Shown in pieces: positions 1 through 64,000 of a stretch of 64,000 nt of DNA. Location: NCBI GenBank assembly GCA_965369655.1, contig CBDUQR010000001.1:96001-160000 (forward strand), given 5' to 3'. Both the position numbers and the translations under genes were made by a program. Position 1 is the first letter of the stretch, and each line of letters starts with the position of its first letter. The stretch is from an uncultured bacterium (GTDB taxonomy: Bacteria > Zixibacteria > MSB-5A5 > JAABVY01 > JAHJOQ01). Below the pieces are notes generated by a model that saw nothing but the letters and a program-made list of their open reading frames with translations, was not told where the DNA came from and made no database searches.

Positions 1-1
1 C

Positions 2-307
2 GCTGGTGATCTGATGCTCGCGGGAAGGGTCAGGTCGAAAGGCTATGCGGACAGAGACAGGATTTCATACTCCGCAGAAAGCAAGTTCGAGACGGGAAGT
101 CCAGGGCATCGATCCGCACTGCTGATCCGCTGGTACGATCCCGACACGCGCAAAGACCGTGACCATTACCTGTACGGGTACATCAGGGAATCGTTTGACT
201 TGGATGATCTGATGAGATTCTCCCTGCTCATAAGCTCGCGGTTCGGTCCGGCTCAGAACACGGTCGGAAGCACCCGGTTGAGACTCGAAACAGTCTGGCG
301 GTTTTAG
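2..307 (+). CDS. 3' end of a probable outer-membrane beta-barrel protein (possibly ComEA/HhH-associated family); truncated by window edge
   Basis: Frame open from base 2; amphipathic beta-strand pattern ending in aromatic C-terminus (RLRLETVWRF); directly upstream of the lamin-tail/PorV-like genes. Confidence 0.5.
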   Translation, partial: AGDLMLAGRVRSKGYADRDRISYSAESKFETGSPGHRSALLIRWYDPDTRKDRDHYLYGYIRESFDLDDLMRFSLLISSRFGPAQNTVGSTRLRLETVWRF

Positions 308-310
308 ATC

Positions 311-1969
311 ATGTTCAGGATGCTTATCACATCGCTCTTCATGGTCTCAGCACTGTCCATTTCGACGCAGGCGAAGCTGCTTCTCAACGAAGTCATGTCT
401 AACGAACCGGGGAGAAATGTGTATCTCGAATGGGTGGAGATATGGAATTTCTCCGACACAGCGGTCAATCTCGACAAAACCGCTTTCGAGGATGGTGACA
501 AGTTGACCGATCTGAGCAGTCTCGGAGATGTCGGGGCGGGAGAGTTCGTGATCCTGGCAAGAGATGTCGTCGAGTTCGAACTGTATTATGGCGATGCGTC
601 GGGAGAGTGGGGCGACGATTCATCTGAAAACTACTCTCTCCTGTCGGCCTCGATGAGTCTTAGAAACGACATTGATTCTGTCGCCATTGTCGACTCGGCG
701 GGGGTCGTGATTTCATATTGCAGATGGTCATCGCCGTCACCTGACGGTATTTCGCTGGAAAGAATCGACCCGCGTTTCGAGGATGCCGCAGCATCATGGC
801 TCCAGAGCATGGCACCCACAGGTTCGACGCCGGGACGACGGAACTCAGTCACCCCCGGCGACAATGACCTTCAGTTGGGACTCGACGCAATAGTCACAGG
901 CGAGTTCCGCGATCAGCTTCAGGTGTCGGCCACGGTGAAGAATGTCGGCCTGCAAGTATCCGAGCCGAATATGTTCACTGCCGGTCTCGATATGAATTAT
1001 GACGGTGTTCTCGATAACGATGAGCTTTTCGTTGAGACGCCTGTCGATCCGCTTCAGCCGTTCGATTCCATCATAATACAAACGCAGCAGATGCTGATAT
1101 CCGGCAGGTATACTCTGATGGCAGGATTGCAAGGTGATGACAACACATCGGACAACGACACGACTTTGACTGTCAGGTTCGGGCTCGACCCGTCTGAGAT
1201 TGTCATCAACGAATTCCTTGCGAACCCTGAGAACACGCTCGAATCAGAGTGGATCGAACTGCTGAATGTCTCGGGTGAGAATCTTAATCTGTTGGGCTGG
1301 TATCTTTGCGATGCTGTCTCGTGCGCGGAACTTCCGGACATTCAGATCGGAGCAGGCGAGTATCTCATTTTGACACAGGACAAGTTGTCTTTCAGCGCGT
1401 TCTACTTCGATGTAGACGCTCAGGTGATCGAGATCGACAGCTGGCGACAGTTGAACAACAGCGGCGACACGATATTCCTTGTCGATCAATCCGGGCTGAT
1501 GATCGACTCCGTGATATACCTGAAAACAAACGACGACAATGTGTCGCTTGAGCGAATCGACCCCGGCAGCGTCGGTTTCGAGTTATCGAACTGGTATCGC
1601 TCCACAGCATCTCGCGGATCGACGCCGGGCGAGTCGAACAGCGTGCTCGGCGGCTTTGACACTGAATCAGTATTCAGCCTCAATCGAAAAATCATATCCC
1701 CCGACGGTGACGGCATCGATGATCTGATCGCCATCAGCTACAGACTTCCGAGAGAATCGGTGGTGACACTTCGCGTGTTCGACCTGGTGGGCAGAGTTGT
1801 GAGAACCATCTTCGACGGCGCGTATCTCGTCTCAGGTGAACATGATTTCGACGGTGTGTCCGATAACGGTGTGCCTCTCGTTATCGGCATTTACATAATG
1901 CTCGCCGAGGTGTCCGGCGATACTGAGTCGACTCACAGGCTCGTATTCGCGGTGGCAGGCAGGAAATGA
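311..1969 (+). CDS. Secreted lamin-tail domain protein (2x LTD, CARDB-like, C-terminal FlgD-Ig/T9SS-type sorting domain)
   Basis: Signal peptide; two 'NE..sNp....EWvEl.N ... SLERIDP ... GSTPG..NS' LTD repeats; C-terminal 'ISPDGDGIDD...VFDLVGRVVR...GIYI'. Confidence 0.85.
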   Translation: MFRMLITSLFMVSALSISTQAKLLLNEVMSNEPGRNVYLEWVEIWNFSDTAVNLDKTAFEDGDKLTDLSSLGDVGAGEFVILARDVVEFELYYGDASGEWGDDSSENYSLLSASMSLRNDIDSVAIVDSAGVVISYCRWSSPSPDGISLERIDPRFEDAAASWLQSMAPTGSTPGRRNSVTPGDNDLQLGLDAIVTGEFRDQLQVSATVKNVGLQVSEPNMFTAGLDMNYDGVLDNDELFVETPVDPLQPFDSIIIQTQQMLISGRYTLMAGLQGDDNTSDNDTTLTVRFGLDPSEIVINEFLANPENTLESEWIELLNVSGENLNLLGWYLCDAVSCAELPDIQIGAGEYLILTQDKLSFSAFYFDVDAQVIEIDSWRQLNNSGDTIFLVDQSGLMIDSVIYLKTNDDNVSLERIDPGSVGFELSNWYRSTASRGSTPGESNSVLGGFDTESVFSLNRKIISPDGDGIDDLIAISYRLPRESVVTLRVFDLVGRVVRTIFDGAYLVSGEHDFDGVSDNGVPLVIGIYIMLAEVSGDTESTHRLVFAVAGRK

Positions 1970-2781
1970 TGAGACCACTATTGACACTCATATTACTTGT
2001 TGCGCCTGTCACGGCTGCATTTGCAGCTTTCGATCAACCGTCTGCATCACCGCTGCTCGCATCATGCGGGGAAACGCCTGCGAATGTCGGATTTCCCGCC
2101 GCGACGATGTCACTCTGTCCCGCGCTGATCACTCGGTCGGCTGGAATGTTTGTCGAACTGTCGGCTCAAAGGCTCTACTCGCTGCCGGAACTTGACAGCT
2201 ATAATGCGGCGATTGCGTATAGCAAAGGACGATTCGCTATCGGCGGCAGCTTTAATTCTATCGGAGCGAACGACCTGTATCTCGAAACATCGCTGGAGTT
2301 TCACGCTGCTGCAAGTCTCACCCGTTTTCTCAGTATAGGCGGAACTCTGTCCTATAGGCGAGTCGATATAGCCGAAGGATATAGCAGCTTGAGCAGTCTC
2401 TCGTCAGGCGTCGGTCTAACCACCGAGTTGTCGGATCAATTACTCGCATACGCCACGATCGAAAATCCATTCGAACCGGAGATTGCCGCAGGTACAAAGA
2501 TTCGCAGGCAATTCAGGTCGGGAATCGTGCTGGCAGGTTTTGAGAAAGTCAACTTCGCGATGGGTATCAGTCTGCGCTCAGGTAATCATATAAGATACCA
2601 TCTCGGAGAGACATACAGGTTGTCGGATGCGTTCACTATCTCTGGCGGCATCATGACAGCCCCATTTGTCCCGTCGCTCGGATGCAGCTTCTCATTCAAT
2701 ATATTTGCTCTCTCCTATGCTTACAGGTATCATCCCGATCTCGGGGGGACCCATGTCTGGGGAATCTCGCTGTCGAGGTGA
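1966..2781 (+). CDS. PorV/PorQ-like outer-membrane beta-barrel protein
   Basis: Signal peptide, alternating beta-strands, C-terminal 'YAYRYHPDLGGTHVWGISL'; start overlaps stop of the LTD gene. Confidence 0.65.
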   Translation: MMRPLLTLILLVAPVTAAFAAFDQPSASPLLASCGETPANVGFPAATMSLCPALITRSAGMFVELSAQRLYSLPELDSYNAAIAYSKGRFAIGGSFNSIGANDLYLETSLEFHAAASLTRFLSIGGTLSYRRVDIAEGYSSLSSLSSGVGLTTELSDQLLAYATIENPFEPEIAAGTKIRRQFRSGIVLAGFEKVNFAMGISLRSGNHIRYHLGETYRLSDAFTISGGIMTAPFVPSLGCSFSFNIFALSYAYRYHPDLGGTHVWGISLSR

Positions 2782-2789
2782 CAGGAAGC

Positions 2790-2824
2790 TTGGCTATCGA
2801 CAAATAGAGAGTATATTATAGTAC
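2790..2824 (+). promoter_or_regulatory. Putative sigma70 promoter of dgt (probably leaderless)
   Basis: TTGGCT-16-TATATT, 7 nt before the ATG, no SD. Confidence 0.4.
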
Positions 2825-4003
2825 ATGAGTCCATTGAAAGACATTCTCAACTCGCGCCTGCGGATCGAGAAGACCGAAAAGGAGACCCTCGCGCCGTATG
2901 CCGCTCTGAGCGGCGAGTCGAGAGGCAGACGATATCCGGAGGAAGATCATCCCTTTCGGACAGGGTTCCAGCGCGACAGAGACCGGGTCATTCACTCCGC
3001 CGCTTTCAGGAGGCTGGAGTACAAGACGCAGGTGTTCGTAAACAGCGAGGGCGATCACTTCCGCACAAGGCTGACTCACACGCTCGAGGTCGCACAGATT
3101 TCCCGAACGATAGCGCGAGGACTCAGGCTCAACGAAGACCTCGCCGAGACCATAGCGTTGGTCCACGACCTTGGTCATACGCCGTTCGGTCACGCGGGAG
3201 AGAATATCCTGGACAGTCTGATGATGAAACACGCTGGCGGGAGTTTCAATCATAACAGGCAGAGCCTCAGAATCGTCGAGCATATCGAGCGGAGATACCC
3301 CGATTTCCCCGGGCTGAACCTGACCTACGAGACGAGAGAAGGTATAGTCAAACATGAGACGTCGTATGATCTGCCCGAGGCGGATGACTACGAGCCGGAT
3401 CTAAGCGCCACGCTTGAGGCACAGATAGTCAACTTCGCCGATGAAATCGCCTACAACTGCCACGATGTCGACGATGGTCTCTTCTCCGATATCCTTAAGC
3501 TCGATGACATTATGGATGTACCGCTCTGGCGTGAGCTTTATTTCCAATCGGAGAAACTTCACCCCGGCCTTTCCAGATCGAAGCGTCAGTTCCATGTCAT
3601 ACGAATGATGATAAACCGCGAGGTGACCGACGTAATCGACAGTTCCGCCGGACAACTCGACCAGATGAATATCGAATCCCTTGACGATGTACGACGATGT
3701 AAGAATCGGCTGATGCTCTTCTCTGCCGAGCTTGTCGAACAGAACAATCGCCTGAAAGAATTCCTCTTGGAGAACATGTACCGGCATTGGAAATTGATCA
3801 GGATGACCGGGAAGGCTCACCGCATCATAACAGCCCTTTTCGAGGCGTACCTCGAAGAGCCTCGACAACTTCCGCCAAGCTACAGCAGAAAGACCGAGGA
3901 GAGTTCGGTGACGCAGATCATCTGCGACTACATCGCCGGCATGACGGATCGTTTCGCGCTCCTCGAGTACCGGCGGCTGTTCGATCCGAGCGAGCCGGTA
4001 TGA
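2825..4003 (+). CDS. dgt: Deoxyguanosinetriphosphate triphosphohydrolase (HD-family dGTPase)
   Basis: Motifs FQRDRDRVIHSAAFRRL, RTRLTHTLEV, HDLGHTPFGHAGE, ADEIAY..HD.DD, DYIAGMTDRFA. Confidence 0.95.
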   Translation: MSPLKDILNSRLRIEKTEKETLAPYAALSGESRGRRYPEEDHPFRTGFQRDRDRVIHSAAFRRLEYKTQVFVNSEGDHFRTRLTHTLEVAQISRTIARGLRLNEDLAETIALVHDLGHTPFGHAGENILDSLMMKHAGGSFNHNRQSLRIVEHIERRYPDFPGLNLTYETREGIVKHETSYDLPEADDYEPDLSATLEAQIVNFADEIAYNCHDVDDGLFSDILKLDDIMDVPLWRELYFQSEKLHPGLSRSKRQFHVIRMMINREVTDVIDSSAGQLDQMNIESLDDVRRCKNRLMLFSAELVEQNNRLKEFLLENMYRHWKLIRMTGKAHRIITALFEAYLEEPRQLPPSYSRKTEESSVTQIICDYIAGMTDRFALLEYRRLFDPSEPV

Positions 4004-4245
4004 TAAGATTGGATTGGCTGTCTGTATTGCATTAGTGTGAATCGCATTTCACATTCCTGAACCTTCTCCAACCCGTTCTCACTTCCCCTTGATGCTGTTC
4101 ACTGCTTGAACACCTGGGCTTGCAGTATGTATTTCAAAGAGTTGAGTCCTGATCATATCCGCTAAAAGCCAGCCCCAACTTCTAAGAGTATTGGGCACAC
4201 GCGTTGCTCGACTATCTGAATGCGACAACACAATCAGGAGACATC

Positions 4246-4623
4246 ATGGAATGCTACTTCACATCCAATCTGATTGATTCGGAATCAGACAATCACAACG
4301 CTTTGCTCTCGTTCGCTGTGCCGGAATACGGGATAGTGTTCAGGGCGCAGTTCTCCGGGAAAGAGACAGAGTGCGAATATGCTTCTCTCTTGAGTCTTCT
4401 TGAATTCGTCGAGATAAACCCTCAGCTTTTCAAGAACAAGACAGTCGAAATATACGGTGACAGCACTATCGTGGTGAATCAGGTAAATGACAAGATGTAT
4501 TGCAACAAGCAGCTCGAACCATTTCGCAAGATGGCTCAGTTGTTCAGAAAGAAAATACCATACGTTCTTAATTATATCCCACCCAAAGAAAACCCGGCCC
4601 AGAAGGATATCGCCGCGCCATAG
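4246..4623 (+). CDS. RNase HI-like (RVT_3/RNase H fold) protein, probably catalytically degenerate
   Basis: SD CAGGAG before ATG 4246; 'ECEYASLL..LE', 'VEIYGDSTIVVNQVN', 'YIPPKENPA' match archaeal-type RNase HI. Confidence 0.7.
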   Translation: MECYFTSNLIDSESDNHNALLSFAVPEYGIVFRAQFSGKETECEYASLLSLLEFVEINPQLFKNKTVEIYGDSTIVVNQVNDKMYCNKQLEPFRKMAQLFRKKIPYVLNYIPPKENPAQKDIAAP

Positions 4624-4629
4624 CTTCAC

Positions 4630-4720
4630 GGCTCCAGACAGAGCACGGTGGACGGCAGACGACCCCGCAAAGTCCTGAGTCTCGAAGGGCAAGTCCTGAG
4701 CTTCGAAGGATCTGCCCCTT
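4630..4720. repeat. REP-like palindromic cluster (GGCAGACG...GTCCTGAGNNTCGAAGG x2...TCTGCCC)
   Basis: Similar unit at about 19181-19243; GTCCTGAG..GAAGG core also near 57459. Confidence 0.7.
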
Positions 4721-4750
4721 TTCAGTCACAGTTGAATCGGCAGATGTGGA

Positions 4751-4905
4751 GAGGTAGTCTCAAAAGTAGGTCGTGTTCCGAACACGAGACACGAGTGTGA
4801 GAAACGCGACAAATATATCTTGTTGAACTACAGTCGGGTTTCTTGCAGGCTCCGCCTGCTGCGGAACACCGACCTACTGAAGAACAGACCTTTTGGGACA
4901 GCCTC
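4751..4905. mobile_element. MITE copy 1 (TIR GAGGTAGTCTCAAAA / TTTTGGGACAGCCTC), TGGA direct duplication
   Basis: Flanked by CGGCAGATG-TGGA and TGGA-CATCTGCCG; interior holds a GTAGGTCG...CGACCTAC inverted pair. Confidence 0.75.
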
Positions 4906-4984
4906 TGGACATCTGCCGAGCACGTGCTCGCAATGACAGCTTTATTTAAGTAGCTTCACTCAGTCATCCGGTGTTCAAATTCGA

Positions 4985-5019
4985 TTGACTTCGACTGGGC
5001 GCCGCTCTACTATTCTGTT
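4985..5019 (+). promoter_or_regulatory. Sigma70 promoter of holA (probably leaderless)
   Basis: TTGACT-17-TACTAT, 6 nt before ATG 5020. Confidence 0.55.
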
Positions 5020-6066
5020 ATGGCTCAGGATCCGAAGAGCAAACTCGGACTGGAGGAGATGTGTGCCGCTATCGAAAAGGGCAGGATCGACCCGGTCTAT
5101 TTCCTGAACGGCAGCGAAGAGTATCTCAAGATCGAGGTGCTGGCACTGCTCCGGCGCCAGTTGTTTGGCGACGCGAAGGCTTCGGCGAATGTCGAGCGAA
5201 TAACGGCAACCTCCGGCTCAGCACAGACTATTGCAGACCTCGTGTCAGACTACTCGCTATTCAGCGGCGGGCGACTCGTGATTGTTTATGATATTCAAAA
5301 ACTATCGCCCAAGGGTCAGGAAACGCTCATCCCATCTCTGTCGTCCATACCGCAGGGCAATCATCTCGTGATCTTCGGCCCGCCATCGTTTGATCGTCGC
5401 AGGAAACTATTCAAGTACCTTGCGCAGAATACAACATGGGCAACCCTGCTGCCACTTAGCGAGAAATCCGCGCCATACTGGATCAAACGCAGGTTCAAGC
5501 AGCACGGCATTGCGATCTCTCAGCCCGCTGTCGATAAGCTGCTCAGATTCGTCGGGCATTCCTACGGCCTTCTCGCCACTCAGATCGACAAACTCGCAAT
5601 CGCATTCTCAGGCAAAGAGGAAATCGAGGTTGCAGATATCGAGAGCCATACCGCAGCCGCCGCGGAATATGACGTGTTCCGGCTTCTCAATGCTGTCGGG
5701 AAGAATGATCGTCCGAGGTCGCTCGAAGCACTCAACCGACTCCTCGAACGATCCGACGGCGTCGGTTCTGTCCTGTACTGGCTTGCCGAAACGAATTTCC
5801 AGAACTTCTACATAGAGTGCAACAAGGAGAAAATGTCGAGATCGGAGCTATCCTCTCGCCTTCGCGTTTCGCCGAAAAAACTGAATTGGCTGCTCCGCGA
5901 GTCATCCAGACATCCAGTCGGATATTACGAAGAATCCATCAGGTCGATCACCGAGGCGGAGATATCGATAAGGTTCGATCAAATTCCACCTCGGATCATA
6001 CTCGAAAGCCTGATAATTTCTCTGACGGCGCAGAACGACGGGAATAAACAAGCCGGGCGATTGTAA
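5020..6066 (+). CDS. holA: DNA polymerase III delta subunit
   Basis: 'PVYFLNGSEEYL', 'SLFSGGRLVIV', 'TQIDKL', 'DVFRLLNAV' and length typical of HolA. Confidence 0.9.
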   Translation: MAQDPKSKLGLEEMCAAIEKGRIDPVYFLNGSEEYLKIEVLALLRRQLFGDAKASANVERITATSGSAQTIADLVSDYSLFSGGRLVIVYDIQKLSPKGQETLIPSLSSIPQGNHLVIFGPPSFDRRRKLFKYLAQNTTWATLLPLSEKSAPYWIKRRFKQHGIAISQPAVDKLLRFVGHSYGLLATQIDKLAIAFSGKEEIEVADIESHTAAAAEYDVFRLLNAVGKNDRPRSLEALNRLLERSDGVGSVLYWLAETNFQNFYIECNKEKMSRSELSSRLRVSPKKLNWLLRESSRHPVGYYEESIRSITEAEISIRFDQIPPRIILESLIISLTAQNDGNKQAGRL

Positions 6067-6068
6067 GG

Positions 6069-6644
6069 ATGAAGACGGAATCGGCACGAGAGAGTCGACC
6101 TGACGAATCTGCTCTCATCGGCAAGGCAAGAAAAGGCGACAAGGAAGCTTTCTCGCAACTGGTAAGGCTGCATCAGAAGCGTATCTATTACCTCGTTTAC
6201 CGATTCTGCAGGGATCATGACGCCGCCGATGATCTTGCTCAGGAAACGTTTGTGAAGGCGTATATGGCACTCGATTCGTTTCGCGAGGAATTCAGGTTTT
6301 CGAGCTGGATTTCGACAATCGCCACAAACCTCGCGCTGAATCATCTCAGGCGTCAGAAACGCCAGGTGTCGACTGAGGATTATCCGATCGAGGAGATCAT
6401 TGCCGATCCCAACCCGGGGGCGGATCCGGCAAGGAGGCTGGCCGACAAGGAGATCATGGCCAAACTTGACGATGAAGTCGACAAACTGCCACCGGAGTTC
6501 AAGGCGGTGTTCGTGCTGAGGATGCACGAGGAACTCAGTTACGAAGATATCGCGGGAAGACTCGGCATAGAAATCGGGACTGTGATGTCGCGACTCTACC
6601 GCGCGCGGACAAGGCTGAAGAAAGCGCTGGAGGAATACCTGTGA
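6069..6644 (+). CDS. ECF-family RNA polymerase sigma-70 factor
   Basis: Region 2 'DDLAQETFVKAY..FSSWI..IATN'; region 4 'LSYEDIA..LGIEIGTVMSRLYRAR'. Confidence 0.95.
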   Translation: MKTESARESRPDESALIGKARKGDKEAFSQLVRLHQKRIYYLVYRFCRDHDAADDLAQETFVKAYMALDSFREEFRFSSWISTIATNLALNHLRRQKRQVSTEDYPIEEIIADPNPGADPARRLADKEIMAKLDDEVDKLPPEFKAVFVLRMHEELSYEDIAGRLGIEIGTVMSRLYRARTRLKKALEEYL

Positions 6645-7867
6645 GCGAGATCAATCACGATCAGTTCGAGGCCTGGATAAACAGGTATCTCGACGGCGAA
6701 CTCACGGACAATGAGTTCGAGCAATATCTCCGGAGCTTCGATGCAAGTCTCGACCTTGAGAAACTCAGACTGCTGAGGACTCGCATCGAGAGGATCGAGG
6801 AGCTATACAGGCAGATCGAGGAACCGGCTGTCCCGGATGGCTACTGGGATGAGTTTGCGGATCGAGTCACCGCAAGACTTTCACCAGACACCCGGCCATC
6901 ACTGAAGGATAGAATCCTCGCTTTGTTTTCTCCCAGCCGATGGCCCAACGCAACTTACAGGTATGCTGGCGCTGTCGCATCGGTGCTGGTCGTGTTCCTG
7001 ATCGGCAAATCTTTGATGAAGAGCGGAAGCGATGAGTATATGCCACATGATTTTCCTGCGGCAATAGTTGAGCAGCTTCCACCGTCATCAAGCAAACAGG
7101 TCTCCGATGACAAACGAGGGGATATCGAAAGCGTAGTAGAAGCAGAACCTAAACAGGTGATCGAGCATGCTGAGCAGCAGGACGATGAATCAGAGCCTGT
7201 CCAGCCCGCGATATCCATAGCGTCCGAGGCACTGAAGAAATCGAGTTCGGAGATTCGCGATGAAATGACAGGCGCAGACGACATCGTGGTTGAGTCAGAT
7301 ATGGAAATCGAAACGGGTGCCGCTCAGTCCGTCGTCGAAACATCGGCACCGAGCGAATCCATAGAAGATCTCGTACCACCGTCAGTCGATGCAGTAGTAC
7401 CGCAGTCATTAACCGAAGAATCAAAGATCGAACCGCTCGCGATTTCGCTCGAAGAACCGGAGGAAAAGGTTGTTGCAGACAAGATTGAGCGGCGCTCAGA
7501 AACAGACAAATCGCTTACATATATGAAAACAAGCGCAGTTGAATCGGACATAGAGCCATCCGCCGTATCAGTGGACAGAGGACGCACTGCCTGGAATTAT
7601 GACAACTGGGATCTCGACAGCCTGCGTGCGCAACTGAGCCTATATGAAGAACTCCCGGCCGATTCATTGTCTGCAGACTCTGCGTTCATCGAGATTGCAG
7701 AAATCAAGTCGTCGATTGCGTTCATAACCCGCGACTCCACAGATGTTTACGATGCAATCTGCGCGATCGACTCACTACTTATCCACAACCCCGACGCAGA
7801 CACTCAGAGATGGACCGTGAGACGGGCGCATCTCGATAGAATCCTCGAAAATCTTAATAACAGGTAG
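6641..7867 (+). CDS. Putative membrane-anchored anti-sigma factor
   Basis: Overlaps sigma stop; N-terminal 'YLDGEL' anti-sigma-like domain, one TM helix, long acidic disordered region, helical C-terminus. Confidence 0.7.
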   Translation: MSEINHDQFEAWINRYLDGELTDNEFEQYLRSFDASLDLEKLRLLRTRIERIEELYRQIEEPAVPDGYWDEFADRVTARLSPDTRPSLKDRILALFSPSRWPNATYRYAGAVASVLVVFLIGKSLMKSGSDEYMPHDFPAAIVEQLPPSSSKQVSDDKRGDIESVVEAEPKQVIEHAEQQDDESEPVQPAISIASEALKKSSSEIRDEMTGADDIVVESDMEIETGAAQSVVETSAPSESIEDLVPPSVDAVVPQSLTEESKIEPLAISLEEPEEKVVADKIERRSETDKSLTYMKTSAVESDIEPSAVSVDRGRTAWNYDNWDLDSLRAQLSLYEELPADSLSADSAFIEIAEIKSSIAFITRDSTDVYDAICAIDSLLIHNPDADTQRWTVRRAHLDRILENLNNR

Positions 7868-7934
7868 ATTCTCGGGAATATTGCTCCCTCCCATTTGTAA
7901 TTTTAGCAGAAGACAAATTCAATGGGAGGTCAAA

Positions 7935-10205
7935 ATGGCTCGGCTAATCTCAGCAAAACTGATCGCAATTCTCGCGGCACTGACATTTTGCAGCAATGCT
8001 TTCGGTATCATTATTGTCGAACGCAGGAACCCGAACGACAGATTCATCAGCCTCAAACAGCAGCATGTCGATGTATCGATAGTCGATGGCGTTTCTAAAA
8101 CGACAATCGAGCAGGTGTTCCACAACAGCGCCTCACGGCAACTCGAGGGAACGTATCTGTTCCCCATACCCGAAGGGGCGTCGGTCTCGAATTTCACGAT
8201 GATGATCGGCGGCGTCGAGGTCAAGGGCGAGATTCTCCCCAAGGATGAGGCTGCTCGCAAGTATCACGACATAGTCCGTCGGATGCGGGACCCCGGACTG
8301 CTCGAATACGTCGGAAAAGACCTGTTTCAGGCGCGAGTCTACCCGATTCCTCCTCACGGAGATGTCGCAATCAAAGTCCACTATCAGCAGGTGCTGCCTT
8401 ATGACAATGGTCTCGTGACATACAGGTTCACTTCTGAGGACCCGAAATTCTACAGCGCACCGATTAGGGACTACCGACTCAATATCGATATCCAGTCCAA
8501 GACCGAAATCAAGGCTGTCTATTCTCCTACGCACAATGTCGAGATCGACAGGCCGGACAATCGAAACGCGGATGTCCTTCTGACAAGAAACGACCTGTCG
8601 CGCACGAAGGATTTCGTGCTCTACTACACTGTGTCCAACAAGGATTTCGGGCTGAGCCTGTTGACATATTTCGATCCGGATGAGAAACAGGGCTATTTCG
8701 TGGGACTGATCGCTCCGGATCTTGCGCAGAGCGAAAAGACGCGAACACAGAAGAACGTACTCTTTGTTCTCGATGTCTCAGGATCGATGTCGGGCGAGAA
8801 GATCGAACAGGCGAAACAGGCTCTACAGTTCTGTCTCAATTCTCTCGACAGGAACGACCGTTTCTCGATAGTCAGCTATTCGGATATTGTAGATCGATTC
8901 TCCGACAGGATGATTCCGGCGACGCGCGACAACATAAGAAATGCACAGCAGTATGTCGACCGGCTAAGGGCTGCCGGAGGGACTGACATAAACGGAGCGC
9001 TCACTGAGGCAATGTCAATCGAGGGCGCGAGGGCGTATGCCGACTATATTATCTTCCTCACCGATGGTGAGCCGACTGTCGGCGAGACGAATCCGAAGAG
9101 GATCGCCGAGAATATCAGGGCGGCGAATATCAACAATTGGAAAGTCTTCTGCTTCGGCGTTGGGTATGATGTCGATGTTGACCTTCTCGATCAACTCGCG
9201 TCAGATTCCAGAGCGGTAGCATCATACGTCAGGCCGGGCGAGGATGTCGAGGTCAAGGTATCGAACTTTTTCGCGAAGATCTCTAATCCAGCGATGACCG
9301 GGATCAGACTCGTCTGCGATGACAACAGGTTGTCACAGGTGTTTCCTCGCAACCTGCCCGATCTTTTCTATGGCATGCAATTGGTCATTGCCGGCAGGTA
9401 CGACAATCCGGGCGGCGCGACAATCAGGCTCGAAGGTTTCGTGCAGGGCAAACCCAAGACATACACATACAGTGTCGAGTTGTCAGGTCGCGAGGGCGAC
9501 GACGAACTGATCCCGCGTCAGTGGGCGATCAGGCGAATCGGCTTCCTGCTCGAAGAGATCAACGGCGGCGGTGAGAATATCGAACTGAAAGAGGAGATAG
9601 TCAGGCTGTCGAAGAAATACGGCATCGTGACGCCGTACACATCGTTCTTCGTGGATGAGCCCGCGCGCCAGTTCTATTCAAATGGCGCTGATATTCGGCG
9701 AGACATTATGGAGATGTCCAAACCGACAAATAACGTTGTAATTGCAGACAAGATGGCTCTTCCCTATGGGGAGAGAAAGAAAGCAGCCGTGGACCATTCG
9801 CAGTTCTTGACGACAATGTCGGGAAAGTCAATAATCGTTGAAACGGATGAGTTTATCCCGCAGGACGGTGAAGCTGGCTCGTATGCACCCGCCACTGCAT
9901 TGGAAGAACAGGTGGCAGCGCAGGTCGGTTCGGCCAGACTCCGGCGACTAATCACGATCGGTGACAGGACATTCCAGAGAATCGGTAACGTCCTGTACGA
10001 CAGCAAGCTCGATGGTTCACAGGAGATATTCAAGATCATGATGTTCAGCGATGCATATTTCGAGCTGCTCGAATTGCGTCCTGAGATCGGCAAGTATCTT
10101 ACGACTGGCGACGAGATCATACTTGCCGTCGGCGATATCGCAATCCATTTCAGCGAGGAGGGCGACGACACACTAAGCGACAAAGTGAAACAACTGGTAA
10201 GCTGA
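7935..10205 (+). CDS. Secreted VIT (vault/inter-alpha-trypsin) + von Willebrand factor A domain protein
   Basis: SD GGGAGG; signal peptide; VIT 'EQVFHN..LEGTYLFPIPEGA'; MIDAS 'DVSGSM', 'GGTDI', 'FLTDG'; 'YGIVTPYTSF'. Confidence 0.9.
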   Translation: MARLISAKLIAILAALTFCSNAFGIIIVERRNPNDRFISLKQQHVDVSIVDGVSKTTIEQVFHNSASRQLEGTYLFPIPEGASVSNFTMMIGGVEVKGEILPKDEAARKYHDIVRRMRDPGLLEYVGKDLFQARVYPIPPHGDVAIKVHYQQVLPYDNGLVTYRFTSEDPKFYSAPIRDYRLNIDIQSKTEIKAVYSPTHNVEIDRPDNRNADVLLTRNDLSRTKDFVLYYTVSNKDFGLSLLTYFDPDEKQGYFVGLIAPDLAQSEKTRTQKNVLFVLDVSGSMSGEKIEQAKQALQFCLNSLDRNDRFSIVSYSDIVDRFSDRMIPATRDNIRNAQQYVDRLRAAGGTDINGALTEAMSIEGARAYADYIIFLTDGEPTVGETNPKRIAENIRAANINNWKVFCFGVGYDVDVDLLDQLASDSRAVASYVRPGEDVEVKVSNFFAKISNPAMTGIRLVCDDNRLSQVFPRNLPDLFYGMQLVIAGRYDNPGGATIRLEGFVQGKPKTYTYSVELSGREGDDELIPRQWAIRRIGFLLEEINGGGENIELKEEIVRLSKKYGIVTPYTSFFVDEPARQFYSNGADIRRDIMEMSKPTNNVVIADKMALPYGERKKAAVDHSQFLTTMSGKSIIVETDEFIPQDGEAGSYAPATALEEQVAAQVGSARLRRLITIGDRTFQRIGNVLYDSKLDGSQEIFKIMMFSDAYFELLELRPEIGKYLTTGDEIILAVGDIAIHFSEEGDDTLSDKVKQLVS

Positions 10206-10223
10206 CATATCCTCCGGGCTATG

Positions 10224-10253
10224 AAGGGCGCCTCAATCAGGCGCCCTTTTTGT
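10224..10253 (+). terminator. Rho-independent terminator
   Basis: AAGGGCGCCT-caatc-AGGCGCCCTT followed by T run. Confidence 0.85.
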
Positions 10254-10286
10254 TATTGACATCGAATCGCCGCCGGTTATTATTCA

Positions 10287-11033
10287 ATGTGTATGATTGT
10301 TTTCAAAGTTCTTCAAATCGCACTGCTGGTTCTGATCGCAATGTTTAACTTCGCTTCTGCAGAAAGCGACTCGGTGTTCTATTCGCCGGACTCTGACTCG
10401 TACAAAACAGAGCGACTTCAGATGGTCAGGAAGCAGATCGAATCGCGTGGTGTGACAGATGAGAAAGTCCTCGAAGCGATGCGGACTGTGCCAAGGCATC
10501 TTTTCGTACCCCGCTCGCATATCAAGCTTGCATACAGCGATGGCCCGCTCCCGATCGGACACGATCAGACGATCAGCCAGCCGTATATCGTCGCGCTGAT
10601 GACCGAACTACTCGAACTCGAAGGGGGAGAGCGTGTGCTGGAAATTGGCACGGGGTCAGGCTATCAAACAGCAGTGCTGGCCGAAATAGTCGATACAGTC
10701 TACTCGATTGAGATCATCTGTGAACTGACAAAGAGCGCGCAGGAGATTATTGATAAGCTCGGATACAGCAACACCCTGATCCGTTGTGCAGACGGCTACA
10801 GAGGAATACCTGATGCCGCGCCGTTTGACCGGGTGATCGTCACCGCCGCGCCGGACCATATCCCTGATCCATTGATTGAACAGCTCAGCGTCGGCGGGAA
10901 GATGGTGCTGCCGGTTGGTGATTTCTATCAGGAACTTGTAGTTGTCGAGAAGACCAAAGATGGCGTCATAAAGAAGAGATCGATCCCGGTCCGGTTCGTA
11001 CCGATGACCGGTGAAGCACAGGATAAAAAGTAG
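10287..11033 (+). CDS. pcm: Protein-L-isoaspartate O-methyltransferase with signal-peptide-like N-terminus
   Basis: 'VPRHLF', 'QTISQPYIVA', 'VLEIGTGSGYQ', 'VRFVPM'; TTGACA-16-TATTAT promoter at 10256-10283. Confidence 0.95.
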   Translation: MCMIVFKVLQIALLVLIAMFNFASAESDSVFYSPDSDSYKTERLQMVRKQIESRGVTDEKVLEAMRTVPRHLFVPRSHIKLAYSDGPLPIGHDQTISQPYIVALMTELLELEGGERVLEIGTGSGYQTAVLAEIVDTVYSIEIICELTKSAQEIIDKLGYSNTLIRCADGYRGIPDAAPFDRVIVTAAPDHIPDPLIEQLSVGGKMVLPVGDFYQELVVVEKTKDGVIKKRSIPVRFVPMTGEAQDKK

Positions 11034-11042
11034 GAGGTCGTT

Positions 11043-11222
11043 ATGTTTCTCGGATTCCTTCTGGTCATTCTTGGCGCGATCTTCCTTCTCCGCAATATGG
11101 GTATCCTTCCATTCTGGTACGGCTGGAGCGAACTCTGGCCGGTCCTTCTGATAGCACTCGGACTCGCCATGGTCGGCGACAGCATCTTCAAGAAATCGAA
11201 GAAGAAAAATAAGCCGGAATAA
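11043..11222 (+). CDS. Small membrane protein (LiaF-TM/DUF5668-like, 59 aa), not in ORF track
   Basis: SD AGGAGG; MFLGFLLVILGAIFLLRNMGILPFWYGWSELWPVLLIALGLAMVGDSIFKKSKKKNKPE. Confidence 0.85.
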   Translation: MFLGFLLVILGAIFLLRNMGILPFWYGWSELWPVLLIALGLAMVGDSIFKKSKKKNKPE

Positions 11223-11299
11223 CCTATAGGTGGTGCGCTCAAGCTGTGATTGGGTTTGCATTCCTACGCCAAGGTGTGGACCGCAGGTATTTACGCGAG

Positions 11300-11875
11300 T
11301 TAGGCAATCATGGAACCAGACATGCACGTGTCAACAATCTCATGCCAGTCGCTGCATCGGACAAACCTACCTTGCGCATTAATGGAATGGTTCCACGGTG
11401 CATCAAGAAGGCATGATATATCTGCGAAATCGGATGCTGCAATAACCTCTCTAAGATCATCGTCAATAACAACTTCAGCCATAGGATATAGGTCAGATTT
11501 ACTTGCTACTGTGGAATGGCTTTCATGCAAAGACATGAACGCATGAAAGTCAAGCCCATTGTCGCGAAGCCACTTCTTTGTTTTTGAGTGGAGAGATATT
11601 GGTCTGCTGGTAGCAACAACGATACGAAACTTCGTCGCAAGTTTTTCCAATCCCTCAGCAGCTCCTTCGACCAATTGCATTTTCGAATAATCAAGTCGTT
11701 GAAATACCTTTTTGAAATCACTTTCTTTGACTCCTACAACCCTATCGATTTCGAACATCCGAATGTCGGTTCTGTTCAGATTGCAGTCATAAAGACTATT
11801 AATAACAGGGATTGCAGAACCTACAAGATCACAGATGACACCATCAACGTCTACCACTATGACTTTTCTATCCAT
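11300..11875 (-). CDS. HAD-family 5'(3')-nucleotidase, NT5C-like
   Basis: DVDGVICD (motif I), ATSRP (II), 'TKKWL', IDDD (IV), 'DAPWN'; AT-richer than flanks. Confidence 0.85.
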   Translation of the reverse strand: MDRKVIVVDVDGVICDLVGSAIPVINSLYDCNLNRTDIRMFEIDRVVGVKESDFKKVFQRLDYSKMQLVEGAAEGLEKLATKFRIVVATSRPISLHSKTKKWLRDNGLDFHAFMSLHESHSTVASKSDLYPMAEVVIDDDLREVIAASDFADISCLLDAPWNHSINAQGRFVRCSDWHEIVDTCMSGSMIA

Positions 11876-11892
11876 CGAACCTAGCCCCGTAT

Positions 11893-12483
11893 CTAATTGA
11901 CGATGTACTTAATAACGAGCACTGAGACTATTGGTATTCCATAGAACAGGATGACCAGCCTTTTGGCTGCTGGCGGGTGAACGACTCTGCTTATGCTAGT
12001 AGTCAGGCCAAAGAGACCAAACCTCTTTCCTAAGTCCGACTCGTCGAACTTCAAGGCCTGCGCCACCGAACCTAGGAGAAGTTGGTGATAATAGAAGTAG
12101 TCCATTACGAAGGCTATTGCCCATAGGATTAGTAGGAGGAAAAAGAAAATGAGAAAATGCTCCTCGTTAATCTTCTCGGCCTTCTGTAAAGCCACGCTTG
12201 CCCCTACTAACGTTATGAAAGCTGTCAGGACAATGGACCGAAACCGTATAATCAGATCATTGAAGTGCATTTGCGTCTCAATGATGGTTTTCCATTCTGT
12301 TTGGTAAAGCGGGATTACTGCCTTTTCCTGATCTGAAATATCCGGGACCGGATATGGCAACCTATTAACCGGCGTATCCTTACCTTTACTCTTACCTTTG
12401 CCAACTACAATGCGATCAATTGTAATAACAATTGCGGTGTAAATGATTACAAGAAGAATAAGAACAGGTATCGATATTGTCAC
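11893..12483 (-). CDS. Uncharacterised multi-TM membrane protein
   Basis: GTG start after GAGGGAG; about 4 hydrophobic helices; 'EWKTIIETQMHFNDLIIRFRS' helix before a TM hairpin; AT-rich. Confidence 0.7.
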   Translation of the reverse strand: MTISIPVLILLVIIYTAIVITIDRIVVGKGKSKGKDTPVNRLPYPVPDISDQEKAVIPLYQTEWKTIIETQMHFNDLIIRFRSIVLTAFITLVGASVALQKAEKINEEHFLIFFFLLLILWAIAFVMDYFYYHQLLLGSVAQALKFDESDLGKRFGLFGLTTSISRVVHPPAAKRLVILFYGIPIVSVLVIKYIVN

Positions 12484-12750
12484 AACCTTCTCCCTCAAAG
12501 TGATTGTGTTGTGTGCATCAGACAGACAACTCAAACAGTTTCGATCCGCACAAAGTCAGTCACGCGGTTGTTCCAGCCCGACTACTATTGATTCGCAACT
12601 TAATGTAAACTAATGCATTTCGAAGCACTAAGTCAATCACAAAACGCAATAGGGCCGGGTGCAATCATCCGGGGTGCTTTTTGAAAAATTCAAACTGATC
12701 GCCATACTACAGTCCAGTAGCCCAGTAGCGCCTCACTCCTGCGTAACAAA

Positions 12751-12889
12751 TAGCAGGTGTCGAGGACACCTGCTCTACAAGAACTGTGACAGATACTGAG
12801 ATCGCCACGTCGCTCCGCTCCTCGCGATGACACCGCCCGCTCTCGGCGGTCGCAAGAACTGCCGGAACGGACGCTTTGGGAACAACCTC
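12751..12889. repeat. REP cluster: GTAG-type hairpin, CGTC-type unit (12798-12832) and degenerate MITE end
   Basis: AGCAGGTGTC-gag-GACACCTGCT; GAGATCGCCACGTCGCTCCGCTCCTCGCGATGACA; CGCAAGAACTGCCGGAA...TTTGGGAACAACCTC similar to 22357-22396. Confidence 0.75.
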
Positions 12890-12967
12890 CTCCGTACCCC
12901 ATCGCGGAAAAGCATCGAATCTGCTTGACAATTACCGCGCCATTTGTATCATTGGCTGCCGTATCTG

Positions 12968-13531
12968 ATGATTAGACTCGTTGCTGGACTCGGGAATCCG
13001 GGAAAGAAATACATCAAGACCAGACACAACCTTGGTTTCATGGTTGTCGAACGGTTAGCTGACAAGTACGAGTCCGGCTTCAGAAAGAAGAAAGGAGATT
13101 TCAGGCAGAGTTCAGTCGCAATCGGCAGTGGCAATGTCATTCTGATCAAGCCGACCACATTCATGAATCTCTCGGGAGTGGCGGTGAGGCAGGCGGCTGA
13201 CTATCATGGATTTAGACCGTCGGAGATTCTGATCGTAAGCGATGACATCAATCTCCCCCTGGGAAAGATAAGGATAAGGAGCGGTGGTTCCGACGGCGGG
13301 CATAAAGGCCTGAAATCAGTTATACAGGAGTTAGGATCAGAGGAGTTTCGTCGCGTACGTCTGGGGATTGGTCTGCCAGAAGAGATTGACGTCCCGGTAG
13401 ATGCGTATGTCCTGGAGAAGTTCTCCGAAGACGAACAGAAGACCGTTGAAGAGATGATAAAAACTGCGGTTTCCGCTGTCGAGCAAATTATACAAGACGG
13501 CGTTGAGGCTGCACAGGTAACATTCAATTAA
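12968..13531 (+). CDS. pth: Peptidyl-tRNA hydrolase
   Basis: GLGNPG, TRHNLGF, KPTTFMNLSG, GGHKGLKS; TTGACA-16-TATCAT upstream. Confidence 0.97.
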   Translation: MIRLVAGLGNPGKKYIKTRHNLGFMVVERLADKYESGFRKKKGDFRQSSVAIGSGNVILIKPTTFMNLSGVAVRQAADYHGFRPSEILIVSDDINLPLGKIRIRSGGSDGGHKGLKSVIQELGSEEFRRVRLGIGLPEEIDVPVDAYVLEKFSEDEQKTVEEMIKTAVSAVEQIIQDGVEAAQVTFN

Positions 13532-13532
13532 C

Positions 13533-13581
13533 CACCCTGCTTTCTCGACGCGAGAAGGCCGGAAGACCGGAGGGAGGTTTC
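13533..13581 (+). promoter_or_regulatory. Putative S6:S18 ribosomal-protein leader RNA
   Basis: CCCTGC-[TTCTCG acg CGAGAA hairpin]-GGCCG-gaaga-CC-GGAGGGAGG directly before rpsF. Confidence 0.6.
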
Positions 13582-13920
13582 ATGAAGCTCTACGAAACCG
13601 GCATTATTCTCAGTTCACTGCTCGAAGAATCCCAGATCACCCGTCAGACTGAGCAGATTCAGTCGCTCATTACCGACAACGGCGGCAAGATTATTGACGT
13701 CGATCGCTGGGGAATGAGGAAGCTGGCCTATGAGATCAAGAAGATGCAGCAGGGATTCTATGTGTTCTTCCGCTACGAAGCCGACGGCAGCGTGCCACAG
13801 AAGCTGGAGAAAGCATTTCAGGTGAACGAGTCTGTGCTGAGGTTCCTGACGACAGTCCCTGACAAGGCCGAAGAAAGCCGGAAGCCAAGTGAAGAGACTT
13901 CGGAGGCGCCATCGTATTGA
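13582..13920 (+). CDS. rpsF: 30S ribosomal protein S6
   Basis: YET, WGMRKLAYEIKK, GFY, VLRFL. Confidence 0.97.
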   Translation: MKLYETGIILSSLLEESQITRQTEQIQSLITDNGGKIIDVDRWGMRKLAYEIKKMQQGFYVFFRYEADGSVPQKLEKAFQVNESVLRFLTTVPDKAEESRKPSEETSEAPSY

Positions 13921-13992
13921 TCCGTTTAGCCGCATGGCGCACATCGGCGTCTGCAGGGAAATTCAAATTCAAATATTGGGAGAGTCATAGTT

Positions 13993-14238
13993 GTGAAGCG
14001 TAGATCAATGGGATTCGATAATCGAAGAAAACGGCGTGGTCGGTTCGCCGATATCAAGCTCGGAATAATCGACTATAAAGATGACAAGCTCTTAAGGAAG
14101 TTCATCACCGAGAATGGCAAGATTATCCCGCGCAGAGTCACCGGGGTGTCGGCCAAGACACAGCGGAAACTCTGTCGTGCGATAAAGCGAGCGCGGATGA
14201 TGGCGCTACTGCCGTTTGTCGAGGAGGCATACAGGTAG
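13993..14238 (+). CDS. rpsR: 30S ribosomal protein S18
   Basis: [30 protein letters not shown]. Confidence 0.97.
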
Positions 14239-14245
14239 GGAAAGG

Positions 14246-15208
14246 ATGCCCTCGTTGCGAACGAAGCTGAGTTTAGCTGCGGTCGGCATGGTGGCGTCGT
14301 ACAATGCACTCTGCTGGCTACCTGCAAGTATCTGGGCGTTCGCCATTGCATCTTCCACCGGCCTTGTATTTCTCCTTGCTGTGCGCCCGCTCAGGTATGG
14401 CGCCGCTCTGATGATCGCATCGATGATCGTCGGAGTATTGACAGCGAGGATGCTGCCCGATGGTTACACATATTACTTTGTGGGATTTACACTCATGCTC
14501 GTCGCACTCCCGAGCGCAATCATGGCTGCCGGTATCAGAAACGGGATATCGGCTCACAGGACTCAACTTTGGGCGCTTCTTCCAATCTCGATCCTGCTGT
14601 TCCTGTATGTCATGAATGTGTATGGCGCTGCAACTCTCTGGAGGGAAGTGATCGATGGGATGAGTATGAATACCGTCGAGTGGTACAGTGAGGCGATAAA
14701 CTCTATGCCTGGGACCATTTCAGCCGAGGAAGCCGAGCGATTGAAAGGACTTGTTACAGACTTGTTCAATTTCCTGTACAGGTTCACGCCGGGACTGCTC
14801 ATAACCCTGGCGGCAGCGGTCAATATTGCGTCATACTTCTTCGCAGGTAAGATGATTCGCGTCGAGGGAGGATTCTATAGACGAATGATGGGATTCGGAC
14901 TATGGAAAGCAGGCGTCATTCACATGGCGCTTCTGGCAGTCGGGATCGTAACGTGGATGACGCGGATCGAAGCGATAATACCGCTCTCGGAGAATCTGCT
15001 GTTCCTGCTCGGCATCGTATATATGGTGGCGGGTTTTTCGGTCATCGACCACTATTTGAAGAAATACAGAATACATGCTGCACTCCGGACGGCATTTGTA
15101 GTAGCACTGATCCTGTCGGGCTGGTTCGGAGGACTGCTGGCCGCCATAGTCGGCCTGGTCGATTCTCATTTCGACTTCAGGCGCGTGCGGGCGCAGCAGA
15201 TCGGATGA
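14246..15208 (+). CDS. DUF2232 (YybS-like) membrane protein
   Basis: Polytopic; C-terminal 'GLVDSHFDFRR'; conserved position between rpsR and rplI. Confidence 0.85.
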   Translation: MPSLRTKLSLAAVGMVASYNALCWLPASIWAFAIASSTGLVFLLAVRPLRYGAALMIASMIVGVLTARMLPDGYTYYFVGFTLMLVALPSAIMAAGIRNGISAHRTQLWALLPISILLFLYVMNVYGAATLWREVIDGMSMNTVEWYSEAINSMPGTISAEEAERLKGLVTDLFNFLYRFTPGLLITLAAAVNIASYFFAGKMIRVEGGFYRRMMGFGLWKAGVIHMALLAVGIVTWMTRIEAIIPLSENLLFLLGIVYMVAGFSVIDHYLKKYRIHAALRTAFVVALILSGWFGGLLAAIVGLVDSHFDFRRVRAQQIG

Positions 15209-15263
15209 AATATCCCTTTGCTATGAACAACAAGAGTGCGTACATATAGAGAGGTGAATTCAG

Positions 15264-15710
15264 ATGAAAGTGATTTTGAGAGAAGATATGGATAATCTCG
15301 GCAAATGCGGGGATATCATAGAGGTCAAGAACGGGTTCGGGCGGAACTACCTGCTGCCTCGCAACCTGGCCATTCCGGCGACTAAGGGAAACCTGAAGTC
15401 TATAGGCGAGGTCACGGCGCAGAAAGAGCTCCGTGATAAGAAATACCGCAGGGAAGCCGAAAGAATCAAAGATCGCATCGAGAGAATCTCCTGTACCGCC
15501 GAGGTCAATGTTGGCGAAGAGGATAAGATGTTCGGATCGATAACGTCGGCCATCATCGTCGGTTTGCTCAAAGAGGAAGGCGTCGAGATCGATCGTCGCA
15601 AGATCATGCTCGATGAACCGATCAAGAACCTGGGAGTCTACACAATTCCGGTGAAGATAGCTCCGGATGTTGTCGCTAATCTCAAACTCTGGGTGGTCAA
15701 GAAGAGTTGA
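15264..15710 (+). CDS. rplI: 50S ribosomal protein L9
   Basis: MKVILRED..LGK.GD..VKNGFGRNYLLP; MFGSIT; PIKNLG. Confidence 0.98.
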   Translation: MKVILREDMDNLGKCGDIIEVKNGFGRNYLLPRNLAIPATKGNLKSIGEVTAQKELRDKKYRREAERIKDRIERISCTAEVNVGEEDKMFGSITSAIIVGLLKEEGVEIDRRKIMLDEPIKNLGVYTIPVKIAPDVVANLKLWVVKKS

Positions 15711-16219
15711 CGTCGGACAACGAAGAAAAAGTCGATTTGGTGGAAGTGAGCGTTAACGGGCTTGCTCTGGATGTCACCACCAACTCGCCGGTCGTGTTGC
15801 TCGGACCTGTGAATTCCGAGAAGGTCTTGCCGATCTGGATCGGCCACTATGAAGCGTGGGCGATTGCCATGGAGATGTCAGGCATGCCGTCAAAGAGACC
15901 TATGACGCACGACCTTCTCAGGACGGTGATAGAAGGTCTAAAGGCAGAGGTCGTCAGGGTTGAGATATTCGATCTCAAGGATCAGACATTCTACGCGCGG
16001 GTTATCTTAAGAAATAACGGGAACGAACTCGATATCGATGCGCGGCCTTCGGATTCGATAGCCCTTGCGCTCAAGGCAAAGGCTCCAATCTTCGCCAACC
16101 CCAAGTTGTTCGACCTGAAGCAGCCTCCTTCGGACAGCAAGCAAGCTGCAGATCCGCAGGAACTCAAGGATCGCCTGAAAAGGATCAATCCAGAGGACTT
16201 CGGCAAGTACTCCCTCTGA
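15707..16219 (+). CDS. Bifunctional nuclease family protein (DUF151)
   Basis: LPIWIG..EA, RPMTHDLL, FYA, DARPSDSIALA. Confidence 0.92.
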   Translation: MTSDNEEKVDLVEVSVNGLALDVTTNSPVVLLGPVNSEKVLPIWIGHYEAWAIAMEMSGMPSKRPMTHDLLRTVIEGLKAEVVRVEIFDLKDQTFYARVILRNNGNELDIDARPSDSIALALKAKAPIFANPKLFDLKQPPSDSKQAADPQELKDRLKRINPEDFGKYSL

Positions 16220-18003
16220 TGGATTTCATCGTGTGCAAGGTACGGAGTCAGACAGTCACCATTCTGATGGCATTGTTCGCACTGATTGCAGCCGGTACGC
16301 CGGTCTCACTTGGCTTGGACCTCCCGGCTCAGATTGAGCATGCCGAATCGCTGTTTCGCTCCGGAGACTACGGCAAGGCAGCAGAGGTATTCGCCGAGAT
16401 CGCTGCTCTCAGCCCGAGTTACGAGGGACTTCCCGCGCTGCTTCTGAAAGAAGCAAGAGCCAGATATTACGCCCGGCAATATGCCAGGTCCGAAAATGTC
16501 CTCCAGCGCTTGATATCAGAATTCAGAGATTCTCCATATGTTTCCTCCAGTTACTATTTCCTTGCCAGGATCGATTTCGACAGATCCGACTACCGGCGAG
16601 CGACGGCGAACTTCGTCTCGGCCCATCATTATGCGTCGGGCAGAAGGCTGAAAGATATTTGCCGGGCAAATGTTGTCAATATGCTGGTCGGCTATCTCTC
16701 GTATGCGGAGCAGAAATCAATTCTGTCGGCGTGCCACCGACTCGACAAGAGACTGTTCAGCAGCGCAATATATGATGCCTCGATGAGATTCAGCGAACTC
16801 GGTCTGGATACGCAGGCCGAAAGGATGCTTGACATCTACGCCGCATTCGAGCGGGATGGTGATCCGCGATTCGAAACGCTCCGGAATGAACTGCGGTCAG
16901 GATTGCCGCGCTCGATCGACATAGCGCTGCTATTCCCCCTTTCCGGCGAACTTGCAGCTTACGGGAGACAGATGAATTCAGCCGTTGAGCTGGCTGTCGA
17001 GGCATACGACGATGTGACAATCAATTTGAAGACGTACGATACGTTCGGTAACTCGATAGTCGCAGCGCAGCTTGCGCAGCGAGCCACAGCCGAGGGTGTG
17101 TCGGTCGTGCTCGGTCCGCTGACCTCGCAGGAGGCTGTCGGAGCCGTACCGTATTCCGACTTCTGGTCCGTCCCGATGGTCCTTCCTGTCGCGTCCGAAA
17201 AAGGTCTGACATCCATATCGAAGATGACATATCAGCTCTCGCCCACTCCTGAGGCCATGGGAGAAAGACTCGCGGAGGCAGCCATAGAGGAACTCGGACT
17301 CGATTCCGTCGCGATTCTCGCTCCGAATGACGGCTACGGCAGACAGATGACGGATGGTTTCAAGCGAGTGATGAAGAAGAATCAAGTAGATATCTTTAGT
17401 GAAGTCTACTATCCGCGCGGCGCGACCGACTACCGGAGATTCATGCTGGACCTGAAGAAGACAGTGTTGCCGGATACTTTCGACCCCAGGATCTTCCTCG
17501 ATGAGGAGGGTGATACACTTGAACTCGAAGAGATCGATGTTCAGATACCGGCAATCTTTATTCCCGCTTTTGCTGAAGAACTGCGTTACATTATCCCGCA
17601 ATTGCGCTTCTATCGCATTGGGTCAATCCTTCTCGGAGGCGAGGACCTCGGGAACGATGAAGTTCTGTCGCTGAAAGCTACTAAACTTTTCCCATCGATG
17701 TTCGTGTCGCACACGACTTTCACGCCATCTGACACGGCATGGATCAAGTTCGAGTATCTGTTCAGACAAAAGAACGGCCGAGAACCCACTTCCGTTGCCG
17801 GCATGACGTACGACGCAGTCTGCATGACGCTCGAAGCCGCTGCGCTCGGCGGGTTCACTGCCGACGGAATCGTGCGCGGCTGGGAGCGGCTCGGTCGCTA
17901 CGATGGCGTTACCGGTCCGTTTGAATTCAATGATCAGCGCGAGAATGTGGCGGCGCCGGTCTATTTCCTGCTTGATGGACAGATCGAGAAATGGCTGCAC
18001 TGA
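16219..18003 (+). CDS. TPR + periplasmic-binding-protein type 1 (LpoA/LppC-like) exported protein
   Basis: N-terminal TPRs; 'IALLFPLSG..A.YG', 'VLGPL', 'YDGVTG.F.F'. Confidence 0.8.
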   Translation: MDFIVCKVRSQTVTILMALFALIAAGTPVSLGLDLPAQIEHAESLFRSGDYGKAAEVFAEIAALSPSYEGLPALLLKEARARYYARQYARSENVLQRLISEFRDSPYVSSSYYFLARIDFDRSDYRRATANFVSAHHYASGRRLKDICRANVVNMLVGYLSYAEQKSILSACHRLDKRLFSSAIYDASMRFSELGLDTQAERMLDIYAAFERDGDPRFETLRNELRSGLPRSIDIALLFPLSGELAAYGRQMNSAVELAVEAYDDVTINLKTYDTFGNSIVAAQLAQRATAEGVSVVLGPLTSQEAVGAVPYSDFWSVPMVLPVASEKGLTSISKMTYQLSPTPEAMGERLAEAAIEELGLDSVAILAPNDGYGRQMTDGFKRVMKKNQVDIFSEVYYPRGATDYRRFMLDLKKTVLPDTFDPRIFLDEEGDTLELEEIDVQIPAIFIPAFAEELRYIIPQLRFYRIGSILLGGEDLGNDEVLSLKATKLFPSMFVSHTTFTPSDTAWIKFEYLFRQKNGREPTSVAGMTYDAVCMTLEAAALGGFTADGIVRGWERLGRYDGVTGPFEFNDQRENVAAPVYFLLDGQIEKWLH

Positions 18004-18836
18004 CCGCCGACCTTCGGCGCAAATATGATTCCCTGATCGAATTGATCTCCACTCTCGAAAGGGTGGTAGTCGCCTTCTCCGGAGGACTCGATTCCGCATT
18101 CGTCCTGTACGCATCGCTTCAATCGCTCGGATCGGACAATGTGCTGGCGGTGACAGGCGATTCACCGAGTCTCGCACGATTCGAGAAAGAGTGCGCTGCG
18201 CGATTTATGCGCTCGCTCAATATTCGCAAACGTCACCTGATTATCGACACCAACGAGATGCAGGATGAAGGCTATATAGCTAATACAATCGATCGCTGTT
18301 TCTACTGCAAGAATGAGCTATATTCGAAACTCGTCGGTATAGCGAATCAGGAGGGGTTCAGTTGTGTGGTCGATGGCTGTAACGCCTCTGACATCGGCGA
18401 TCACAGACCTGGAAGACGGGCTGCCGAGAAATTCTCGGTGAGAAGTCCGTTACTTGAAGTCGGACTGCATAAACCCGAGATCAGAGAGATCGCCCGGCAT
18501 GAGGGTCTCGAAATATGGGACAAGCCCCAGACCGCCTGCCTCGCATCAAGAATTCCATACGGAGAGATTGTGACAGCCGATAAACTATCGATGATCGAAA
18601 AAGCTGAGGCGTTTCTCCGTGAGAACGGTTTCCGCCAGTTGCGGGTGCGCCACCACGGCAAATTAGCCAGAATCGAGCTTGAAGAGCAGGGCTTTGAGTT
18701 GATGACCGATGCTGCAATCAGGAAACGCATCGTCGATCGATTCAGAGATATTGGATTTACGTGGATATCCGTTGATCTCAAGCCCTTTGAAACAGGAAGC
18801 ATGAACATCTCAATAAAGGACTCAGAGAGTGACTGA
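17991..18836 (+). CDS. larE: ATP-dependent sulfur transferase LarE (PP-loop, TIGR00268-like)
   Basis: AFSGGLDS, RCFYCK, DHRPG, CLASRIPYG, RVRHHG. Confidence 0.92.
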   Translation: MAALTADLRRKYDSLIELISTLERVVVAFSGGLDSAFVLYASLQSLGSDNVLAVTGDSPSLARFEKECAARFMRSLNIRKRHLIIDTNEMQDEGYIANTIDRCFYCKNELYSKLVGIANQEGFSCVVDGCNASDIGDHRPGRRAAEKFSVRSPLLEVGLHKPEIREIARHEGLEIWDKPQTACLASRIPYGEIVTADKLSMIEKAEAFLRENGFRQLRVRHHGKLARIELEEQGFELMTDAAIRKRIVDRFRDIGFTWISVDLKPFETGSMNISIKDSESD

Positions 18837-19071
18837 CAATGAAAAGGAGAAGCGCGTCGCGCTGAAGATGGTTATTGACGGCGAAATCCGCGAGATTTCG
18901 TTCGAAGAGCTGGCTCTCTCGAACAACATGGCTCAGGAGGCGCTCGTCAGACTGATGGTGCGTAAGAAAATAATCGAACCGCGCGAATTCATGGAGGAGA
19001 TGAACGCCGTCCAGAAAGAAAGGTACCGTTCAGGCGACCCGTCTGACGAAGGCCAGACCCCCAACGCGTGA
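18829..19071 (+). CDS. Conserved small hypothetical protein (80 aa)
   Basis: Coupled to larE; 'SFEELALSN...EALVRL..RKKII...EF.EE' amphipathic pattern. Confidence 0.7.
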   Translation: MTDNEKEKRVALKMVIDGEIREISFEELALSNNMAQEALVRLMVRKKIIEPREFMEEMNAVQKERYRSGDPSDEGQTPNA

Positions 19072-19106
19072 ACCAGACGACGAATATGATCAGACCAGGA
19101 GAGGGA

Positions 19107-19144
19107 ATGTTGAAGGAATCATTTCGGACACATACCTGCGGGAT
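19107..19144 (+). pseudogene. aspS: 5' stub resembling the aspartyl-tRNA synthetase N-terminus (MLKESFRTHTCG)
   Basis: SD GGAGAGG; RTHTCG is the typical AspRS start motif; frame runs straight into a REP at 19145. Confidence 0.5.
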
Positions 19145-19243
19145 CGTCATCACGAGGAGCGGTAGCGACGTGGCGATCTCAGGCTCCAGTACTGTGGGTG
19201 GCAGACGTCCTTGCAGAGTCCTGAGCCTCGAAGAGTCTGCCCC
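19145..19243. repeat. REP cluster (CGTC-type unit plus GGCAGACG/GTCCTGAG unit)
   Basis: CGTCATCACGAGGAGCGGTAGCGACGTGGCGATCTC matches copies at 12798, 25513, 57614 and 59585-59683. Confidence 0.8.
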
Positions 19244-19270
19244 ATTTTCGCTTGCATCGGCAGATGTCCA

Positions 19271-19469
19271 GAGGCTGTCCCCAAAGTGCCACTCAACTTG
19301 AGCGGAAAGCTGACCCTGTCGCTCCCGCGAAGGCGGGAGCCTATTTAACGATTACCCATTCAATAGATTCCCGTAATATCCTGAGCACAGCGAAGGGCCT
19401 GTGCGGGAATGACCTCGCTTTCTTTCGCAAGCATGAACACCAACCTATCAGACCTTTTGGGACAGCCTC
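19271..19469. mobile_element. MITE copy 2 (TIR GAGGCTGTCCCCAAA / TTTTGGGACAGCCTC), TCCA direct duplication
   Basis: Flanked by TCGGCAGATG-TCCA and TCCA-CATCTGCCGA; interior CTCCCGCGAAGGCGGGAG...GCGGGAATGAC REP. Confidence 0.8.
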
Positions 19470-19586
19470 TCCACATCTGCCGATGCACAGAATTCGGTAA
19501 TGTTTAGTGTGGGGCAACTCGCCTTTTTCAATCTGCAGCAACAGATGATTTGACAGGTCATTGATGGTCTGTATATTGATGACCTT

Positions 19587-21788
19587 ATGGCGCCACTGAT
19601 CGACAGGATGCGGACGGAACTGAACGATAGGCAGTTTGAAGCCGCAACTACGGTAGATGGTCCGCTTCTTATCCTTGCCGGAGCCGGTTCTGGCAAGACG
19701 CGGGTTCTGACCTATCGTGCCGCTTATCTTGTGTCCGACCGTGCCGTATCTCCCTTCAATATCCTGGCCGTGACTTTTACGAACAAAGCTGCCAGCGAGA
19801 TGAAAGAACGGATGGAGACGCTTGTCGGTCAGGCGGTGAGAGATATGCAGGTGTCAACCTTTCATTCGTTCTGTGTCAGGATACTCCGGCGATACGGCGA
19901 CAGGTGCGGGCTTCCTCGCGATTTCTCGATATACGATCAGGAAGATTCCCTGAATCTGATACGGCACTGCATGGAGGATCTGCTCATATCGCCGAAGTCG
20001 CATCCACCGAAAGTGATCCGTGAGTTTATTTCATCCGCAAAGGACAAACTGATAGGACCCGATCAGTACGCCGAATCAGCGAAGGCGTATTTCAACAAGG
20101 TAGTGGCCAATGTATATGAATCGTATCAACGGCGGTTGGAAGTTGCCGCTGCGCTCGATTTCGACGATCTGCTCTGCAAGGCGGTCAGATTGCTTCTGGA
20201 TCATCCGGAACTGCTCGAACAGATGCAGAATAGCTACAGATATATCATGGTCGATGAGTATCAGGACACGAATCATGTGCAGTATCTGCTCGTGAAAAAC
20301 CTCGCAGCACGCGACCGGAATATTTGCGTGGTCGGCGATGACGATCAGTCGATATACGGATGGCGCGGCGCGGAGATCAGAAACATCCTCGAATTCGAAA
20401 AGGACTTTCCGGGTTGCAGCGTGGTCAAGCTCGAACAAAACTACAGATCGACTAAGACCATACTCAAGGCTGCATCTAGCGTCGTCGGGAACAACCAATC
20501 CCGGAAATCGAAGACTTTGTTTTCCGAGGGTGACGAGGGCGACAAGATCACTCTGCTGGTTGCAGACAATGATCGCGGCGAAGCGGAGATGGTCGCCGAC
20601 AAGATCGAAGGATTAATCTCTGCTGATCGATTCGGTCGCAGGGAGATAGCGATTCTCTACAGGACTAACGCGCAGTCCCGCGCACTCGAAGAGACGCTCA
20701 AGAACCGTTTCATACCTTACACGATTGTCGGCGGGCTGAGATTCTACCAGCGCAAAGAAATCAAGGATGTGATGGCGTATCTCAAGGTGATGACCAACCC
20801 TCACGATCTGATTTCACTCAGGCGCATAGTCAACACGCCCCCACGCGGTCTCGGCAAAGTTGCGCTCGCGAAAATCGAGAACATAGCGGTCAAAAAGAAG
20901 GTCGGGCCGATTCAATTGATACTGGATGACGACGATTATCTGTTCCTGCCAGGCAGGGCGAGAACCGGCTTGCGCCAGTTTGCAGTTATTCTGAGAACTC
21001 TCGTGACCGCAAAGGACGAAAAGGATCCAGTCGAATTGGTGAAGACTGTCATAGAGCATAGTGAAATACTGCGCGAGATCGACAATGGTGACGCCATTGA
21101 AGCAGAATCGCGGCGAGAAAACCTTGATGAACTGGTGGCGGCGGTCGATGAATTCTGCCAGCGCAACGAGGATGCGACTATCGAATCGTTCCTCGAAGAG
21201 GTATCGCTCTACACCGACATAGACCAGTGGGACAACTCCATCGATTCCGTTACGCTGATGACGCTGCATTCCGCCAAGGGACTCGAATTCCCCGCTGTAT
21301 TCATCACCGGACTCGAGGAAGGTCTGTTTCCATTGGCGAAGTCGCTCGAAAGCGATGCGGAACTCGAGGAGGAGCGCAGGCTTTTCTATGTCGGCATTAC
21401 CCGCGCCGAGAAGCTGCTGTTTATCGCGCACGCGAAAACGCGTCGGCGGTTCGGCGACATGCTCACGCTCGAATCGCGTTTCATATCGGAGCTGCCCGCC
21501 GATGTCGTCGAGATTGAGGAGAAGCTCTACACGCCTCGCGCTGTGTCGCATCGTTCATACCTGTCCAGCGAATCAAAGGTGACATCGTTCGATTCGGACA
21601 CGGTTGATCCTGACGATACATACAGCTATCTGGAGGTCGGTCGATGGGTCACGCATCCAACCTGGGGAGACGGCAGGATTATCGCACGGCGCGGTACATC
21701 AGACTCGACCGAGATCGACGTCATGTTTGAATATGTAGGCCGCAAGAAACTACTCGCCCAATATGCGAACTTGCAGGTGAAAGAGTAA
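19587..21788 (+). CDS. pcrA: ATP-dependent DNA helicase PcrA/UvrD
   Basis: AGAGSGKT, VDEYQD, VGDDDQSIY, LEQNYRS, TLHSAKGLEF, EERRLFYVGITRA; C-terminal Tudor-like domain; TTGACA-16-TATATT upstream. Confidence 0.95.
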   Translation: MAPLIDRMRTELNDRQFEAATTVDGPLLILAGAGSGKTRVLTYRAAYLVSDRAVSPFNILAVTFTNKAASEMKERMETLVGQAVRDMQVSTFHSFCVRILRRYGDRCGLPRDFSIYDQEDSLNLIRHCMEDLLISPKSHPPKVIREFISSAKDKLIGPDQYAESAKAYFNKVVANVYESYQRRLEVAAALDFDDLLCKAVRLLLDHPELLEQMQNSYRYIMVDEYQDTNHVQYLLVKNLAARDRNICVVGDDDQSIYGWRGAEIRNILEFEKDFPGCSVVKLEQNYRSTKTILKAASSVVGNNQSRKSKTLFSEGDEGDKITLLVADNDRGEAEMVADKIEGLISADRFGRREIAILYRTNAQSRALEETLKNRFIPYTIVGGLRFYQRKEIKDVMAYLKVMTNPHDLISLRRIVNTPPRGLGKVALAKIENIAVKKKVGPIQLILDDDDYLFLPGRARTGLRQFAVILRTLVTAKDEKDPVELVKTVIEHSEILREIDNGDAIEAESRRENLDELVAAVDEFCQRNEDATIESFLEEVSLYTDIDQWDNSIDSVTLMTLHSAKGLEFPAVFITGLEEGLFPLAKSLESDAELEEERRLFYVGITRAEKLLFIAHAKTRRRFGDMLTLESRFISELPADVVEIEEKLYTPRAVSHRSYLSSESKVTSFDSDTVDPDDTYSYLEVGRWVTHPTWGDGRIIARRGTSDSTEIDVMFEYVGRKKLLAQYANLQVKE

Positions 21789-22195
21789 TTGGCAAGGACC
21801 ACTGTGCGTCCAGAGAAGATACAGTGAATAGGCATACAAGATCGGCGAAGGTGATATCCCGTTCAGTTTGGAGAGAGAACACTCTCGGCAATGCTCAGAG
21901 GATATTCGGATTGGTTGAATCCAAACCCTTTAGCTCGGCCAGATCAGGATGAACCCTATACCTCAGCACGCCGTCAATTGCAGTGGTATGTTCTGCTACA
22001 GCTTTGTATTCAGTTATCAATCGATCAAGAGCTGAAGGAACTCGCATCGTCCGTTCGACGATTGAACATCCTTTCCTCGGCGACATCCACACGATTTCCT
22101 CCCGGTACCTCCCCTGCGAAGGAGAAACACATGGATAACGGTAATCATCTCCCAATGGAACCCAACGAGGTCGTACCGTGGGTGGCAGATGTCCA

Positions 22196-22396
22196 GAGGT
22201 TGTCCCATAAGGTAGTTTCGACGGGTCTTGGCGACGACGGAGTCGTCGGTGTGACCTGACGATCTTCTGTAAGCTGTTGCCAGGCATTGCTTCCATTTTC
22301 CGGCAGTTCATCGGTCGCTGATCCCGATCCCTGAGGGACACGTCCGCCTTCGGCGGACGCAAGAACAGCCGGAATGGATGCTTTTGGGACAGCCTC
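22196..22396. mobile_element. MITE copy 3 (TIR GAGGTTGTCCCATAA / TTTTGGGACAGCCTC), TCCA direct duplication
   Basis: Flanked by GGCAGATG-TCCA and TCCA-CATCTGCC; interior nearly identical in parts to 38318-38450. Confidence 0.8.
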
Positions 22397-22469
22397 TCCA
22401 CATCTGCCAAAATTGTCAATCCGAATTCGATTCAGAGCATGGAATTCAATTGGTCTGTCTCGGAAGGTG

Positions 22470-23288
22470 TTATTCACTGTAAGCTGTAGCATCGTAGTGA
22501 TTATAATGGTCTTGATTTACCAGCTTGGATTTCTTAAGTAACTGAAAAAGCCCGAACTTCTCAACATAAGCCTTCAATTCTCTGTAGTTAGGTGTAAGGC
22601 AATAATAGAATATCATGTATTTCTCATCATCAGAAATCTGCGCTCTAACGAGAGTTGCGTAGAACTCCTTGTCGACAATGCTACTCCGATCAACAAACCA
22701 CAATAGATGATAAAGGGTCTTGAAGTAATTGGATATGTCAAGCGGAAACCCACTCGAGAATTGGTTATGAGCTATCTCCAGAAGTTTCGTATCATCTGAG
22801 ATTGAGGGTCCCATTTTTCGTACTGTATCATCATATTTCCATCGAAAACGACTGTACCATTTGTTGAAACAAGCCTTTCCTTTCAAGCCCTCACTTCGAT
22901 CCTCCAAATTCCGAACCAACTCATTAAACAAATCCATCAATTGAAAAAAAGTGTTCTCGAACTGCTGAAGACTAAGGGTTCTATTCTGCAACTGCATTTG
23001 CTCTCTTTGACCCTGAATCTCATTTCGTGTTAGCTTGAGTTCTTTCCGCTGCAAATGTAGATCTTGTCTCTGTAGATATATGGCGTAAATGAAGCCAGCA
23101 AATGCAAGTGCGGTGAAGAGCGCATTCGCTGCACCAAACATGTCCCCGAACTGGCCTCTATACGGCCAATCTTCGGGCATAAAATGAATAACTGCCACCC
23201 AGTTGCTGAGCCAGATTAGGATTGCTACGACAAGCAATAGTGGTAGCAGCCACCTCTTTTCATTCTTCAACTCATCCTGGCTATCCAT
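22470..23288 (-). CDS. Putative phage abortive infection protein (putAbiC-like), 2 N-terminal TMs
   Basis: 'GQFGDMFG', coiled coil, 'QQFENTFFQL', 'YFKTLYHLL.FVD', 'LVRAQISDDE'; AT-rich. Confidence 0.8.
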   Translation of the reverse strand: MDSQDELKNEKRWLLPLLLVVAILIWLSNWVAVIHFMPEDWPYRGQFGDMFGAANALFTALAFAGFIYAIYLQRQDLHLQRKELKLTRNEIQGQREQMQLQNRTLSLQQFENTFFQLMDLFNELVRNLEDRSEGLKGKACFNKWYSRFRWKYDDTVRKMGPSISDDTKLLEIAHNQFSSGFPLDISNYFKTLYHLLWFVDRSSIVDKEFYATLVRAQISDDEKYMIFYYCLTPNYRELKAYVEKFGLFQLLKKSKLVNQDHYNHYDATAYSE

Positions 23289-23327
23289 GACAATCTCCTA
23301 TCCAGTATTGAAGTCTTTTGCTGTGAG

Positions 23328-23349
23328 CGGCAGATGTGGACATCTGCCG
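23328..23349. repeat. Uninterrupted MITE target palindrome CGGCAGATG-TGGA-CATCTGCCG
   Basis: Same arms as those flanking the three MITE copies, with a single TGGA. Confidence 0.8.
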
Positions 23350-23364
23350 TGCACAGGGCAGAAT

Positions 23365-25395
23365 CTATCTACCTGCGGCGGATGTATCAGGCCACTCGCA
23401 ATCATAGCCGACGCCCATCTCGACTTCGACCGGATGTTCCGTGTTGGTGCCATACTGCCGCCAGAGCTTGTTGTTGCTGGTGAAGTCATATTTTACAGGA
23501 TATGTATCGTCTCCGCCAGTGTCGAGGAACAATCCGAGACACATGATATGATCGCGCAGTCCACCCCTCTTCCCTGCAACATTTGATCTGCCGAGTGTCG
23601 TAGCTGCGGTGACTCGATATATGTCGTCGCCCGACTTGTCCCAGAAAATACCGATGCCGTTCGCATTGCCACCACCGAGAGAGAGATTCGGCGCGTCATA
23701 GACGTCGTTGCCCTCGCAATCGATCAGTGTGCCGAGCGTAAAATCATGCCCCGCACCCTGCGCCATATTTTTAGTCGCCGTATAATGATCGTCGCCGGTG
23801 CTGTCGATCAGGATGCCGAGTCCGAAATGCGCGCCCGATCCCTGGACATACCACACACCGCGGTACTCGTCGTCGCCCTTGTCATCGGCGAGGATTCCAA
23901 TCGCGTACCAGTAGGCGCATCCCTGTGCAAACAACCCTGCGGAATACTTGTCGTTTCCTTCGGCATCGACCAGCATCCCGATGCCTCCGGCCCAGGAGTG
24001 CCCGTCGATGTAGTCGCCCCGTTTGCCAAATCCGACACCCTGCGCGAGATTCGAGTTGTAGTCTTTCGTCTGCGAGGCTGGGAACACGATATCAAGCGTG
24101 TCGGCATGGTAATCGTCGTCACCCTTCATATCGATCAGCATCCCCATGCCTTTCGTGAATCCGAATCCCTGCCCAAGCAGATACATATGGTAAGAATCAT
24201 TGCCATCAAGGTCCGAGAGGATTCCGATACCGAATTGTCCCGCACCCTGCGCGCAGATGAACCCATCGTACGAATCTGTCCCTGCCTTGTCGAGCAATGC
24301 GCCGACGCCGAAAAGCCCGACACCACCGGTCATATTGCGGCCGGAGTATATGTCGTTGCCATCGACATCCACAAGAAACGCATATCCGAACAGACCTGCG
24401 CCAAACGATGGTATCCCCTCACCGCTCGACTCGTATGTGTCGTCGCCACCCAGATCGATCAGGATCGATATCCAGTTCTCGATCGATCTGTTGGCGCCAC
24501 CGCCTTCGTAGCAGTCATCGCCGCCAACATCGATTATGAGATAATACTCGTCGTCAGGGTAGTTCTGATCGGACCCATCGTTAATGACAATCCTTCCGAG
24601 CGGTGTATCGTACTCGAAGGAGAAACTGTCGTCGAACGTCACCGCCGCGAGCGAATCTGCGGCATAATCGACAGCGCGCGCAAGATCCTGAACATGGGTA
24701 TAGAGATATTTGAAATCAACAAGCGACGCGAACTCCTCGAGCGTGAAATCGATAATATCATCATCCGAAGCGAGCAGCAACTGCGCCCTGCCGTACATCT
24801 CAGAGAGATCATACTTCTCGGCAGCCTTCTCGAACGCTCGCGCGTGGTAGTGCAGGGAATCGACAGATGCGTAGATCAGGAGCGCGGCAATTAGCTGCAA
24901 TTCATCAGGCAGGGTCGATACGCTTTGTTCGAGTGACACGATTTCATCTTCGGAAAGCGATCCGTTTCCTGTCGATTCAATCAGTCTCTCGATAGCGTTT
25001 GCGAGCGCGTATTGCTCAGCGATCAATGGATAGATTTCTTTCAGCGGATCCCCGATCAGGCCGCGTCGCACGCTTTCATCGAGTCTGCTCGACGCGAATC
25101 CGATCAGGTTCTGCAGCCGACCCGCGTTGCGCTTGACGCTTGCTTTGTAGATGTTCGTGTAATGTTCGATCTTGAAGAAGTCAGAGTGCAGCGTGTAGAA
25201 CAGCGGCAGCACGAACCTGTCGCCGCCGTAGTTGGCCATGTCGCCGTAATCAAATGTCATCGACTCCCGCGTAAGCCCGACTTCAGAGAGAGCCTCCTCG
25301 AATGGATCGATGGACGCCTCATTCGTTTCGTCTCCAGCGAAAAGAGCCGCACTCAGAATCAGCAGTATCGGCGCGAGTATTCTAAGACTGAACAT
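23365..25395 (-). CDS. Secreted protein with about 10 Gly-rich 'L.D..G.D.Y' repeats, function unknown
   Basis: SD GGGAGG, signal peptide, repeats such as ILIDLGGDDTY, LLDKAGTDSY, LSDLDGNDSY. Confidence 0.85.
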   Translation of the reverse strand: MFSLRILAPILLILSAALFAGDETNEASIDPFEEALSEVGLTRESMTFDYGDMANYGGDRFVLPLFYTLHSDFFKIEHYTNIYKASVKRNAGRLQNLIGFASSRLDESVRRGLIGDPLKEIYPLIAEQYALANAIERLIESTGNGSLSEDEIVSLEQSVSTLPDELQLIAALLIYASVDSLHYHARAFEKAAEKYDLSEMYGRAQLLLASDDDIIDFTLEEFASLVDFKYLYTHVQDLARAVDYAADSLAAVTFDDSFSFEYDTPLGRIVINDGSDQNYPDDEYYLIIDVGGDDCYEGGGANRSIENWISILIDLGGDDTYESSGEGIPSFGAGLFGYAFLVDVDGNDIYSGRNMTGGVGLFGVGALLDKAGTDSYDGFICAQGAGQFGIGILSDLDGNDSYHMYLLGQGFGFTKGMGMLIDMKGDDDYHADTLDIVFPASQTKDYNSNLAQGVGFGKRGDYIDGHSWAGGIGMLVDAEGNDKYSAGLFAQGCAYWYAIGILADDKGDDEYRGVWYVQGSGAHFGLGILIDSTGDDHYTATKNMAQGAGHDFTLGTLIDCEGNDVYDAPNLSLGGGNANGIGIFWDKSGDDIYRVTAATTLGRSNVAGKRGGLRDHIMCLGLFLDTGGDDTYPVKYDFTSNNKLWRQYGTNTEHPVEVEMGVGYDCEWPDTSAAGR

Positions 25396-25512
25396 ATTCC
25401 CTCCCGTTGTTGCGAATAGCAGACTCTACTCAACGGGATCGCCGAAGTCAAGCATTAACTCCGATTCCGATCCTGAAAGGCTTGCCAAATAAGTCCGAAA
25501 CCATCAAAGCAT

Positions 25513-25603
25513 TGTCATCGCGAGGAGCGAAAGCTACGTGGCGATCTCATTGTTTATAAAATCGCAAAAACACTGAGATTGCCACGCTTCGCTCGCAATG
25601 ACG
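25513..25603. repeat. CGTC-type REP inverted doublet
   Basis: TGTCATCGCGAGGAGCG..GTGGCGATCTCA ... TGAGATTGCCACGCTTCGCTCGCAATGACG. Confidence 0.8.
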
Positions 25604-25724
25604 ACAACAAGGTTATCTTTACAAGCTCTGAACAAACATATCTCTTATCGACCTGACATTTTCGCTTGCCGAAAACCGAGATTTGTTTATATTAGTTTGA
25701 TAATAATTTCACAAGGAGACCATT

Positions 25725-27143
25725 ATGACCCTGAAAGCTCTTCAGACGATGGCCAAGCGGGATAAAGTCGAATTCATTGATATCAAGTTCGCAGACCTCT
25801 TAGGCCGCTGGCGACATGTCACGCTTCCAGTCGAATCATTGAAGCAGAAACTGTTCGATCACGGGATTGGCGTGGATGGCTCGTCAGTGTCAGGATTTGC
25901 GCAGGTCAAAGCCGGCGATATGCTACTTTCTGTTGATCGAAGTACCGCATTCATCGATCCATTCTGGGAGCATCCGACGATGTCGTTCATCGGCGATGTC
26001 GTTTCGGTCAAAGACGGCAAAGTCTCGCCATTTTCACGCAATCCGAGAACTGTCGCGAAGCGTGCGGAGGACTTTCTCAGAAAATCTAAGATTGCTGATG
26101 AGAGCAGATGGTTGCCTGAGTTCGAGTTCAATCTGTTTACATCTGTCGCGTATCATCAGGACACTGGCTGCGGATACTACTTCGTCGACTCCAAAGAAGC
26201 CGAATGGAACACCGGCGAGGATGATCCGGAGAATTACGGCTACCAGATACCATACAAGCGCGGCTACCATGCCGCGCCGCCATCGGATCAGACATACGAA
26301 ATCCGCAGCGACATGTGCGCAATCCTGAAAAGCCTCGGCGTGCCGATCAAGTACCATCATCACGAGGTAAGCGGCGCATCGCAGCAAGAGATTGAGGTCG
26401 ACTACGGCAGCCTGCTCGAAACAGCAGATCGTTGCATGTTGGTCAAGTATGTGGTTAAGAACACCGCTTTGAGACACAATATGTCTGCGACATTTATGCC
26501 GAAGCCGCTCTACAATGAGCCGGGCAACGGCATGCACTTCCATCAGTATCTGGTCAAAAGCGGCAAGTCTGTGTTTTACAATTCTAAGAAGAACCTCAAG
26601 CTTTCCAATGCGGGAAGATACTATATCGGCGGCCTGCTCAAGCATGCTCCAGCGCTGCTCTGTATCTGTTCGCCATCGACCAACTCGTACAAGCGGCTCG
26701 TGCCCGGATTCGAGGCGCCGGTTAAGAGTACATACTCGATCGCTAACAGGAGCGCTGCGATTCGCATTCCCGGCTACCAACTCGACCCATCGACATACGA
26801 CATGGAGTTCCGTCCGCCGGATGCCACCTGCAATCCATATCTTGCGATTGCCGCACAGCTCATGGCCGGACTCGACGGCATCAGAAACAAAATCGATCCG
26901 GGTGCGGACACATCGGAAGACATCACCCACATGTCAGAGCGGAAACTATCGAAGATACCGACACTGCCGGCATCGTTGAGGCATGCGATCATCGCCCTCA
27001 AGAAAGATTGCGATTTCCTCCTTAAAGGCGGCGTGTTCACCGAGGACCTGATCGACGAGTGGGTGCGTATCAAGCAGGACGAAGCCGATGCCATCAGCGT
27101 CCGCCCACACCCACATGAGTTTAGTTTGTACTTTAACTGTTAA
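25725..27143 (+). CDS. glnA: Glutamine synthetase type I
   Basis: DGSS, HHHEV, ATFMPKP, GNGMHFH, NSYKRLVPGFEAP, NRSAAIRIP, EFRPPDATCNPYLA, RPHPHEF. Confidence 0.97.
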   Translation: MTLKALQTMAKRDKVEFIDIKFADLLGRWRHVTLPVESLKQKLFDHGIGVDGSSVSGFAQVKAGDMLLSVDRSTAFIDPFWEHPTMSFIGDVVSVKDGKVSPFSRNPRTVAKRAEDFLRKSKIADESRWLPEFEFNLFTSVAYHQDTGCGYYFVDSKEAEWNTGEDDPENYGYQIPYKRGYHAAPPSDQTYEIRSDMCAILKSLGVPIKYHHHEVSGASQQEIEVDYGSLLETADRCMLVKYVVKNTALRHNMSATFMPKPLYNEPGNGMHFHQYLVKSGKSVFYNSKKNLKLSNAGRYYIGGLLKHAPALLCICSPSTNSYKRLVPGFEAPVKSTYSIANRSAAIRIPGYQLDPSTYDMEFRPPDATCNPYLAIAAQLMAGLDGIRNKIDPGADTSEDITHMSERKLSKIPTLPASLRHAIIALKKDCDFLLKGGVFTEDLIDEWVRIKQDEADAISVRPHPHEFSLYFNC

Positions 27144-27259
27144 TCTGACAGTATCGCAGAGTGCATGCTCATGTAAGAACACAGATTGCTGTTGACAGTA
27201 TGCTCAACCATCGGTACTTTGCTCATGGGTGAGCCCTCCAACCTAAAGGTTGAGTTAGA

Positions 27260-28933
27260 ATGTTCAGAGTCTTTTTCGCTATTTCCCTGGCATCGCTCAC
27301 GATTCTCGTGAGTTGCAGTGGCGAAAATGAAACGCCGACTGTGACTGATACGATACCGCCACATGTGGTCTCGACAATTCCTCTTGCTGACGCTGATTCG
27401 GTTAGTATCAATACGGTGATTTCAGCAACATTCTCGGAGAATATCAATCCTGCTACGATTGACTCTACAACTTTCATACTCGATATAACGCAGTCAGGAG
27501 AGCAAATCTCAAGTACAATAGACGTCGATGAACACACCGTCACTCTTGCTCCTTCAACTACGCTTATGTATGACACTTCGTACACAGCCAGGCTGGTGAG
27601 TGGTATCACAGACATGGCAGGTAACGCGCTTCATGATGAATACTCCTGGTCATTTCGGACTTGCGATAGCAGTATGATTGATACGATACCGCCACATGTG
27701 GTCTCGACAATTCCTCTTGCTGACGCTGATTCGGTTAGTATCAATACGGTGATTTCAGCAACATTCTCGGAGAATATCAATCCTGCTACGATTGACTCTA
27801 CAACTTTCATACTCGATATAACGCAGTCAGGAGAGCAAATCTCAGGTACAATAGACGTCGATGAACACACCGTCACTCTTGCCCCTTCAACTACGCTTAT
27901 GTATGACACTTCATACACCGCCAGACTTATGAGCCAAATCACAGACACAGCAGGCAACGAACTCCGTAGTGAATACTCCTGGTCATTCAACACAATTGGA
28001 CGTAGCTCACCCGACACTGGCTGGTCACTCCGTGCCTCGGGTACCTCAGTCTACCTTACCGATGTTGTTTGGACCGGTGATGGGTTCATCGCTGTGGGAA
28101 TAACCAGCACGGTGGTCACTTCTAGTGACGGGATTTCATGGCGGGCTTCACAAATCAGCGTTGAAGACAATTACCTTGCCTCAATAGCTCATTGTGGAGA
28201 CGCACTAATGATAGTAGGTTGGCATCAGCAATCATATCAACCTCGCACGTTTGTTTCCACTGATGGGATATCTTGGATTCCTGCTATCTCGTTCAGCGAC
28301 AGTTCGAAAACTCTAATAGACGTAGCCCATACAGGAACACACTACATCGCTGTAGGAGGTTGGGGTGTCGCAATGGAATCACCCGATGGATTGCACTGGA
28401 CAAGAATCATAGATCTCTGGGATGTGAGCGCCTTCAAAGCTGCATTGTGGCATGACAGCAAGCTATTCGCTGTAGGATATACACGCGATTACGATGATGA
28501 CCTTTACCCATCTCCATACAGATCGGTCGTTTATACGTATGATCTGTTCACATGGTCGGAAGTGTGGAGATCTGGCGACCTTCCATGTGACACTTGGCTT
28601 AACGATATTATACACACTGGAGATATGTTCATCGCAGTTGGTTTTGGTTCGACAGAGTACGGGGGTGGTTCAATAATCACCTCAACTGATGGTACGGCTT
28701 GGAAGTATCGCTATCCAGGTCAACACACATGCCACTATAGTGAAGTCATCCACGTAAGTGGTGTTACCTATGTAGCCGGAAGCCAAGGAGTTGTGTTAAG
28801 AACTGATGATTTTACATCCTGGGAAGTCTGTCAGACGAATACAGACGAACATCTGAACGCAATAGCCTATGGAAACTCTACAATAGTAGTTGTGGGGTCC
28901 AATGGTACTATCCTCACTTCACCATTGAGATGA
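27260..28933 (+). CDS. Lipoprotein with two Ig-like (Big_5/SbsA-type) domains and a C-terminal BNR/beta-propeller-like domain
   Basis: Lipobox LVSC; 'DTIPPHVVST.P....VSINTVISATFSE' twice; S.DG..W repeats; AT-richer than flanks. Confidence 0.85.
   Translation: MFRVFFAISLASLTILVSCSGENETPTVTDTIPPHVVSTIPLADADSVSINTVISATFSENINPATIDSTTFILDITQSGEQISSTIDVDEHTVTLAPSTTLMYDTSYTARLVSGITDMAGNALHDEYSWSFRTCDSSMIDTIPPHVVSTIPLADADSVSINTVISATFSENINPATIDSTTFILDITQSGEQISGTIDVDEHTVTLAPSTTLMYDTSYTARLMSQITDTAGNELRSEYSWSFNTIGRSSPDTGWSLRASGTSVYLTDVVWTGDGFIAVGITSTVVTSSDGISWRASQISVEDNYLASIAHCGDALMIVGWHQQSYQPRTFVSTDGISWIPAISFSDSSKTLIDVAHTGTHYIAVGGWGVAMESPDGLHWTRIIDLWDVSAFKAALWHDSKLFAVGYTRDYDDDLYPSPYRSVVYTYDLFTWSEVWRSGDLPCDTWLNDIIHTGDMFIAVGFGSTEYGGGSIITSTDGTAWKYRYPGQHTCHYSEVIHVSGVTYVAGSQGVVLRTDDFTSWEVCQTNTDEHLNAIAYGNSTIVVVGSNGTILTSPLR
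27346..27987 (+). repeat. Intragenic direct repeat with 333-bp period
   Basis: 27346-27654 matches 27679-27987; first ~230 bp almost identical. Confidence 0.95.
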
Positions 28934-29776
28934 ATTTGTAGAATATTCAACGCTCTCCCACTTCGGATAGCTCCCCAGCACTTTCACAAAATGCGTGATT
29001 TCTTCGAGGTGGTTGAGGGCGTTCCGGACTTCCTGTTGCTGTACTGTGCCCTCGAAATCGAGATAAAAATAATACTGCCAGGCTTTCTTGCGGACAGGAC
29101 GTGATTCTATTTTGGTCAAATCAATATCGCGCAGCGCAAACACAGAAAGAACCTTGAACAACACTCCCGGCTGATTCTTCATAGAAAACACAATCGATGT
29201 CTTCCCGGGACCGCTGAACTTTTTCGGCTTTCGTCCAAGCAGCAGAAACCGCGTGAAATTCGTCTTTTCGTCTTCGAGAGATTTCCGCAGCACTTTCATT
29301 CCATAGATTTCAGCGGCATACGGCTGCGCAAGTGCGGCGGCATCGTCGGGTTTGTCTTCTGCGAGCATTTTCACCGCACCGCCGGTATCGTAATACAACA
29401 CAGGTTCGATCTGTGGATTGCGCTCGAAAAATCCGCTGCACTGCTCCAACGCCGCAGGATGCGAATAGACTTTTGATATTCGCTTGAACCCAATCCCTCT
29501 CGGCGCGATCAAACTGAGCGAAATGCGAAGCTGCGTCTCGCCCACAACGCTCAGATCGCGTTCCAGCAGCAGATCGTAACTCTTGTGGATCGATCCGATC
29601 AGCGAGTTTTCGATTGGGATGATTCCAAGAGAAGCCTTGCGCGATTCGACAAGATCGAATACGGAAGCAAATGACTTGGCGCCGACAACAGAAATGCTGT
29701 CGCCAAGAAGCCGCCGTGCGGCTACTTCTGAAAATGCGCCTCGTTCACCCTGGAATGCAACTCTTGAGCGGCTCAT
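28919..29776 (-). CDS. pheA: Prephenate dehydratase (PDT + ACT)
   Basis: AFQGERGAFSE, PIENS..GS, SHP.AL.QC, NFTRF, LTKIESRP, LGSYP. Confidence 0.95.
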   Translation of the reverse strand: MSRSRVAFQGERGAFSEVAARRLLGDSISVVGAKSFASVFDLVESRKASLGIIPIENSLIGSIHKSYDLLLERDLSVVGETQLRISLSLIAPRGIGFKRISKVYSHPAALEQCSGFFERNPQIEPVLYYDTGGAVKMLAEDKPDDAAALAQPYAAEIYGMKVLRKSLEDEKTNFTRFLLLGRKPKKFSGPGKTSIVFSMKNQPGVLFKVLSVFALRDIDLTKIESRPVRKKAWQYYFYLDFEGTVQQQEVRNALNHLEEITHFVKVLGSYPKWESVEYSTNSSQW

Positions 29777-29829
29777 ACCTGATTGGTCGGTACGAACGCA
29801 AGAATGCTTAAAGAAGAAAAGACGGCAGC

Positions 29830-31077
29830 TTAGTTCTTCATCGAATCCAGGAATTTAGTGTTCGACTTGGTCTTCTTGACTCTATCCAGCAAGAATTCCA
29901 TACCCTCGACCGGGTTCATCTCAGCAAGGAATTTCCGCATAATCCAGACCTTATTGAGCTGATCGGATGTGAGCAGAAGTTCTTCCTTACGAGTACCGGA
30001 GCGATTGATGTCCATCGCCGGGAAAATTCTTCGATCCGAAAGCCTGCGGTCGAGCACGATTTCCATATTGCCGGTGCCCTTGAATTCCTCGAAGATGACC
30101 TCATCCATTCGGGAGCCGGTCTCGATCAGCGCTGTGCCGATGATAGTCAGCGATCCGCCCTCTTCGATGTTTCGCGCTGCGCCGAAGAATCTTTTCGGCC
30201 TGTGCAAGGCGTTCGAATCGACGCCACCCGACAGGATCTTGCCGGAATGCGGGACGACCGCGTTGTGCGCGCGCGCGAGTCTCGTGATCGAGTCGAGCAG
30301 GATAACCACGTCGTGTTGATGCTCGACAAGGCGCTTCGCTTTCGCGATCACCATGTCCGCAACCTGCACATGACGCTCTGCGGGCTCATCGAATGTTGAC
30401 GATACGACCTCGCCCTTCACCGACCGAGCCATTTCGGTAACCTCTTCCGGACGCTCATCGATCAGCAGCACGATCAGCTTCATCTCCGGATGGTTCGTCG
30501 CGATAGCATTCGCGATACGCTGCAGGATGATAGTCTTTCCCGCTTTCGGAGGCGAGGTGATTAGTCCGCGCTGGCCCTTCCCGATCGGCGTCATCAGGTC
30601 CATGATCCTCGTAGTGTACTCCGACGGAGAATACTCGAGCTTGATCTTCTCCTGCGGATAGAGCGGCGTGAGGTTATCAAAGAGAATCTTGTGCTTCGCA
30701 ATCTCGGGATTCTCGAAATTGACTGCCTCGATCTTGAGCAGTGCGAAATACCGCTCGGATTCCTTCGGCGGCCTTACCTGACCCGAGACCGTGTCGCCGG
30801 TGCGCAGATCGAATCTCTTTATCTGCGATGGCGAAACATAGATGTCGTCCGGTCCCGGAAGGTAGTTGTAATCTGATGAGCGAAGAAACCCGTAGCCCTC
30901 GTCAAGAATCTGCAGGACGCCTTCGGCGAAAATCAGGCCGTCTTTCTCGGTATTCGCTTCAAGAATCTTGAAGATCAGTTCCTGTTTTCGCAGCCCGGAT
31001 ACTCCCGGGATATCGAGCTCCTCGGCCATCTTGAGAAGCTCGGCGATGGTTTTACTTTTCAGGTCGACAATGTCCAT
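29830..31077 (-). CDS. rho: Transcription termination factor Rho
   Basis: [50 protein letters not shown]. Confidence 0.99.
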
Positions 31078-31165
31078 AGTGATTAACCTTTCACTCTATG
31101 AAATAACTCATTTTATCGATTGTAGTGAACGTGCTGTTTCGTGGATTGAGGGGATCGCCTAAGTG

Positions 31166-31519
31166 TTACTTTTCCTCCAATCTTTCGGATGGAGCGTCAC
31201 CCCACAGTCGTTCGAGACCGTAGAATTCCCTCTTTTCCTGAAGAAATATGTGCACAACAACATCAACATAGTCCAAAAGAACCCAACTGCCGTATGAAAG
31301 CCCTTCGATATGCCACGGCTTCTGATCTTCTTCTGCAAGGCCGTCCCTAATACTCTCAGCTATTGCCTTGTTGTGGATATCAGCGGCGCCGGAACATATC
31401 ACAAAGAAGTCTGTTACCGACGTGAGCCCTCGTAAGTCCAGAATAACTACATCATTCGCTTTCTTGTCAAGGGCAAAAGTTCCTGCAAGGCGGGCTAATT
31501 CGTGCGAGTCAGATACCAA
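31166..31519 (-). CDS. rsfS: Ribosomal silencing factor RsfS
   Basis: DKKA.D, DFFVICSG, WVLLDYVDVVVHIF, REFYGLERLW. Confidence 0.97.
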   Translation of the reverse strand: MVSDSHELARLAGTFALDKKANDVVILDLRGLTSVTDFFVICSGAADIHNKAIAESIRDGLAEEDQKPWHIEGLSYGSWVLLDYVDVVVHIFLQEKREFYGLERLWGDAPSERLEEK

Positions 31520-31558
31520 TAGCCTGAGTCAGCTCCTTCCCAACAGGTTGATTCCAGG

Positions 31559-32080
31559 TCATTCTGAACCTGTCCTGGCGTTGAGCACCCGTTCGACATC
31601 CTTGCCGATTATTACGGTGATGTCTATGCTCAGGAAATTATCGTCAAGAGACCTCAGCACGACATTAGCCGGATCAGCGCCGAGTTCGGCTGCAAGTCTG
31701 TCGGCATACTCGATGGCGCGCTCGTCGCGTACGATCAGCATTGTCTCCGTCACATTGTAGGATTCGAAATTCTCGACCTCAATAACGTCGAACTCCGCGC
31801 CCTCAACTTTGCTCGCCCTGATTAAATCGGCGGTCAGGGATGCCGCTTTAGTTATTCCGCATCCGTTCAGCACCTGAACCCTGAGATATGTCCTCTCCGG
31901 CGGAAGGCTCGAAGATTCTCCCGACATGATCTTCAGCACGGTCGAAGAGACGAATACGAGCACAACCAGCGACAAGACTCCGATCACATAGTTCAAACCT
32001 CTTCCGGGCGGCCGAGCCGACAACCGGGAAAGGTACTGCTTGTGAGTCGGAAGCTTTGATTTCTTTCTTCTGCGAGGCAA
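31559..32080 (-). CDS. LytR C-terminal domain membrane protein
   Basis: One TM helix; VQVLNGCG...A, DITVIIGKD. Confidence 0.85.
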   Translation of the reverse strand: MPRRRKKSKLPTHKQYLSRLSARPPGRGLNYVIGVLSLVVLVFVSSTVLKIMSGESSSLPPERTYLRVQVLNGCGITKAASLTADLIRASKVEGAEFDVIEVENFESYNVTETMLIVRDERAIEYADRLAAELGADPANVVLRSLDDNFLSIDITVIIGKDVERVLNARTGSE

Positions 32081-32084
32081 GAAA

Positions 32085-32579
32085 TCACCATATCACGTTA
32101 TTGAATGGACGAGTGCCATACGGACGGTAATATCTCCCCTGCCCGCCATAGACACCCGGAACAGTCTCATAGCTTATCAACAGATGGAACTTTTCGGATG
32201 GCTGATAGAGCAACCTGACGTTGGGAAGTATCGAACCGTAGTCTTTCGTTCCGCGGCTGTCTCCCCAGAGCACCTGAGACGGCTGATGCAACCAACCGAG
32301 AGTCACATCCACGCTCAGAGAATTCGACAGGCTGTATCGCATCGAGTTCATGTAGAGACCAATTGTTTCGCCATGGCCACCGTACGAAAAATAACTGACT
32401 GAGTAGGAATGGTTCATCGAGAACCGGTTAGGATCGAGCAGGGAAAACCTGCTGTCGAAGCTACCCGCACCGATACCCATCGCCGAATTCTCATTCGCAT
32501 CCCTGTTCAGCATAGTATCAGCACTGAGCGTTGCAGCCATTGCCATAACGCATACAATCACTGTCAAAAAACGTCTCAT
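32085..32579 (-). CDS. Exported hypothetical protein
   Basis: Signal peptide, beta-strand pattern (FSMNHSYSVSY, PNVRLLYQPSE); SD GGAGG. Confidence 0.75.
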   Translation of the reverse strand: MRRFLTVIVCVMAMAATLSADTMLNRDANENSAMGIGAGSFDSRFSLLDPNRFSMNHSYSVSYFSYGGHGETIGLYMNSMRYSLSNSLSVDVTLGWLHQPSQVLWGDSRGTKDYGSILPNVRLLYQPSEKFHLLISYETVPGVYGGQGRYYRPYGTRPFNNVIW

Positions 32580-32637
32580 ATCGTGCCTAACCTCCGGAGA
32601 TTTGCCGGATAAAAGGAACCGTATTGTTCATGTCGTG

Positions 32638-33393
32638 TCAAGATAAAACCCTTTGTCCCATAATGGACTCGGCCTGCGCTAACTCATCAGGTGAGTTCAC
32701 ACCGACAGTTTCACGATAGTCCTCGGCGCAATAAGCGGCTGTCGGAAGTCCCTGCTGCATGAAGACCTGCATGACATCCGTCAGATAATACTCTCCCTGG
32801 CTGTTATCATTATCGACACTGCGCAATGCCTCAAACAGCGGCTTCGTCCGAAATATAAACGTTCCAGTGTTGATTTCGTCAATTTTCCGCTCGTCGTCAG
32901 AGGCATCTTTATGTTCTACGATTTTCCGAACCATCGAGTTCCCATCCCGGATGATTCTGCCATAGCCTGTCGGATCCGGGAGTTTCGCGGTCAGCACGGT
33001 CGCGGTGGCGCCGGTTTCTCTGTGTACGTCGATCATCTTCGCGACAGTCGAACTGCGGAGAAGCGGAACATCTCCCGCCAGGACGATCGTGTCGCCCTCA
33101 AATCCAGTCAGTTCCCGCTCTGCTATCTGAACAGCATGGCCGGTTCCAAGCTGCTTTTCCTGGAGAACGAATGTCACTCCGGGGCGAGCGATCGCTTTTT
33201 CCACCTTCCCGGCCTTGTATCCGACGACGACGACAGTTTTCGAGACCGACAGTTCGGACAGCGTATCCAGCACATGCTCCACCAGCGGCTTGCCGGCAAG
33301 CACATGCAGGACCTTGGGGAGGTCTGATTTCATTCGCTCGCCTTTGCCCGCAGCGAGGACAATGGCAGCCAGTTTTTCGGGATTATCAGTCAT
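32638..33393 (-). CDS. GlmU-like nucleotidyltransferase (N-terminal uridyltransferase domain only)
   Basis: LAAGKGERMKS.LPKVLH, QLGTGHAV, GDVPL, GYGRI, EINTG, EYYLTD, GVNS; no LbH domain. Confidence 0.9.
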   Translation of the reverse strand: MTDNPEKLAAIVLAAGKGERMKSDLPKVLHVLAGKPLVEHVLDTLSELSVSKTVVVVGYKAGKVEKAIARPGVTFVLQEKQLGTGHAVQIAERELTGFEGDTIVLAGDVPLLRSSTVAKMIDVHRETGATATVLTAKLPDPTGYGRIIRDGNSMVRKIVEHKDASDDERKIDEINTGTFIFRTKPLFEALRSVDNDNSQGEYYLTDVMQVFMQQGLPTAAYCAEDYRETVGVNSPDELAQAESIMGQRVLS

Positions 33394-33751
33394 CTATGAT
33401 CTTGTTATTGCTATCGACATGAACGATTCGAGGCTTGAAGCCTTTCGCTTCGTCATGCGGCATTATAGAATATGCTATAATGATAACTTTGTCGCCGATG
33501 GAGCCAAGTCTCGCTGCCGCTCCGTTGAGGCATATTGTGCCGGAGTCACGTTCACCTCGAATCACGTAAGTCTCTATCCTGCTGCCTGTACTAAGATTGA
33601 GCACCTGAACCTTTTCGTACTCCAAAAGTCCGGAAGCATCTACAAGGGTCCCGTCGATTGTGATCGAGCCCTCGTATTCGAGATTCGCCTCGGTTACGGT
33701 GGCGCGATGAATCTTCGCGCGACACATGTGCAGGAAATTCGATTCGTTCAT
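33386..33751 (-). CDS. panD: Aspartate 1-decarboxylase
   Basis: KIHRATVT.ANL.YEGSITID, RIETY, NGAAAR. Confidence 0.97.
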   Translation of the reverse strand: MNESNFLHMCRAKIHRATVTEANLEYEGSITIDGTLVDASGLLEYEKVQVLNLSTGSRIETYVIRGERDSGTICLNGAAARLGSIGDKVIIIAYSIMPHDEAKGFKPRIVHVDSNNKIIDD

Positions 33752-33755
33752 ATTC

Positions 33756-34616
33756 TCAGCCTCGCGATTTACTCGCGGCTACCACAATATTGTCAATCAA
33801 TCTGACGCCGTCAAGCCTCACAGCCAAAGAAATCAGCGCTTTGCCGATAATTCTGTCGAGATCATCCAGAGTCGCGGCGTCATTGATCGATATGTACTCT
33901 ATCTCAATGCCTTTCGTACGCCTTATCGGTTCTCTAACCGCCGCAGCTACTTTCCTTGCGTCCAACTCGCCAGACTGGACAAGTTCTCGCCCATTCCTGA
34001 GCCCACGATAAATACATGATGCACGGTCGAGTTGTTCCGTGTTAAAATAGCGATTTCTCGATGACATGGCCAAGCCCGATTTCTCCCGCATGGTTAGAGC
34101 TACAGCAATCTTTACGGGTATATTCAGATCCCGCACCATCCGTTTAATCACAACCGCTTGCTGGGCATCCTTTTGCCCGAAAACTGCCACATCAGGCGTG
34201 ACAGCATTCAGCAGTTTTGCCACGATTGTCGTCACACCCCTGAAATGCGTCGGCCTGAACCTGCCATCGAGCTTCCGAGTGATTCCCTCAGTCTCGACCC
34301 AGGTCATGTAGCCGGGCGGATACATCTCGTCACCAGAAGGCATAAACAAGTATTCGACATCGAGGTTCCTGAGCATCCTTCTGTCGGCACTCAGCGGTCG
34401 CGGATAATTCGCAAGGTCTTCCGATGGTCCGAACTGAGTCGGATTGACGAATATCGAGACTACGACAATATCGGTCAGATTCCTCGCTTTGCGCACGAGC
34501 GACAGATGGCCCTCATGAAGCGCGCCCATTGTCGGGACGAGACCAATCCTGCGTCCCAGCCGCTTTTCAGCCCTGGCCGTCTTCTGCATCGATTTCACTG
34601 TCTTGATTGTCTTCAT
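33756..34616 (-). CDS. panC: Pantoate-beta-alanine ligase
   Basis: VPTMGALHEGH, SIFVNPTQF, RPTHFRGV, FGQKDAQQ, GLAMSSRN, RLIDN. Confidence 0.98.
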   Translation of the reverse strand: MKTIKTVKSMQKTARAEKRLGRRIGLVPTMGALHEGHLSLVRKARNLTDIVVVSIFVNPTQFGPSEDLANYPRPLSADRRMLRNLDVEYLFMPSGDEMYPPGYMTWVETEGITRKLDGRFRPTHFRGVTTIVAKLLNAVTPDVAVFGQKDAQQAVVIKRMVRDLNIPVKIAVALTMREKSGLAMSSRNRYFNTEQLDRASCIYRGLRNGRELVQSGELDARKVAAAVREPIRRTKGIEIEYISINDAATLDDLDRIIGKALISLAVRLDGVRLIDNIVVAASKSRG

Positions 34617-34688
34617 CAGTCTGCGGCGTAATGGTTTTTTCCTGAGTGGATCAATCCGCCCCGTCAGTGCGACTCAATCGCGTCATGC

Positions 34689-35498
34689 TCAATATGTTTC
34701 GTCTTTCGACGGGTAGTCCCCGGACACGACATCAGAGATGAATTTCTCGCCGACCTCCCTGATCTTTCCGGCAAGGTCGAAGTACTTGCGAACAAACTTT
34801 GCGTCGAACGTCTCGTCGAGACCCATGATGTCGTTTATCACCATGATCTGGCCGTCGACGTTCTTTCCGGCGCCAATGCCGATCGTGGGGATCGTCAGGA
34901 GTTTTGTAATCTCCTCGGCGACATCCGGTTTCATCGCTTCGAGGACGATAGCGAACGAGCCGGAATCCTGCAAAGCCTGCGCGGAATCCATCAGGTATTC
35001 TCGCGACACGTCATCGCAGCCCTGCACCCGATACCCTCCGAATCTGTGTATCGACTGTGGCGTCAGGCCAATGTGACCCATGACCGGAATACCGACTTCC
35101 ACGAGCCGCCTGACCGTAGCCGCCATCTCGATGCCGCCCTCCAGCTTCACACCCTGCGCTCCCGCCTCCTTCAGATATCTGCCGGCATTGGCGATCGCTT
35201 CGGATGTCGACTGCTGGTAAGTAAGAAACGGCATGTCGCCGATGACGACCGCTCTCCGGGCAGCCCTTGCCACAGCTTCAGTGTGATAGAGACTCTGCTC
35301 CAGGGTCAGCGACAGCGTATCTTTCCTGCCGTAAAACACCATGTTCAAGCTGTCGCCGACGAGCAGCCCATCGACTCCGGAAGCATCGAGGTGCATGGCG
35401 GTGAAATAATCGTAAGCCGTCAGCCAGACCTGCTTCTTGCCATCTCGCTTCTTCTTGCCGATGTCTCTTATCGAGCATTTTTTCGTACGCATCATCAT
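34689..35498 (-). CDS. panB: 3-methyl-2-oxobutanoate hydroxymethyltransferase
   Basis: LTAYD, LVGDSL, GDMPF, VKLEGG, GHIGLTPQ, PTIGIGAG. Confidence 0.98.
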   Translation of the reverse strand: MMMRTKKCSIRDIGKKKRDGKKQVWLTAYDYFTAMHLDASGVDGLLVGDSLNMVFYGRKDTLSLTLEQSLYHTEAVARAARRAVVIGDMPFLTYQQSTSEAIANAGRYLKEAGAQGVKLEGGIEMAATVRRLVEVGIPVMGHIGLTPQSIHRFGGYRVQGCDDVSREYLMDSAQALQDSGSFAIVLEAMKPDVAEEITKLLTIPTIGIGAGKNVDGQIMVINDIMGLDETFDAKFVRKYFDLAGKIREVGEKFISDVVSGDYPSKDETY

Positions 35499-35500
35499 GA

Positions 35501-36145
35501 CTACAAAAACGATCTCCCCGGCGGAACGTAATAGTGCGTGCCCTTAATCGGTTTCTGAATCTGAGCCAGAAGATCCTCAAAATCCTCTTTGTTCTCGACA
35601 AAGTCAATCTCATCGGTCTTGACGACCAGCAGCGGTCCTTTGTCGTAGTTGAAAAAATAGAAATTGTATGCCTCGTTCAGTTCATCGAGATATCTGACAT
35701 CGATATTCCTCTCGTACGGGACGCCTCTCTTCCGAATGCGAGCGAGCAGGTTTTCCGTCGATGCCTGCAAATATATCACCAGATCGGGTTTCGGCAGCGT
35801 ACGCGAAATCAACTCGGCAATCTTGTCGTACAGATACATTTCATTCTCATCGAGATTGATCTGCGCAAACAGCCTGTCCTTGTCGAATGTGTAATCCGTC
35901 ACGATTCTCTGCATGAAAAGGTCGTGCGACACGAGTTTCATCTGCTGCTGATATCGCGCCACCAGGAAATAGAGCTGCGTTTGCAGGGCGTATTTCGAAC
36001 GATTCTTATAGAAGTCAGAAAGGAATGGATTCTCATCCGACTTCTCCAGGACAAGGTGCGCTGACAGATTCTCTGCCAGAATCCTGGAGAAACTGGTCTT
36101 CCCGACGCCGATCGGACCATCTACAGCCAGATACCGGTGATCCAC
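35501..36145 (-). CDS. Deoxynucleoside kinase
   Basis: GPIGVGKTS P-loop, NPFL..FY, PDLVIYLQA, RI.KRG; start taken at GTG 36145. Confidence 0.92.
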   Translation of the reverse strand: MDHRYLAVDGPIGVGKTSFSRILAENLSAHLVLEKSDENPFLSDFYKNRSKYALQTQLYFLVARYQQQMKLVSHDLFMQRIVTDYTFDKDRLFAQINLDENEMYLYDKIAELISRTLPKPDLVIYLQASTENLLARIRKRGVPYERNIDVRYLDELNEAYNFYFFNYDKGPLLVVKTDEIDFVENKEDFEDLLAQIQKPIKGTHYYVPPGRSFL

Positions 36146-36147
36146 AG

Positions 36148-36666
36148 TCAGACGACCTCGTCGAGCTCGATCTTTTCCTCGAGCTTCAACACCCTCTTCG
36201 CTCCGGTTACTTTTTCGAGCGCCTCTCGGATCGAAACGCAGGCCGTCTCGACACACAATTCCGGCGCAATGTCGTACAGGGGTCGAAGGGCGAATTCCCT
36301 GTCGAGCAGCCGGGGATGGGGAATCTGGAGCCTGTACTCGTTTACGAAGCGATCGCCATAGAGCAGGATGTCTATGTCGATAATGCGAGGTCCTCTGTGA
36401 ACACTCTCGGACCGGCCCATCTCACGCTCAATCTTCATGCAAGCTTCCAGCAAACGCATCGGAGAAAGATCCGTCGCGATTCCTACAACCATGTTGTAGA
36501 AATCCTCCTGAGCGACATAACCGACCGGCTCTGTCTGGTAGATGGGTGAAATCTCTTCGATCTCGATCTGTTCGGTACCGGACAGCTTTCCTACAGCTTT
36601 GCGAAGATAAGCCATCCTGTCACCGATATTGGAACCGAGACCAAGGTAGGCCTTAATCTCTTTCAT
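36148..36666 (-). CDS. folK: 2-amino-4-hydroxy-6-hydroxymethyldihydropteridine diphosphokinase
   Basis: GLGSNIGDR, Y.TEP.G, GPRIIDIDIL, IPHPR..R.F. Confidence 0.96.
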   Translation of the reverse strand: MKEIKAYLGLGSNIGDRMAYLRKAVGKLSGTEQIEIEEISPIYQTEPVGYVAQEDFYNMVVGIATDLSPMRLLEACMKIEREMGRSESVHRGPRIIDIDILLYGDRFVNEYRLQIPHPRLLDREFALRPLYDIAPELCVETACVSIREALEKVTGAKRVLKLEEKIELDEVV

Positions 36667-36708
36667 GTTTGACAATAAACGTCCTTTGATCCGAATGTCA
36701 AGGAGTTG

Positions 36709-37065
36709 TCAGGGGCGATGAATCTCGACTTCGATGTGATCGAGATTCCCCGGAATCGGCGGAATCTTCTTTCTCACCCTTATGACGACAGTCTCTACGT
36801 GGAACCTGGCAAGGATAGCCTTTGCTAGTCTCTCCGATATGGTTTCGAGCAGCGAAAAATGCTCTCTGGAGAGTATCTCTTCGACAGTCTGATAGACCTG
36901 TGTATAATTGACCGTATCAGTCAGGCGGTCGCTGTTGGCGGCCGGGCGCACATCGACATGCAGCTCCACATCGACCTCGAATCGTCTGCCGGTCTCCTTC
37001 TCGGCCGGTGAGACGCCGTGGTAGCCGTAGAACATCATGTTGTGAAGCCGGATTACGTCACTCAT
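36709..37065 (-). CDS. folB: Dihydroneopterin aldolase
   Basis: FYGYHGV..AEKETG, DRLTDTVNY, LLET, VEIHR. Confidence 0.95.
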   Translation of the reverse strand: MSDVIRLHNMMFYGYHGVSPAEKETGRRFEVDVELHVDVRPAANSDRLTDTVNYTQVYQTVEEILSREHFSLLETISERLAKAILARFHVETVVIRVRKKIPPIPGNLDHIEVEIHRP

Positions 37066-38278
37066 CTTGCTGTTCCTGCTTCCTCCGGTATCGCTTCTGG
37101 TAGAACTTCGAATGATCCATGATACGCCCCGCGGCTTTGTCGATCTGCCTTGATTCCGCCGCAAGCGAAATCCGCATATAACCCTCGCCTTTTTCTCCGA
37201 ACGCTATTCCGGGAAGAGTCACAACGCCGGTGCGCTTCAGGAGCATCCTGCAGAAATTCAGCGACAGCCTCCTGCGGGGGAGGCGAATCCATGCAAACGG
37301 GGTAGCATGAGATGGCTGTATCTCCCACCCGAGAGGTCCGATGGCGGTCTCGAATCGACGCCTGCTGTCACCGAGGAATTCAGATACCGAATCGGTGATA
37401 TCGTCGGTGTGATCCATGAGCCTGTTGGCGACCTGCAGATCGTAACCTGACGGGCGGCTGTTGAATGTCTCCAGCATCTTGCGCAACGGTGAAATGAATT
37501 CCTTGCAGCCGACAGCGAATCCAAGCTTCAACATCGGCACGTTGAAAATAAACGAGAAAGTGAAAAGCTCAATGGCGGTGTACCGCGCTCCGGGGAGCGC
37601 CACCAGAGATGGGTGAGTGTGCCGCTGCCATGTATGGGTGTTGTATACCGCGTCGGATATTATCAAAATATTGTTTTTCCTGGCAAACCGAATCAGCCTG
37701 CCGTAAAACGCCTCATCCGCCACCGCCGATGTCGGGTTGTGAGGATAGTTGATCAGGATCGCCTTGCTCAGTTTTCGGCGTGTGCCACCGATCATGTCGA
37801 GATTGGGAAGAAAGTCGGTCCTTGCCGACAATTCATAGGTCTCAATCTCCGCCCCCGCTGAATATGCCGATGATCTGTAGAGCGAATAGGCCGGATCGGG
37901 GAGGAACACCTTGTCGCCTCGGTTGACTAACGCCTGGAATACATAGTAAACACCGGGAGTATTCCCGGTCGTCAGTATTACCTCCTTATCCGGATCGAGT
38001 TTGACGTCAAATCTCGATTGCATCCACGCCGCGATTTTCTCCCGAAGCCTGCTATCGATGGATTTCCCGGTTGCGCTGTCGATCGGCCTCAGCGCATCAA
38101 TATCTCCGGCGAGTCTCGCAACAACTTCCGGTATGGGTGGAGCGATCTTTCCCAGATCGATCACCTCGATGCCTCTTTGCGCCAGTCTTTTCTTGATGCC
38201 GTCAAATTCCGAACCTATCGGCGCGGGCAATTGGCCGACAATATCAGATGATTCAATTATGATCTTCTTGAGAGGCAA
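37058..38278 (-). CDS. Class I/II aminotransferase-fold protein (DapL-like), catalytic Lys apparently absent
   Basis: INYPHNPT, SDAVY, PGIAFG..GEGYMRISL; SxSK motif reads TFSF. Confidence 0.85.
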   Translation of the reverse strand: MPLKKIIIESSDIVGQLPAPIGSEFDGIKKRLAQRGIEVIDLGKIAPPIPEVVARLAGDIDALRPIDSATGKSIDSRLREKIAAWMQSRFDVKLDPDKEVILTTGNTPGVYYVFQALVNRGDKVFLPDPAYSLYRSSAYSAGAEIETYELSARTDFLPNLDMIGGTRRKLSKAILINYPHNPTSAVADEAFYGRLIRFARKNNILIISDAVYNTHTWQRHTHPSLVALPGARYTAIELFTFSFIFNVPMLKLGFAVGCKEFISPLRKMLETFNSRPSGYDLQVANRLMDHTDDITDSVSEFLGDSRRRFETAIGPLGWEIQPSHATPFAWIRLPRRRLSLNFCRMLLKRTGVVTLPGIAFGEKGEGYMRISLAAESRQIDKAAGRIMDHSKFYQKRYRRKQEQQDE

Positions 38279-38312
38279 TCAACTACTCCTCTTTGCAAGA
38301 CTTGCAAAATAT

Positions 38313-38470
38313 AGGTTGTTTCGACAGGTCTTGGCGACGACGGAGTCGTCGGTGTGACCTGGCGATCTTCTGCATTCTGTTGATTGACATAGGTTCTATC
38401 TATCGGCAGTTCACACGCTCGCCTTCGGCGAACGCAAGAACTGCCGAAACAGGTACTTATGAGACAATCT
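38313..38470. repeat. Degenerate MITE/REP copy related to 22196-22396
   Basis: GTCTTGGCGACGACGGAGTCGTCGGTGTGACCTG and CGCCTTCGGCG.ACGCAAGAAC shared; ends AGGTTGTTTC / GAGACAATCT. Confidence 0.7.
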
Positions 38471-38622
38471 TTTTTCTTCTACCATACTCTTGCGTAATAC
38501 GAACGGTGATTCCACGCGCACAATCAAACCGGCACGCCGACCTTTGTCAAGCTGTTTGCCCCGATTGCCCGCAATCAGATTTGGCTTGCGAAGCGGAAAG
38601 CTATTCGCATCTTTCTGATAAC

Positions 38623-39636
38623 ATGTTGCATTTCACAAGAATGATCACAGCGCTCGCTCTCTTGACAGTTGCGGCAGTCTGCATCAACACAGCCTGCTCG
38701 AATGAGCAGGATGTCATCAGGGACCGTCCCAGACAGACCCAGATATGGAATTACCCCGATGATTTCAAGCCGTCTCACATCACTACTGACGATGACGGGA
38801 ATCTCTGGGGACTGTTCGTCTCACGGAGGTTCTCAGGCAAGGAGAGCTTCTGGGCGGTGCGATCTATAGCGGATAGTGAATGGAGCGACCCGATACTACT
38901 GATGAACGCGTATCACTTCACTGAGTTGAAGTTTGAAATTGCCAAAGGTCTGCTTCGCCTGACATTTATCGAGATCGACGAGGATTACTTCTACGACTAC
39001 GATAGCTATCTCGATAGAGCGCCGGAATTCCCCGATACTGTCGTCGTCGAGTTGCGCCTTGACGATCTTACGAGAGACAGAGACAGGGACGGCCTTCCCG
39101 ACTTGCTGGAACGCGAGATGCTGCTGTCGAGCAGGCTGCCGGACAGCGATGCCGACGGCAAGCGGGACGATGTCGATTTCTGTCCGCTTGGCGTTCCAAC
39201 ATCAGGAAACAACAGACTCGATATTTACAGGACTGCTCTGGTTCACCTGATGCAGCTTGATGACATCAGCAACCTCAGCCCGGTAAAAGACACAGCCTGG
39301 ACCAGGTTCTACGGCACTTACTATATCGATGAGCCAACAATCGTCTACGTGGCATTTCCCGGAGAACCGGTGCTCCCGGAATTGATCGATCTGCCAATCG
39401 TTCTCATTCAGGTCAGAACGCCGATGTATTTCGGCAGCAAGCCACAATACGGATCATTCACGGGAGGAATCGTGCCGCACCTGATCTTCTACAGGCCGGA
39501 AACAGACATCTTCGGGAAAAGCGCGACGATGAAGCTGGAACTTATCAAGCGTGTGCACAGGCGCGAATCGGCTACGATGCACTTCGCGAAAAGTGGCGAA
39601 CAATGGGTCGTGACACAGGTAACACAGGATGACTGA
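38623..39636 (+). CDS. Putative lipoprotein with acidic Ca-binding (TSP3-like) motif
   Basis: Lipobox-like NTAC; DRDRDGLPDLLE...DSDADGKRDDVD; upstream ORF extension overlaps a repeat, so the start was moved. Confidence 0.7.
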   Translation: MLHFTRMITALALLTVAAVCINTACSNEQDVIRDRPRQTQIWNYPDDFKPSHITTDDDGNLWGLFVSRRFSGKESFWAVRSIADSEWSDPILLMNAYHFTELKFEIAKGLLRLTFIEIDEDYFYDYDSYLDRAPEFPDTVVVELRLDDLTRDRDRDGLPDLLEREMLLSSRLPDSDADGKRDDVDFCPLGVPTSGNNRLDIYRTALVHLMQLDDISNLSPVKDTAWTRFYGTYYIDEPTIVYVAFPGEPVLPELIDLPIVLIQVRTPMYFGSKPQYGSFTGGIVPHLIFYRPETDIFGKSATMKLELIKRVHRRESATMHFAKSGEQWVVTQVTQDD

Positions 39637-39680
39637 CCGAACATCGATATCCGGACGACAACACAGGAGTTGACAAGACT

Positions 39681-40208
39681 ATGACGTGCAAAGCATTCAG
39701 ATATTGCCCGATGTGCCGCTCTGAGTTGACAGTTCGCGACGAGAACGGGACTAAGCGACCGATGTGCCCGGAATGCGGGTTTGTGCATTACAGGAATCCG
39801 TCACCTGCCGCAGGAGCTGTCATTTTCGACAGCGGCAGGATACTCCTTGTCAGGCGAGCACACGAGCCGTATGTCGGGAAATGGACAATCCCTGCGGGAT
39901 TCATGGAGTGGGGTGAATCGCCGGAAGAGACCACCATTCGCGAAATACTCGAGGAAACGAATCTCAGGATAGAATTGGACGGGCTTTTCCATGTCTACGC
40001 GGGTGATGACGATCCGCGCACAAAGGCAATTCTGATTCTCTATTTCGCGAGATGCACCGGAGGCAGGCTCGAGGCAGGCGATGATGCAGCCGAAGCCCGA
40101 TGGTTCTCTGAGAATGAGTTACCACCCGACGATGAGATCGCTTTCGAATCGCACCGACTCGCACTCCGCAAATTAAGGACTGAGCACGCAAAGCGTTTCA
40201 AAATATGA
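39681..40208 (+). CDS. NUDIX hydrolase with N-terminal zinc ribbon
   Basis: CPMC/CPECG..HYRNP; Nudix box GFMEWGESPEETTIREILEETNL. Confidence 0.92.
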   Translation: MTCKAFRYCPMCRSELTVRDENGTKRPMCPECGFVHYRNPSPAAGAVIFDSGRILLVRRAHEPYVGKWTIPAGFMEWGESPEETTIREILEETNLRIELDGLFHVYAGDDDPRTKAILILYFARCTGGRLEAGDDAAEARWFSENELPPDDEIAFESHRLALRKLRTEHAKRFKI

Positions 40209-41665
40209 AGCTCAAGAACCGGCTGTTCACAGCGCTTCTCCTGCTGGCATTCCTGCCGGTGGCGCTGATCTCCTTCATCACTCTCGAACTGGCATCCGGA
40301 AGTCTGGACCGCCTCGCCTCGCCCGGAATCGCAAATGCACTCGAGGCGGCAGATTCCATCGTCACACTGACTTTCGAGTCTATCGAATCGATGTGCGCGG
40401 ACGGCGCATCCAGAATGGCAAAGCTGCCTCATATTGATAGTGCGCTACTCGGAGATTTCGACTTTGCAATCGTAACAGACAGGGACATGACAGCATGGAT
40501 CGGCGAGGCTCCTGACTCGATAACACGGGAAAAGATATTGGATTTTCACCGGGACAGTTCTGATATCCGGCTCACCGACAGGATAATGTCTGGCGATACA
40601 TTTATCATCGTTGGAAAAGCATCGGCATACGGCGATGATCGACACCTGACGATCACCGTCGGACGAAACATGGGCAATGAGATCGCGCCTCTTTATGAAC
40701 GCCTCGGCAGGAATACTCGTAGCTTCGAGCGACTCGGTCAACTCAAGCATCCCGGAAAGAACACCCTGAGAGTATTATGGGCGGCGTTCGTCGCACTCTA
40801 CCTGCTGCTGATCCTTCTCATTTCGAGAATCACCGCGCGAAAGCTCACAATGCCGTTAGCCCGACTCGGCGAGTTAGCCGAAACAGTGGGGCGTGGTCAG
40901 TGGGATGTCCGGCTCGAATACAATCGCAACGATGAAATCGGCGCACTGACATCCGGATTCAACCGAATGTCGCAGCAACTCGGAGAGACTACGAGAAAAC
41001 TGATCGAGACGGAGAAAATTGCCGCGTGGCAGCAGACGGCTCGCGTGATCGCTCATGGGCTGAAGAACATGCTCGCTCCCATAAGGCTTGCTGTCGCGCG
41101 TCTGCCCGAATCATCTGATAAGAATGAGAGTGCCGACCTGTCACCGATGACAACTATCAATGCCGAACTGAGTCGGCTCGAAAAGGCGGCCGGAGATTTT
41201 TCCCGCTACGGCAAGCCGGTCGAGCCAAATGCCGCGATAATCGATCCGAACGTAGTCGTGAGGCAGGCGATCTCGGTAGCCGAGGGGTGCGACGTCAAGC
41301 TGGAAGTCGATCTGGATAGCAATCTTCCTTACATCAAATGCGATGGCGCACTCCTGAGAGATGCGCTGATAAACCTCGTGAAGAATGCATGCGAGGCAGT
41401 CGATCAGGATGGCTCCGTTGCGATTCAAACCCGAAGCCGCAACGACCGGGTCGAAATCGCCGTATCAGACACGGGCACGGGGATAGATCCGGAGATACGC
41501 GATCGCATCTTCGAACCGTATGTCACGACAAAATCATCCGGAACAGGACTGGGTCTGGCCATCGTAAGGAAGATAGTAGAGTCATCGGGAGGCGCCATCG
41601 AGTTGGAGACAGGCGACAGCGGAACGACTTTCACGCTCAAATTCGAGGCCGCTAATGAGAGATGA
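40205..41665 (+). CDS. HAMP sensor histidine kinase (NtrY-like)
   Basis: 2 TMs, HAMP 'DEIGALTSGFNRM', 'AWQQTARVIAHGLKN', NLVKNA, D.GTG, GTGLGL. Confidence 0.92.
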   Translation: MKLKNRLFTALLLLAFLPVALISFITLELASGSLDRLASPGIANALEAADSIVTLTFESIESMCADGASRMAKLPHIDSALLGDFDFAIVTDRDMTAWIGEAPDSITREKILDFHRDSSDIRLTDRIMSGDTFIIVGKASAYGDDRHLTITVGRNMGNEIAPLYERLGRNTRSFERLGQLKHPGKNTLRVLWAAFVALYLLLILLISRITARKLTMPLARLGELAETVGRGQWDVRLEYNRNDEIGALTSGFNRMSQQLGETTRKLIETEKIAAWQQTARVIAHGLKNMLAPIRLAVARLPESSDKNESADLSPMTTINAELSRLEKAAGDFSRYGKPVEPNAAIIDPNVVVRQAISVAEGCDVKLEVDLDSNLPYIKCDGALLRDALINLVKNACEAVDQDGSVAIQTRSRNDRVEIAVSDTGTGIDPEIRDRIFEPYVTTKSSGTGLGLAIVRKIVESSGGAIELETGDSGTTFTLKFEAANER

Positions 41666-43019
41666 ACCTTGTGACATTTTCGTGGTCGATGACGACCGCT
41701 ATCTCAGGGATGAGCTGACCATACTCTTGAGACAGGCGGACTACCACGTTTCATCTCACGAAACGATCTCGTCGTGCAAAAGTGAACTTGCGCGGCGCGT
41801 ACCCCTGTTGATCCTGCTCGATATCCAGTTGCCGGATGGCAACGGCGTCGACTTCCTCAAAGAACTCATGAACAGGGACAATCCCCCTGAGGTCGTGATG
41901 GTCTCCGGTGCGGCATCTCTTCAGGAAGCCGCAGATTCAGTTAAACTTGGCGCCGCCGATTTTCTGGAGAAACCATTCGCGCCGCAGCGACTGCTCTCAA
42001 TCGTCAGGAATTGTATCGAGATTGCCCGACTGAAACAGGCACATGCAAGACTCATCCGGGACAGGCTGGCGGAATTCGAGATCATCGGCGAGTCTGCCGC
42101 TACTGTCGAGACAATTGAACAGATCAGGCAGATCGCCGATACCAACGCTCGCGTTCTGATAACTGGAGAGAGCGGCACGGGAAAAGAACTCGTGGCCGGT
42201 CAGATACACCTTCGCAGCAAGCGCGCCCTGGGACCATTCGTGAAGATCAATTGCTCAGCGATGCCGCCGGATCTCGTCGAGAGTGAACTCTTCGGACATG
42301 AAAGAGGAGCATTCACCGGCGCGGTCGATAAGAGACAGGGCAAATTCGCAGCAGCCGACGGCGGGTCGCTGCTACTCGATGAAATCGGAGATATGCCAAT
42401 CGCGGCGCAGCCGAAACTCCTGAGAACTCTCGAAACAGGCGTGATCGAGCCGATTGGCAGCACAGATGCAATCTCGGTCGATGTTCGGTTGATCAGTTCG
42501 AGCAACCGGGACCTCGACGAGCTTTCAGGTCGTGGTGAGTTCAGATCTGATCTCCTGTACAGAATCAACACTGTACCGATTCATTTGTCTCCTCTTCGCG
42601 ACCGACGCGAAGACATTCCAATTCTCGCGGAGCACTTTCTGACACGGCTTGCATCGCAGAATATGGACACGCGGGCGGAATTTGATGACGGCGTGATGGA
42701 ACTACTGATCGCGCACGACTGGCCCGGAAATGTGAGAGAGCTGCGGAATCTAATCGAACGCGCATTCTACACGTCAACTGACCGCAGAATCACACCGGAG
42801 CATATTAGAATCTGCCTTGGCGAGAAGGGCGACATTACGAAACCCGACATTGAAGCGGGCAATCGCAACAGGCTGTCGGCGGCTGTTACACAATTTGAAA
42901 AAGGTTTTCTGAGGTCTGAACTTCGGGCGGTGGATGGCAATATCAACCAGTTAGCTGGAAAGCTGCGAATGGATCGGGGCAATCTCTACAGGAAGCTGAA
43001 GAAACTTGGACTGCTGTAA
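41655..43019 (+). CDS. Sigma54-dependent response regulator (NtrX/NtrC-like)
   Basis: REC (DDD, LLDI, EKP), GESGTGKE, GAFTGA, WPGNVREL, Fis-type HTH. Confidence 0.95.
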   Translation: MRDEPCDIFVVDDDRYLRDELTILLRQADYHVSSHETISSCKSELARRVPLLILLDIQLPDGNGVDFLKELMNRDNPPEVVMVSGAASLQEAADSVKLGAADFLEKPFAPQRLLSIVRNCIEIARLKQAHARLIRDRLAEFEIIGESAATVETIEQIRQIADTNARVLITGESGTGKELVAGQIHLRSKRALGPFVKINCSAMPPDLVESELFGHERGAFTGAVDKRQGKFAAADGGSLLLDEIGDMPIAAQPKLLRTLETGVIEPIGSTDAISVDVRLISSSNRDLDELSGRGEFRSDLLYRINTVPIHLSPLRDRREDIPILAEHFLTRLASQNMDTRAEFDDGVMELLIAHDWPGNVRELRNLIERAFYTSTDRRITPEHIRICLGEKGDITKPDIEAGNRNRLSAAVTQFEKGFLRSELRAVDGNINQLAGKLRMDRGNLYRKLKKLGLL

Positions 43020-43143
43020 ACTCTACATCGATGCTGAAAGAATCCGATGTCAATAGTACAACATGTTTTCAACCATGCAACAACCCAACGGATCACAACA
43101 GGCGAGAATGCAGTCACTTATGAATTCCGGCATGAATCTTGAT
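43015..43143 (+). promoter_or_regulatory. Putative sigma54 promoter with two upstream TGT-N7-ACA activator sites
   Basis: CCGGCATGAATCTTGA (GG-N10-GA) at 43127-43142; TGTAAACTCTACA at 43015 and TGTCAATAGTACA at 43048. Confidence 0.55.
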
Positions 43144-43190
43144 GCAACTTCCGGCAGAGATGACCATATTGCTGGAAGGAAGGTTACAGG

Positions 43191-44993
43191 ATGAATAAGA
43201 GTAGTATCAAATACGGACTGATAGTGGCAGCGTCAGTATCCGCGCTGATTATCATAGCGCTGCTTCTGTCCGGCAGCGCACGAGCAGCAGAGATCACACC
43301 CCCCGAGACGTTTCAACTCACTATCGAACTCAATGACGAGCAGGGCACGATCGTTGTCGAATATGGCGACATGAGGAAACGGTATCGATTCCGTGCCGAC
43401 GAGGTCAGTATTGCAGAGGGTGCAGTGACGATCACGCCCGATTTCGCGTTCACCGTCGACGGCATCCTGGCTGACGGCATACTCTATCCGATAGAGAACC
43501 TCCGAGTCGACGAAATATACCATGAGAAAGAGTTGATCAGTGTTGTCCTCAAGCATCGCAAGCAGACAGCAGCGGCAAAACGCCGACAGATCAAGCGCAA
43601 CCGAGTCGCGGTCACAGGAAGGCTCGTCGTGGATCACGATGATTTCGTCAGAGGAGATATTATCTGTTTCGGAGGAAATATCGAGGTTCGAGGAGAGGTG
43701 AATCGGAATGTAGTGGCAATCTTCGGTGATGTCTTCATCGTGGATGAGGGCATTGTGCGAGGTAATGTCGTGGCCATTGACGGCAAAGTCAACATGCGCG
43801 GCGAGGCGTCGGTCTACGGCGAGATCGCCGCTCACAGAGGACTCAGGAAGAGTGGCGGGGTCCGCGTCAGATTCGACTCCGAGGGATGGGGACCGAAAGA
43901 ATCTGATCTGATCGCATCATACAATCGCGTCGATGGGCTGCTGCTCGGCGGAAGAGGAGCGCTCGCCGATCCGGACTCGCTGCTGCCGACAATCCATGCG
44001 AGCTTAGGTTATGCTTTCGAGTCTGAACGGATGCATTACGAAGTCGGCGTTCACCAGAAACTGTTCGACAAATACTCGTTCACAGCCGGCGGGAGTTTCT
44101 TCAGGCAGACATCGACCGACGACGGCTGGCTTTCGCCTAGAAGAGAAAACTCGCTTCTGGCGATTCTTGCCGCCGAAGATTTCCGTGACTATTATGAGGA
44201 AGAGGGTGGAAAGGCATACCTGACATTCTGCCCCGGATACTACAATGAAATCGGCATCGGCTACAGGTTCACCGACCTGAAATGGATGGATCATCATCCG
44301 CTCTTATGGTCGCTCTTCGGGTGGGAGAAAGAATTCCGTTCCAATTTCTCATCGATCCCAGCTGACAAGAGGCGTGATGCCGGCGATCAATTCGACTCAA
44401 AGCTCGGCGAATTGAGCGCTTGGTACACACTCGACACACGCGATGACGATGAAGAACCATATTCTGGATGGTGGGCGCACGTGGAATACCTGACCGCTGG
44501 CGACAGACTCAAGGGTGACATAGCCTATGACAGACTCACCGCCGAGATCAGACGTTACCAGCCGATCACACACCGTCAGAACATCAATGTCAGGGCGAAA
44601 TACGGCATCGCCGGCAGAGATGTGCCGTTGTTCAGACAGTTCTATCTCGGTGGCATGAGGACAATCCGCGGACTCGATCATAAGAGTCTGATCAAAGTGC
44701 ATGAGCATGTTGTAGCAGGCGACACCGTAACCGTGATAGAGGGCGAACAGATGATCCTCGGGAATCTCGAATATGTCATCAACTTCCCGAAGGCATCTTT
44801 TGAGACCTCGCTGCTGTTCGACGTCGGGAAGGTCGTATCGAGAAAAGATAATATATTCTCCGACGGAGATTTCCATTCATCGGTCGGGATACGGCTCGGC
44901 TTCGAGGATGGCTTCAGCCTCGAGGTAGCCAAATCGCTTGATGACTCTGACGAACCGGTGAAACTGTGGGTACTCTTTCAACAATCATTCTGA
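43191..44993 (+). CDS. Omp85/BamA-TamA-like outer-membrane protein with bactofilin-like (polymer-forming) N-terminal segment
   Basis: Signal peptide; 'GDIICFGGNIEVRGEV..NVVAIFGDV' repeats; 'YNRVDG'; 'FYLGG..TIRG' Omp85 motif; terminal Phe. Confidence 0.8.
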   Translation: MNKSSIKYGLIVAASVSALIIIALLLSGSARAAEITPPETFQLTIELNDEQGTIVVEYGDMRKRYRFRADEVSIAEGAVTITPDFAFTVDGILADGILYPIENLRVDEIYHEKELISVVLKHRKQTAAAKRRQIKRNRVAVTGRLVVDHDDFVRGDIICFGGNIEVRGEVNRNVVAIFGDVFIVDEGIVRGNVVAIDGKVNMRGEASVYGEIAAHRGLRKSGGVRVRFDSEGWGPKESDLIASYNRVDGLLLGGRGALADPDSLLPTIHASLGYAFESERMHYEVGVHQKLFDKYSFTAGGSFFRQTSTDDGWLSPRRENSLLAILAAEDFRDYYEEEGGKAYLTFCPGYYNEIGIGYRFTDLKWMDHHPLLWSLFGWEKEFRSNFSSIPADKRRDAGDQFDSKLGELSAWYTLDTRDDDEEPYSGWWAHVEYLTAGDRLKGDIAYDRLTAEIRRYQPITHRQNINVRAKYGIAGRDVPLFRQFYLGGMRTIRGLDHKSLIKVHEHVVAGDTVTVIEGEQMILGNLEYVINFPKASFETSLLFDVGKVVSRKDNIFSDGDFHSSVGIRLGFEDGFSLEVAKSLDDSDEPVKLWVLFQQSF

Positions 44994-45649
44994 GCAGGGT
45001 CAGCATAACAATCCTGACGCTGCAGATCGTGGTGATCTCAGTTGCTGCTGCGCAGACCACACCCAGAATCACTCCTCTTATCTATCGCGACAGCCTCGCG
45101 GTTGCGATCGACTGCGAGGAATTGTTTGATGACAGCAGGATCAGAGAGCTTCACGATGGTTATCCGCTCTCATTCGAACTGAAACTTTCACTCCGCAAGA
45201 GAGTGCCCCTGTGGACCGACTCAAAAATTGGAGCAGTTAAATCGCGTTTCAGAGTCACATTCAGGCGGTGGGATTCCCGGTACGATCTCGAGCTTGTCGA
45301 CTTTGGTCGTTCGCACTTCTCAGCGCACTTTGAAACGCCCGATGAAATCTTGCTTGAACTGGAAGAGCGGCTTTTTGCTACGATAGAACATGTCTCCCGG
45401 CTCGACAGCACAAGCCACTACTACATCGAAGTCGAAGTCAAATACCGCAACCTGACATTCGACGATGTAAAATCGACTGAGGACTGGCTGACGAACGGCG
45501 ACAACCGAGGCGATTTCGACACCAGCGAAACCATCGACTTCGGCGAGCATCTCGTGAAATTCCTGTGGGATATCGCCGGGCCGGGCGCAGATTCCCGGAA
45601 ATCGACCACGAGGGAGTTCAAACTGGGCGATCTTCGTATTTCCCGATAA
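44966..45649 (+). CDS. DUF4390-like exported protein
   Basis: Signal peptide; 'L.DG.PL.F.L.L.RK..LW.D' pattern; next to an NtrYX-like pair. Confidence 0.6.
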   Translation: MGTLSTIILSRVSITILTLQIVVISVAAAQTTPRITPLIYRDSLAVAIDCEELFDDSRIRELHDGYPLSFELKLSLRKRVPLWTDSKIGAVKSRFRVTFRRWDSRYDLELVDFGRSHFSAHFETPDEILLELEERLFATIEHVSRLDSTSHYYIEVEVKYRNLTFDDVKSTEDWLTNGDNRGDFDTSETIDFGEHLVKFLWDIAGPGADSRKSTTREFKLGDLRISR

Positions 45650-45821
45650 GCCGCATTCTCAGGACCCAAACCGCCTGTTCCGTGCGATTCCCCAGCCTAC
45701 TAATCACAATCACGACATAAGGTTGCAGCTATTGAGCTTAATTTTACGCTCATGGCTCCGATATATATATAGTTGAAGGGACTTGGGCATCTATAATCCT
45801 AAGAACTCTCGAGGAGTACGT

Positions 45822-47624
45822 ATGCCATACGAAAAACAACATCAAGACGACAGCGATTCGACATCGAAAGTCTACATCCCGAATCTGGGAGGCCAGAACA
45901 AGACCGTAGAGAATGCCACAAAGGCTGAGCAACCAGACCCTCTCGCTGATCTCGAATTGAGTCTTGACATCATAGCACGGAAAAATCCACGACTGACCAG
46001 CAGGACGGACAGATCAGAAGCCCGCAGCACAGACTTGAAGGCGCTCCTGGAAATATCCAACGCAGTCAACTCCACGCTCGTCTTAGATGAGATACTGCGG
46101 ATAGTCATGGGAAAAGCCATCGAGCTGCTGCAGGCGGAACGGGGCTTCCTGATGCTGCTCGATGATAATGGAAAGCTGGCAATCAGGACAGCTCACAATA
46201 TCCAGAAGGACAGGATGCCGGAGGATGATGTCAGGTTGTCTACCTCGATTTCCAACAAAGTTGTCCGGACAGGCAAGCCGGTCTTCTCATCCGATGCACA
46301 GGCTGACGAGCGTTTTGCCAAACAGGAGAGCATTCTCGAACTGCATCTGCGATCAATTATGTGCGTTCCGCTGAAAGTCAAGGACAGGATCATCGGGGTA
46401 GCATACCTCGATAACAGCTCCAACACAAAGATATTCCTGCAGAGCGATCTCTATCTCTTCGAGCTTTTCGCGGAGCAGGCAGCCACAGCGATAGAGAACG
46501 CTAAACTCTACGAGAGTCTTCTCGACCTGAAGCATTACAACGAAAACGTAGTAGATAAGACGCCGGTTGGAATCATCGCCACAGACAACGAGTTGAAGGT
46601 TACATCCCTGAATTCCGCGGCAGCGAAAATACTGAGCACATCGGGCGTCGAACCGGTCCGGTACGATCCGCAATCGGCGCCGGTGCCGTTCGTGTCACTC
46701 TGGCCCGGGAAAAGTGCGGAGCATTGGGACAAAATCGCCAGCGAAGTGCTCAGGACCGGCGATTCGTTCCAGGACAACAAGTACTATCTCCAGGTGGGCG
46801 AAGAGCAGAAAGTCCTCTCCATAAAGATCAGCCTCCTGGACGAGGGCACCAGAGAGAACAGCGGACTCATCGTCGTGATTGAGGATATCACCGACAAGGC
46901 CTTGCTGGAGAATTACGTGCTCATGTCGGAGAGACTGGTTGCGAAAGGTGAGATGGCAGCTGCTATCGGCCACGAACTCAACAACTATCTCACCATCATC
47001 TCGAACAACGCAGAGCTCATGAAGCTCAATGTGCGCCGGAACATACTCGATAAGCTTGAGAAGAACACGAGCGCGATCCTCGACAACATTGCCAAAATCA
47101 AGAGGTTCACAGACAGCCTGATGGATTACTCCAGGCTGGAAGCGGAGATTATCGATTATCAGGTCAGTGAACTCATCGAGGAGTTGCTATTCTCGATCAG
47201 ACCGCAGAAGGAAATCAGGCATGCATCGATCGAGGTCGATATTCCGACCGACCTGCCAATAGTAGAGATGGATGTGGGACAGATGCACCAGGTGCTTCTC
47301 AACCTCATCAACAATGCCGTAGAAGCCGTTCGAGATAAGAAGGATGTGAAGGCCGAAATCCTGATAACTGCATCGCACGATCGAACGACGGATGAGATTT
47401 CGATTGAAGTAGCCGACAACGGTCCCGGGATAAAGCCGAAAAATATCAAGAAGATTTTCGAACCAAGATTCACGACCAGGCAAGAAGGACACGGACTCGG
47501 TCTGTCGAACTGTAAGCGTATCATGGACAGCCATCACGGGAGCATAACCGCAATATCCGATGGCTGCGACGGCGCTACTTTCAGAATAACCATGCCCGTC
47601 AGACAGCCGGTCGACGCAAAATAG
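45822..47624 (+). CDS. Cytoplasmic GAF-PAS histidine kinase
   Basis: SD GAGGAG; GAF 'LRSIMCVPLK..GVAYLDN'; PAS ending 'EDITD'; 'GHELNN', NLINNA, D.GPG, GHGLGL. Confidence 0.93.
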   Translation: MPYEKQHQDDSDSTSKVYIPNLGGQNKTVENATKAEQPDPLADLELSLDIIARKNPRLTSRTDRSEARSTDLKALLEISNAVNSTLVLDEILRIVMGKAIELLQAERGFLMLLDDNGKLAIRTAHNIQKDRMPEDDVRLSTSISNKVVRTGKPVFSSDAQADERFAKQESILELHLRSIMCVPLKVKDRIIGVAYLDNSSNTKIFLQSDLYLFELFAEQAATAIENAKLYESLLDLKHYNENVVDKTPVGIIATDNELKVTSLNSAAAKILSTSGVEPVRYDPQSAPVPFVSLWPGKSAEHWDKIASEVLRTGDSFQDNKYYLQVGEEQKVLSIKISLLDEGTRENSGLIVVIEDITDKALLENYVLMSERLVAKGEMAAAIGHELNNYLTIISNNAELMKLNVRRNILDKLEKNTSAILDNIAKIKRFTDSLMDYSRLEAEIIDYQVSELIEELLFSIRPQKEIRHASIEVDIPTDLPIVEMDVGQMHQVLLNLINNAVEAVRDKKDVKAEILITASHDRTTDEISIEVADNGPGIKPKNIKKIFEPRFTTRQEGHGLGLSNCKRIMDSHHGSITAISDGCDGATFRITMPVRQPVDAK

Positions 47625-47626
47625 AA

Positions 47627-50600
47627 ATGCAGCAGTCCAGGATCGATCTCCCAGAGAGATACGCGATTCTCGACTCCCTCGGAGAGGGCGGCGGCGGGAG
47701 TGTGTTCAGGGTGAAGGACAAGTTCACGGACCGGACTGTTGCTCTCAAGCTGTTCAGCCCGGCCGGGGATGTGCCGACCGACGAAGATGCGTTTCGGAAC
47801 GAGTTCCTTCTCACCGTATCGCTGAATCACCCGAATTTGATGGCTGCATATGATTACGGCTATGATGCCGGCAATCATCCCTTCTTTACTGCGGAACTGG
47901 TCGACGGATCGCGGATCGATTCCGAAGTCGCCTTGAGAGACAAGAACACATTCCTCGATCTCCTCGGACAGATATGCGCAGGGCTCAGGCACCTGCACAT
48001 CTTCGGGTACTCACACAACGACCTAAAGCCCGAGAACATCCTTATTGACCTGCATGAGAGAAAGCCGGTAGCAAAGATTCTCGACTTTGGACTCGCCCGG
48101 CGATACGATCCGACTCACGCAAAAAAGATGTCAGGCACTGTCGAATACATGGCGCCGGAAATCTTCAAGTCTGAAGCTCCGACATCAGGGAGCGACATCT
48201 ACACACTCGGAGTAATCCTCTATGAACTGGTCACAGGCCACAAGCCATACGAGAGCGATGATCCGCTCGAAGTCATCTCCGGGCACATCGAAGGGCGCCT
48301 TCCTCCAATCGAACCGCGAGTGGGATTCTTCGGCGAAGATTGCATTCGGATATTATCAGGCATGCTCGCCAAGACTCCATCGGAAAGGCCGGAGAACATC
48401 TCCAGAGTCTTCAATTCCTTTGCTCGCGCCCTTGGTGCTGAGACGAGTCGGGTCGGAGATGATCAACTCATCTGCGCGTTTGAGTCATCGATCAATTTGC
48501 TAATATCTCGCTCTGAATATCTCGATGATATTCTCTCCAATAGAGAGACAGAATTTCGCGTTTTATGTACCGATAGTGTCATAGCTGACTCGACCGCGAG
48601 ATTCCTGATGGCGCGGCTCCAGACCATGTTTGTCAACGTGCGCATCGACGGAAATGATCTCAGCATGACGTCGGTTCACGCGAAAGAAACCGTTGACATC
48701 GCAACAGTCGACTGTCGAGACAGCTTCGATACATGCGGCTCACGCATCGTGAACATCCATAACTACGGGAGAATCCCTGACGATCTTACAGGCGCAACGA
48801 TCCTCGAAGGCGACAGACTGATCCCGGCTGCGCTCGAAACGATACTCCGGACCGACAAGGAATCTGTCAGGCACAGGGATGCAGTAGTGGAATTGTGCGG
48901 TGGTGACTGCGCTCTTGCGAAGGCAACACTCGCGCAGTTGTGGCGCGACGGAGTTATCACCGACGACGATATCGGATTCAGAATTACATCCGACCCTGCA
49001 AATAATCTGCCACAGAGCATTAGCAGCATCGTCACTGAGGATCTGTCGTTCCTGAACAATGACGAGTTGACCGCATTGACAGGCCTGTCTCTGTTCACGC
49101 ATGATTTCTCGGAGCAACTGGCGACAGCGATCCTGACCGAACTGCACTGCGACGCGCCAAACATGCTCACGAATCTTGTGTCTTACAGAACACTGATCGA
49201 GCAGGGCGACAGGTACAGCTTCAGACATCCGGTAATGCAGAAAGTCCTGAATGCCAGACTTGAATCGGAAATCAGACGTTCGCTGCATCTCATCGCCGCC
49301 CGACAGATCGAAAGCGACAATGACCTCGAAGATACAGTACGTACCGGTCGTGTCGGCTATCATCTGCTGTGCGCAGGCGAATTGCAGAAGTCTATCGGAT
49401 ACGTTGTCGAATACCAGAAGATGCTTGCCGACAAAGGGGAATTCGTGGAGCCGGAGGCGCTGCTCGCGTCGTGTGAGCAAGCCGCAATGACTGATAGTTC
49501 GATCGACGACGGTTCAAGAAGCGAGCTCCTTATGGCGTTCGGCGATCTCCTGAAGAATCAGGGAAGATTCGATGAGGCCGCAGACAGGTATAGACAAATT
49601 ACAGAACTTCCCGGAGTGGAGCCTCGTCTCCTGGCCGAGACTTACAAGGATCTCGGTGATATTTACAAGTCGCAGGTTGATTTCACGTCCGGCCTCAGAG
49701 TCCTCGAAAAAGCGCTCAAGATTTACGGGGAACTGGACGACCGCCTCGAGGTTTCTCATACCCTGAACAACATGGGCAACATGTACTGGATCAACTCGCA
49801 GTATGATTTCGCCCTGGATAAATATCAGCAGGCTCTCGAGATTCAGGAAGAACTGGATGCTGTCAAAGACATCGCCTCGACATTGTCGAATATCGGCACA
49901 ACTTACTACATCAAAGGCGCCCACCATACGGCGATTGAGTACTACGAACGCTCTATTGAACTCAAAAAGATCATCAATGATGAACCGGAAATCGCCAGAA
50001 CATACAACAACATGGCGGCCGCCTATCTCCGCATACAGCAAGCTGGGCGCGCTCTCAACTACCTGAACCGATCAATGGCCATCAACAGAAGGATCGGCGC
50101 ACAGAAAGAGCTGATGTTCAACCTCGAGAACACGGTCGAGGTATGTATGGGACTCGGCGAGTTCAAGAGATCTGAAGAGCTTGCCGCAGAGGGGCTTGCT
50201 TCGGCGCGACGACTCGACGACTCGCCGCACGTCGGAATATTCAGCTATTGGCTCGGCCTGCTCTACGGAGAGCGCGGACTGCTCGGTCAATCACTGAGAT
50301 ACCTCGAGAAATCTGAGGAGATCGGCGACAGCATCTCAGACAAATCATTTTCCGCCAGAACGCAGTTAGCGCTCGCACACAATTACATCCAGATGAACTC
50401 TCTCGACAGGGTTGGATCATGCATCGCAAAAGCCCGGAAGGTCATCTCTCCTGTCGACCCAAGCCATGAACTTACGTATCTGAAAGTGATCAGTGCCCGC
50501 GAAGACTTCATCTCGGGCAAAGACACAGGCGCAATCCTCGCGAAGCTTGATATTGCTGAGAAGGAAGCCGAAAAGCACGACCATTATGTCGAGCTGTGTG

Positions 50601-51037
50601 AGGCATTGTTGGTGCGGCTCGACGTGACGCTCGCAGGAGGCAGGATACAGGCGGAAGATCTCGAGAAACTCGACAAGATGACCGAGGTGGATCAACACAC
50701 CATCTACCGCAGCCATCTCTACTTCTACCTTGCCGTATCAAGCATGCGTGACACGCTGTTCAATGAAGCTCTAAGCTATTTCGAGCAGGCTCAGGTCATG
50801 GCAACAGCGTTTGAACAGCGAGAACTCCTCGCGAGAATAAATCTCTACAGCGGCAAGGTCTGTATCAGGCAACTGGAATACGAAGATGCGTTCTTCAGAT
50901 TGAAGCAGGCCGGTGAGATTGTGAAGGGAATCGTTGCCGATATCGGCGATATTGGGCTCGTTAGATCCTATATGAGTAGTCCTGAAAAACTCGAACTGGT
51001 GGAGGCGGTCAGACACCTGGCTGTGAAGCTCGGTTGA
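47627..51037 (+). CDS. Hanks-type Ser/Thr kinase with degenerate STAND-like middle region and long TPR array
   Basis: GEGGGG, VALK, HNDLKPEN, DFG, GTVEYMAPE; TPRs with TLNNMG/TLSNIG/TYNNMA. Confidence 0.92.
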   Translation: MQQSRIDLPERYAILDSLGEGGGGSVFRVKDKFTDRTVALKLFSPAGDVPTDEDAFRNEFLLTVSLNHPNLMAAYDYGYDAGNHPFFTAELVDGSRIDSEVALRDKNTFLDLLGQICAGLRHLHIFGYSHNDLKPENILIDLHERKPVAKILDFGLARRYDPTHAKKMSGTVEYMAPEIFKSEAPTSGSDIYTLGVILYELVTGHKPYESDDPLEVISGHIEGRLPPIEPRVGFFGEDCIRILSGMLAKTPSERPENISRVFNSFARALGAETSRVGDDQLICAFESSINLLISRSEYLDDILSNRETEFRVLCTDSVIADSTARFLMARLQTMFVNVRIDGNDLSMTSVHAKETVDIATVDCRDSFDTCGSRIVNIHNYGRIPDDLTGATILEGDRLIPAALETILRTDKESVRHRDAVVELCGGDCALAKATLAQLWRDGVITDDDIGFRITSDPANNLPQSISSIVTEDLSFLNNDELTALTGLSLFTHDFSEQLATAILTELHCDAPNMLTNLVSYRTLIEQGDRYSFRHPVMQKVLNARLESEIRRSLHLIAARQIESDNDLEDTVRTGRVGYHLLCAGELQKSIGYVVEYQKMLADKGEFVEPEALLASCEQAAMTDSSIDDGSRSELLMAFGDLLKNQGRFDEAADRYRQITELPGVEPRLLAETYKDLGDIYKSQVDFTSGLRVLEKALKIYGELDDRLEVSHTLNNMGNMYWINSQYDFALDKYQQALEIQEELDAVKDIASTLSNIGTTYYIKGAHHTAIEYYERSIELKKIINDEPEIARTYNNMAAAYLRIQQAGRALNYLNRSMAINRRIGAQKELMFNLENTVEVCMGLGEFKRSEELAAEGLASARRLDDSPHVGIFSYWLGLLYGERGLLGQSLRYLEKSEEIGDSISDKSFSARTQLALAHNYIQMNSLDRVGSCIAKARKVISPVDPSHELTYLKVISAREDFISGKDTGAILAKLDIAEKEAEKHDHYVELCEALLVRLDVTLAGGRIQAEDLEKLDKMTEVDQHTIYRSHLYFYLAVSSMRDTLFNEALSYFEQAQVMATAFEQRELLARINLYSGKVCIRQLEYEDAFFRLKQAGEIVKGIVADIGDIGLVRSYMSSPEKLELVEAVRHLAVKLG

Positions 51038-51049
51038 TGTATATAGGGA

Positions 51050-51076
51050 AAGAGGCCGCCAAAAGGCGGCCTCTAA
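51050..51076. terminator. Hairpin terminator between convergent genes (U-tract stronger on minus strand)
   Basis: AGAGGCCGCC-aaaa-GGCGGCCTCT. Confidence 0.8.
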
Positions 51077-51107
51077 TTCCGGTCATCATCACCTTTGGGG
51101 CATAGGG

Positions 51108-51182
51108 TTATTGACCACCCAGACTGATTCCCGCAGGTGCGACTTTCTCTTCCAGTTCTTCAATCAAGAGATCATAGGTCAT
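51108..51182 (-). CDS. 24-aa peptide MTYDLLIEELEEKVAPAGISLGGQ (precursor/signal-peptide-like), not in ORF track
   Basis: SD AGGAGGTG 5 nt before ATG; own promoter and terminator. Confidence 0.8.
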   Translation of the reverse strand: MTYDLLIEELEEKVAPAGISLGGQ

Positions 51183-51284
51183 AGTCACACCTCCTATGTT
51201 GACGTGGACGACCGATCCCCCGCTCTCGCGGGTTACCCGAGATTGTCATCTTCATCTCTGAAGATGAGTTAGCTAACTGGATAA

Positions 51285-51313
51285 ATATTAGCGATCTGAT
51301 CGACAGATGTCAA
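51285..51313 (-). promoter_or_regulatory. Sigma70 promoter of the peptide gene
   Basis: TTGACA-17-TAATAT on the minus strand. Confidence 0.65.
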
Positions 51314-51375
51314 GCTAATTCTGACAAAAAACCGCGTAATTGACAGAAACCCAAATAGTTGGATGGGCTTCAGGC

Positions 51376-53202
51376 CTACAGAGTTTCCATCTCCTTCAGC
51401 CTTTTTCTGGCATGCTCCTGAAGGATCAGATTATCGAACTCGGTGAGAAGCCTGCGGTAGGCGCTTTCAGATACGGCAAGATCGCCGCTCTCGAACTGAA
51501 TGTCCGCTATGTATCTTAGAGATTCCGCTCTATAGAAGCTGTCCGTGAAGTCATCGAGAATCCTCTTAAATGTCTCTACCGCGACCAGGGAATCGCCCAG
51601 CAGCAACTGCAACTCGCCAAGCCTGAAAGTGGATATATCGGCCAGCAAAGCTCCCTCTTTCGACGAGATGCCCGTCAGCAGCACCGCAGCGGAGTCGTAT
51701 CTCCCGGTCAGAATCATGTGTTCGGAATCGGCATAGGAATCAAGATCGATTCTGTCGAAACCGACAATTTCGTCGATCATCAGTATCTTGCGCAGGCAAT
51801 CGTTGACATAAAGCCCCTTGCGAAACCTGACAGTCAACTGTGCATACAGTCTCTTCGCCTCATCGTAGTTGTGTGAAAAAAACTTCGATTGAGCTTTTCT
51901 CCAGATCAGCCTTTCCTGACCTTCCTCAGAGAGTTTGTCCATCTGAACCAGATCGTATAGACTGTCGGCTGTTTCAAAATCGTCCAGAGCTATGTAGCAG
52001 TCACCCATCCAGAGCATCGCCAAGTGATGCCATATCAAAGTCCTTGGATCGTCGGTAACACTGCCAAAATACACAAGTGCGGAATCAGGCTCATTCATGC
52101 TCTCGAGATACAGCCTTCCGATAGCGAAACGTGCTTCGATGATCTCTCGGCCATCAGGAGAGTTCTCCGCGATCTGGTGCAGGACCGAGATCGCCGAGTC
52201 GCCATGTCCCATATTGGAGTATGCCGCCGAAAGAACATAGCGGGCTTGAATCACGCCCGGTTTGCCAGGATACTGGTCGAGCACGAACCTGCACGTTTCC
52301 ACGGCCAGAGGATAGTCTTCGCGCTCAAGGCATCTCCTTGCGAAAAAAACCAGGTATCTGCCTTCTTCATGCCGAAGTTCATCGACCTCTCTGTATACCT
52401 GATAAGCCTCGCGGAGGTCGTTCTGCCTGATAAGCAAGTCAGCGTAATATTTCCTCGGGATATGATCCGATGGGTGAGCCTTCGACAATGCGACAAACTC
52501 AGCCTTCAGAAGCTCCATGTCCTCGTCGTCATCAACAGAATCGACCAGCCGCCTGAGGAGCCGGTGCCCGCGTTCCATATTGAGCGTGTCGGAAACGGTG
52601 AACATGTAGTATTCTCGCGCGGCAGCCGGGTAATCTCTCCGAACCTCATACAGCCTGCCGAGTTGCTCGGCAAAGAGATACTTGTCGCCCTGTCTCTCTC
52701 TCCCCTTCAGGTAGGTTCCAATCGCCTCATCATAAAGTCCGTTGGCGCGGTAGACGCCCGATATCCGATGAGTGACGCTCTCTTTCCTCGGTGAATTCTT
52801 GAGACACATATCGAACTGTTTCGCCGCGTCTGAAAGCTCGCCCATCCGGAGATAAAGATGACCGTATTGGAGAAGGACATCGACAGTCCTGCCAGAGAGC
52901 TTCTCCATCTTCTCTATCGCGCTGGCAGCCTTCTCAAAATCCTTCGAGTAGATGTAGACCTTGCTTGTCAGCGACAGCACCGAGAGATCGTCAGGGTACT
53001 CCCTGTCGAGTTCGGTCAGCAGAATCAGAGCCTTGTCGTACCTGCCGTTCGCAACATGGCTTGACACCTTCTGAAGCGCGAGCTTTAGCCTTGCTTCGTT
53101 CTCATCCTGACCAAGCGCGATCTCGCTCGACATCCACAGCAGTACGAACATGAATGCGGTAAGGACGGAAATCGTCGCGTGAGATCGGTCGAACGAAAGC
53201 AC
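51376..53202 (-). CDS. Exported TPR protein
   Basis: Signal-like N-terminus, TPRs throughout; coupled to upstream gene. Confidence 0.85.
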   Translation of the reverse strand: MLSFDRSHATISVLTAFMFVLLWMSSEIALGQDENEARLKLALQKVSSHVANGRYDKALILLTELDREYPDDLSVLSLTSKVYIYSKDFEKAASAIEKMEKLSGRTVDVLLQYGHLYLRMGELSDAAKQFDMCLKNSPRKESVTHRISGVYRANGLYDEAIGTYLKGRERQGDKYLFAEQLGRLYEVRRDYPAAAREYYMFTVSDTLNMERGHRLLRRLVDSVDDDEDMELLKAEFVALSKAHPSDHIPRKYYADLLIRQNDLREAYQVYREVDELRHEEGRYLVFFARRCLEREDYPLAVETCRFVLDQYPGKPGVIQARYVLSAAYSNMGHGDSAISVLHQIAENSPDGREIIEARFAIGRLYLESMNEPDSALVYFGSVTDDPRTLIWHHLAMLWMGDCYIALDDFETADSLYDLVQMDKLSEEGQERLIWRKAQSKFFSHNYDEAKRLYAQLTVRFRKGLYVNDCLRKILMIDEIVGFDRIDLDSYADSEHMILTGRYDSAAVLLTGISSKEGALLADISTFRLGELQLLLGDSLVAVETFKRILDDFTDSFYRAESLRYIADIQFESGDLAVSESAYRRLLTEFDNLILQEHARKRLKEMETL

Positions 53203-56200
53203 TATCGGTCGACCTCCATGATCGCCTTGAAGTAGTCTTTGATGATCTCTTCGTACTCCGGAGGGTAGCCCTCTTCGAGGAATTTCTGGAGACGCCTCTC
53301 ATACGATTCAGATCCGACCTGAGCCGCCTCGTCGAGCGGATCGGGTCCCATGCGAAGAATCTGCTCAGCTCTGCTGGCTCGCCGTGTCTCGCTGTAGTCC
53401 TGTCGTTCCATAGAGAGTTGGAAATCGAGCATTCTCTGATATATCTTATTCTGCCGTTCGAGAGTCTCGTCTGTCACGCCTCCCTGTTCGAGGGCTTCGA
53501 CAACTCTTCGCATTTCTTCGGCCATGTTTTCCAGACGACCCTTTATCTGTTTCCTGTCGCCCAATTCTTCCTGAAGCTGCTGAACAGACTTGCGGACCGC
53601 GGACTGCTCTGCCGACAGTCGCTCCAACATGCTCTTGTCGCCCTGACCACGCTGATTGGGGTTGTTACACATGTTCTGCGACTGCTGGTTGATGCGCTTT
53701 TGTTGTTTGCATGTCTTGTTCATCTTCTGGAACATGCTCTGATTCGGCTTATTGCAGGATGAATTGCATTGTTGTTGGTTGTTGAGCGACTCCATTATTA
53801 CTCTCGAAGCCTGATTCAGAGACCCGATAGTATTCTTCTGCGACCCTATCGCCTGCGAGGCCTGCATTTCAGTCAGTGAAGAGGTCGATCTGCTCATTCC
53901 CGACATGCACTGCTTCATCAATTTGTCAATCTGACTCTGCATGAAGACTGATTCTTTCGCAATGTCGATAAGTTTCTGCCTGAGTGCCGAGGCCTGTGAC
54001 TGGAGAACCTGCTGTTCCTCGGCCAGCTTTCTGAGTTCCGATGACTGCATTTCATATCTGCCGACATCGCCCAATATCTCTTCCTGCTTGTCCGTGAGAT
54101 AGAATACGTCATCGAGCGCCTTCCTCATTTCCTTAGCCATCTGCTGCCCCATCTGCTGACTGAGAGCCATCTGCGCATCCTGCATCTGCTCCAGCATTTC
54201 CATAAGCTTCTGTTCCGCAGAATCACCCGACATCATGGCGTCGAGCTTCTCACTATCCGAGAGACTTGCAGTCATCTCCTCCATATCCTTCTCGGCGCCC
54301 GATTCCCTTGTCGCCCGGCAGAAACTCTTCGAGTGGGGGCTGCTGTCCATTTTGGCTTCTTTGAAGAGCTTCTCAAGCTCATCAGATTTCCGTTTCAGAT
54401 CTTCGAGTGAATTCCTGACCTGCTGTTCCTTCGGTGATAGATCAGGAAGTTTCTCCCTGTCGGATTTCTCGGTCCGTTCGTTGACCTTCTGCTGGTTCCG
54501 AAGGATTTCTTCGGCCTGACGGATCATATCCTGCATCATCTGGTCGGCCTGAAGTTGCTTGAGCTGGGCGATCGCACGTTCGATATTCTGGAGCACATCT
54601 TCGAGAGACATATCGAAGTTCTCCATCGCTTTTTCGACAGCCTCCTTGTCCATTTTCGCCAGCGCTTCCTGGAGTTTCTTCATCGCTTCTTTCATTTCAG
54701 GAGTGGCGACCTCCTCGAACAACTTCTGAAGCTCCTCGATCTTCTGGATCATCTGGAGAGTCAGAAGCTGATTCTTCTTAGCTTCCTGATTCGTCTCCTC
54801 GAACTGCTTCGCAAGTTCCTCGTACTCGTTGAGAAGCTGTTCCTGTCTCTCCGCAACCGATTCAAATGCTTTCTTGTCTTCCCAGTCGAGTTCTTTTTCG
54901 AGCCTGAGAGCCTGAGTCATCTCCCTGAACTCTTCGCCGATCCGCTCCTGCTGCTTGAGAGCCTCGACATATTCATTCATTTGATCCTCTCTGGAGCTTT
55001 CGATCTCCGAGAAAATCTCGCCGAGAGTCGGCAGCCTGACCGCCATCACCGGTCCGGTCGTCGATTTGGGACCGATCACGAAATCATTGTCGAATACTTC
55101 GAGATAGTACTCGATCCAGCTTCCCGGCAGCAGCCCGACATTCGCCAGATCCCAGAAATAATCAATCTGCTGCTCTGGTTTATATCCGGATATCTCGATC
55201 TTTTCAGATTGCTTCCATTCTTCGGTCGCCGTCAGATGAACAGTGTAGTTGAGCAAAAGCTTCGTGAATCCAAAATCATCGACCAGGTTAGCTATGAGTC
55301 GAACAGCCATGTCTTCGTCGAGGTCAACATTGCCACTCGGACTGACCATGTATATCTCAGGAAAGGCATCATCGAGAACTGTCACGCGATATTCGATCGG
55401 ATTGGGATTGCCGTACCCCGATCGGTCGGTAACCTCAGCATGATACGACAAGTCTGTCTCGACCTTTATCGTCGCGGTCGACACCTCGTGATCGCATTCC
55501 AGGTCTATTCTGCTTCCATCGGAGAACAGGAGCGCGCCCTGCTCGACAGGCTTATTGGCGGTCAGTTCGACATTGACTTTGGTTCCGCGAAGAGCCTGGA
55601 TATTGCCGTCGTTCTCATCGATAACAAGCGGTTTCAGCCTGGTGTATTTCGGATACATATATGTGAGCTTCAGGCCGGTGATCCTCGGCTTGTCGACCAC
55701 AGTTACATTGAACTGAATCGATTCTTCTCGTCCCGCCATGACAAAGTAGACGAAGTCGTGTCTTACTTCTTTGAACTTGTAGGTGAATACGTTTGAGTCC
55801 GGGCTTATGCCGAGAGCATTGACTATCCCCGGTGATGCTCCCGGAATGATCTTCTTCTCAAGCTCGTCGGATCGCCATTTGCCTTCACCGGAATTATCCC
55901 AGAATATCTCCGCCCGGTCCGGAAGCTTCTCGCCCCTGACTATGACTGTCAGTTCCAGAGGATCATATTTCAGGAGTTCCTTGTCTCCCGGCGCGACCGT
56001 CAACTCGTATGTTCTCGGCAGTTCGATCTCTTCCAGCGGATGCGAGAAAACATAAAATGAAGACCAGAACAGCCCCGGTGTCAGGATCGCAAGCAGAAGC
56101 GTCACGGCAGCCGCAGCCCCGAAGTACTTGAGCAGTGCAGTGAGTTTGCGGTTCGAATAGCTCGATTTGAGATTGAGACTGTCGATCATGCCACTGGTCC

Positions 56201-56597
56201 GGGATATAAGCGCTCTGATCATATCCGTCGAATAGTTCTCACGATTCTCGTGCAAATTCTGTTCGAGCTGCAATGATGCGATCACGCGGTTTTCCAACTG
56301 CGGGTACTTGCGCTCGACCCGGCGCGACATCGTTTCAAGCGATGGTCTGAACATAACCGGCACGATCAGACACCTGGCAATCAGGAATACCAGAAACAAT
56401 ACCACAATGCCGACAAAGACCGATCTGACGGTAACATCAAGGTAGAACAGGGCATGCATCAGGTTGGCGACAGCGAACGCGATCAGCAGGGCTGTCGCGA
56501 TGAGAACTATAGCGTACACCGACCGACAGAGAACGACATATCGCCTGAGACCTTTGAGTCTCCGCGTCAGCGAGATCATGTCATCGCGGATCGACAT
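53202..56597 (-). CDS. DUF4175-like membrane-anchored Ig + long coiled-coil protein
   Basis: N-terminal TMs, 'YPKYT', 'D..PEI', 'DDFG', 'FDND', Q/E-rich coils, terminal 'PPEYEEIIKDYF'. Confidence 0.8.
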   Translation of the reverse strand: MSIRDDMISLTRRLKGLRRYVVLCRSVYAIVLIATALLIAFAVANLMHALFYLDVTVRSVFVGIVVLFLVFLIARCLIVPVMFRPSLETMSRRVERKYPQLENRVIASLQLEQNLHENRENYSTDMIRALISRTSGMIDSLNLKSSYSNRKLTALLKYFGAAAAVTLLLAILTPGLFWSSFYVFSHPLEEIELPRTYELTVAPGDKELLKYDPLELTVIVRGEKLPDRAEIFWDNSGEGKWRSDELEKKIIPGASPGIVNALGISPDSNVFTYKFKEVRHDFVYFVMAGREESIQFNVTVVDKPRITGLKLTYMYPKYTRLKPLVIDENDGNIQALRGTKVNVELTANKPVEQGALLFSDGSRIDLECDHEVSTATIKVETDLSYHAEVTDRSGYGNPNPIEYRVTVLDDAFPEIYMVSPSGNVDLDEDMAVRLIANLVDDFGFTKLLLNYTVHLTATEEWKQSEKIEISGYKPEQQIDYFWDLANVGLLPGSWIEYYLEVFDNDFVIGPKSTTGPVMAVRLPTLGEIFSEIESSREDQMNEYVEALKQQERIGEEFREMTQALRLEKELDWEDKKAFESVAERQEQLLNEYEELAKQFEETNQEAKKNQLLTLQMIQKIEELQKLFEEVATPEMKEAMKKLQEALAKMDKEAVEKAMENFDMSLEDVLQNIERAIAQLKQLQADQMMQDMIRQAEEILRNQQKVNERTEKSDREKLPDLSPKEQQVRNSLEDLKRKSDELEKLFKEAKMDSSPHSKSFCRATRESGAEKDMEEMTASLSDSEKLDAMMSGDSAEQKLMEMLEQMQDAQMALSQQMGQQMAKEMRKALDDVFYLTDKQEEILGDVGRYEMQSSELRKLAEEQQVLQSQASALRQKLIDIAKESVFMQSQIDKLMKQCMSGMSRSTSSLTEMQASQAIGSQKNTIGSLNQASRVIMESLNNQQQCNSSCNKPNQSMFQKMNKTCKQQKRINQQSQNMCNNPNQRGQGDKSMLERLSAEQSAVRKSVQQLQEELGDRKQIKGRLENMAEEMRRVVEALEQGGVTDETLERQNKIYQRMLDFQLSMERQDYSETRRASRAEQILRMGPDPLDEAAQVGSESYERRLQKFLEEGYPPEYEEIIKDYFKAIMEVDR

Positions 56598-56610
56598 AAC
56601 TACATACCTT

Positions 56611-57306
56611 TCAATTCATTAAAGCCCACGTCAATATGTTAACGCCCATTCTCAGAGCCAGTTCCCTCAACTCCGGCGGGTCGTTGTGCACCTGCGGATC
56701 CTCCCAGCCATCACCGATGTCCGACTCATACACTAACAGCGCAACAAGTCGTCCTTCTGAATACCAGCCGAACGCCTGCGGAGCCTTGCCGTCATGCTCA
56801 TGTATTTTCGGCAATCCGTTCGGAAAAGTGTAGTAGCAGGTGAAAATGCCGTGATCGAACGGCAGTTCGACAGGTTCGACATCGGGAAAAACTTTTCTCA
56901 TCGAGACAAAGAACGACTCCCTGAGACCATACGAATCGTTCGCCAGAAGGAATCCCCCCGCACTCAGGTACCGATTGAGTCTGAGAGCCTCGTCATCCGA
57001 CAGCCTTATCGGTCCGTGGCCAGTCAGATACAGGAAAGGATAGTTGAACAGTCTCTCATCGCCCAATGTAACCCGCACTTCATCATTGGAGATCGGAATC
57101 CTGGTGTTCTGCTGAATGAAGTCAATCAGATTCGGAAGCGACGAATTCCCCCAGTACCAATCACCACCACCGAAATACTTCAAGCGTGCGATGGTAACCC
57201 GACTCGGATTCGTCTCCTTCTTCGCATGCAACTCTGAAAATGGAATCACAAAGACTATGGCAGCCATGATTCCTGCGATCCAGGCAGTGTTATTGCGATA
57301 ATTCAT
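56611..57306 (-). CDS. DUF4159 domain protein
   Basis: IARLKY.GGGDWY, YPFLYLTGHG, GGFL, GLPKIHEHDG, DIGDGWED, MGVNI. Confidence 0.9.
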   Translation of the reverse strand: MNYRNNTAWIAGIMAAIVFVIPFSELHAKKETNPSRVTIARLKYFGGGDWYWGNSSLPNLIDFIQQNTRIPISNDEVRVTLGDERLFNYPFLYLTGHGPIRLSDDEALRLNRYLSAGGFLLANDSYGLRESFFVSMRKVFPDVEPVELPFDHGIFTCYYTFPNGLPKIHEHDGKAPQAFGWYSEGRLVALLVYESDIGDGWEDPQVHNDPPELRELALRMGVNILTWALMN

Positions 57307-57436
57307 ATTTGGTTATACGTCTCCCGACATGAAAAGATCAGTATATCAGCCGTGCGAATCCGACGCTTCACGCATTCGACGACTCCCACAAGGTACCCTG
57401 ATTTCAACCAATGTCAACAGGTAGTTAAGAATGACT

Positions 57437-57697
57437 TGTAGGTCAATCGGCCTGCTAAGTCCTGAGCCTTGAAGGGTCCGATTGACATCTTCTCTCAATT
57501 GTCAAGCGCGAGCGCGCTTGACCTACTTTCCGTGCTCGTCGGGGCTGTGCCCCGACGCAATACGCAGGAGCACAGCTCCTGCGCGCACACCGAGAGGGGC
57601 AAGTCGGTATTGTCGTCATCACGAGGAGCGACAGCGACGTGGTGATCTCAGTTCATGCAATAGATATCCACCCGACGCTACGCTCTGGGTGGGTTAC
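57437..57697. repeat. Mixed REP cluster
   Basis: GTAGGTCAA...TTGACCTAC, GTCCTGAGCCTTGAAGG, CGTC unit 57614-57649, CCACCCGACG..CTGGGTGG. Confidence 0.75.
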
Positions 57698-57701
57698 CGG
57701 T

Positions 57702-59396
57702 TTAGTACTGTACCGACCAGACTTTAATCGCAGAATTTGCAAATGCCTCTTGCCTATTGGCAATTTCTGATACAGTCCAAGAATCAAGACCCATGAGATT
57801 ATTTGTTATCACTATATCTGATTCAGCGAAGATCTTCTTCTTATCTGAGAAAGATGCGTTGCCGATACCCCTGTTTTTCGTCTTTTCCAGAAGCGCCATA
57901 TTGCCGAGCCGATTTACATAGTCGCTGTACTCGTCCTCCGATTCAGCAGCATCCAACCAATGCTCTGATCTAGTCTTTGGCATAATATGTTCAAGAGTGA
58001 CTTTAGTTTCATCATCCAGCACTTCTAGCTCTCCACTACCTTGAATGTCGTTGGCAATAGCAGTAATAATAAATCGAGCCAGCTTTGAATTCCCTATACT
58101 CTTCTCGGTGAAGTCATCGTAAAACCTGTTACTATCGGGGTAGATTCCACTGAGCATTTCAAATACCTGCTTTGCAGATCGAGCCTTATTATTACTTATG
58201 GAGATAGCTGCATCCGAATACGCTTTCTCAATATTACCTGTGCCAAGTGAACCTATGATGCTGTATCGCATTGAAACAACGACTATTATTCTGAGTAGCT
58301 TGACAATCTCTTTGGTGGCCAACATGTCGAGTGCAGTCATCAACAAAGGTCGGAACTGCTTCAACCCAAAGAGCTGCAGAGTTTCAAGGTCCTTCCGGGC
58401 TTGACTTGGATAACCTGACCAGATATCATGGTCAACATTGGAAATCGCAGCATAGTTATTGGCCGCACCCCCTAGTTCTGACATCAATGTTAACACAGAG
58501 TTCTTGTTTGTGAATTTCGATTTCATCTCTTTGAAAAGATCACGTTCTCTTACTACCCCGTACCTTGACAGCCAATAGTGACGAAGAAATTGAGTTTCAC
58601 TCTGACTGCTGAGTATGGTGACAATCTGAATCCACTTGATCCTGACTGCTTCCAAATCAGAACCTGCCTTGCCAAAGATGTAGTTTTTCAATAGGTCACT
58701 CATCGATAGTTCAAGCCCTCTATCGTTCAGAGTCTCGAATATTAGGTACGCGTCAGCTTCATCGTCAACCAATACAACAATCATCATTACCGAATCTCTA
58801 ATAAACTCCTCAAGAGCAATGAGATAATTCTCGAAACTCTTTTGTGGTTTGCATCTATTTGAAACACTTTCGCGCAAGTATTTAGCAGCTTTACTGAGCA
58901 ATTGATTCGACCGCAGTTCTGTCTTGTCACCTGCGGCTTTCTTCAGTTCATCATCAGTTGCTTCATTGATTACAAGTTTTTGAAATGAAGCTTCATTCAC
59001 TTCGTTTAGAGTAAGCCGGGATTCGAACGTGCGAGAGCGCCTATCACGCGATCCAAGGAACTCTTGGTACACTTCATCGCTTCTGTCATCTTCATAATCC
59101 TTGTAAACAGATCTGATACCCGAGAGAATCATGGTTAATGTCACCAATCTCTGCTGACCATCAATAATGGTTCTCGTCTTGTCATCTCTATTCTCTTGAA
59201 CCACAATTGTGCCGAGGAAATACTCCCCTCTGCCTTCGTCCATTGCCTCATTGATGTCTACCCAAAGCTGCTCAACTTCATCATGAGTCCACGAGAAGTT
59301 GCGCTGATGGGGTGGAACTTTGTATTTGAAGTCAGTCTTGAATATCTGACCCGCTGCCCACAAATCGCTTTTTATCTGAACCTTCTTCGCGCTCAT
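57702..59396 (-). CDS. GmrSD-family (DUF262 + DUF1524/HNH) modification-dependent restriction endonuclease
   Basis: VPPHQRNFSW, IIDGQQR, FETLNDRG, DLLKN, TLEHIMP, LGNMALL..N; AT-rich. Confidence 0.9.
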   Translation of the reverse strand: MSAKKVQIKSDLWAAGQIFKTDFKYKVPPHQRNFSWTHDEVEQLWVDINEAMDEGRGEYFLGTIVVQENRDDKTRTIIDGQQRLVTLTMILSGIRSVYKDYEDDRSDEVYQEFLGSRDRRSRTFESRLTLNEVNEASFQKLVINEATDDELKKAAGDKTELRSNQLLSKAAKYLRESVSNRCKPQKSFENYLIALEEFIRDSVMMIVVLVDDEADAYLIFETLNDRGLELSMSDLLKNYIFGKAGSDLEAVRIKWIQIVTILSSQSETQFLRHYWLSRYGVVRERDLFKEMKSKFTNKNSVLTLMSELGGAANNYAAISNVDHDIWSGYPSQARKDLETLQLFGLKQFRPLLMTALDMLATKEIVKLLRIIVVVSMRYSIIGSLGTGNIEKAYSDAAISISNNKARSAKQVFEMLSGIYPDSNRFYDDFTEKSIGNSKLARFIITAIANDIQGSGELEVLDDETKVTLEHIMPKTRSEHWLDAAESEDEYSDYVNRLGNMALLEKTKNRGIGNASFSDKKKIFAESDIVITNNLMGLDSWTVSEIANRQEAFANSAIKVWSVQY

Positions 59397-59584
59397 GCCA
59401 TTACTCCCATTCTATTAATCGAGTAAGTCAAAACTCTTATGCTTTCAGCATCCCCGATTCCCCGGTCCCTACATATCGTTGTCGATTCAATGATGCTAAT
59501 ACAGATCAATAATAATCAATCGCTTTGCATGGATCAAGCTAATTGCAGCAAATCAACAGCCCACACGCACCTTATGTATCTCGC

Positions 59585-59920
59585 CGTCATTGCGAGCGAC
59601 CGAAGGGAACGTGGCAATCTCATGTTGGGTATCACATTGCATGAACTGAGATCACCACGTCGCTTCCGCTCCTCGTGATGACGACAACACAGACACGCGT
59701 CCAAATGCGTCTTTCAACAAGCCCGCAAGCCGGGATGACATAGACGTAGCGCTTGTCTTCGCGAGAAGCGGAAGCGATGTATTGATCTCACTAGTCACCC
59801 TTACATGTAACATCGCGTTCGTCACCCCTGCGTAGGCAGGGGTCCAGACAAGTCTGTCGAGTTCGTAGCGCTTTCTCATTCTGAATCTGGTTCTGGATTC
59901 CCGCCTTCGCGGGAATGACG
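59585..59920. repeat. REP cluster (two inverted CGTC-type doublets plus a degenerate unit)
   Basis: CGTCATTGCGAG...CTCGTGATGACG (59585-59683); CGTCACCCCTGCGTAGGCAGGGGTCCA...TGGATTCCCGCCTTCGCGGGAATGACG (59820-59920). Confidence 0.8.
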
Positions 59921-59941
59921 AGGGCTGGAAATCGACCTGTA

Positions 59942-60499
59942 TTACAACGATTTCCACTCCTGCCGCAGGAGACTGAAATGCAGCCGGTCGATCCAGCGAT
60001 CCTGCCAGCGGATTATCTCGCGATCCTTGCCCTCCAGAGCAAAACCCAGCTTCTCGGCTATGCGAATCACTCGGTGATTGAACGAGTAGGCAGCAAAGGC
60101 AAGGCGGTGGATTTCGGAATTGTCGAACAGATAATCGATCCACAGATGCAATGCCTCAGTGCCGTAACCGCAATTGAGTTTGTCGTCCTCGCAAATGTCG
60201 ATGCCAATGTTCCAGGATTGCGGAAATCGCTTCTCTTCGTAGCGGTTGACCCAGCCAATGGGAATGCTATCATCAAGTGCGACAATCATACGGTGGCGAG
60301 GCTTGGTAGGTTCACCGAGGAAACCGTCGCGAAAACGACTTTCAATCTTGTCAGGATCTTTGGGCATCATTGCCCTCTCCCAGGGCGCGTCAAATTCACG
60401 CCATGTACCTTGCTGCATCCAACAGCGATAGGCGTGAAGATCAGAAGGAATGGCATCACGAAGGATGACAGAGTTACCCTTCAGGATAAGCGATGGCAT
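59942..60499 (-). CDS. GNAT N-acetyltransferase (RimJ/RimL type)
   Basis: IGWV, IGIDI, GYGTEAL, N.R..RIAEKLGF..EG. Confidence 0.88.
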   Translation of the reverse strand: MPSLILKGNSVILRDAIPSDLHAYRCWMQQGTWREFDAPWERAMMPKDPDKIESRFRDGFLGEPTKPRHRMIVALDDSIPIGWVNRYEEKRFPQSWNIGIDICEDDKLNCGYGTEALHLWIDYLFDNSEIHRLAFAAYSFNHRVIRIAEKLGFALEGKDREIIRWQDRWIDRLHFSLLRQEWKSL

Positions 60500-60506
60500 G
60501 CAGGCT

Positions 60507-61124
60507 CTATATCCCCCACGGATAGTAGTGCCGTTCGACACAATAGATGCCTGAAGTCGCAGTCGTCAAATCAGCTTCGAACTGTAGCGTGTCCTCGCTC
60601 GGCTCCATATACGGTTCGATAACTTTGATCGTATACACAGCCGGAGGAAGATTCGATATCTGGTAGTCGATGTCGAACAGGCAATTGCAGTCGCATCCGC
60701 CATTATCGAGCGAGTCGATTTCCTCAATGATGATGAGATTATCCTCGACTGAGAACTCAGCGACAAACACCGGACAACAGTTCAGACCGGCGTTGATATG
60801 TGTGATGTCGAGGACCGACTCACCGTCGTAGGTGTAATCAATGCAGTCGAGAGTGGTCGGAAAAGTGTCGGGCTCCGCGCCTTTCATCATATACTTGCAC
60901 TCACCGCCGCCGATAACTACACCTGACGGTTGCGACGGATCACACGGCGCAGGTCCGCCACCGAATATGTACGCGATCAGGTACACGACATCATCGATAT
61001 CAACACTACCTGAGCAGTTTGGATCGCCCGTCGAGTAGACATCTCCGCTGGCTGAAACAGCCAGCACAGCGAACATCGCAACAAGACAGACGGCAACCCG
61101 ACACAGTCTTTCTATCTGGATCAT
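60507..61124 (-). CDS. Secreted protein: N-terminal dockerin-like domain + Cys-rich domain (paralog A)
   Basis: SD GGAGG; GDPNCSGSVDIDDVVYLIAYIFGGGPAPC; NCCP, CDCNCLFD. Confidence 0.85.
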   Translation of the reverse strand: MIQIERLCRVAVCLVAMFAVLAVSASGDVYSTGDPNCSGSVDIDDVVYLIAYIFGGGPAPCDPSQPSGVVIGGGECKYMMKGAEPDTFPTTLDCIDYTYDGESVLDITHINAGLNCCPVFVAEFSVEDNLIIIEEIDSLDNGGCDCNCLFDIDYQISNLPPAVYTIKVIEPYMEPSEDTLQFEADLTTATSGIYCVERHYYPWGI

Positions 61125-61220
61125 ATCAGACCTCCATGTTTTTGGGACTACAGCACACTCCGTCGGATTCGTAACATCCGACCGGAATCGTATTCGTCAG
61201 AATGAGAAACCGCGCAGGCT

Positions 61221-61835
61221 CTACGTCCCCCACGGATAGTAGTACCGCTCGATGCAATGGATGCCCGATGTTGCGGTCGTCAGGTCGACTTCAAACTGTA
61301 GCGTGTCTTCGTCCGGCCAGATATACGGCTCGATCACTTTGATCGTATACACAGCCGGAGGAAGATTCGATATCTGGTAGACGATGTCAAACAGGCAATT
61401 GCAATAACATCCGCCCATGTAGAGAGAGTCGATCTCCTCAATGATGATAAGATTCTCCTCGACCGTGAACTCAGCAACGAACACCGGGCAACAGTTCAGA
61501 CCGGCGTTGATGTGTGTGATGTCGAGGACCGACTCACCGTCGTAGGTATAATCGATGCAATCGAGAGTGGTCGGAAAAGTGTCGGGCTCCACGCCTTTCA
61601 TGTACTTGCACTCACCGCCGCCGATAACTACACCTGACGGTTGCGACGGATCACACGGCGCAGGACCGCCACCGAATATGTACGTGATCAGGTACACGAC
61701 ATCATCGATGTCGACAATACCCGAGCAATCCGGATCGCCAGTCGAATAGCTGTCTCCACTGGCCGTAACGGCCAGCACAGCGAATACAGTAACAAGACAA
61801 ACCGCAACTCGACACAGTCTTTCTATCTGGATCAT
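61221..61835 (-). CDS. Secreted dockerin-like + Cys-rich domain protein (paralog B)
   Basis: Highly similar to 60507-61124, including SD region. Confidence 0.85.
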   Translation of the reverse strand: MIQIERLCRVAVCLVTVFAVLAVTASGDSYSTGDPDCSGIVDIDDVVYLITYIFGGGPAPCDPSQPSGVVIGGGECKYMKGVEPDTFPTTLDCIDYTYDGESVLDITHINAGLNCCPVFVAEFTVEENLIIIEEIDSLYMGGCYCNCLFDIVYQISNLPPAVYTIKVIEPYIWPDEDTLQFEVDLTTATSGIHCIERYYYPWGT

Positions 61836-61940
61836 CTCAGACCTCCATGTTTCTGGAACTGCAATTAAGCTACAATAAATGGATCGATTTGTCAATATGA
61901 AAAATGTGTGCTGAGATCAGATTGAAAGGCGTAATCTCAC

Positions 61941-62807
61941 TTATGCAGTAATGAACAAATCGGCGAATGACTGACCGACATCTCCGAACGCCATGAGAAC
62001 TGCACCCACTATCAGCAGCAGGACAATCGCTAACTTTATCAGGTCCTGTCCTTTGAGACTTCCGAGAAGGAGCGGTTCGCGCGAGAGGTATGCTGATGCG
62101 GCGTAAAGCTCTTCCCCCATGATCGTGTAGTCACAGGAAGCTATGAAGAACGGGAGTTGCTCCGGGTTCGCGGTGCCGGCGATCTGGATTGCACCGGTGG
62201 CGTTGCCGGTTTCCGCAAGCAGTAACGATTCAGCAAAGAACGATCCCATAAAGATATTCGCGGCAGGCCTGTCCCGCATCATAATGCCGCTGATCGCAGC
62301 GGCGAATGCAAACTGTTCGCCCGCTATGTAGCGGACCATATCCTCTTTGTAGGAGTCGGACTTGCCCGCATTTATGTATGCCTGCTTGACGATTTCCTGC
62401 CCTGCCGCAAACGCCAGCGGATAAAGAATCGGCACAAGCAACGGCGTGTCATATTCAGCCGTAACTGTCGCAACTCGGTCCAGGATCGACAGACCGGCTA
62501 TCGTCTGAATGTCATCAAGGTCCTGAATCCCCGGCACGAAGAGAATCGATCTGCCCATCTCGGTCGCCCTGCCGACAGCCTCATCGACAGCGTCGAGCCC
62601 CGGCAGTTTTCGGATGAACAAGTTCGAGTCTTTCCTCGCCCGACTGATATAAAAGAGCACCGACGCGGAAAAAACGAGTACCAGGACAAGAGCATTTGTC
62701 CTATCCAGCCTGAAAATACTCGCGCTGTCGCCGAGAGCAACCTGCGCTGCAGCCGCGACAATGGCCAGAACCGCAAAGAGAATCGCTACAAGACGAGAGA
62801 CTGTCAC
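61941..62807 (-). CDS. DUF6754-like membrane protein
   Basis: IRKLPGLDAVDEAVGRATEMGR, FFAESLLLAETG, QLPFF..CDY..MGEELYAASAYLS. Confidence 0.8.
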   Translation of the reverse strand: MTVSRLVAILFAVLAIVAAAAQVALGDSASIFRLDRTNALVLVLVFSASVLFYISRARKDSNLFIRKLPGLDAVDEAVGRATEMGRSILFVPGIQDLDDIQTIAGLSILDRVATVTAEYDTPLLVPILYPLAFAAGQEIVKQAYINAGKSDSYKEDMVRYIAGEQFAFAAAISGIMMRDRPAANIFMGSFFAESLLLAETGNATGAIQIAGTANPEQLPFFIASCDYTIMGEELYAASAYLSREPLLLGSLKGQDLIKLAIVLLLIVGAVLMAFGDVGQSFADLFITA

Positions 62808-63865
62808 GCTTTCTCCAGTTCGCTCTTGAGATAGTCGATAACTTTCACCGGCGACGGGTCGGTTTCGTTGAGCATCGCAAGATAGAAACTCGCAAAATCT
62901 CCGAGCTGGATCAGCGAGATCATTCTGGAAAGCAGGTTGCCTCCGTCTGAGACAAGCTCGGCGACTTCGATATTTCTATCCTTCAGCCATCGCGCAACGA
63001 TCGTCATCCTCGCCGACACACGCGGATGGTCGTCGCCGTCACTCAAGATCACCACAGCGAGCCGATCCGCAAAGGGCTTGTATATCTCCCAGCCTACGAG
63101 TTCGTTATGATTGAACTCGGGAAACACGTTGGCAAAAGCGAGTTGTTTTGAATTTTCGCAGATTTGTCCTTTGAACCTGACCGCCACGGCATCAAAATGA
63201 TCCGGTCCTGCATAAATGATCGGTATCCTGCCGTGCATTGCCTGAGCCAGCCTGGCAGCCGCGTTGCCTGGTGAATCGATCGAATAAGATTCGGTCCGCT
63301 GGCGAGCGGAATCAGCCGCATCATCGAGATCATCGGCGCTGCCGGGGACGAAGCCGAGCCGGGACATCAGCACAAGAAGCGGGACGAAAGAATACGCGAG
63401 CGCCGCCCGGGGCATCATCCCTCCCGGAATCTTGATAATGGTCCAGTCATTCTCCGCAGCCATCTCCGCGAGCCTGCCGCCTGTTGTAATGCAGATGACT
63501 TTCGCGCCGAGCCGGGCAGCGTGAGACATCGCCGAAAGCGTCTCTTCTGTATTGCCCGAATAGCTTGATCCGATTATGAGGCTCTTGTCGGATACTAAAG
63601 ACGGAAGCGTGTAGTGGCGGCATATCGTAAACGATACCGTCAGTTTGTCGGCAACATAGCTTCTGACCAGGTCCGCACCGATGGCTGACCCGCCCATGCC
63701 GCATACGACAATATCCGAAACATCGTCGGCTGACAAGTCCGGCAGCAAAGCCGAAGTCGCTATCTTCTTTGCATCGATAAGATGACCCGGAAAACCCGTG
63801 ATATCTTCATACATCCCATCCGGATCGAACTGCTTCTGCTTCTCTTTCCAGAACTCGATATCCAT
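62804..63865 (-). CDS. Bifunctional phosphoglucose/phosphomannose isomerase (SIS)
   Basis: GMGGSAIG, SYSGNTEET, PRAAL, RFKGQICENSK, PEFNHNE. Confidence 0.93.
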   Translation of the reverse strand: MDIEFWKEKQKQFDPDGMYEDITGFPGHLIDAKKIATSALLPDLSADDVSDIVVCGMGGSAIGADLVRSYVADKLTVSFTICRHYTLPSLVSDKSLIIGSSYSGNTEETLSAMSHAARLGAKVICITTGGRLAEMAAENDWTIIKIPGGMMPRAALAYSFVPLLVLMSRLGFVPGSADDLDDAADSARQRTESYSIDSPGNAAARLAQAMHGRIPIIYAGPDHFDAVAVRFKGQICENSKQLAFANVFPEFNHNELVGWEIYKPFADRLAVVILSDGDDHPRVSARMTIVARWLKDRNIEVAELVSDGGNLLSRMISLIQLGDFASFYLAMLNETDPSPVKVIDYLKSELEKA

Positions 63866-63866
63866 T

Positions 63867-64000
63867 CTATCTACCTTTCACCGGCTTTTTGAATTGCCTG
63901 TGGTAATCATCGGCAAGTAGTTGCTCAATGCTCGCGGAACTCTGCATGTACAACACCTCTTGCGCGAACCTTTTCGCTTCACTGTAATCGATTTGAGAAA
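63867..64000 (-). CDS. ptsI: 3' end of a gene resembling PTS enzyme I (partial)
   Basis: SQIDYSEAKRFAQEVLYMQSSASIEQLL resembles the EI C-terminal helices; only 43 codons visible. Confidence 0.55.
   Translation of the reverse strand, partial: SQIDYSEAKRFAQEVLYMQSSASIEQLLADDYHRQFKKPVKGR

Follow-up and report, generated by a model that had tools for sequence, protein, structure and literature searches.

A conserved 24-residue peptide gene beside a kinase-TPR gene: a candidate peptide-signalling system in a two-membrane bacterium

We describe a gene for a 24-amino-acid peptide that is conserved across an entire bacterial class (probably Zixibacteria). Throughout this class, it is genetically tied to the gene pair for a histidine kinase (HK) and a Ser/Thr kinase-TPR protein. 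An M50-HlyD fusion protein is a fourth partner, beyond the view of the earlier note on this DNA. We lean towards the view that the peptide is a precursor cut and exported by M50-HlyD, and that the kinase-TPR protein and HK form its sensing or regulatory arm. The locus lies in a window of 64,000 nucleotides, the whole stretch of DNA that was analysed, and has the following features.

40205..41665, plus strand: HAMP histidine kinase (Pfam), upstream of Omp85; context gene
41655..43019, plus strand: sigma-54-dependent response regulator (Pfam), upstream of Omp85; context gene
43191..44993, plus strand: Omp85-family outer-membrane protein (Pfam Omp85, E 6.9e-22), first gene of the plus-strand operon
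44966..45649, plus strand: DUF4390 protein (Pfam DUF4390, 28 bits against a cut-off of 27)
45822..47624, plus strand: HK gene, GAF-PAS-HisKA-HATPase_c (Pfam); ORF as a whole 45783..47624
47627..51037, plus strand: kinase-TPR gene, 1136 aa, starting 2 nt past the HK stop
47627..48480, plus strand: Hanks-type Ser/Thr kinase domain (Pfam Pkinase, E 5.1e-45, residues 12-256), non-RD (HND)
48410..49561, plus strand: predicted degenerate STAND NOD with alpha/beta subdomain, helical domain and winged helix (AF2 and Foldseek)
49500..51037, plus strand: TPR sensor region (Pfam TPR_12, TPR_1, TPR_10 and TPR_MalT at about residues 630-1004)
51051..51076, no strand: GC-rich hairpin between the two convergent genes, 10-bp stem AGAGGCCGCC/GGCGGCCTCT
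51108..51182, minus strand: 24-aa precursor peptide gene (ATG 51182, stop TAA 51108), encoding MTYDLLIEELEEKVAPAGISLGGQ
51195..51190, minus strand: Shine-Dalgarno sequence (SD) AGGAGG of the peptide gene, 7 nt before the ATG
51266..51247 and 51232..51219, minus strand: two GAGA-loop hairpins in the peptide gene's 5' UTR of about 95 nt
51313..51285, minus strand: promoter-like TTGACA-17-TAATAT upstream of the peptide gene

This layout is the one reported in the earlier note, with the HK gene followed 2 bp later by the kinase-TPR gene, then the hairpin and the convergent 24-aa gene. The hairpin, likely a bidirectional terminator, has a minimum free energy of -28.5 kcal/mol over a 75-nt stretch (z = -4.08; 0 of 200 shuffles as stable) and was missed by a simple terminator scan because it lacks a T run.

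Several lines of evidence show that the 24-aa ORF is a real gene. Mean column entropy at codon positions 1, 2 and 3 is 0.47, 0.37 and 1.31, respectively, across 44 distinct nucleotide versions, and AGGAGG stands 6-8 nt before the start in all related copies. Of the 285 class genomes, 227 have a match to a profile of the peptide at E <= 0.01, usually a single one, and these genomes represent 104 of 130 genera. The earlier note had proposed searching the flanks of homologous kinase-TPR genes for such ORFs; of 11 related loci (L002-L012), 10 have one adjoining the kinase-TPR gene, the exception being L012, a contig fragment of 2.2 kb. A TTGAC-type box, a long UTR and a hairpin right before the SD were seen by eye upstream of most related peptide genes.

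The peptide looks like a precursor made of a leader and a core, a type that RRE-fused M50 leader peptidases recognise. The earlier note was right to single out the peptide gene, while its product appears to be a precursor with an RRE-M50-HlyD partner rather than a bare ligand. In the window peptide, a predicted leader, MTYDLLIEELEEKVAP, precedes a predicted core, AGISLGGQ. The leader consensus is acidic and 16 residues long, x-Y-x-L-x-(I/V)-E-x-L-E-x-(K/R)-(V/I)-A-P, class peptides carrying (E)LE(E)(K/R)(V/I)AP; the predicted core comprises the C-terminal 7-9 residues, with the consensus x-G-aromatic/aliphatic-S/T-x-G-G-Q. We infer this boundary because of the daptide motif with its Pro at -1, variants in the genus g61 and repeat precursors in a protein library. 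In g61, the leader is kept and the residues after AP are wholly changed (SRYGAE, SKYGSSR, SRWGAD and others); amplification has given 4-7 tandem copies of the peptide gene, and M50-HlyD persists in the absence of a kinase-TPR gene. The kinase is therefore not needed for making the peptide. In the library proteins, units of "LE-x-K/R-I/V-AP + short core" are repeated within one chain. One repeat-type relative weakly matches the ammosamide/lymphostin leader model, at 16.6 bits against a cut-off of 30, which is a lead only.

The putative processing partner is a fusion of roughly 770 aa, composed of a PqqD-like RRE, an M50 protease and an HlyD adaptor. In most relatives (36-37 of 60 loci), the gene for this fusion immediately precedes the peptide gene and is read in the same direction; in the window's genome, it lies on another contig (G000:C21:31218-33512). 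M50-HlyD appears to be homologous to the daptide leader peptidase, based on matches over positions 8-370 to NCBIfam NF041824, "daptide biosynthesis intramembrane metalloprotease" (E 1e-59 to 1e-63), at a score of about 215 bits that is under the model's 300-bit cut-off. HEFAH (HExxH) and NxxPxxxLDG are invariant. The first 90 residues of the copy in the window's genome reach 23.7 bits for Pfam PqqD against a cut-off of 23.4, and two other copies fall below it. An AF2 model of the RRE domain has TbiB1 with leader peptide, lasso B1 and PqqD as its best PDB matches (TMt 0.59-0.73), with Foldseek E-values of only about 2e-3.

Known systems offer partial parallels. Daptide precursors have the motif ELExMEAP, recognition by an RRE domain and Pro at -1, as described in the cited part of bioRxiv 10.1101/2023.03.08.531785. 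Like the daptides (MpaA/DapA with MpaP/DapP), the system described here pairs a short precursor, whose leader has E-L-E-x-x-x-A-P right before the core, with a peptidase made of an N-terminal RRE and an M50 site-2-type protease that matches the DapP model NF041824. However, the peptide has no C-terminal Thr, ending in Gln, Ser or Gly, its core is only 7-9 residues long and not hydrophobic, and the peptidase bears an HlyD adaptor and scores below the family cut-off (215 versus 300 bits). No MpaB/C/D/M-type genes were found within +-9 kb in 60 loci, and the host is a diderm candidate phylum, whereas the pHMMs in the cited part of that paper cover Actinomycetota and Bacillota. In the epipeptide system YydF/EpeX, the M50 protease YydH/EpeP is thought to cut and export a small ribosomal peptide (PMC10885120, in the section cited). 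M50-HlyD resembles this protease in being an M50 intramembrane protease and matches the YydH/LiaK RiPP protease model (E 2.4e-13), but the precursor differs and the cluster lacks a radical-SAM epimerase and an ABC transporter in 60 loci. In the pearlin system TglA/TglG, the same section describes a membrane M50 protease that works on the C-terminal end of a small, acidic scaffold peptide; the small acidic peptide and membrane M50 protease are shared with the cluster here, which lacks a PEARL (LanB-like) enzyme.

The kinase-TPR protein can be read as having a sensor-like architecture of effector kinase, STAND NOD and TPRs. The kinase domain is an intact Hanks kinase, with K41, D132, K134, N137, D153, P177 and E178 invariant in 54 orthologues. 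Its catalytic loop, SHNDLKPEN, is non-RD, as the earlier note had observed from HND; residue x of HxD is Gly in 32, Asn in 9 and Arg in 4 of 50 orthologues. The claim that the middle region has no Walker A is also confirmed, none being found there, and by its modelled fold this region is a STAND NOD with a decayed P-loop. Its AF2 model (pLDDT 88.7, pTM 0.84) has Apaf-1 (E 2.5e-5), CED-4, the STAND-TPR protein 6mfv, MalT 8bob and plant NLRs as top Foldseek PDB matches. Walker A is lost, a canonical GxxGxGKS remains in no more than 4 of 50 orthologues and the alpha/beta subdomain is deleted in families f8, f13 and f18, so that the NOD switch is probably hardly nucleotide-driven here. The kinase core and residues 641-840 are conserved while the NOD decays; the latter block, five TPRs with an Asn ladder, is the most conserved stretch of the protein (0.53-0.59 per 40-residue block, compared to 0.07-0.34 in the middle region). 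The ladder described in the earlier note is borne out: the motifs LNNMG, LSNIG and YNNMA are present, and in 54 orthologues N755, N794 and N795 are invariant and N714, N715, N718, N820, N832 and N835 at least 90% conserved. STAND-TPR proteins (MalT, the Apaf-1/CED-4 fold class, kinase-NOD-TPR) share the order of effector, NOD and repeat sensor and match the middle domain in fold, but the window protein has lost Walker A.

The kinase-TPR protein could instead be a tailoring enzyme whose TPRs hold the leader while the kinase phosphorylates the core Ser/Thr, giving a phosphopeptide or, after elimination, a dehydro-residue; M50-HlyD would cut and export this product, and HK would be a bystander or regulator. 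Core position 4 is Ser or Thr in nearly all peptide versions, and the core changes upon loss of kinase-TPR in g61. In addition, daptide clusters can hold a kinase-containing lanthipeptide-dehydratase homologue acting on core Ser (bioRxiv 10.1101/2025.07.11.664356, in the part cited), and PF00069 is among the common matches in daptide clusters in the cited part of bioRxiv 10.1101/2023.03.08.531785. We nevertheless consider a tailoring role unlikely. One orthologue has Ile in place of the core Ser (AP followed by AGYIGSGS), so this residue is not strictly invariant. The kinase gives weak matches to lanthionine synthetase models of class IV (E 1.3e-16) and class III (E 5.7e-7) and is far nearer to PknB-type signalling kinases (E 2e-51) than to LanL/LanKC, and Pfam detects no lyase/cyclase domain in the protein. 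By fold, the middle domain is a STAND NOD, a signalling switch, and the peptide and kinase-TPR genes are convergent and transcribed separately.

Linkage was assessed in 60 regions of +-9 kb around peptide matches from 59 genomes, chosen so as to cover the listed genera. BLAST clustering places the kinase-TPR gene in 54 of them, convergent and at a median of +63 nt (51 of 60 by HMM with a coverage cut-off), HK in 53, and M50-HlyD in 37, at a median of -255 nt and always on the peptide gene's strand. We cross-tabulated by hand the matches listed for 285 genomes, with kinase-TPR counted at E <= 1e-100. Peptide and M50-HlyD occur together in 223 genomes, the peptide only in 4, M50-HlyD only in 16 and neither in 42; for peptide and kinase-TPR, the numbers are 219, 8, 19 and 39, and both tables overstate the support because related genomes are not independent. 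Some peptide-negative genomes are profile misses, such as a degenerate copy in G082 and a contig end in G086. Gains and losses of the peptide, M50-HlyD and kinase-TPR coincide: all three are absent from families f3 (0/3) and f4 (0/5), and in f8, three roughly complete genomes that have no peptide (G088, G110 and G091) also lack M50-HlyD and a full-length kinase-TPR.

All members of the class belong to a single clade, so much of this linkage could go back to one arrangement in their ancestor. The peptide and M50-HlyD would then be self-contained, making a secreted or periplasmic peptide or a degradation substrate, and the Omp85-DUF4390-HK-kinase operon would be adjacent by happenstance. The two units are convergent with separate promoters, and the peptide and M50-HlyD outlive kinase-TPR in g61. 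This explanation is decidedly unlikely, given that the peptide gene stays by the kinase-TPR gene where M50-HlyD has moved away (f18, with 0/12 loci, f1, f12 and f7), that the peptide, M50-HlyD and the TPR-bearing kinase are repeatedly co-lost in separate families and genera, and that the core is frozen where kinase-TPR is present and altered where it is absent.

HK is the best-conserved protein of the cluster, with 52-86% identity in order-level relatives compared to 29-73% for kinase-TPR. Its start is likely ATG 45822, with GAGGAG 6 nt upstream. No hydrophobic segment was found in HK (KD window 19, threshold 1.6), and it is therefore cytoplasmic; Pfam finds no receiver domain, and no response regulator is adjacent. 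The "split receptor" of the earlier note is not needed, HK and kinase-TPR being separate genes in every locus looked at. Upstream, the Omp85-family protein has a hydrophobic, signal-like N-terminus and an orthologue beyond HK in 46 of 60 related loci. The DUF4390 gene overlaps the Omp85 gene by 28 nt, and its product has an N-terminal hydrophobic segment; it occupies the equivalent position in 19 of 60 related loci by BLAST clustering, and the match in one of the relatives (L089) reaches 42.9 bits. The HAMP kinase/sigma-54 regulator pair (40205..43019) is locus context and at most a candidate partner of the peptide system; a sigma-54 regulator orthologue is at the equivalent relative position in 22 of 60 related loci.

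In the processing-and-sensing reading that we prefer, the N-terminal cytoplasmic RRE domain of inner-membrane M50-HlyD would bind the leader, the M50 site-2-type metalloprotease would cut after the conserved Ala-Pro, and the C-terminal HlyD-type periplasmic adaptor would hand the product outward. In the window's genome, the M50-HlyD gene would have relocated to another contig, and the peptide gene has a promoter-like site of its own. The operon Omp85-DUF4390-HK(GAF-PAS)-kinase/STAND/TPR would be the peptide's conserved companion, and the kinase-STAND-TPR protein its cytoplasmic sensing or regulatory arm. The Asn-lined TPR sensor may bind the precursor or the mature core, and the non-RD kinase effector may relay the signal, with the translationally coupled GAF-PAS HK as its most plausible recipient. 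Against this reading, both kinases are cytoplasmic, so an exported peptide must re-cross two membranes, and no importer was found in the conserved cluster (+-9 kb, 60 loci). Furthermore, 16 genomes with M50-HlyD and 19 with kinase-TPR have no peptide match at E <= 0.01, HK persists without the kinase in g61 and in G091, where it adjoins a 320-aa kinase remnant without TPRs, and M50-HlyD is unlinked in the window's genome. A further reading keeps the 24-mer inside the cytoplasm, where it would dock on kinase-TPR or serve as its pseudo-substrate, with proteolysis by RRE-M50 only setting its level. In its favour, the peptide has no signal peptide, both kinases are cytoplasmic and the complete 24-mer, with its leader, shows higher conservation than the kinase-TPR protein (83% versus 73-29% identity). 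We regard this reading as very improbable, since the protease carries a fused HlyD adaptor, which points to transport outwards, and a conserved leader with a variable core is typical of processed peptides.

Receptors of the RRNPP family use TPR-type repeats. In RRNPP systems (SHP/Rgg, ComS/ComR and cCF10/PrgX), the membrane zinc protease Eep matures short precursors, and the peptides are exported, taken up again and detected in the cytoplasm, according to the cited part of PMC7564271. The processing-and-sensing reading shares with them a very short precursor with a C-terminal active part, here the predicted core, and maturation, export and cytoplasmic sensing, which are here proposed only. It differs in that the receptor output would be a Ser/Thr kinase behind a STAND NOD, where RRNPP receptors have a phosphatase or DNA-binding domain, the protease would be guided by its RRE and is HlyD-fused, the organism has an outer membrane, and the cluster has no Opp/Ami-type importer; we found no sequence membership in any RRNPP family. 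Our literature search found no published description of a peptide/kinase-TPR/M50-HlyD system, in line with the earlier note, which took the peptide and the two kinases for a candidate undescribed system. With a leader-plus-core peptide that M50-HlyD may mature, the cluster is a candidate for peptide signalling in a bacterium with two membranes.

The elements that the earlier note had described were re-derived from the sequence, and its account of the ORFs, the hairpin and their coordinates was accurate in every detail. The features of the region are as follows.

Genes and signals in the window
43191..44993, plus strand: Omp85-family protein, first of four head-to-tail genes
44966..45649, plus strand: DUF4390 protein, second of the head-to-tail run
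ORF from 45783, likely start ATG at 45822, plus strand: histidine kinase (HK), GAF-PAS-HisKA-HATPase, third of the run
47627..51037, plus strand: kinase-TPR protein, 1136 aa, N-terminal Pkinase and C-terminal TPRs, beginning 2 nt past the HK stop
51051..51076: GC-rich hairpin, 10-bp stem, 14 nt 3' of the kinase-TPR gene
51182..51108, minus strand: peptide gene, 24 codons, MTYDLLIEELEEKVAPAGISLGGQ, converging on the hairpin at 51051..51076
51313..51285: promoter-like site of the peptide gene, TTGACA-17-TAATAT
51376..57306, minus strand: TPR protein (608 aa), DUF4175 protein (1131 aa) and DUF4159 protein (231 aa), one operon
57702..59396, minus strand: GmrSD-type restriction endonuclease (GmrSD_N and GmrSD_C)
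61941..62807, minus strand: DUF6754 protein (Pfam E 1.2e-117)

The peptide gene is 75 nt long, stop included, with AGGAGG 7 nt 5' of its ATG. The hairpin on which it converges folds at -28.5 kcal/mol with a z of -4.08 (75-nt stretch folded). Neither the HK nor the kinase-TPR protein contains a hydrophobic segment. By eye, most of the peptide-gene upstream regions at loci L089-L148 have a TTGAC-type box about 130-170 nt upstream, and most have a GC-rich hairpin shortly before the Shine-Dalgarno sequence (e.g. CCCGG-TTTA-GCCGGG); in the window, the stretch 51183..51277 (minus strand) has the hairpin CCCGC-GAGA-GCGGG ahead of the peptide Shine-Dalgarno. A loose pattern search found no sigma-54 promoter 5' of the peptide genes at these loci, and an Rfam scan of 50900..51500 gave only sub-threshold matches, of which engA RNA scored highest (18.9 bits; threshold 46). 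The operon on the other side of the peptide gene ends 190 nt before the peptide promoter. We rejected a tie between the peptide and these TPR, DUF4175 and DUF4159 genes: the TPR gene is common to only 1 of 30 related loci (L003), so its proximity is local synteny, unrelated to the peptide. Further along, the DUF6754 gene adjoins a bifunctional-type phosphoglucose isomerase (SIS, bact-PGI_C). PADLOC returned kinase-domain-only matches (mad6, PD-T4-6) and nothing for the HK, Omp85 or the M50-HlyD protein discussed below, a result that gives no indication of membership in a defence system.

At 75 nt, the peptide gene is missed by annotation; common gene callers by default accept only longer genes. 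For a first sample, 60 relatives were found with the kinase-TPR protein as the query and their flanks were scanned in six frames, the check that the earlier note had proposed. The predicted ORFs were there: the peptide was encoded at 10 of the 11 closest loci (L002-L012), the remaining one being a 2.2-kb contig fragment, and at 12 of the 19 loci L012-L030; in family f7 it lay about 3 kb further on. Every copy has an AGGAGG-type ribosome-binding site 6-8 nt 5' of its start. Among relatives, peptide identity stays at 71-83% while that of the kinase drops from 73% to 29%. Across 44 nucleotide versions, mean column entropy was 0.47 for first, 0.37 for second and 1.31 for third codon positions, and synonymous codon differences (7834) outnumbered non-synonymous ones (6079). 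Conservation and codon periodicity led us to reject a chance ORF. Within the class, a profile of 21 peptides had matches in 227 of 285 genomes (159 of the 198 of high quality) and in 104 of 130 genera, as a rule one per genome; among at least 599 stretches of public genome contigs it gave at least 19 confirmed matches. A six-frame motif scan of the genome that contains the window returned only the window copy and thus no paralogue, and NCBIfam held no family for the peptide at E <= 1.

Several comparisons divide the peptide into a leader and a core. Residues 9-16 read (E)LE(E)(K/R)(V/I)AP and are followed by 7-9 residues. According to a preprint on daptides, RREs fused to an intramembrane site-2 protease led to the precursors of this class, whose conserved leader motif is given as ELExMEAP; Pro occupies position -1 in MpaA (bioRxiv 10.1101/2023.03.08.531785). 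E-L-E-x-x-x-A-P is common to our peptides and to the daptide motif as quoted in that paper, compared by eye. In genus g61 (G113, G115), which lacks the kinase-TPR gene, the peptide gene forms tandem arrays of 4 and 7 copies. These retain the leader, NYEL-K/R-I/V-E-Q/E-LEARIAP, and the sequences past AP are all different (SRYGAE, SKYGSSR, SRWGAD, SKYGIG and one 20-residue tail). The tandem copies, which stand between the HK and M50-HlyD genes, are located as follows.

Tandem peptide genes in genus g61
L151 (G115:C1:1288500-1306500), 8109..9848: 7 copies
L152 (G113:C1), 8542..9656: 4 copies

Other families have the cores AP|AGYSGAGS, AP|GGYTGAGS, AP|VIFSQGGQ, AP|LSSAGGQ and AP|GSASNGSS. When 1.84 billion representative proteins were searched with a profile, 92 matched at E <= 1e-3, most of them 24-75-aa ORFs with the motif at the end and some with longer cores, and several chains repeat "LE-x-K/R-I/V-AP + short core" (e.g. 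GISVNHNETLV) two to four times. The repeat chains are about 100-180 aa long (P0021, P0037, P0056, P0088, P0018, P0020, P0047), their short cores read, for example, G-I/V-S-x-N-H-N-E-T-L-V or ...NRCE(A/T)LV, and NCBIfam has no family above cut-off for them. From their sequences they look like multi-core precursors that share the same leader motif. On the basis of the daptide motif, the g61 variants, the cores of other families and the library repeats, we assign residues 1-16 to the leader and AGISLGGQ to the core, and we infer cleavage after AP.

A candidate for this maturation step is the product of a same-strand gene that immediately precedes the peptide gene (at 19 loci with 6-kb flanks and in 37 of 60 further regions). 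It is a protein of about 770 aa with Pfam matches to Peptidase_M50 (E 1e-4 to 1e-8) and HlyD, and its residues 130-440 include about six hydrophobic segments. All three M50-HlyD proteins compared with NCBIfam matched NF041824, "daptide biosynthesis intramembrane metalloprotease" (E 1.9e-63, 1.3e-63 and 4.7e-59), at scores of 200-215 bits, which, being under the 300-bit equivalog cut-off, make them homologues of the daptide metalloprotease and not equivalogs. The YydH/LiaK epipeptide protease model also matched (E 2e-13). Residues H191, E192, H195, N285, N287, P288, D293 and G294, which form the HExxH and NxxPxxxLDG motifs, are invariant in 10 of 10 sequences. The first 90 residues match PqqD (PF05402) at 23.7 bits (cut-off 23.4) in the copy of the window's genome and at 18.3 and 17.5 bits in two others. 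An AF2 model of this N-terminal domain (residues 1-89, pLDDT about 74-91) has as its best PDB matches TbiB1 with leader peptide, lasso B1 and PqqD (E 1.7e-3 to 4.5e-3, probability 1.00). Profile and modelled fold thus support the identification of the domain as an RRE, which is predicted to bind the leader. In the genome of the window, the M50-HlyD orthologue (36% identical to the query) is encoded on a different contig, at G000:C21:31218-33512. At 19 of 60 loci, M50-HlyD is immediately preceded on its own strand by a gene for a CLC chloride channel with CBS domains, and such a gene (L085, G000:C21, 3959..5251) adjoins M50-HlyD in the genome of the window too, though the peptide gene is elsewhere.

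On the opposite side of the peptide gene, the kinase-TPR protein matches Pkinase (Pfam E 5.1e-45) and has the catalytic Lys, HxD...N loop, DFG and APE of Hanks-type kinases. K41, D132, K134, N137, D153, P177 and E178 are invariant in 54 orthologues, and H130 is conserved in at least 90%. The earlier note had called the kinase non-RD, with HND in its loop; the loop of the window protein reads SHNDLKPEN, and most orthologues are likewise non-RD (at the x of HxD, 32 of 50 have G, 9 have N and 4 have R). Its Asn ladder (LNNMG, LSNIG, YNNMA) falls within TPR residues 641-840, the best-conserved stretch of the 54-orthologue alignment. The kinase could instead be a tailoring enzyme that phosphorylates the core; we consider this unlikely. 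The core Ser, otherwise "invariant", is Ile in one orthologue, a substitution that counts also against the reading that we prefer, in which the kinase-TPR protein senses the peptide.

Conservation is lowest in region 281-640, between kinase and TPRs, whose length ranges from 218 to 495 residues. The note's guess that this region is a STAND module agrees with structure prediction: residues 262-645, folded alone, reach a pLDDT of 88.7, and the Foldseek neighbours of the model (12 at E <= 1e-3) are Apaf-1, CED-4, the STAND-TPR protein 6mfv, MalT and plant NLRs. Compared by profile with solved structures, this middle domain matched nothing but designed helical or TPR repeats, and these in its C-terminal part. 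Given the confident NOD-like fold, we describe the protein as kinase, STAND NOD and TPR. The NOD lies between effector and sensor repeats, as in STAND NTPases, whereas their Walker A P-loop is, as the note had also pointed out, absent from the window protein, which has no GK[ST]. Of 50 orthologues, 4 (families f7 and f12) keep the canonical GxxGxGKS and 3 more have an isolated GK[ST]; f8, f13 and f18 lack the alpha/beta subdomain, and their middle region is 218-260 aa long. Stepwise decay of the NOD can be followed in the alignment of L129, L130, L140 and L141 against the window protein. Loss of the P-loop and then of the alpha/beta subdomain, with effector and sensor kept, suggests that the switch has been losing its nucleotide dependence, and provides a natural series in which a STAND switch sheds its P-loop and then its whole NBD.

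Linkage among these genes was measured in 60 regions, extending 9 kb to either side of peptide matches in 59 genomes and picked to span the listed genera.

Neighbours of the peptide gene in 60 regions
Kinase-TPR: 54 of 60 loci, median +63 nt from the peptide gene, convergent
HK: 53 of 60 loci, beyond kinase-TPR
Omp85: 46 of 60 loci, beyond HK
M50-HlyD: 37 of 60 loci, median -255 nt, same strand as the peptide gene

By a stricter HMM count, 51 of these regions have kinase-TPR and 36 have M50-HlyD. When M50-HlyD lies elsewhere (0 of 12 loci in f18; also f1, f12 and f7), the peptide remains beside kinase-TPR, and at L098, L103 and L138 it remains beside M50-HlyD instead. Class-wide, M50-HlyD is present in 239 of the 285 genomes and kinase-TPR (E <= 1e-100) in 238. 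Cross-tabulation by hand gave the following.

Co-occurrence in 285 genomes
Peptide and M50-HlyD: both 223, peptide only 4, partner only 16, neither 42
Peptide and kinase-TPR: both 219, peptide only 8, partner only 19, neither 39

Since the genomes are kin, these tables overstate independence; the losses are nonetheless spread over several families and genera. All three genes are absent in families f3 (0 of 3) and f4 (0 of 5). Among five f8 genomes without a peptide match (G088, G110, G091, G082 and G086), full-length kinase-TPR is absent from G088, G110 and G091, and the contig of G086 ends inside the kinase gene; M50-HlyD is found in none of G088, G110, G091, G012 and G013. An alternative interpretation is that the linkage reflects inherited synteny only. 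The kinship of the genomes and the spread of the losses both bear on this interpretation, which we judge to be rather improbable.

Remnants are visible at two loci. In G091 (G091:C3:101344-103985), the peptide and M50-HlyD have been lost and the HK is kept beside a 320-aa kinase-only remnant with no TPRs. In G082, the peptide gene has degenerated to MTDYKLTVEVLESRIETTHFSWGSE (L149, G082:C2, 8764..8859, minus strand), which has lost AP and the core and still stands between intact kinase-TPR and M50-HlyD genes.

The reading that we favour, by a modest balance of probability, is that the precursor is matured and exported by M50-HlyD and that the kinase-STAND-TPR protein senses the peptide and signals onward. 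The RRE of M50-HlyD would bind the leader of a highly expressed 24-aa precursor, M50 would cut after Ala-Pro, and the product would be passed outward. The kinase-STAND-TPR protein would sense the peptide through its TPRs, and the signal would leave through the kinase, most plausibly to the coupled GAF-PAS HK. Two further observations count against this reading: no peptide importer was found among the annotated neighbour families of the conserved cluster (60 loci, 9 kb to either side), and the peptide and M50-HlyD persist without the kinase in g61. That the peptide acts inside the cell as a micro-protein regulator, its level set by the RRE-M50 protein, seems to us very unlikely.

The favoured reading can be compared with known systems. 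Like the daptides, with their RRE-fused intramembrane M50 leader peptidase (DapP/MpaP), the present system has such a protein, namely M50-HlyD. In contrast to the invariant C-terminal Thr of daptides, 0 of 27 aligned peptides end in Thr (the final residues are Gln, Gly, Ser, His, Pro and Met), and the MpaB/MpaC/MpaD/MpaM-type tailoring genes of daptides have no counterpart among the annotated neighbours: no aminotransferase, Fe-ADH or methyltransferase occurs in the nine Pfam-annotated neighbour families (clusters 4-10, 12 and 13; 60 loci, 9 kb to either side; smaller clusters, including 11, left out). Without the C-terminal Thr and the tailoring genes, the system is not a daptide system. A class III/IV lanthipeptide synthetase was rejected, as only the kinase part of such models matches (E 1.3e-16 and 5.7e-7, far below cut-offs); kinase-TPR has no Pfam match to a lyase or LanC, and the peptide core has no Cys. 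Pup ends in GGQ, and a Pup-like modifier was rejected in turn, because the PafA/Dop family (PF03136) is missing from the 99.5%-complete genome and was detected in a control genome.

PMC7564271 describes RRNPP systems as Gram-positive: the membrane zinc protease Eep processes their short precursors, and the peptides leave the cell, are taken up again and are sensed in the cytoplasm. RRNPP receptors combine cytoplasmic TPRs with an HTH or phosphatase output, whereas the protein here has generic TPR families and a kinase output, and Pfam and NCBIfam do not place it among Rap, Rgg, NprR, PlcR or PrgX. By analogy, the system resembles RRNPP in outline; its parts are different and it is not a member. 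The pieces are of known kinds, namely a daptide-type leader with an RRE-M50 peptidase, a HlyD adaptor, a STAND kinase and a GAF-PAS HK. In the literature on daptides, M50/HlyD RiPP precursors and Zixibacteria RiPPs, mostly at the level of abstracts, we found neither this conserved combination described, nor the 8-residue core, nor the core's conservation in single copy across the phylum.

The leader/RRE-M50 pair reaches well beyond daptides, and an "LE-x-R-I-A-P" peptide family, some members with repeated cores, exists in public data. Peptide signalling with cytoplasmic sensing is known from Gram-positive bacteria. A conserved cluster of precursor, maturase/exporter and kinase-sensor across an entire candidate phylum of diderms would offer a testable case outside that group. 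PqqD/M50/HlyD-type clusters, mostly unnamed, occur in Planctomycetota, Pseudomonadota and Acidobacteriota, and the wide distribution of such proteins in other diderm phyla suggests that the principle may reach far beyond this class. We speculate, tentatively, that the cluster encodes a phylum-wide octapeptide pheromone circuit of diderm bacteria, in which the precursor would be cut after Ala-Pro and exported by RRE-M50-HlyD, and the mature x-G-phi-S-x-G-G-Q would be sensed in the cytoplasm by the TPRs of a nucleotide-independent STAND Ser/Thr kinase that phosphorylates the GAF-PAS HK. If so, RRNPP-like logic would have been rebuilt from different parts, joining Ser/Thr signalling to a His phosphorelay.
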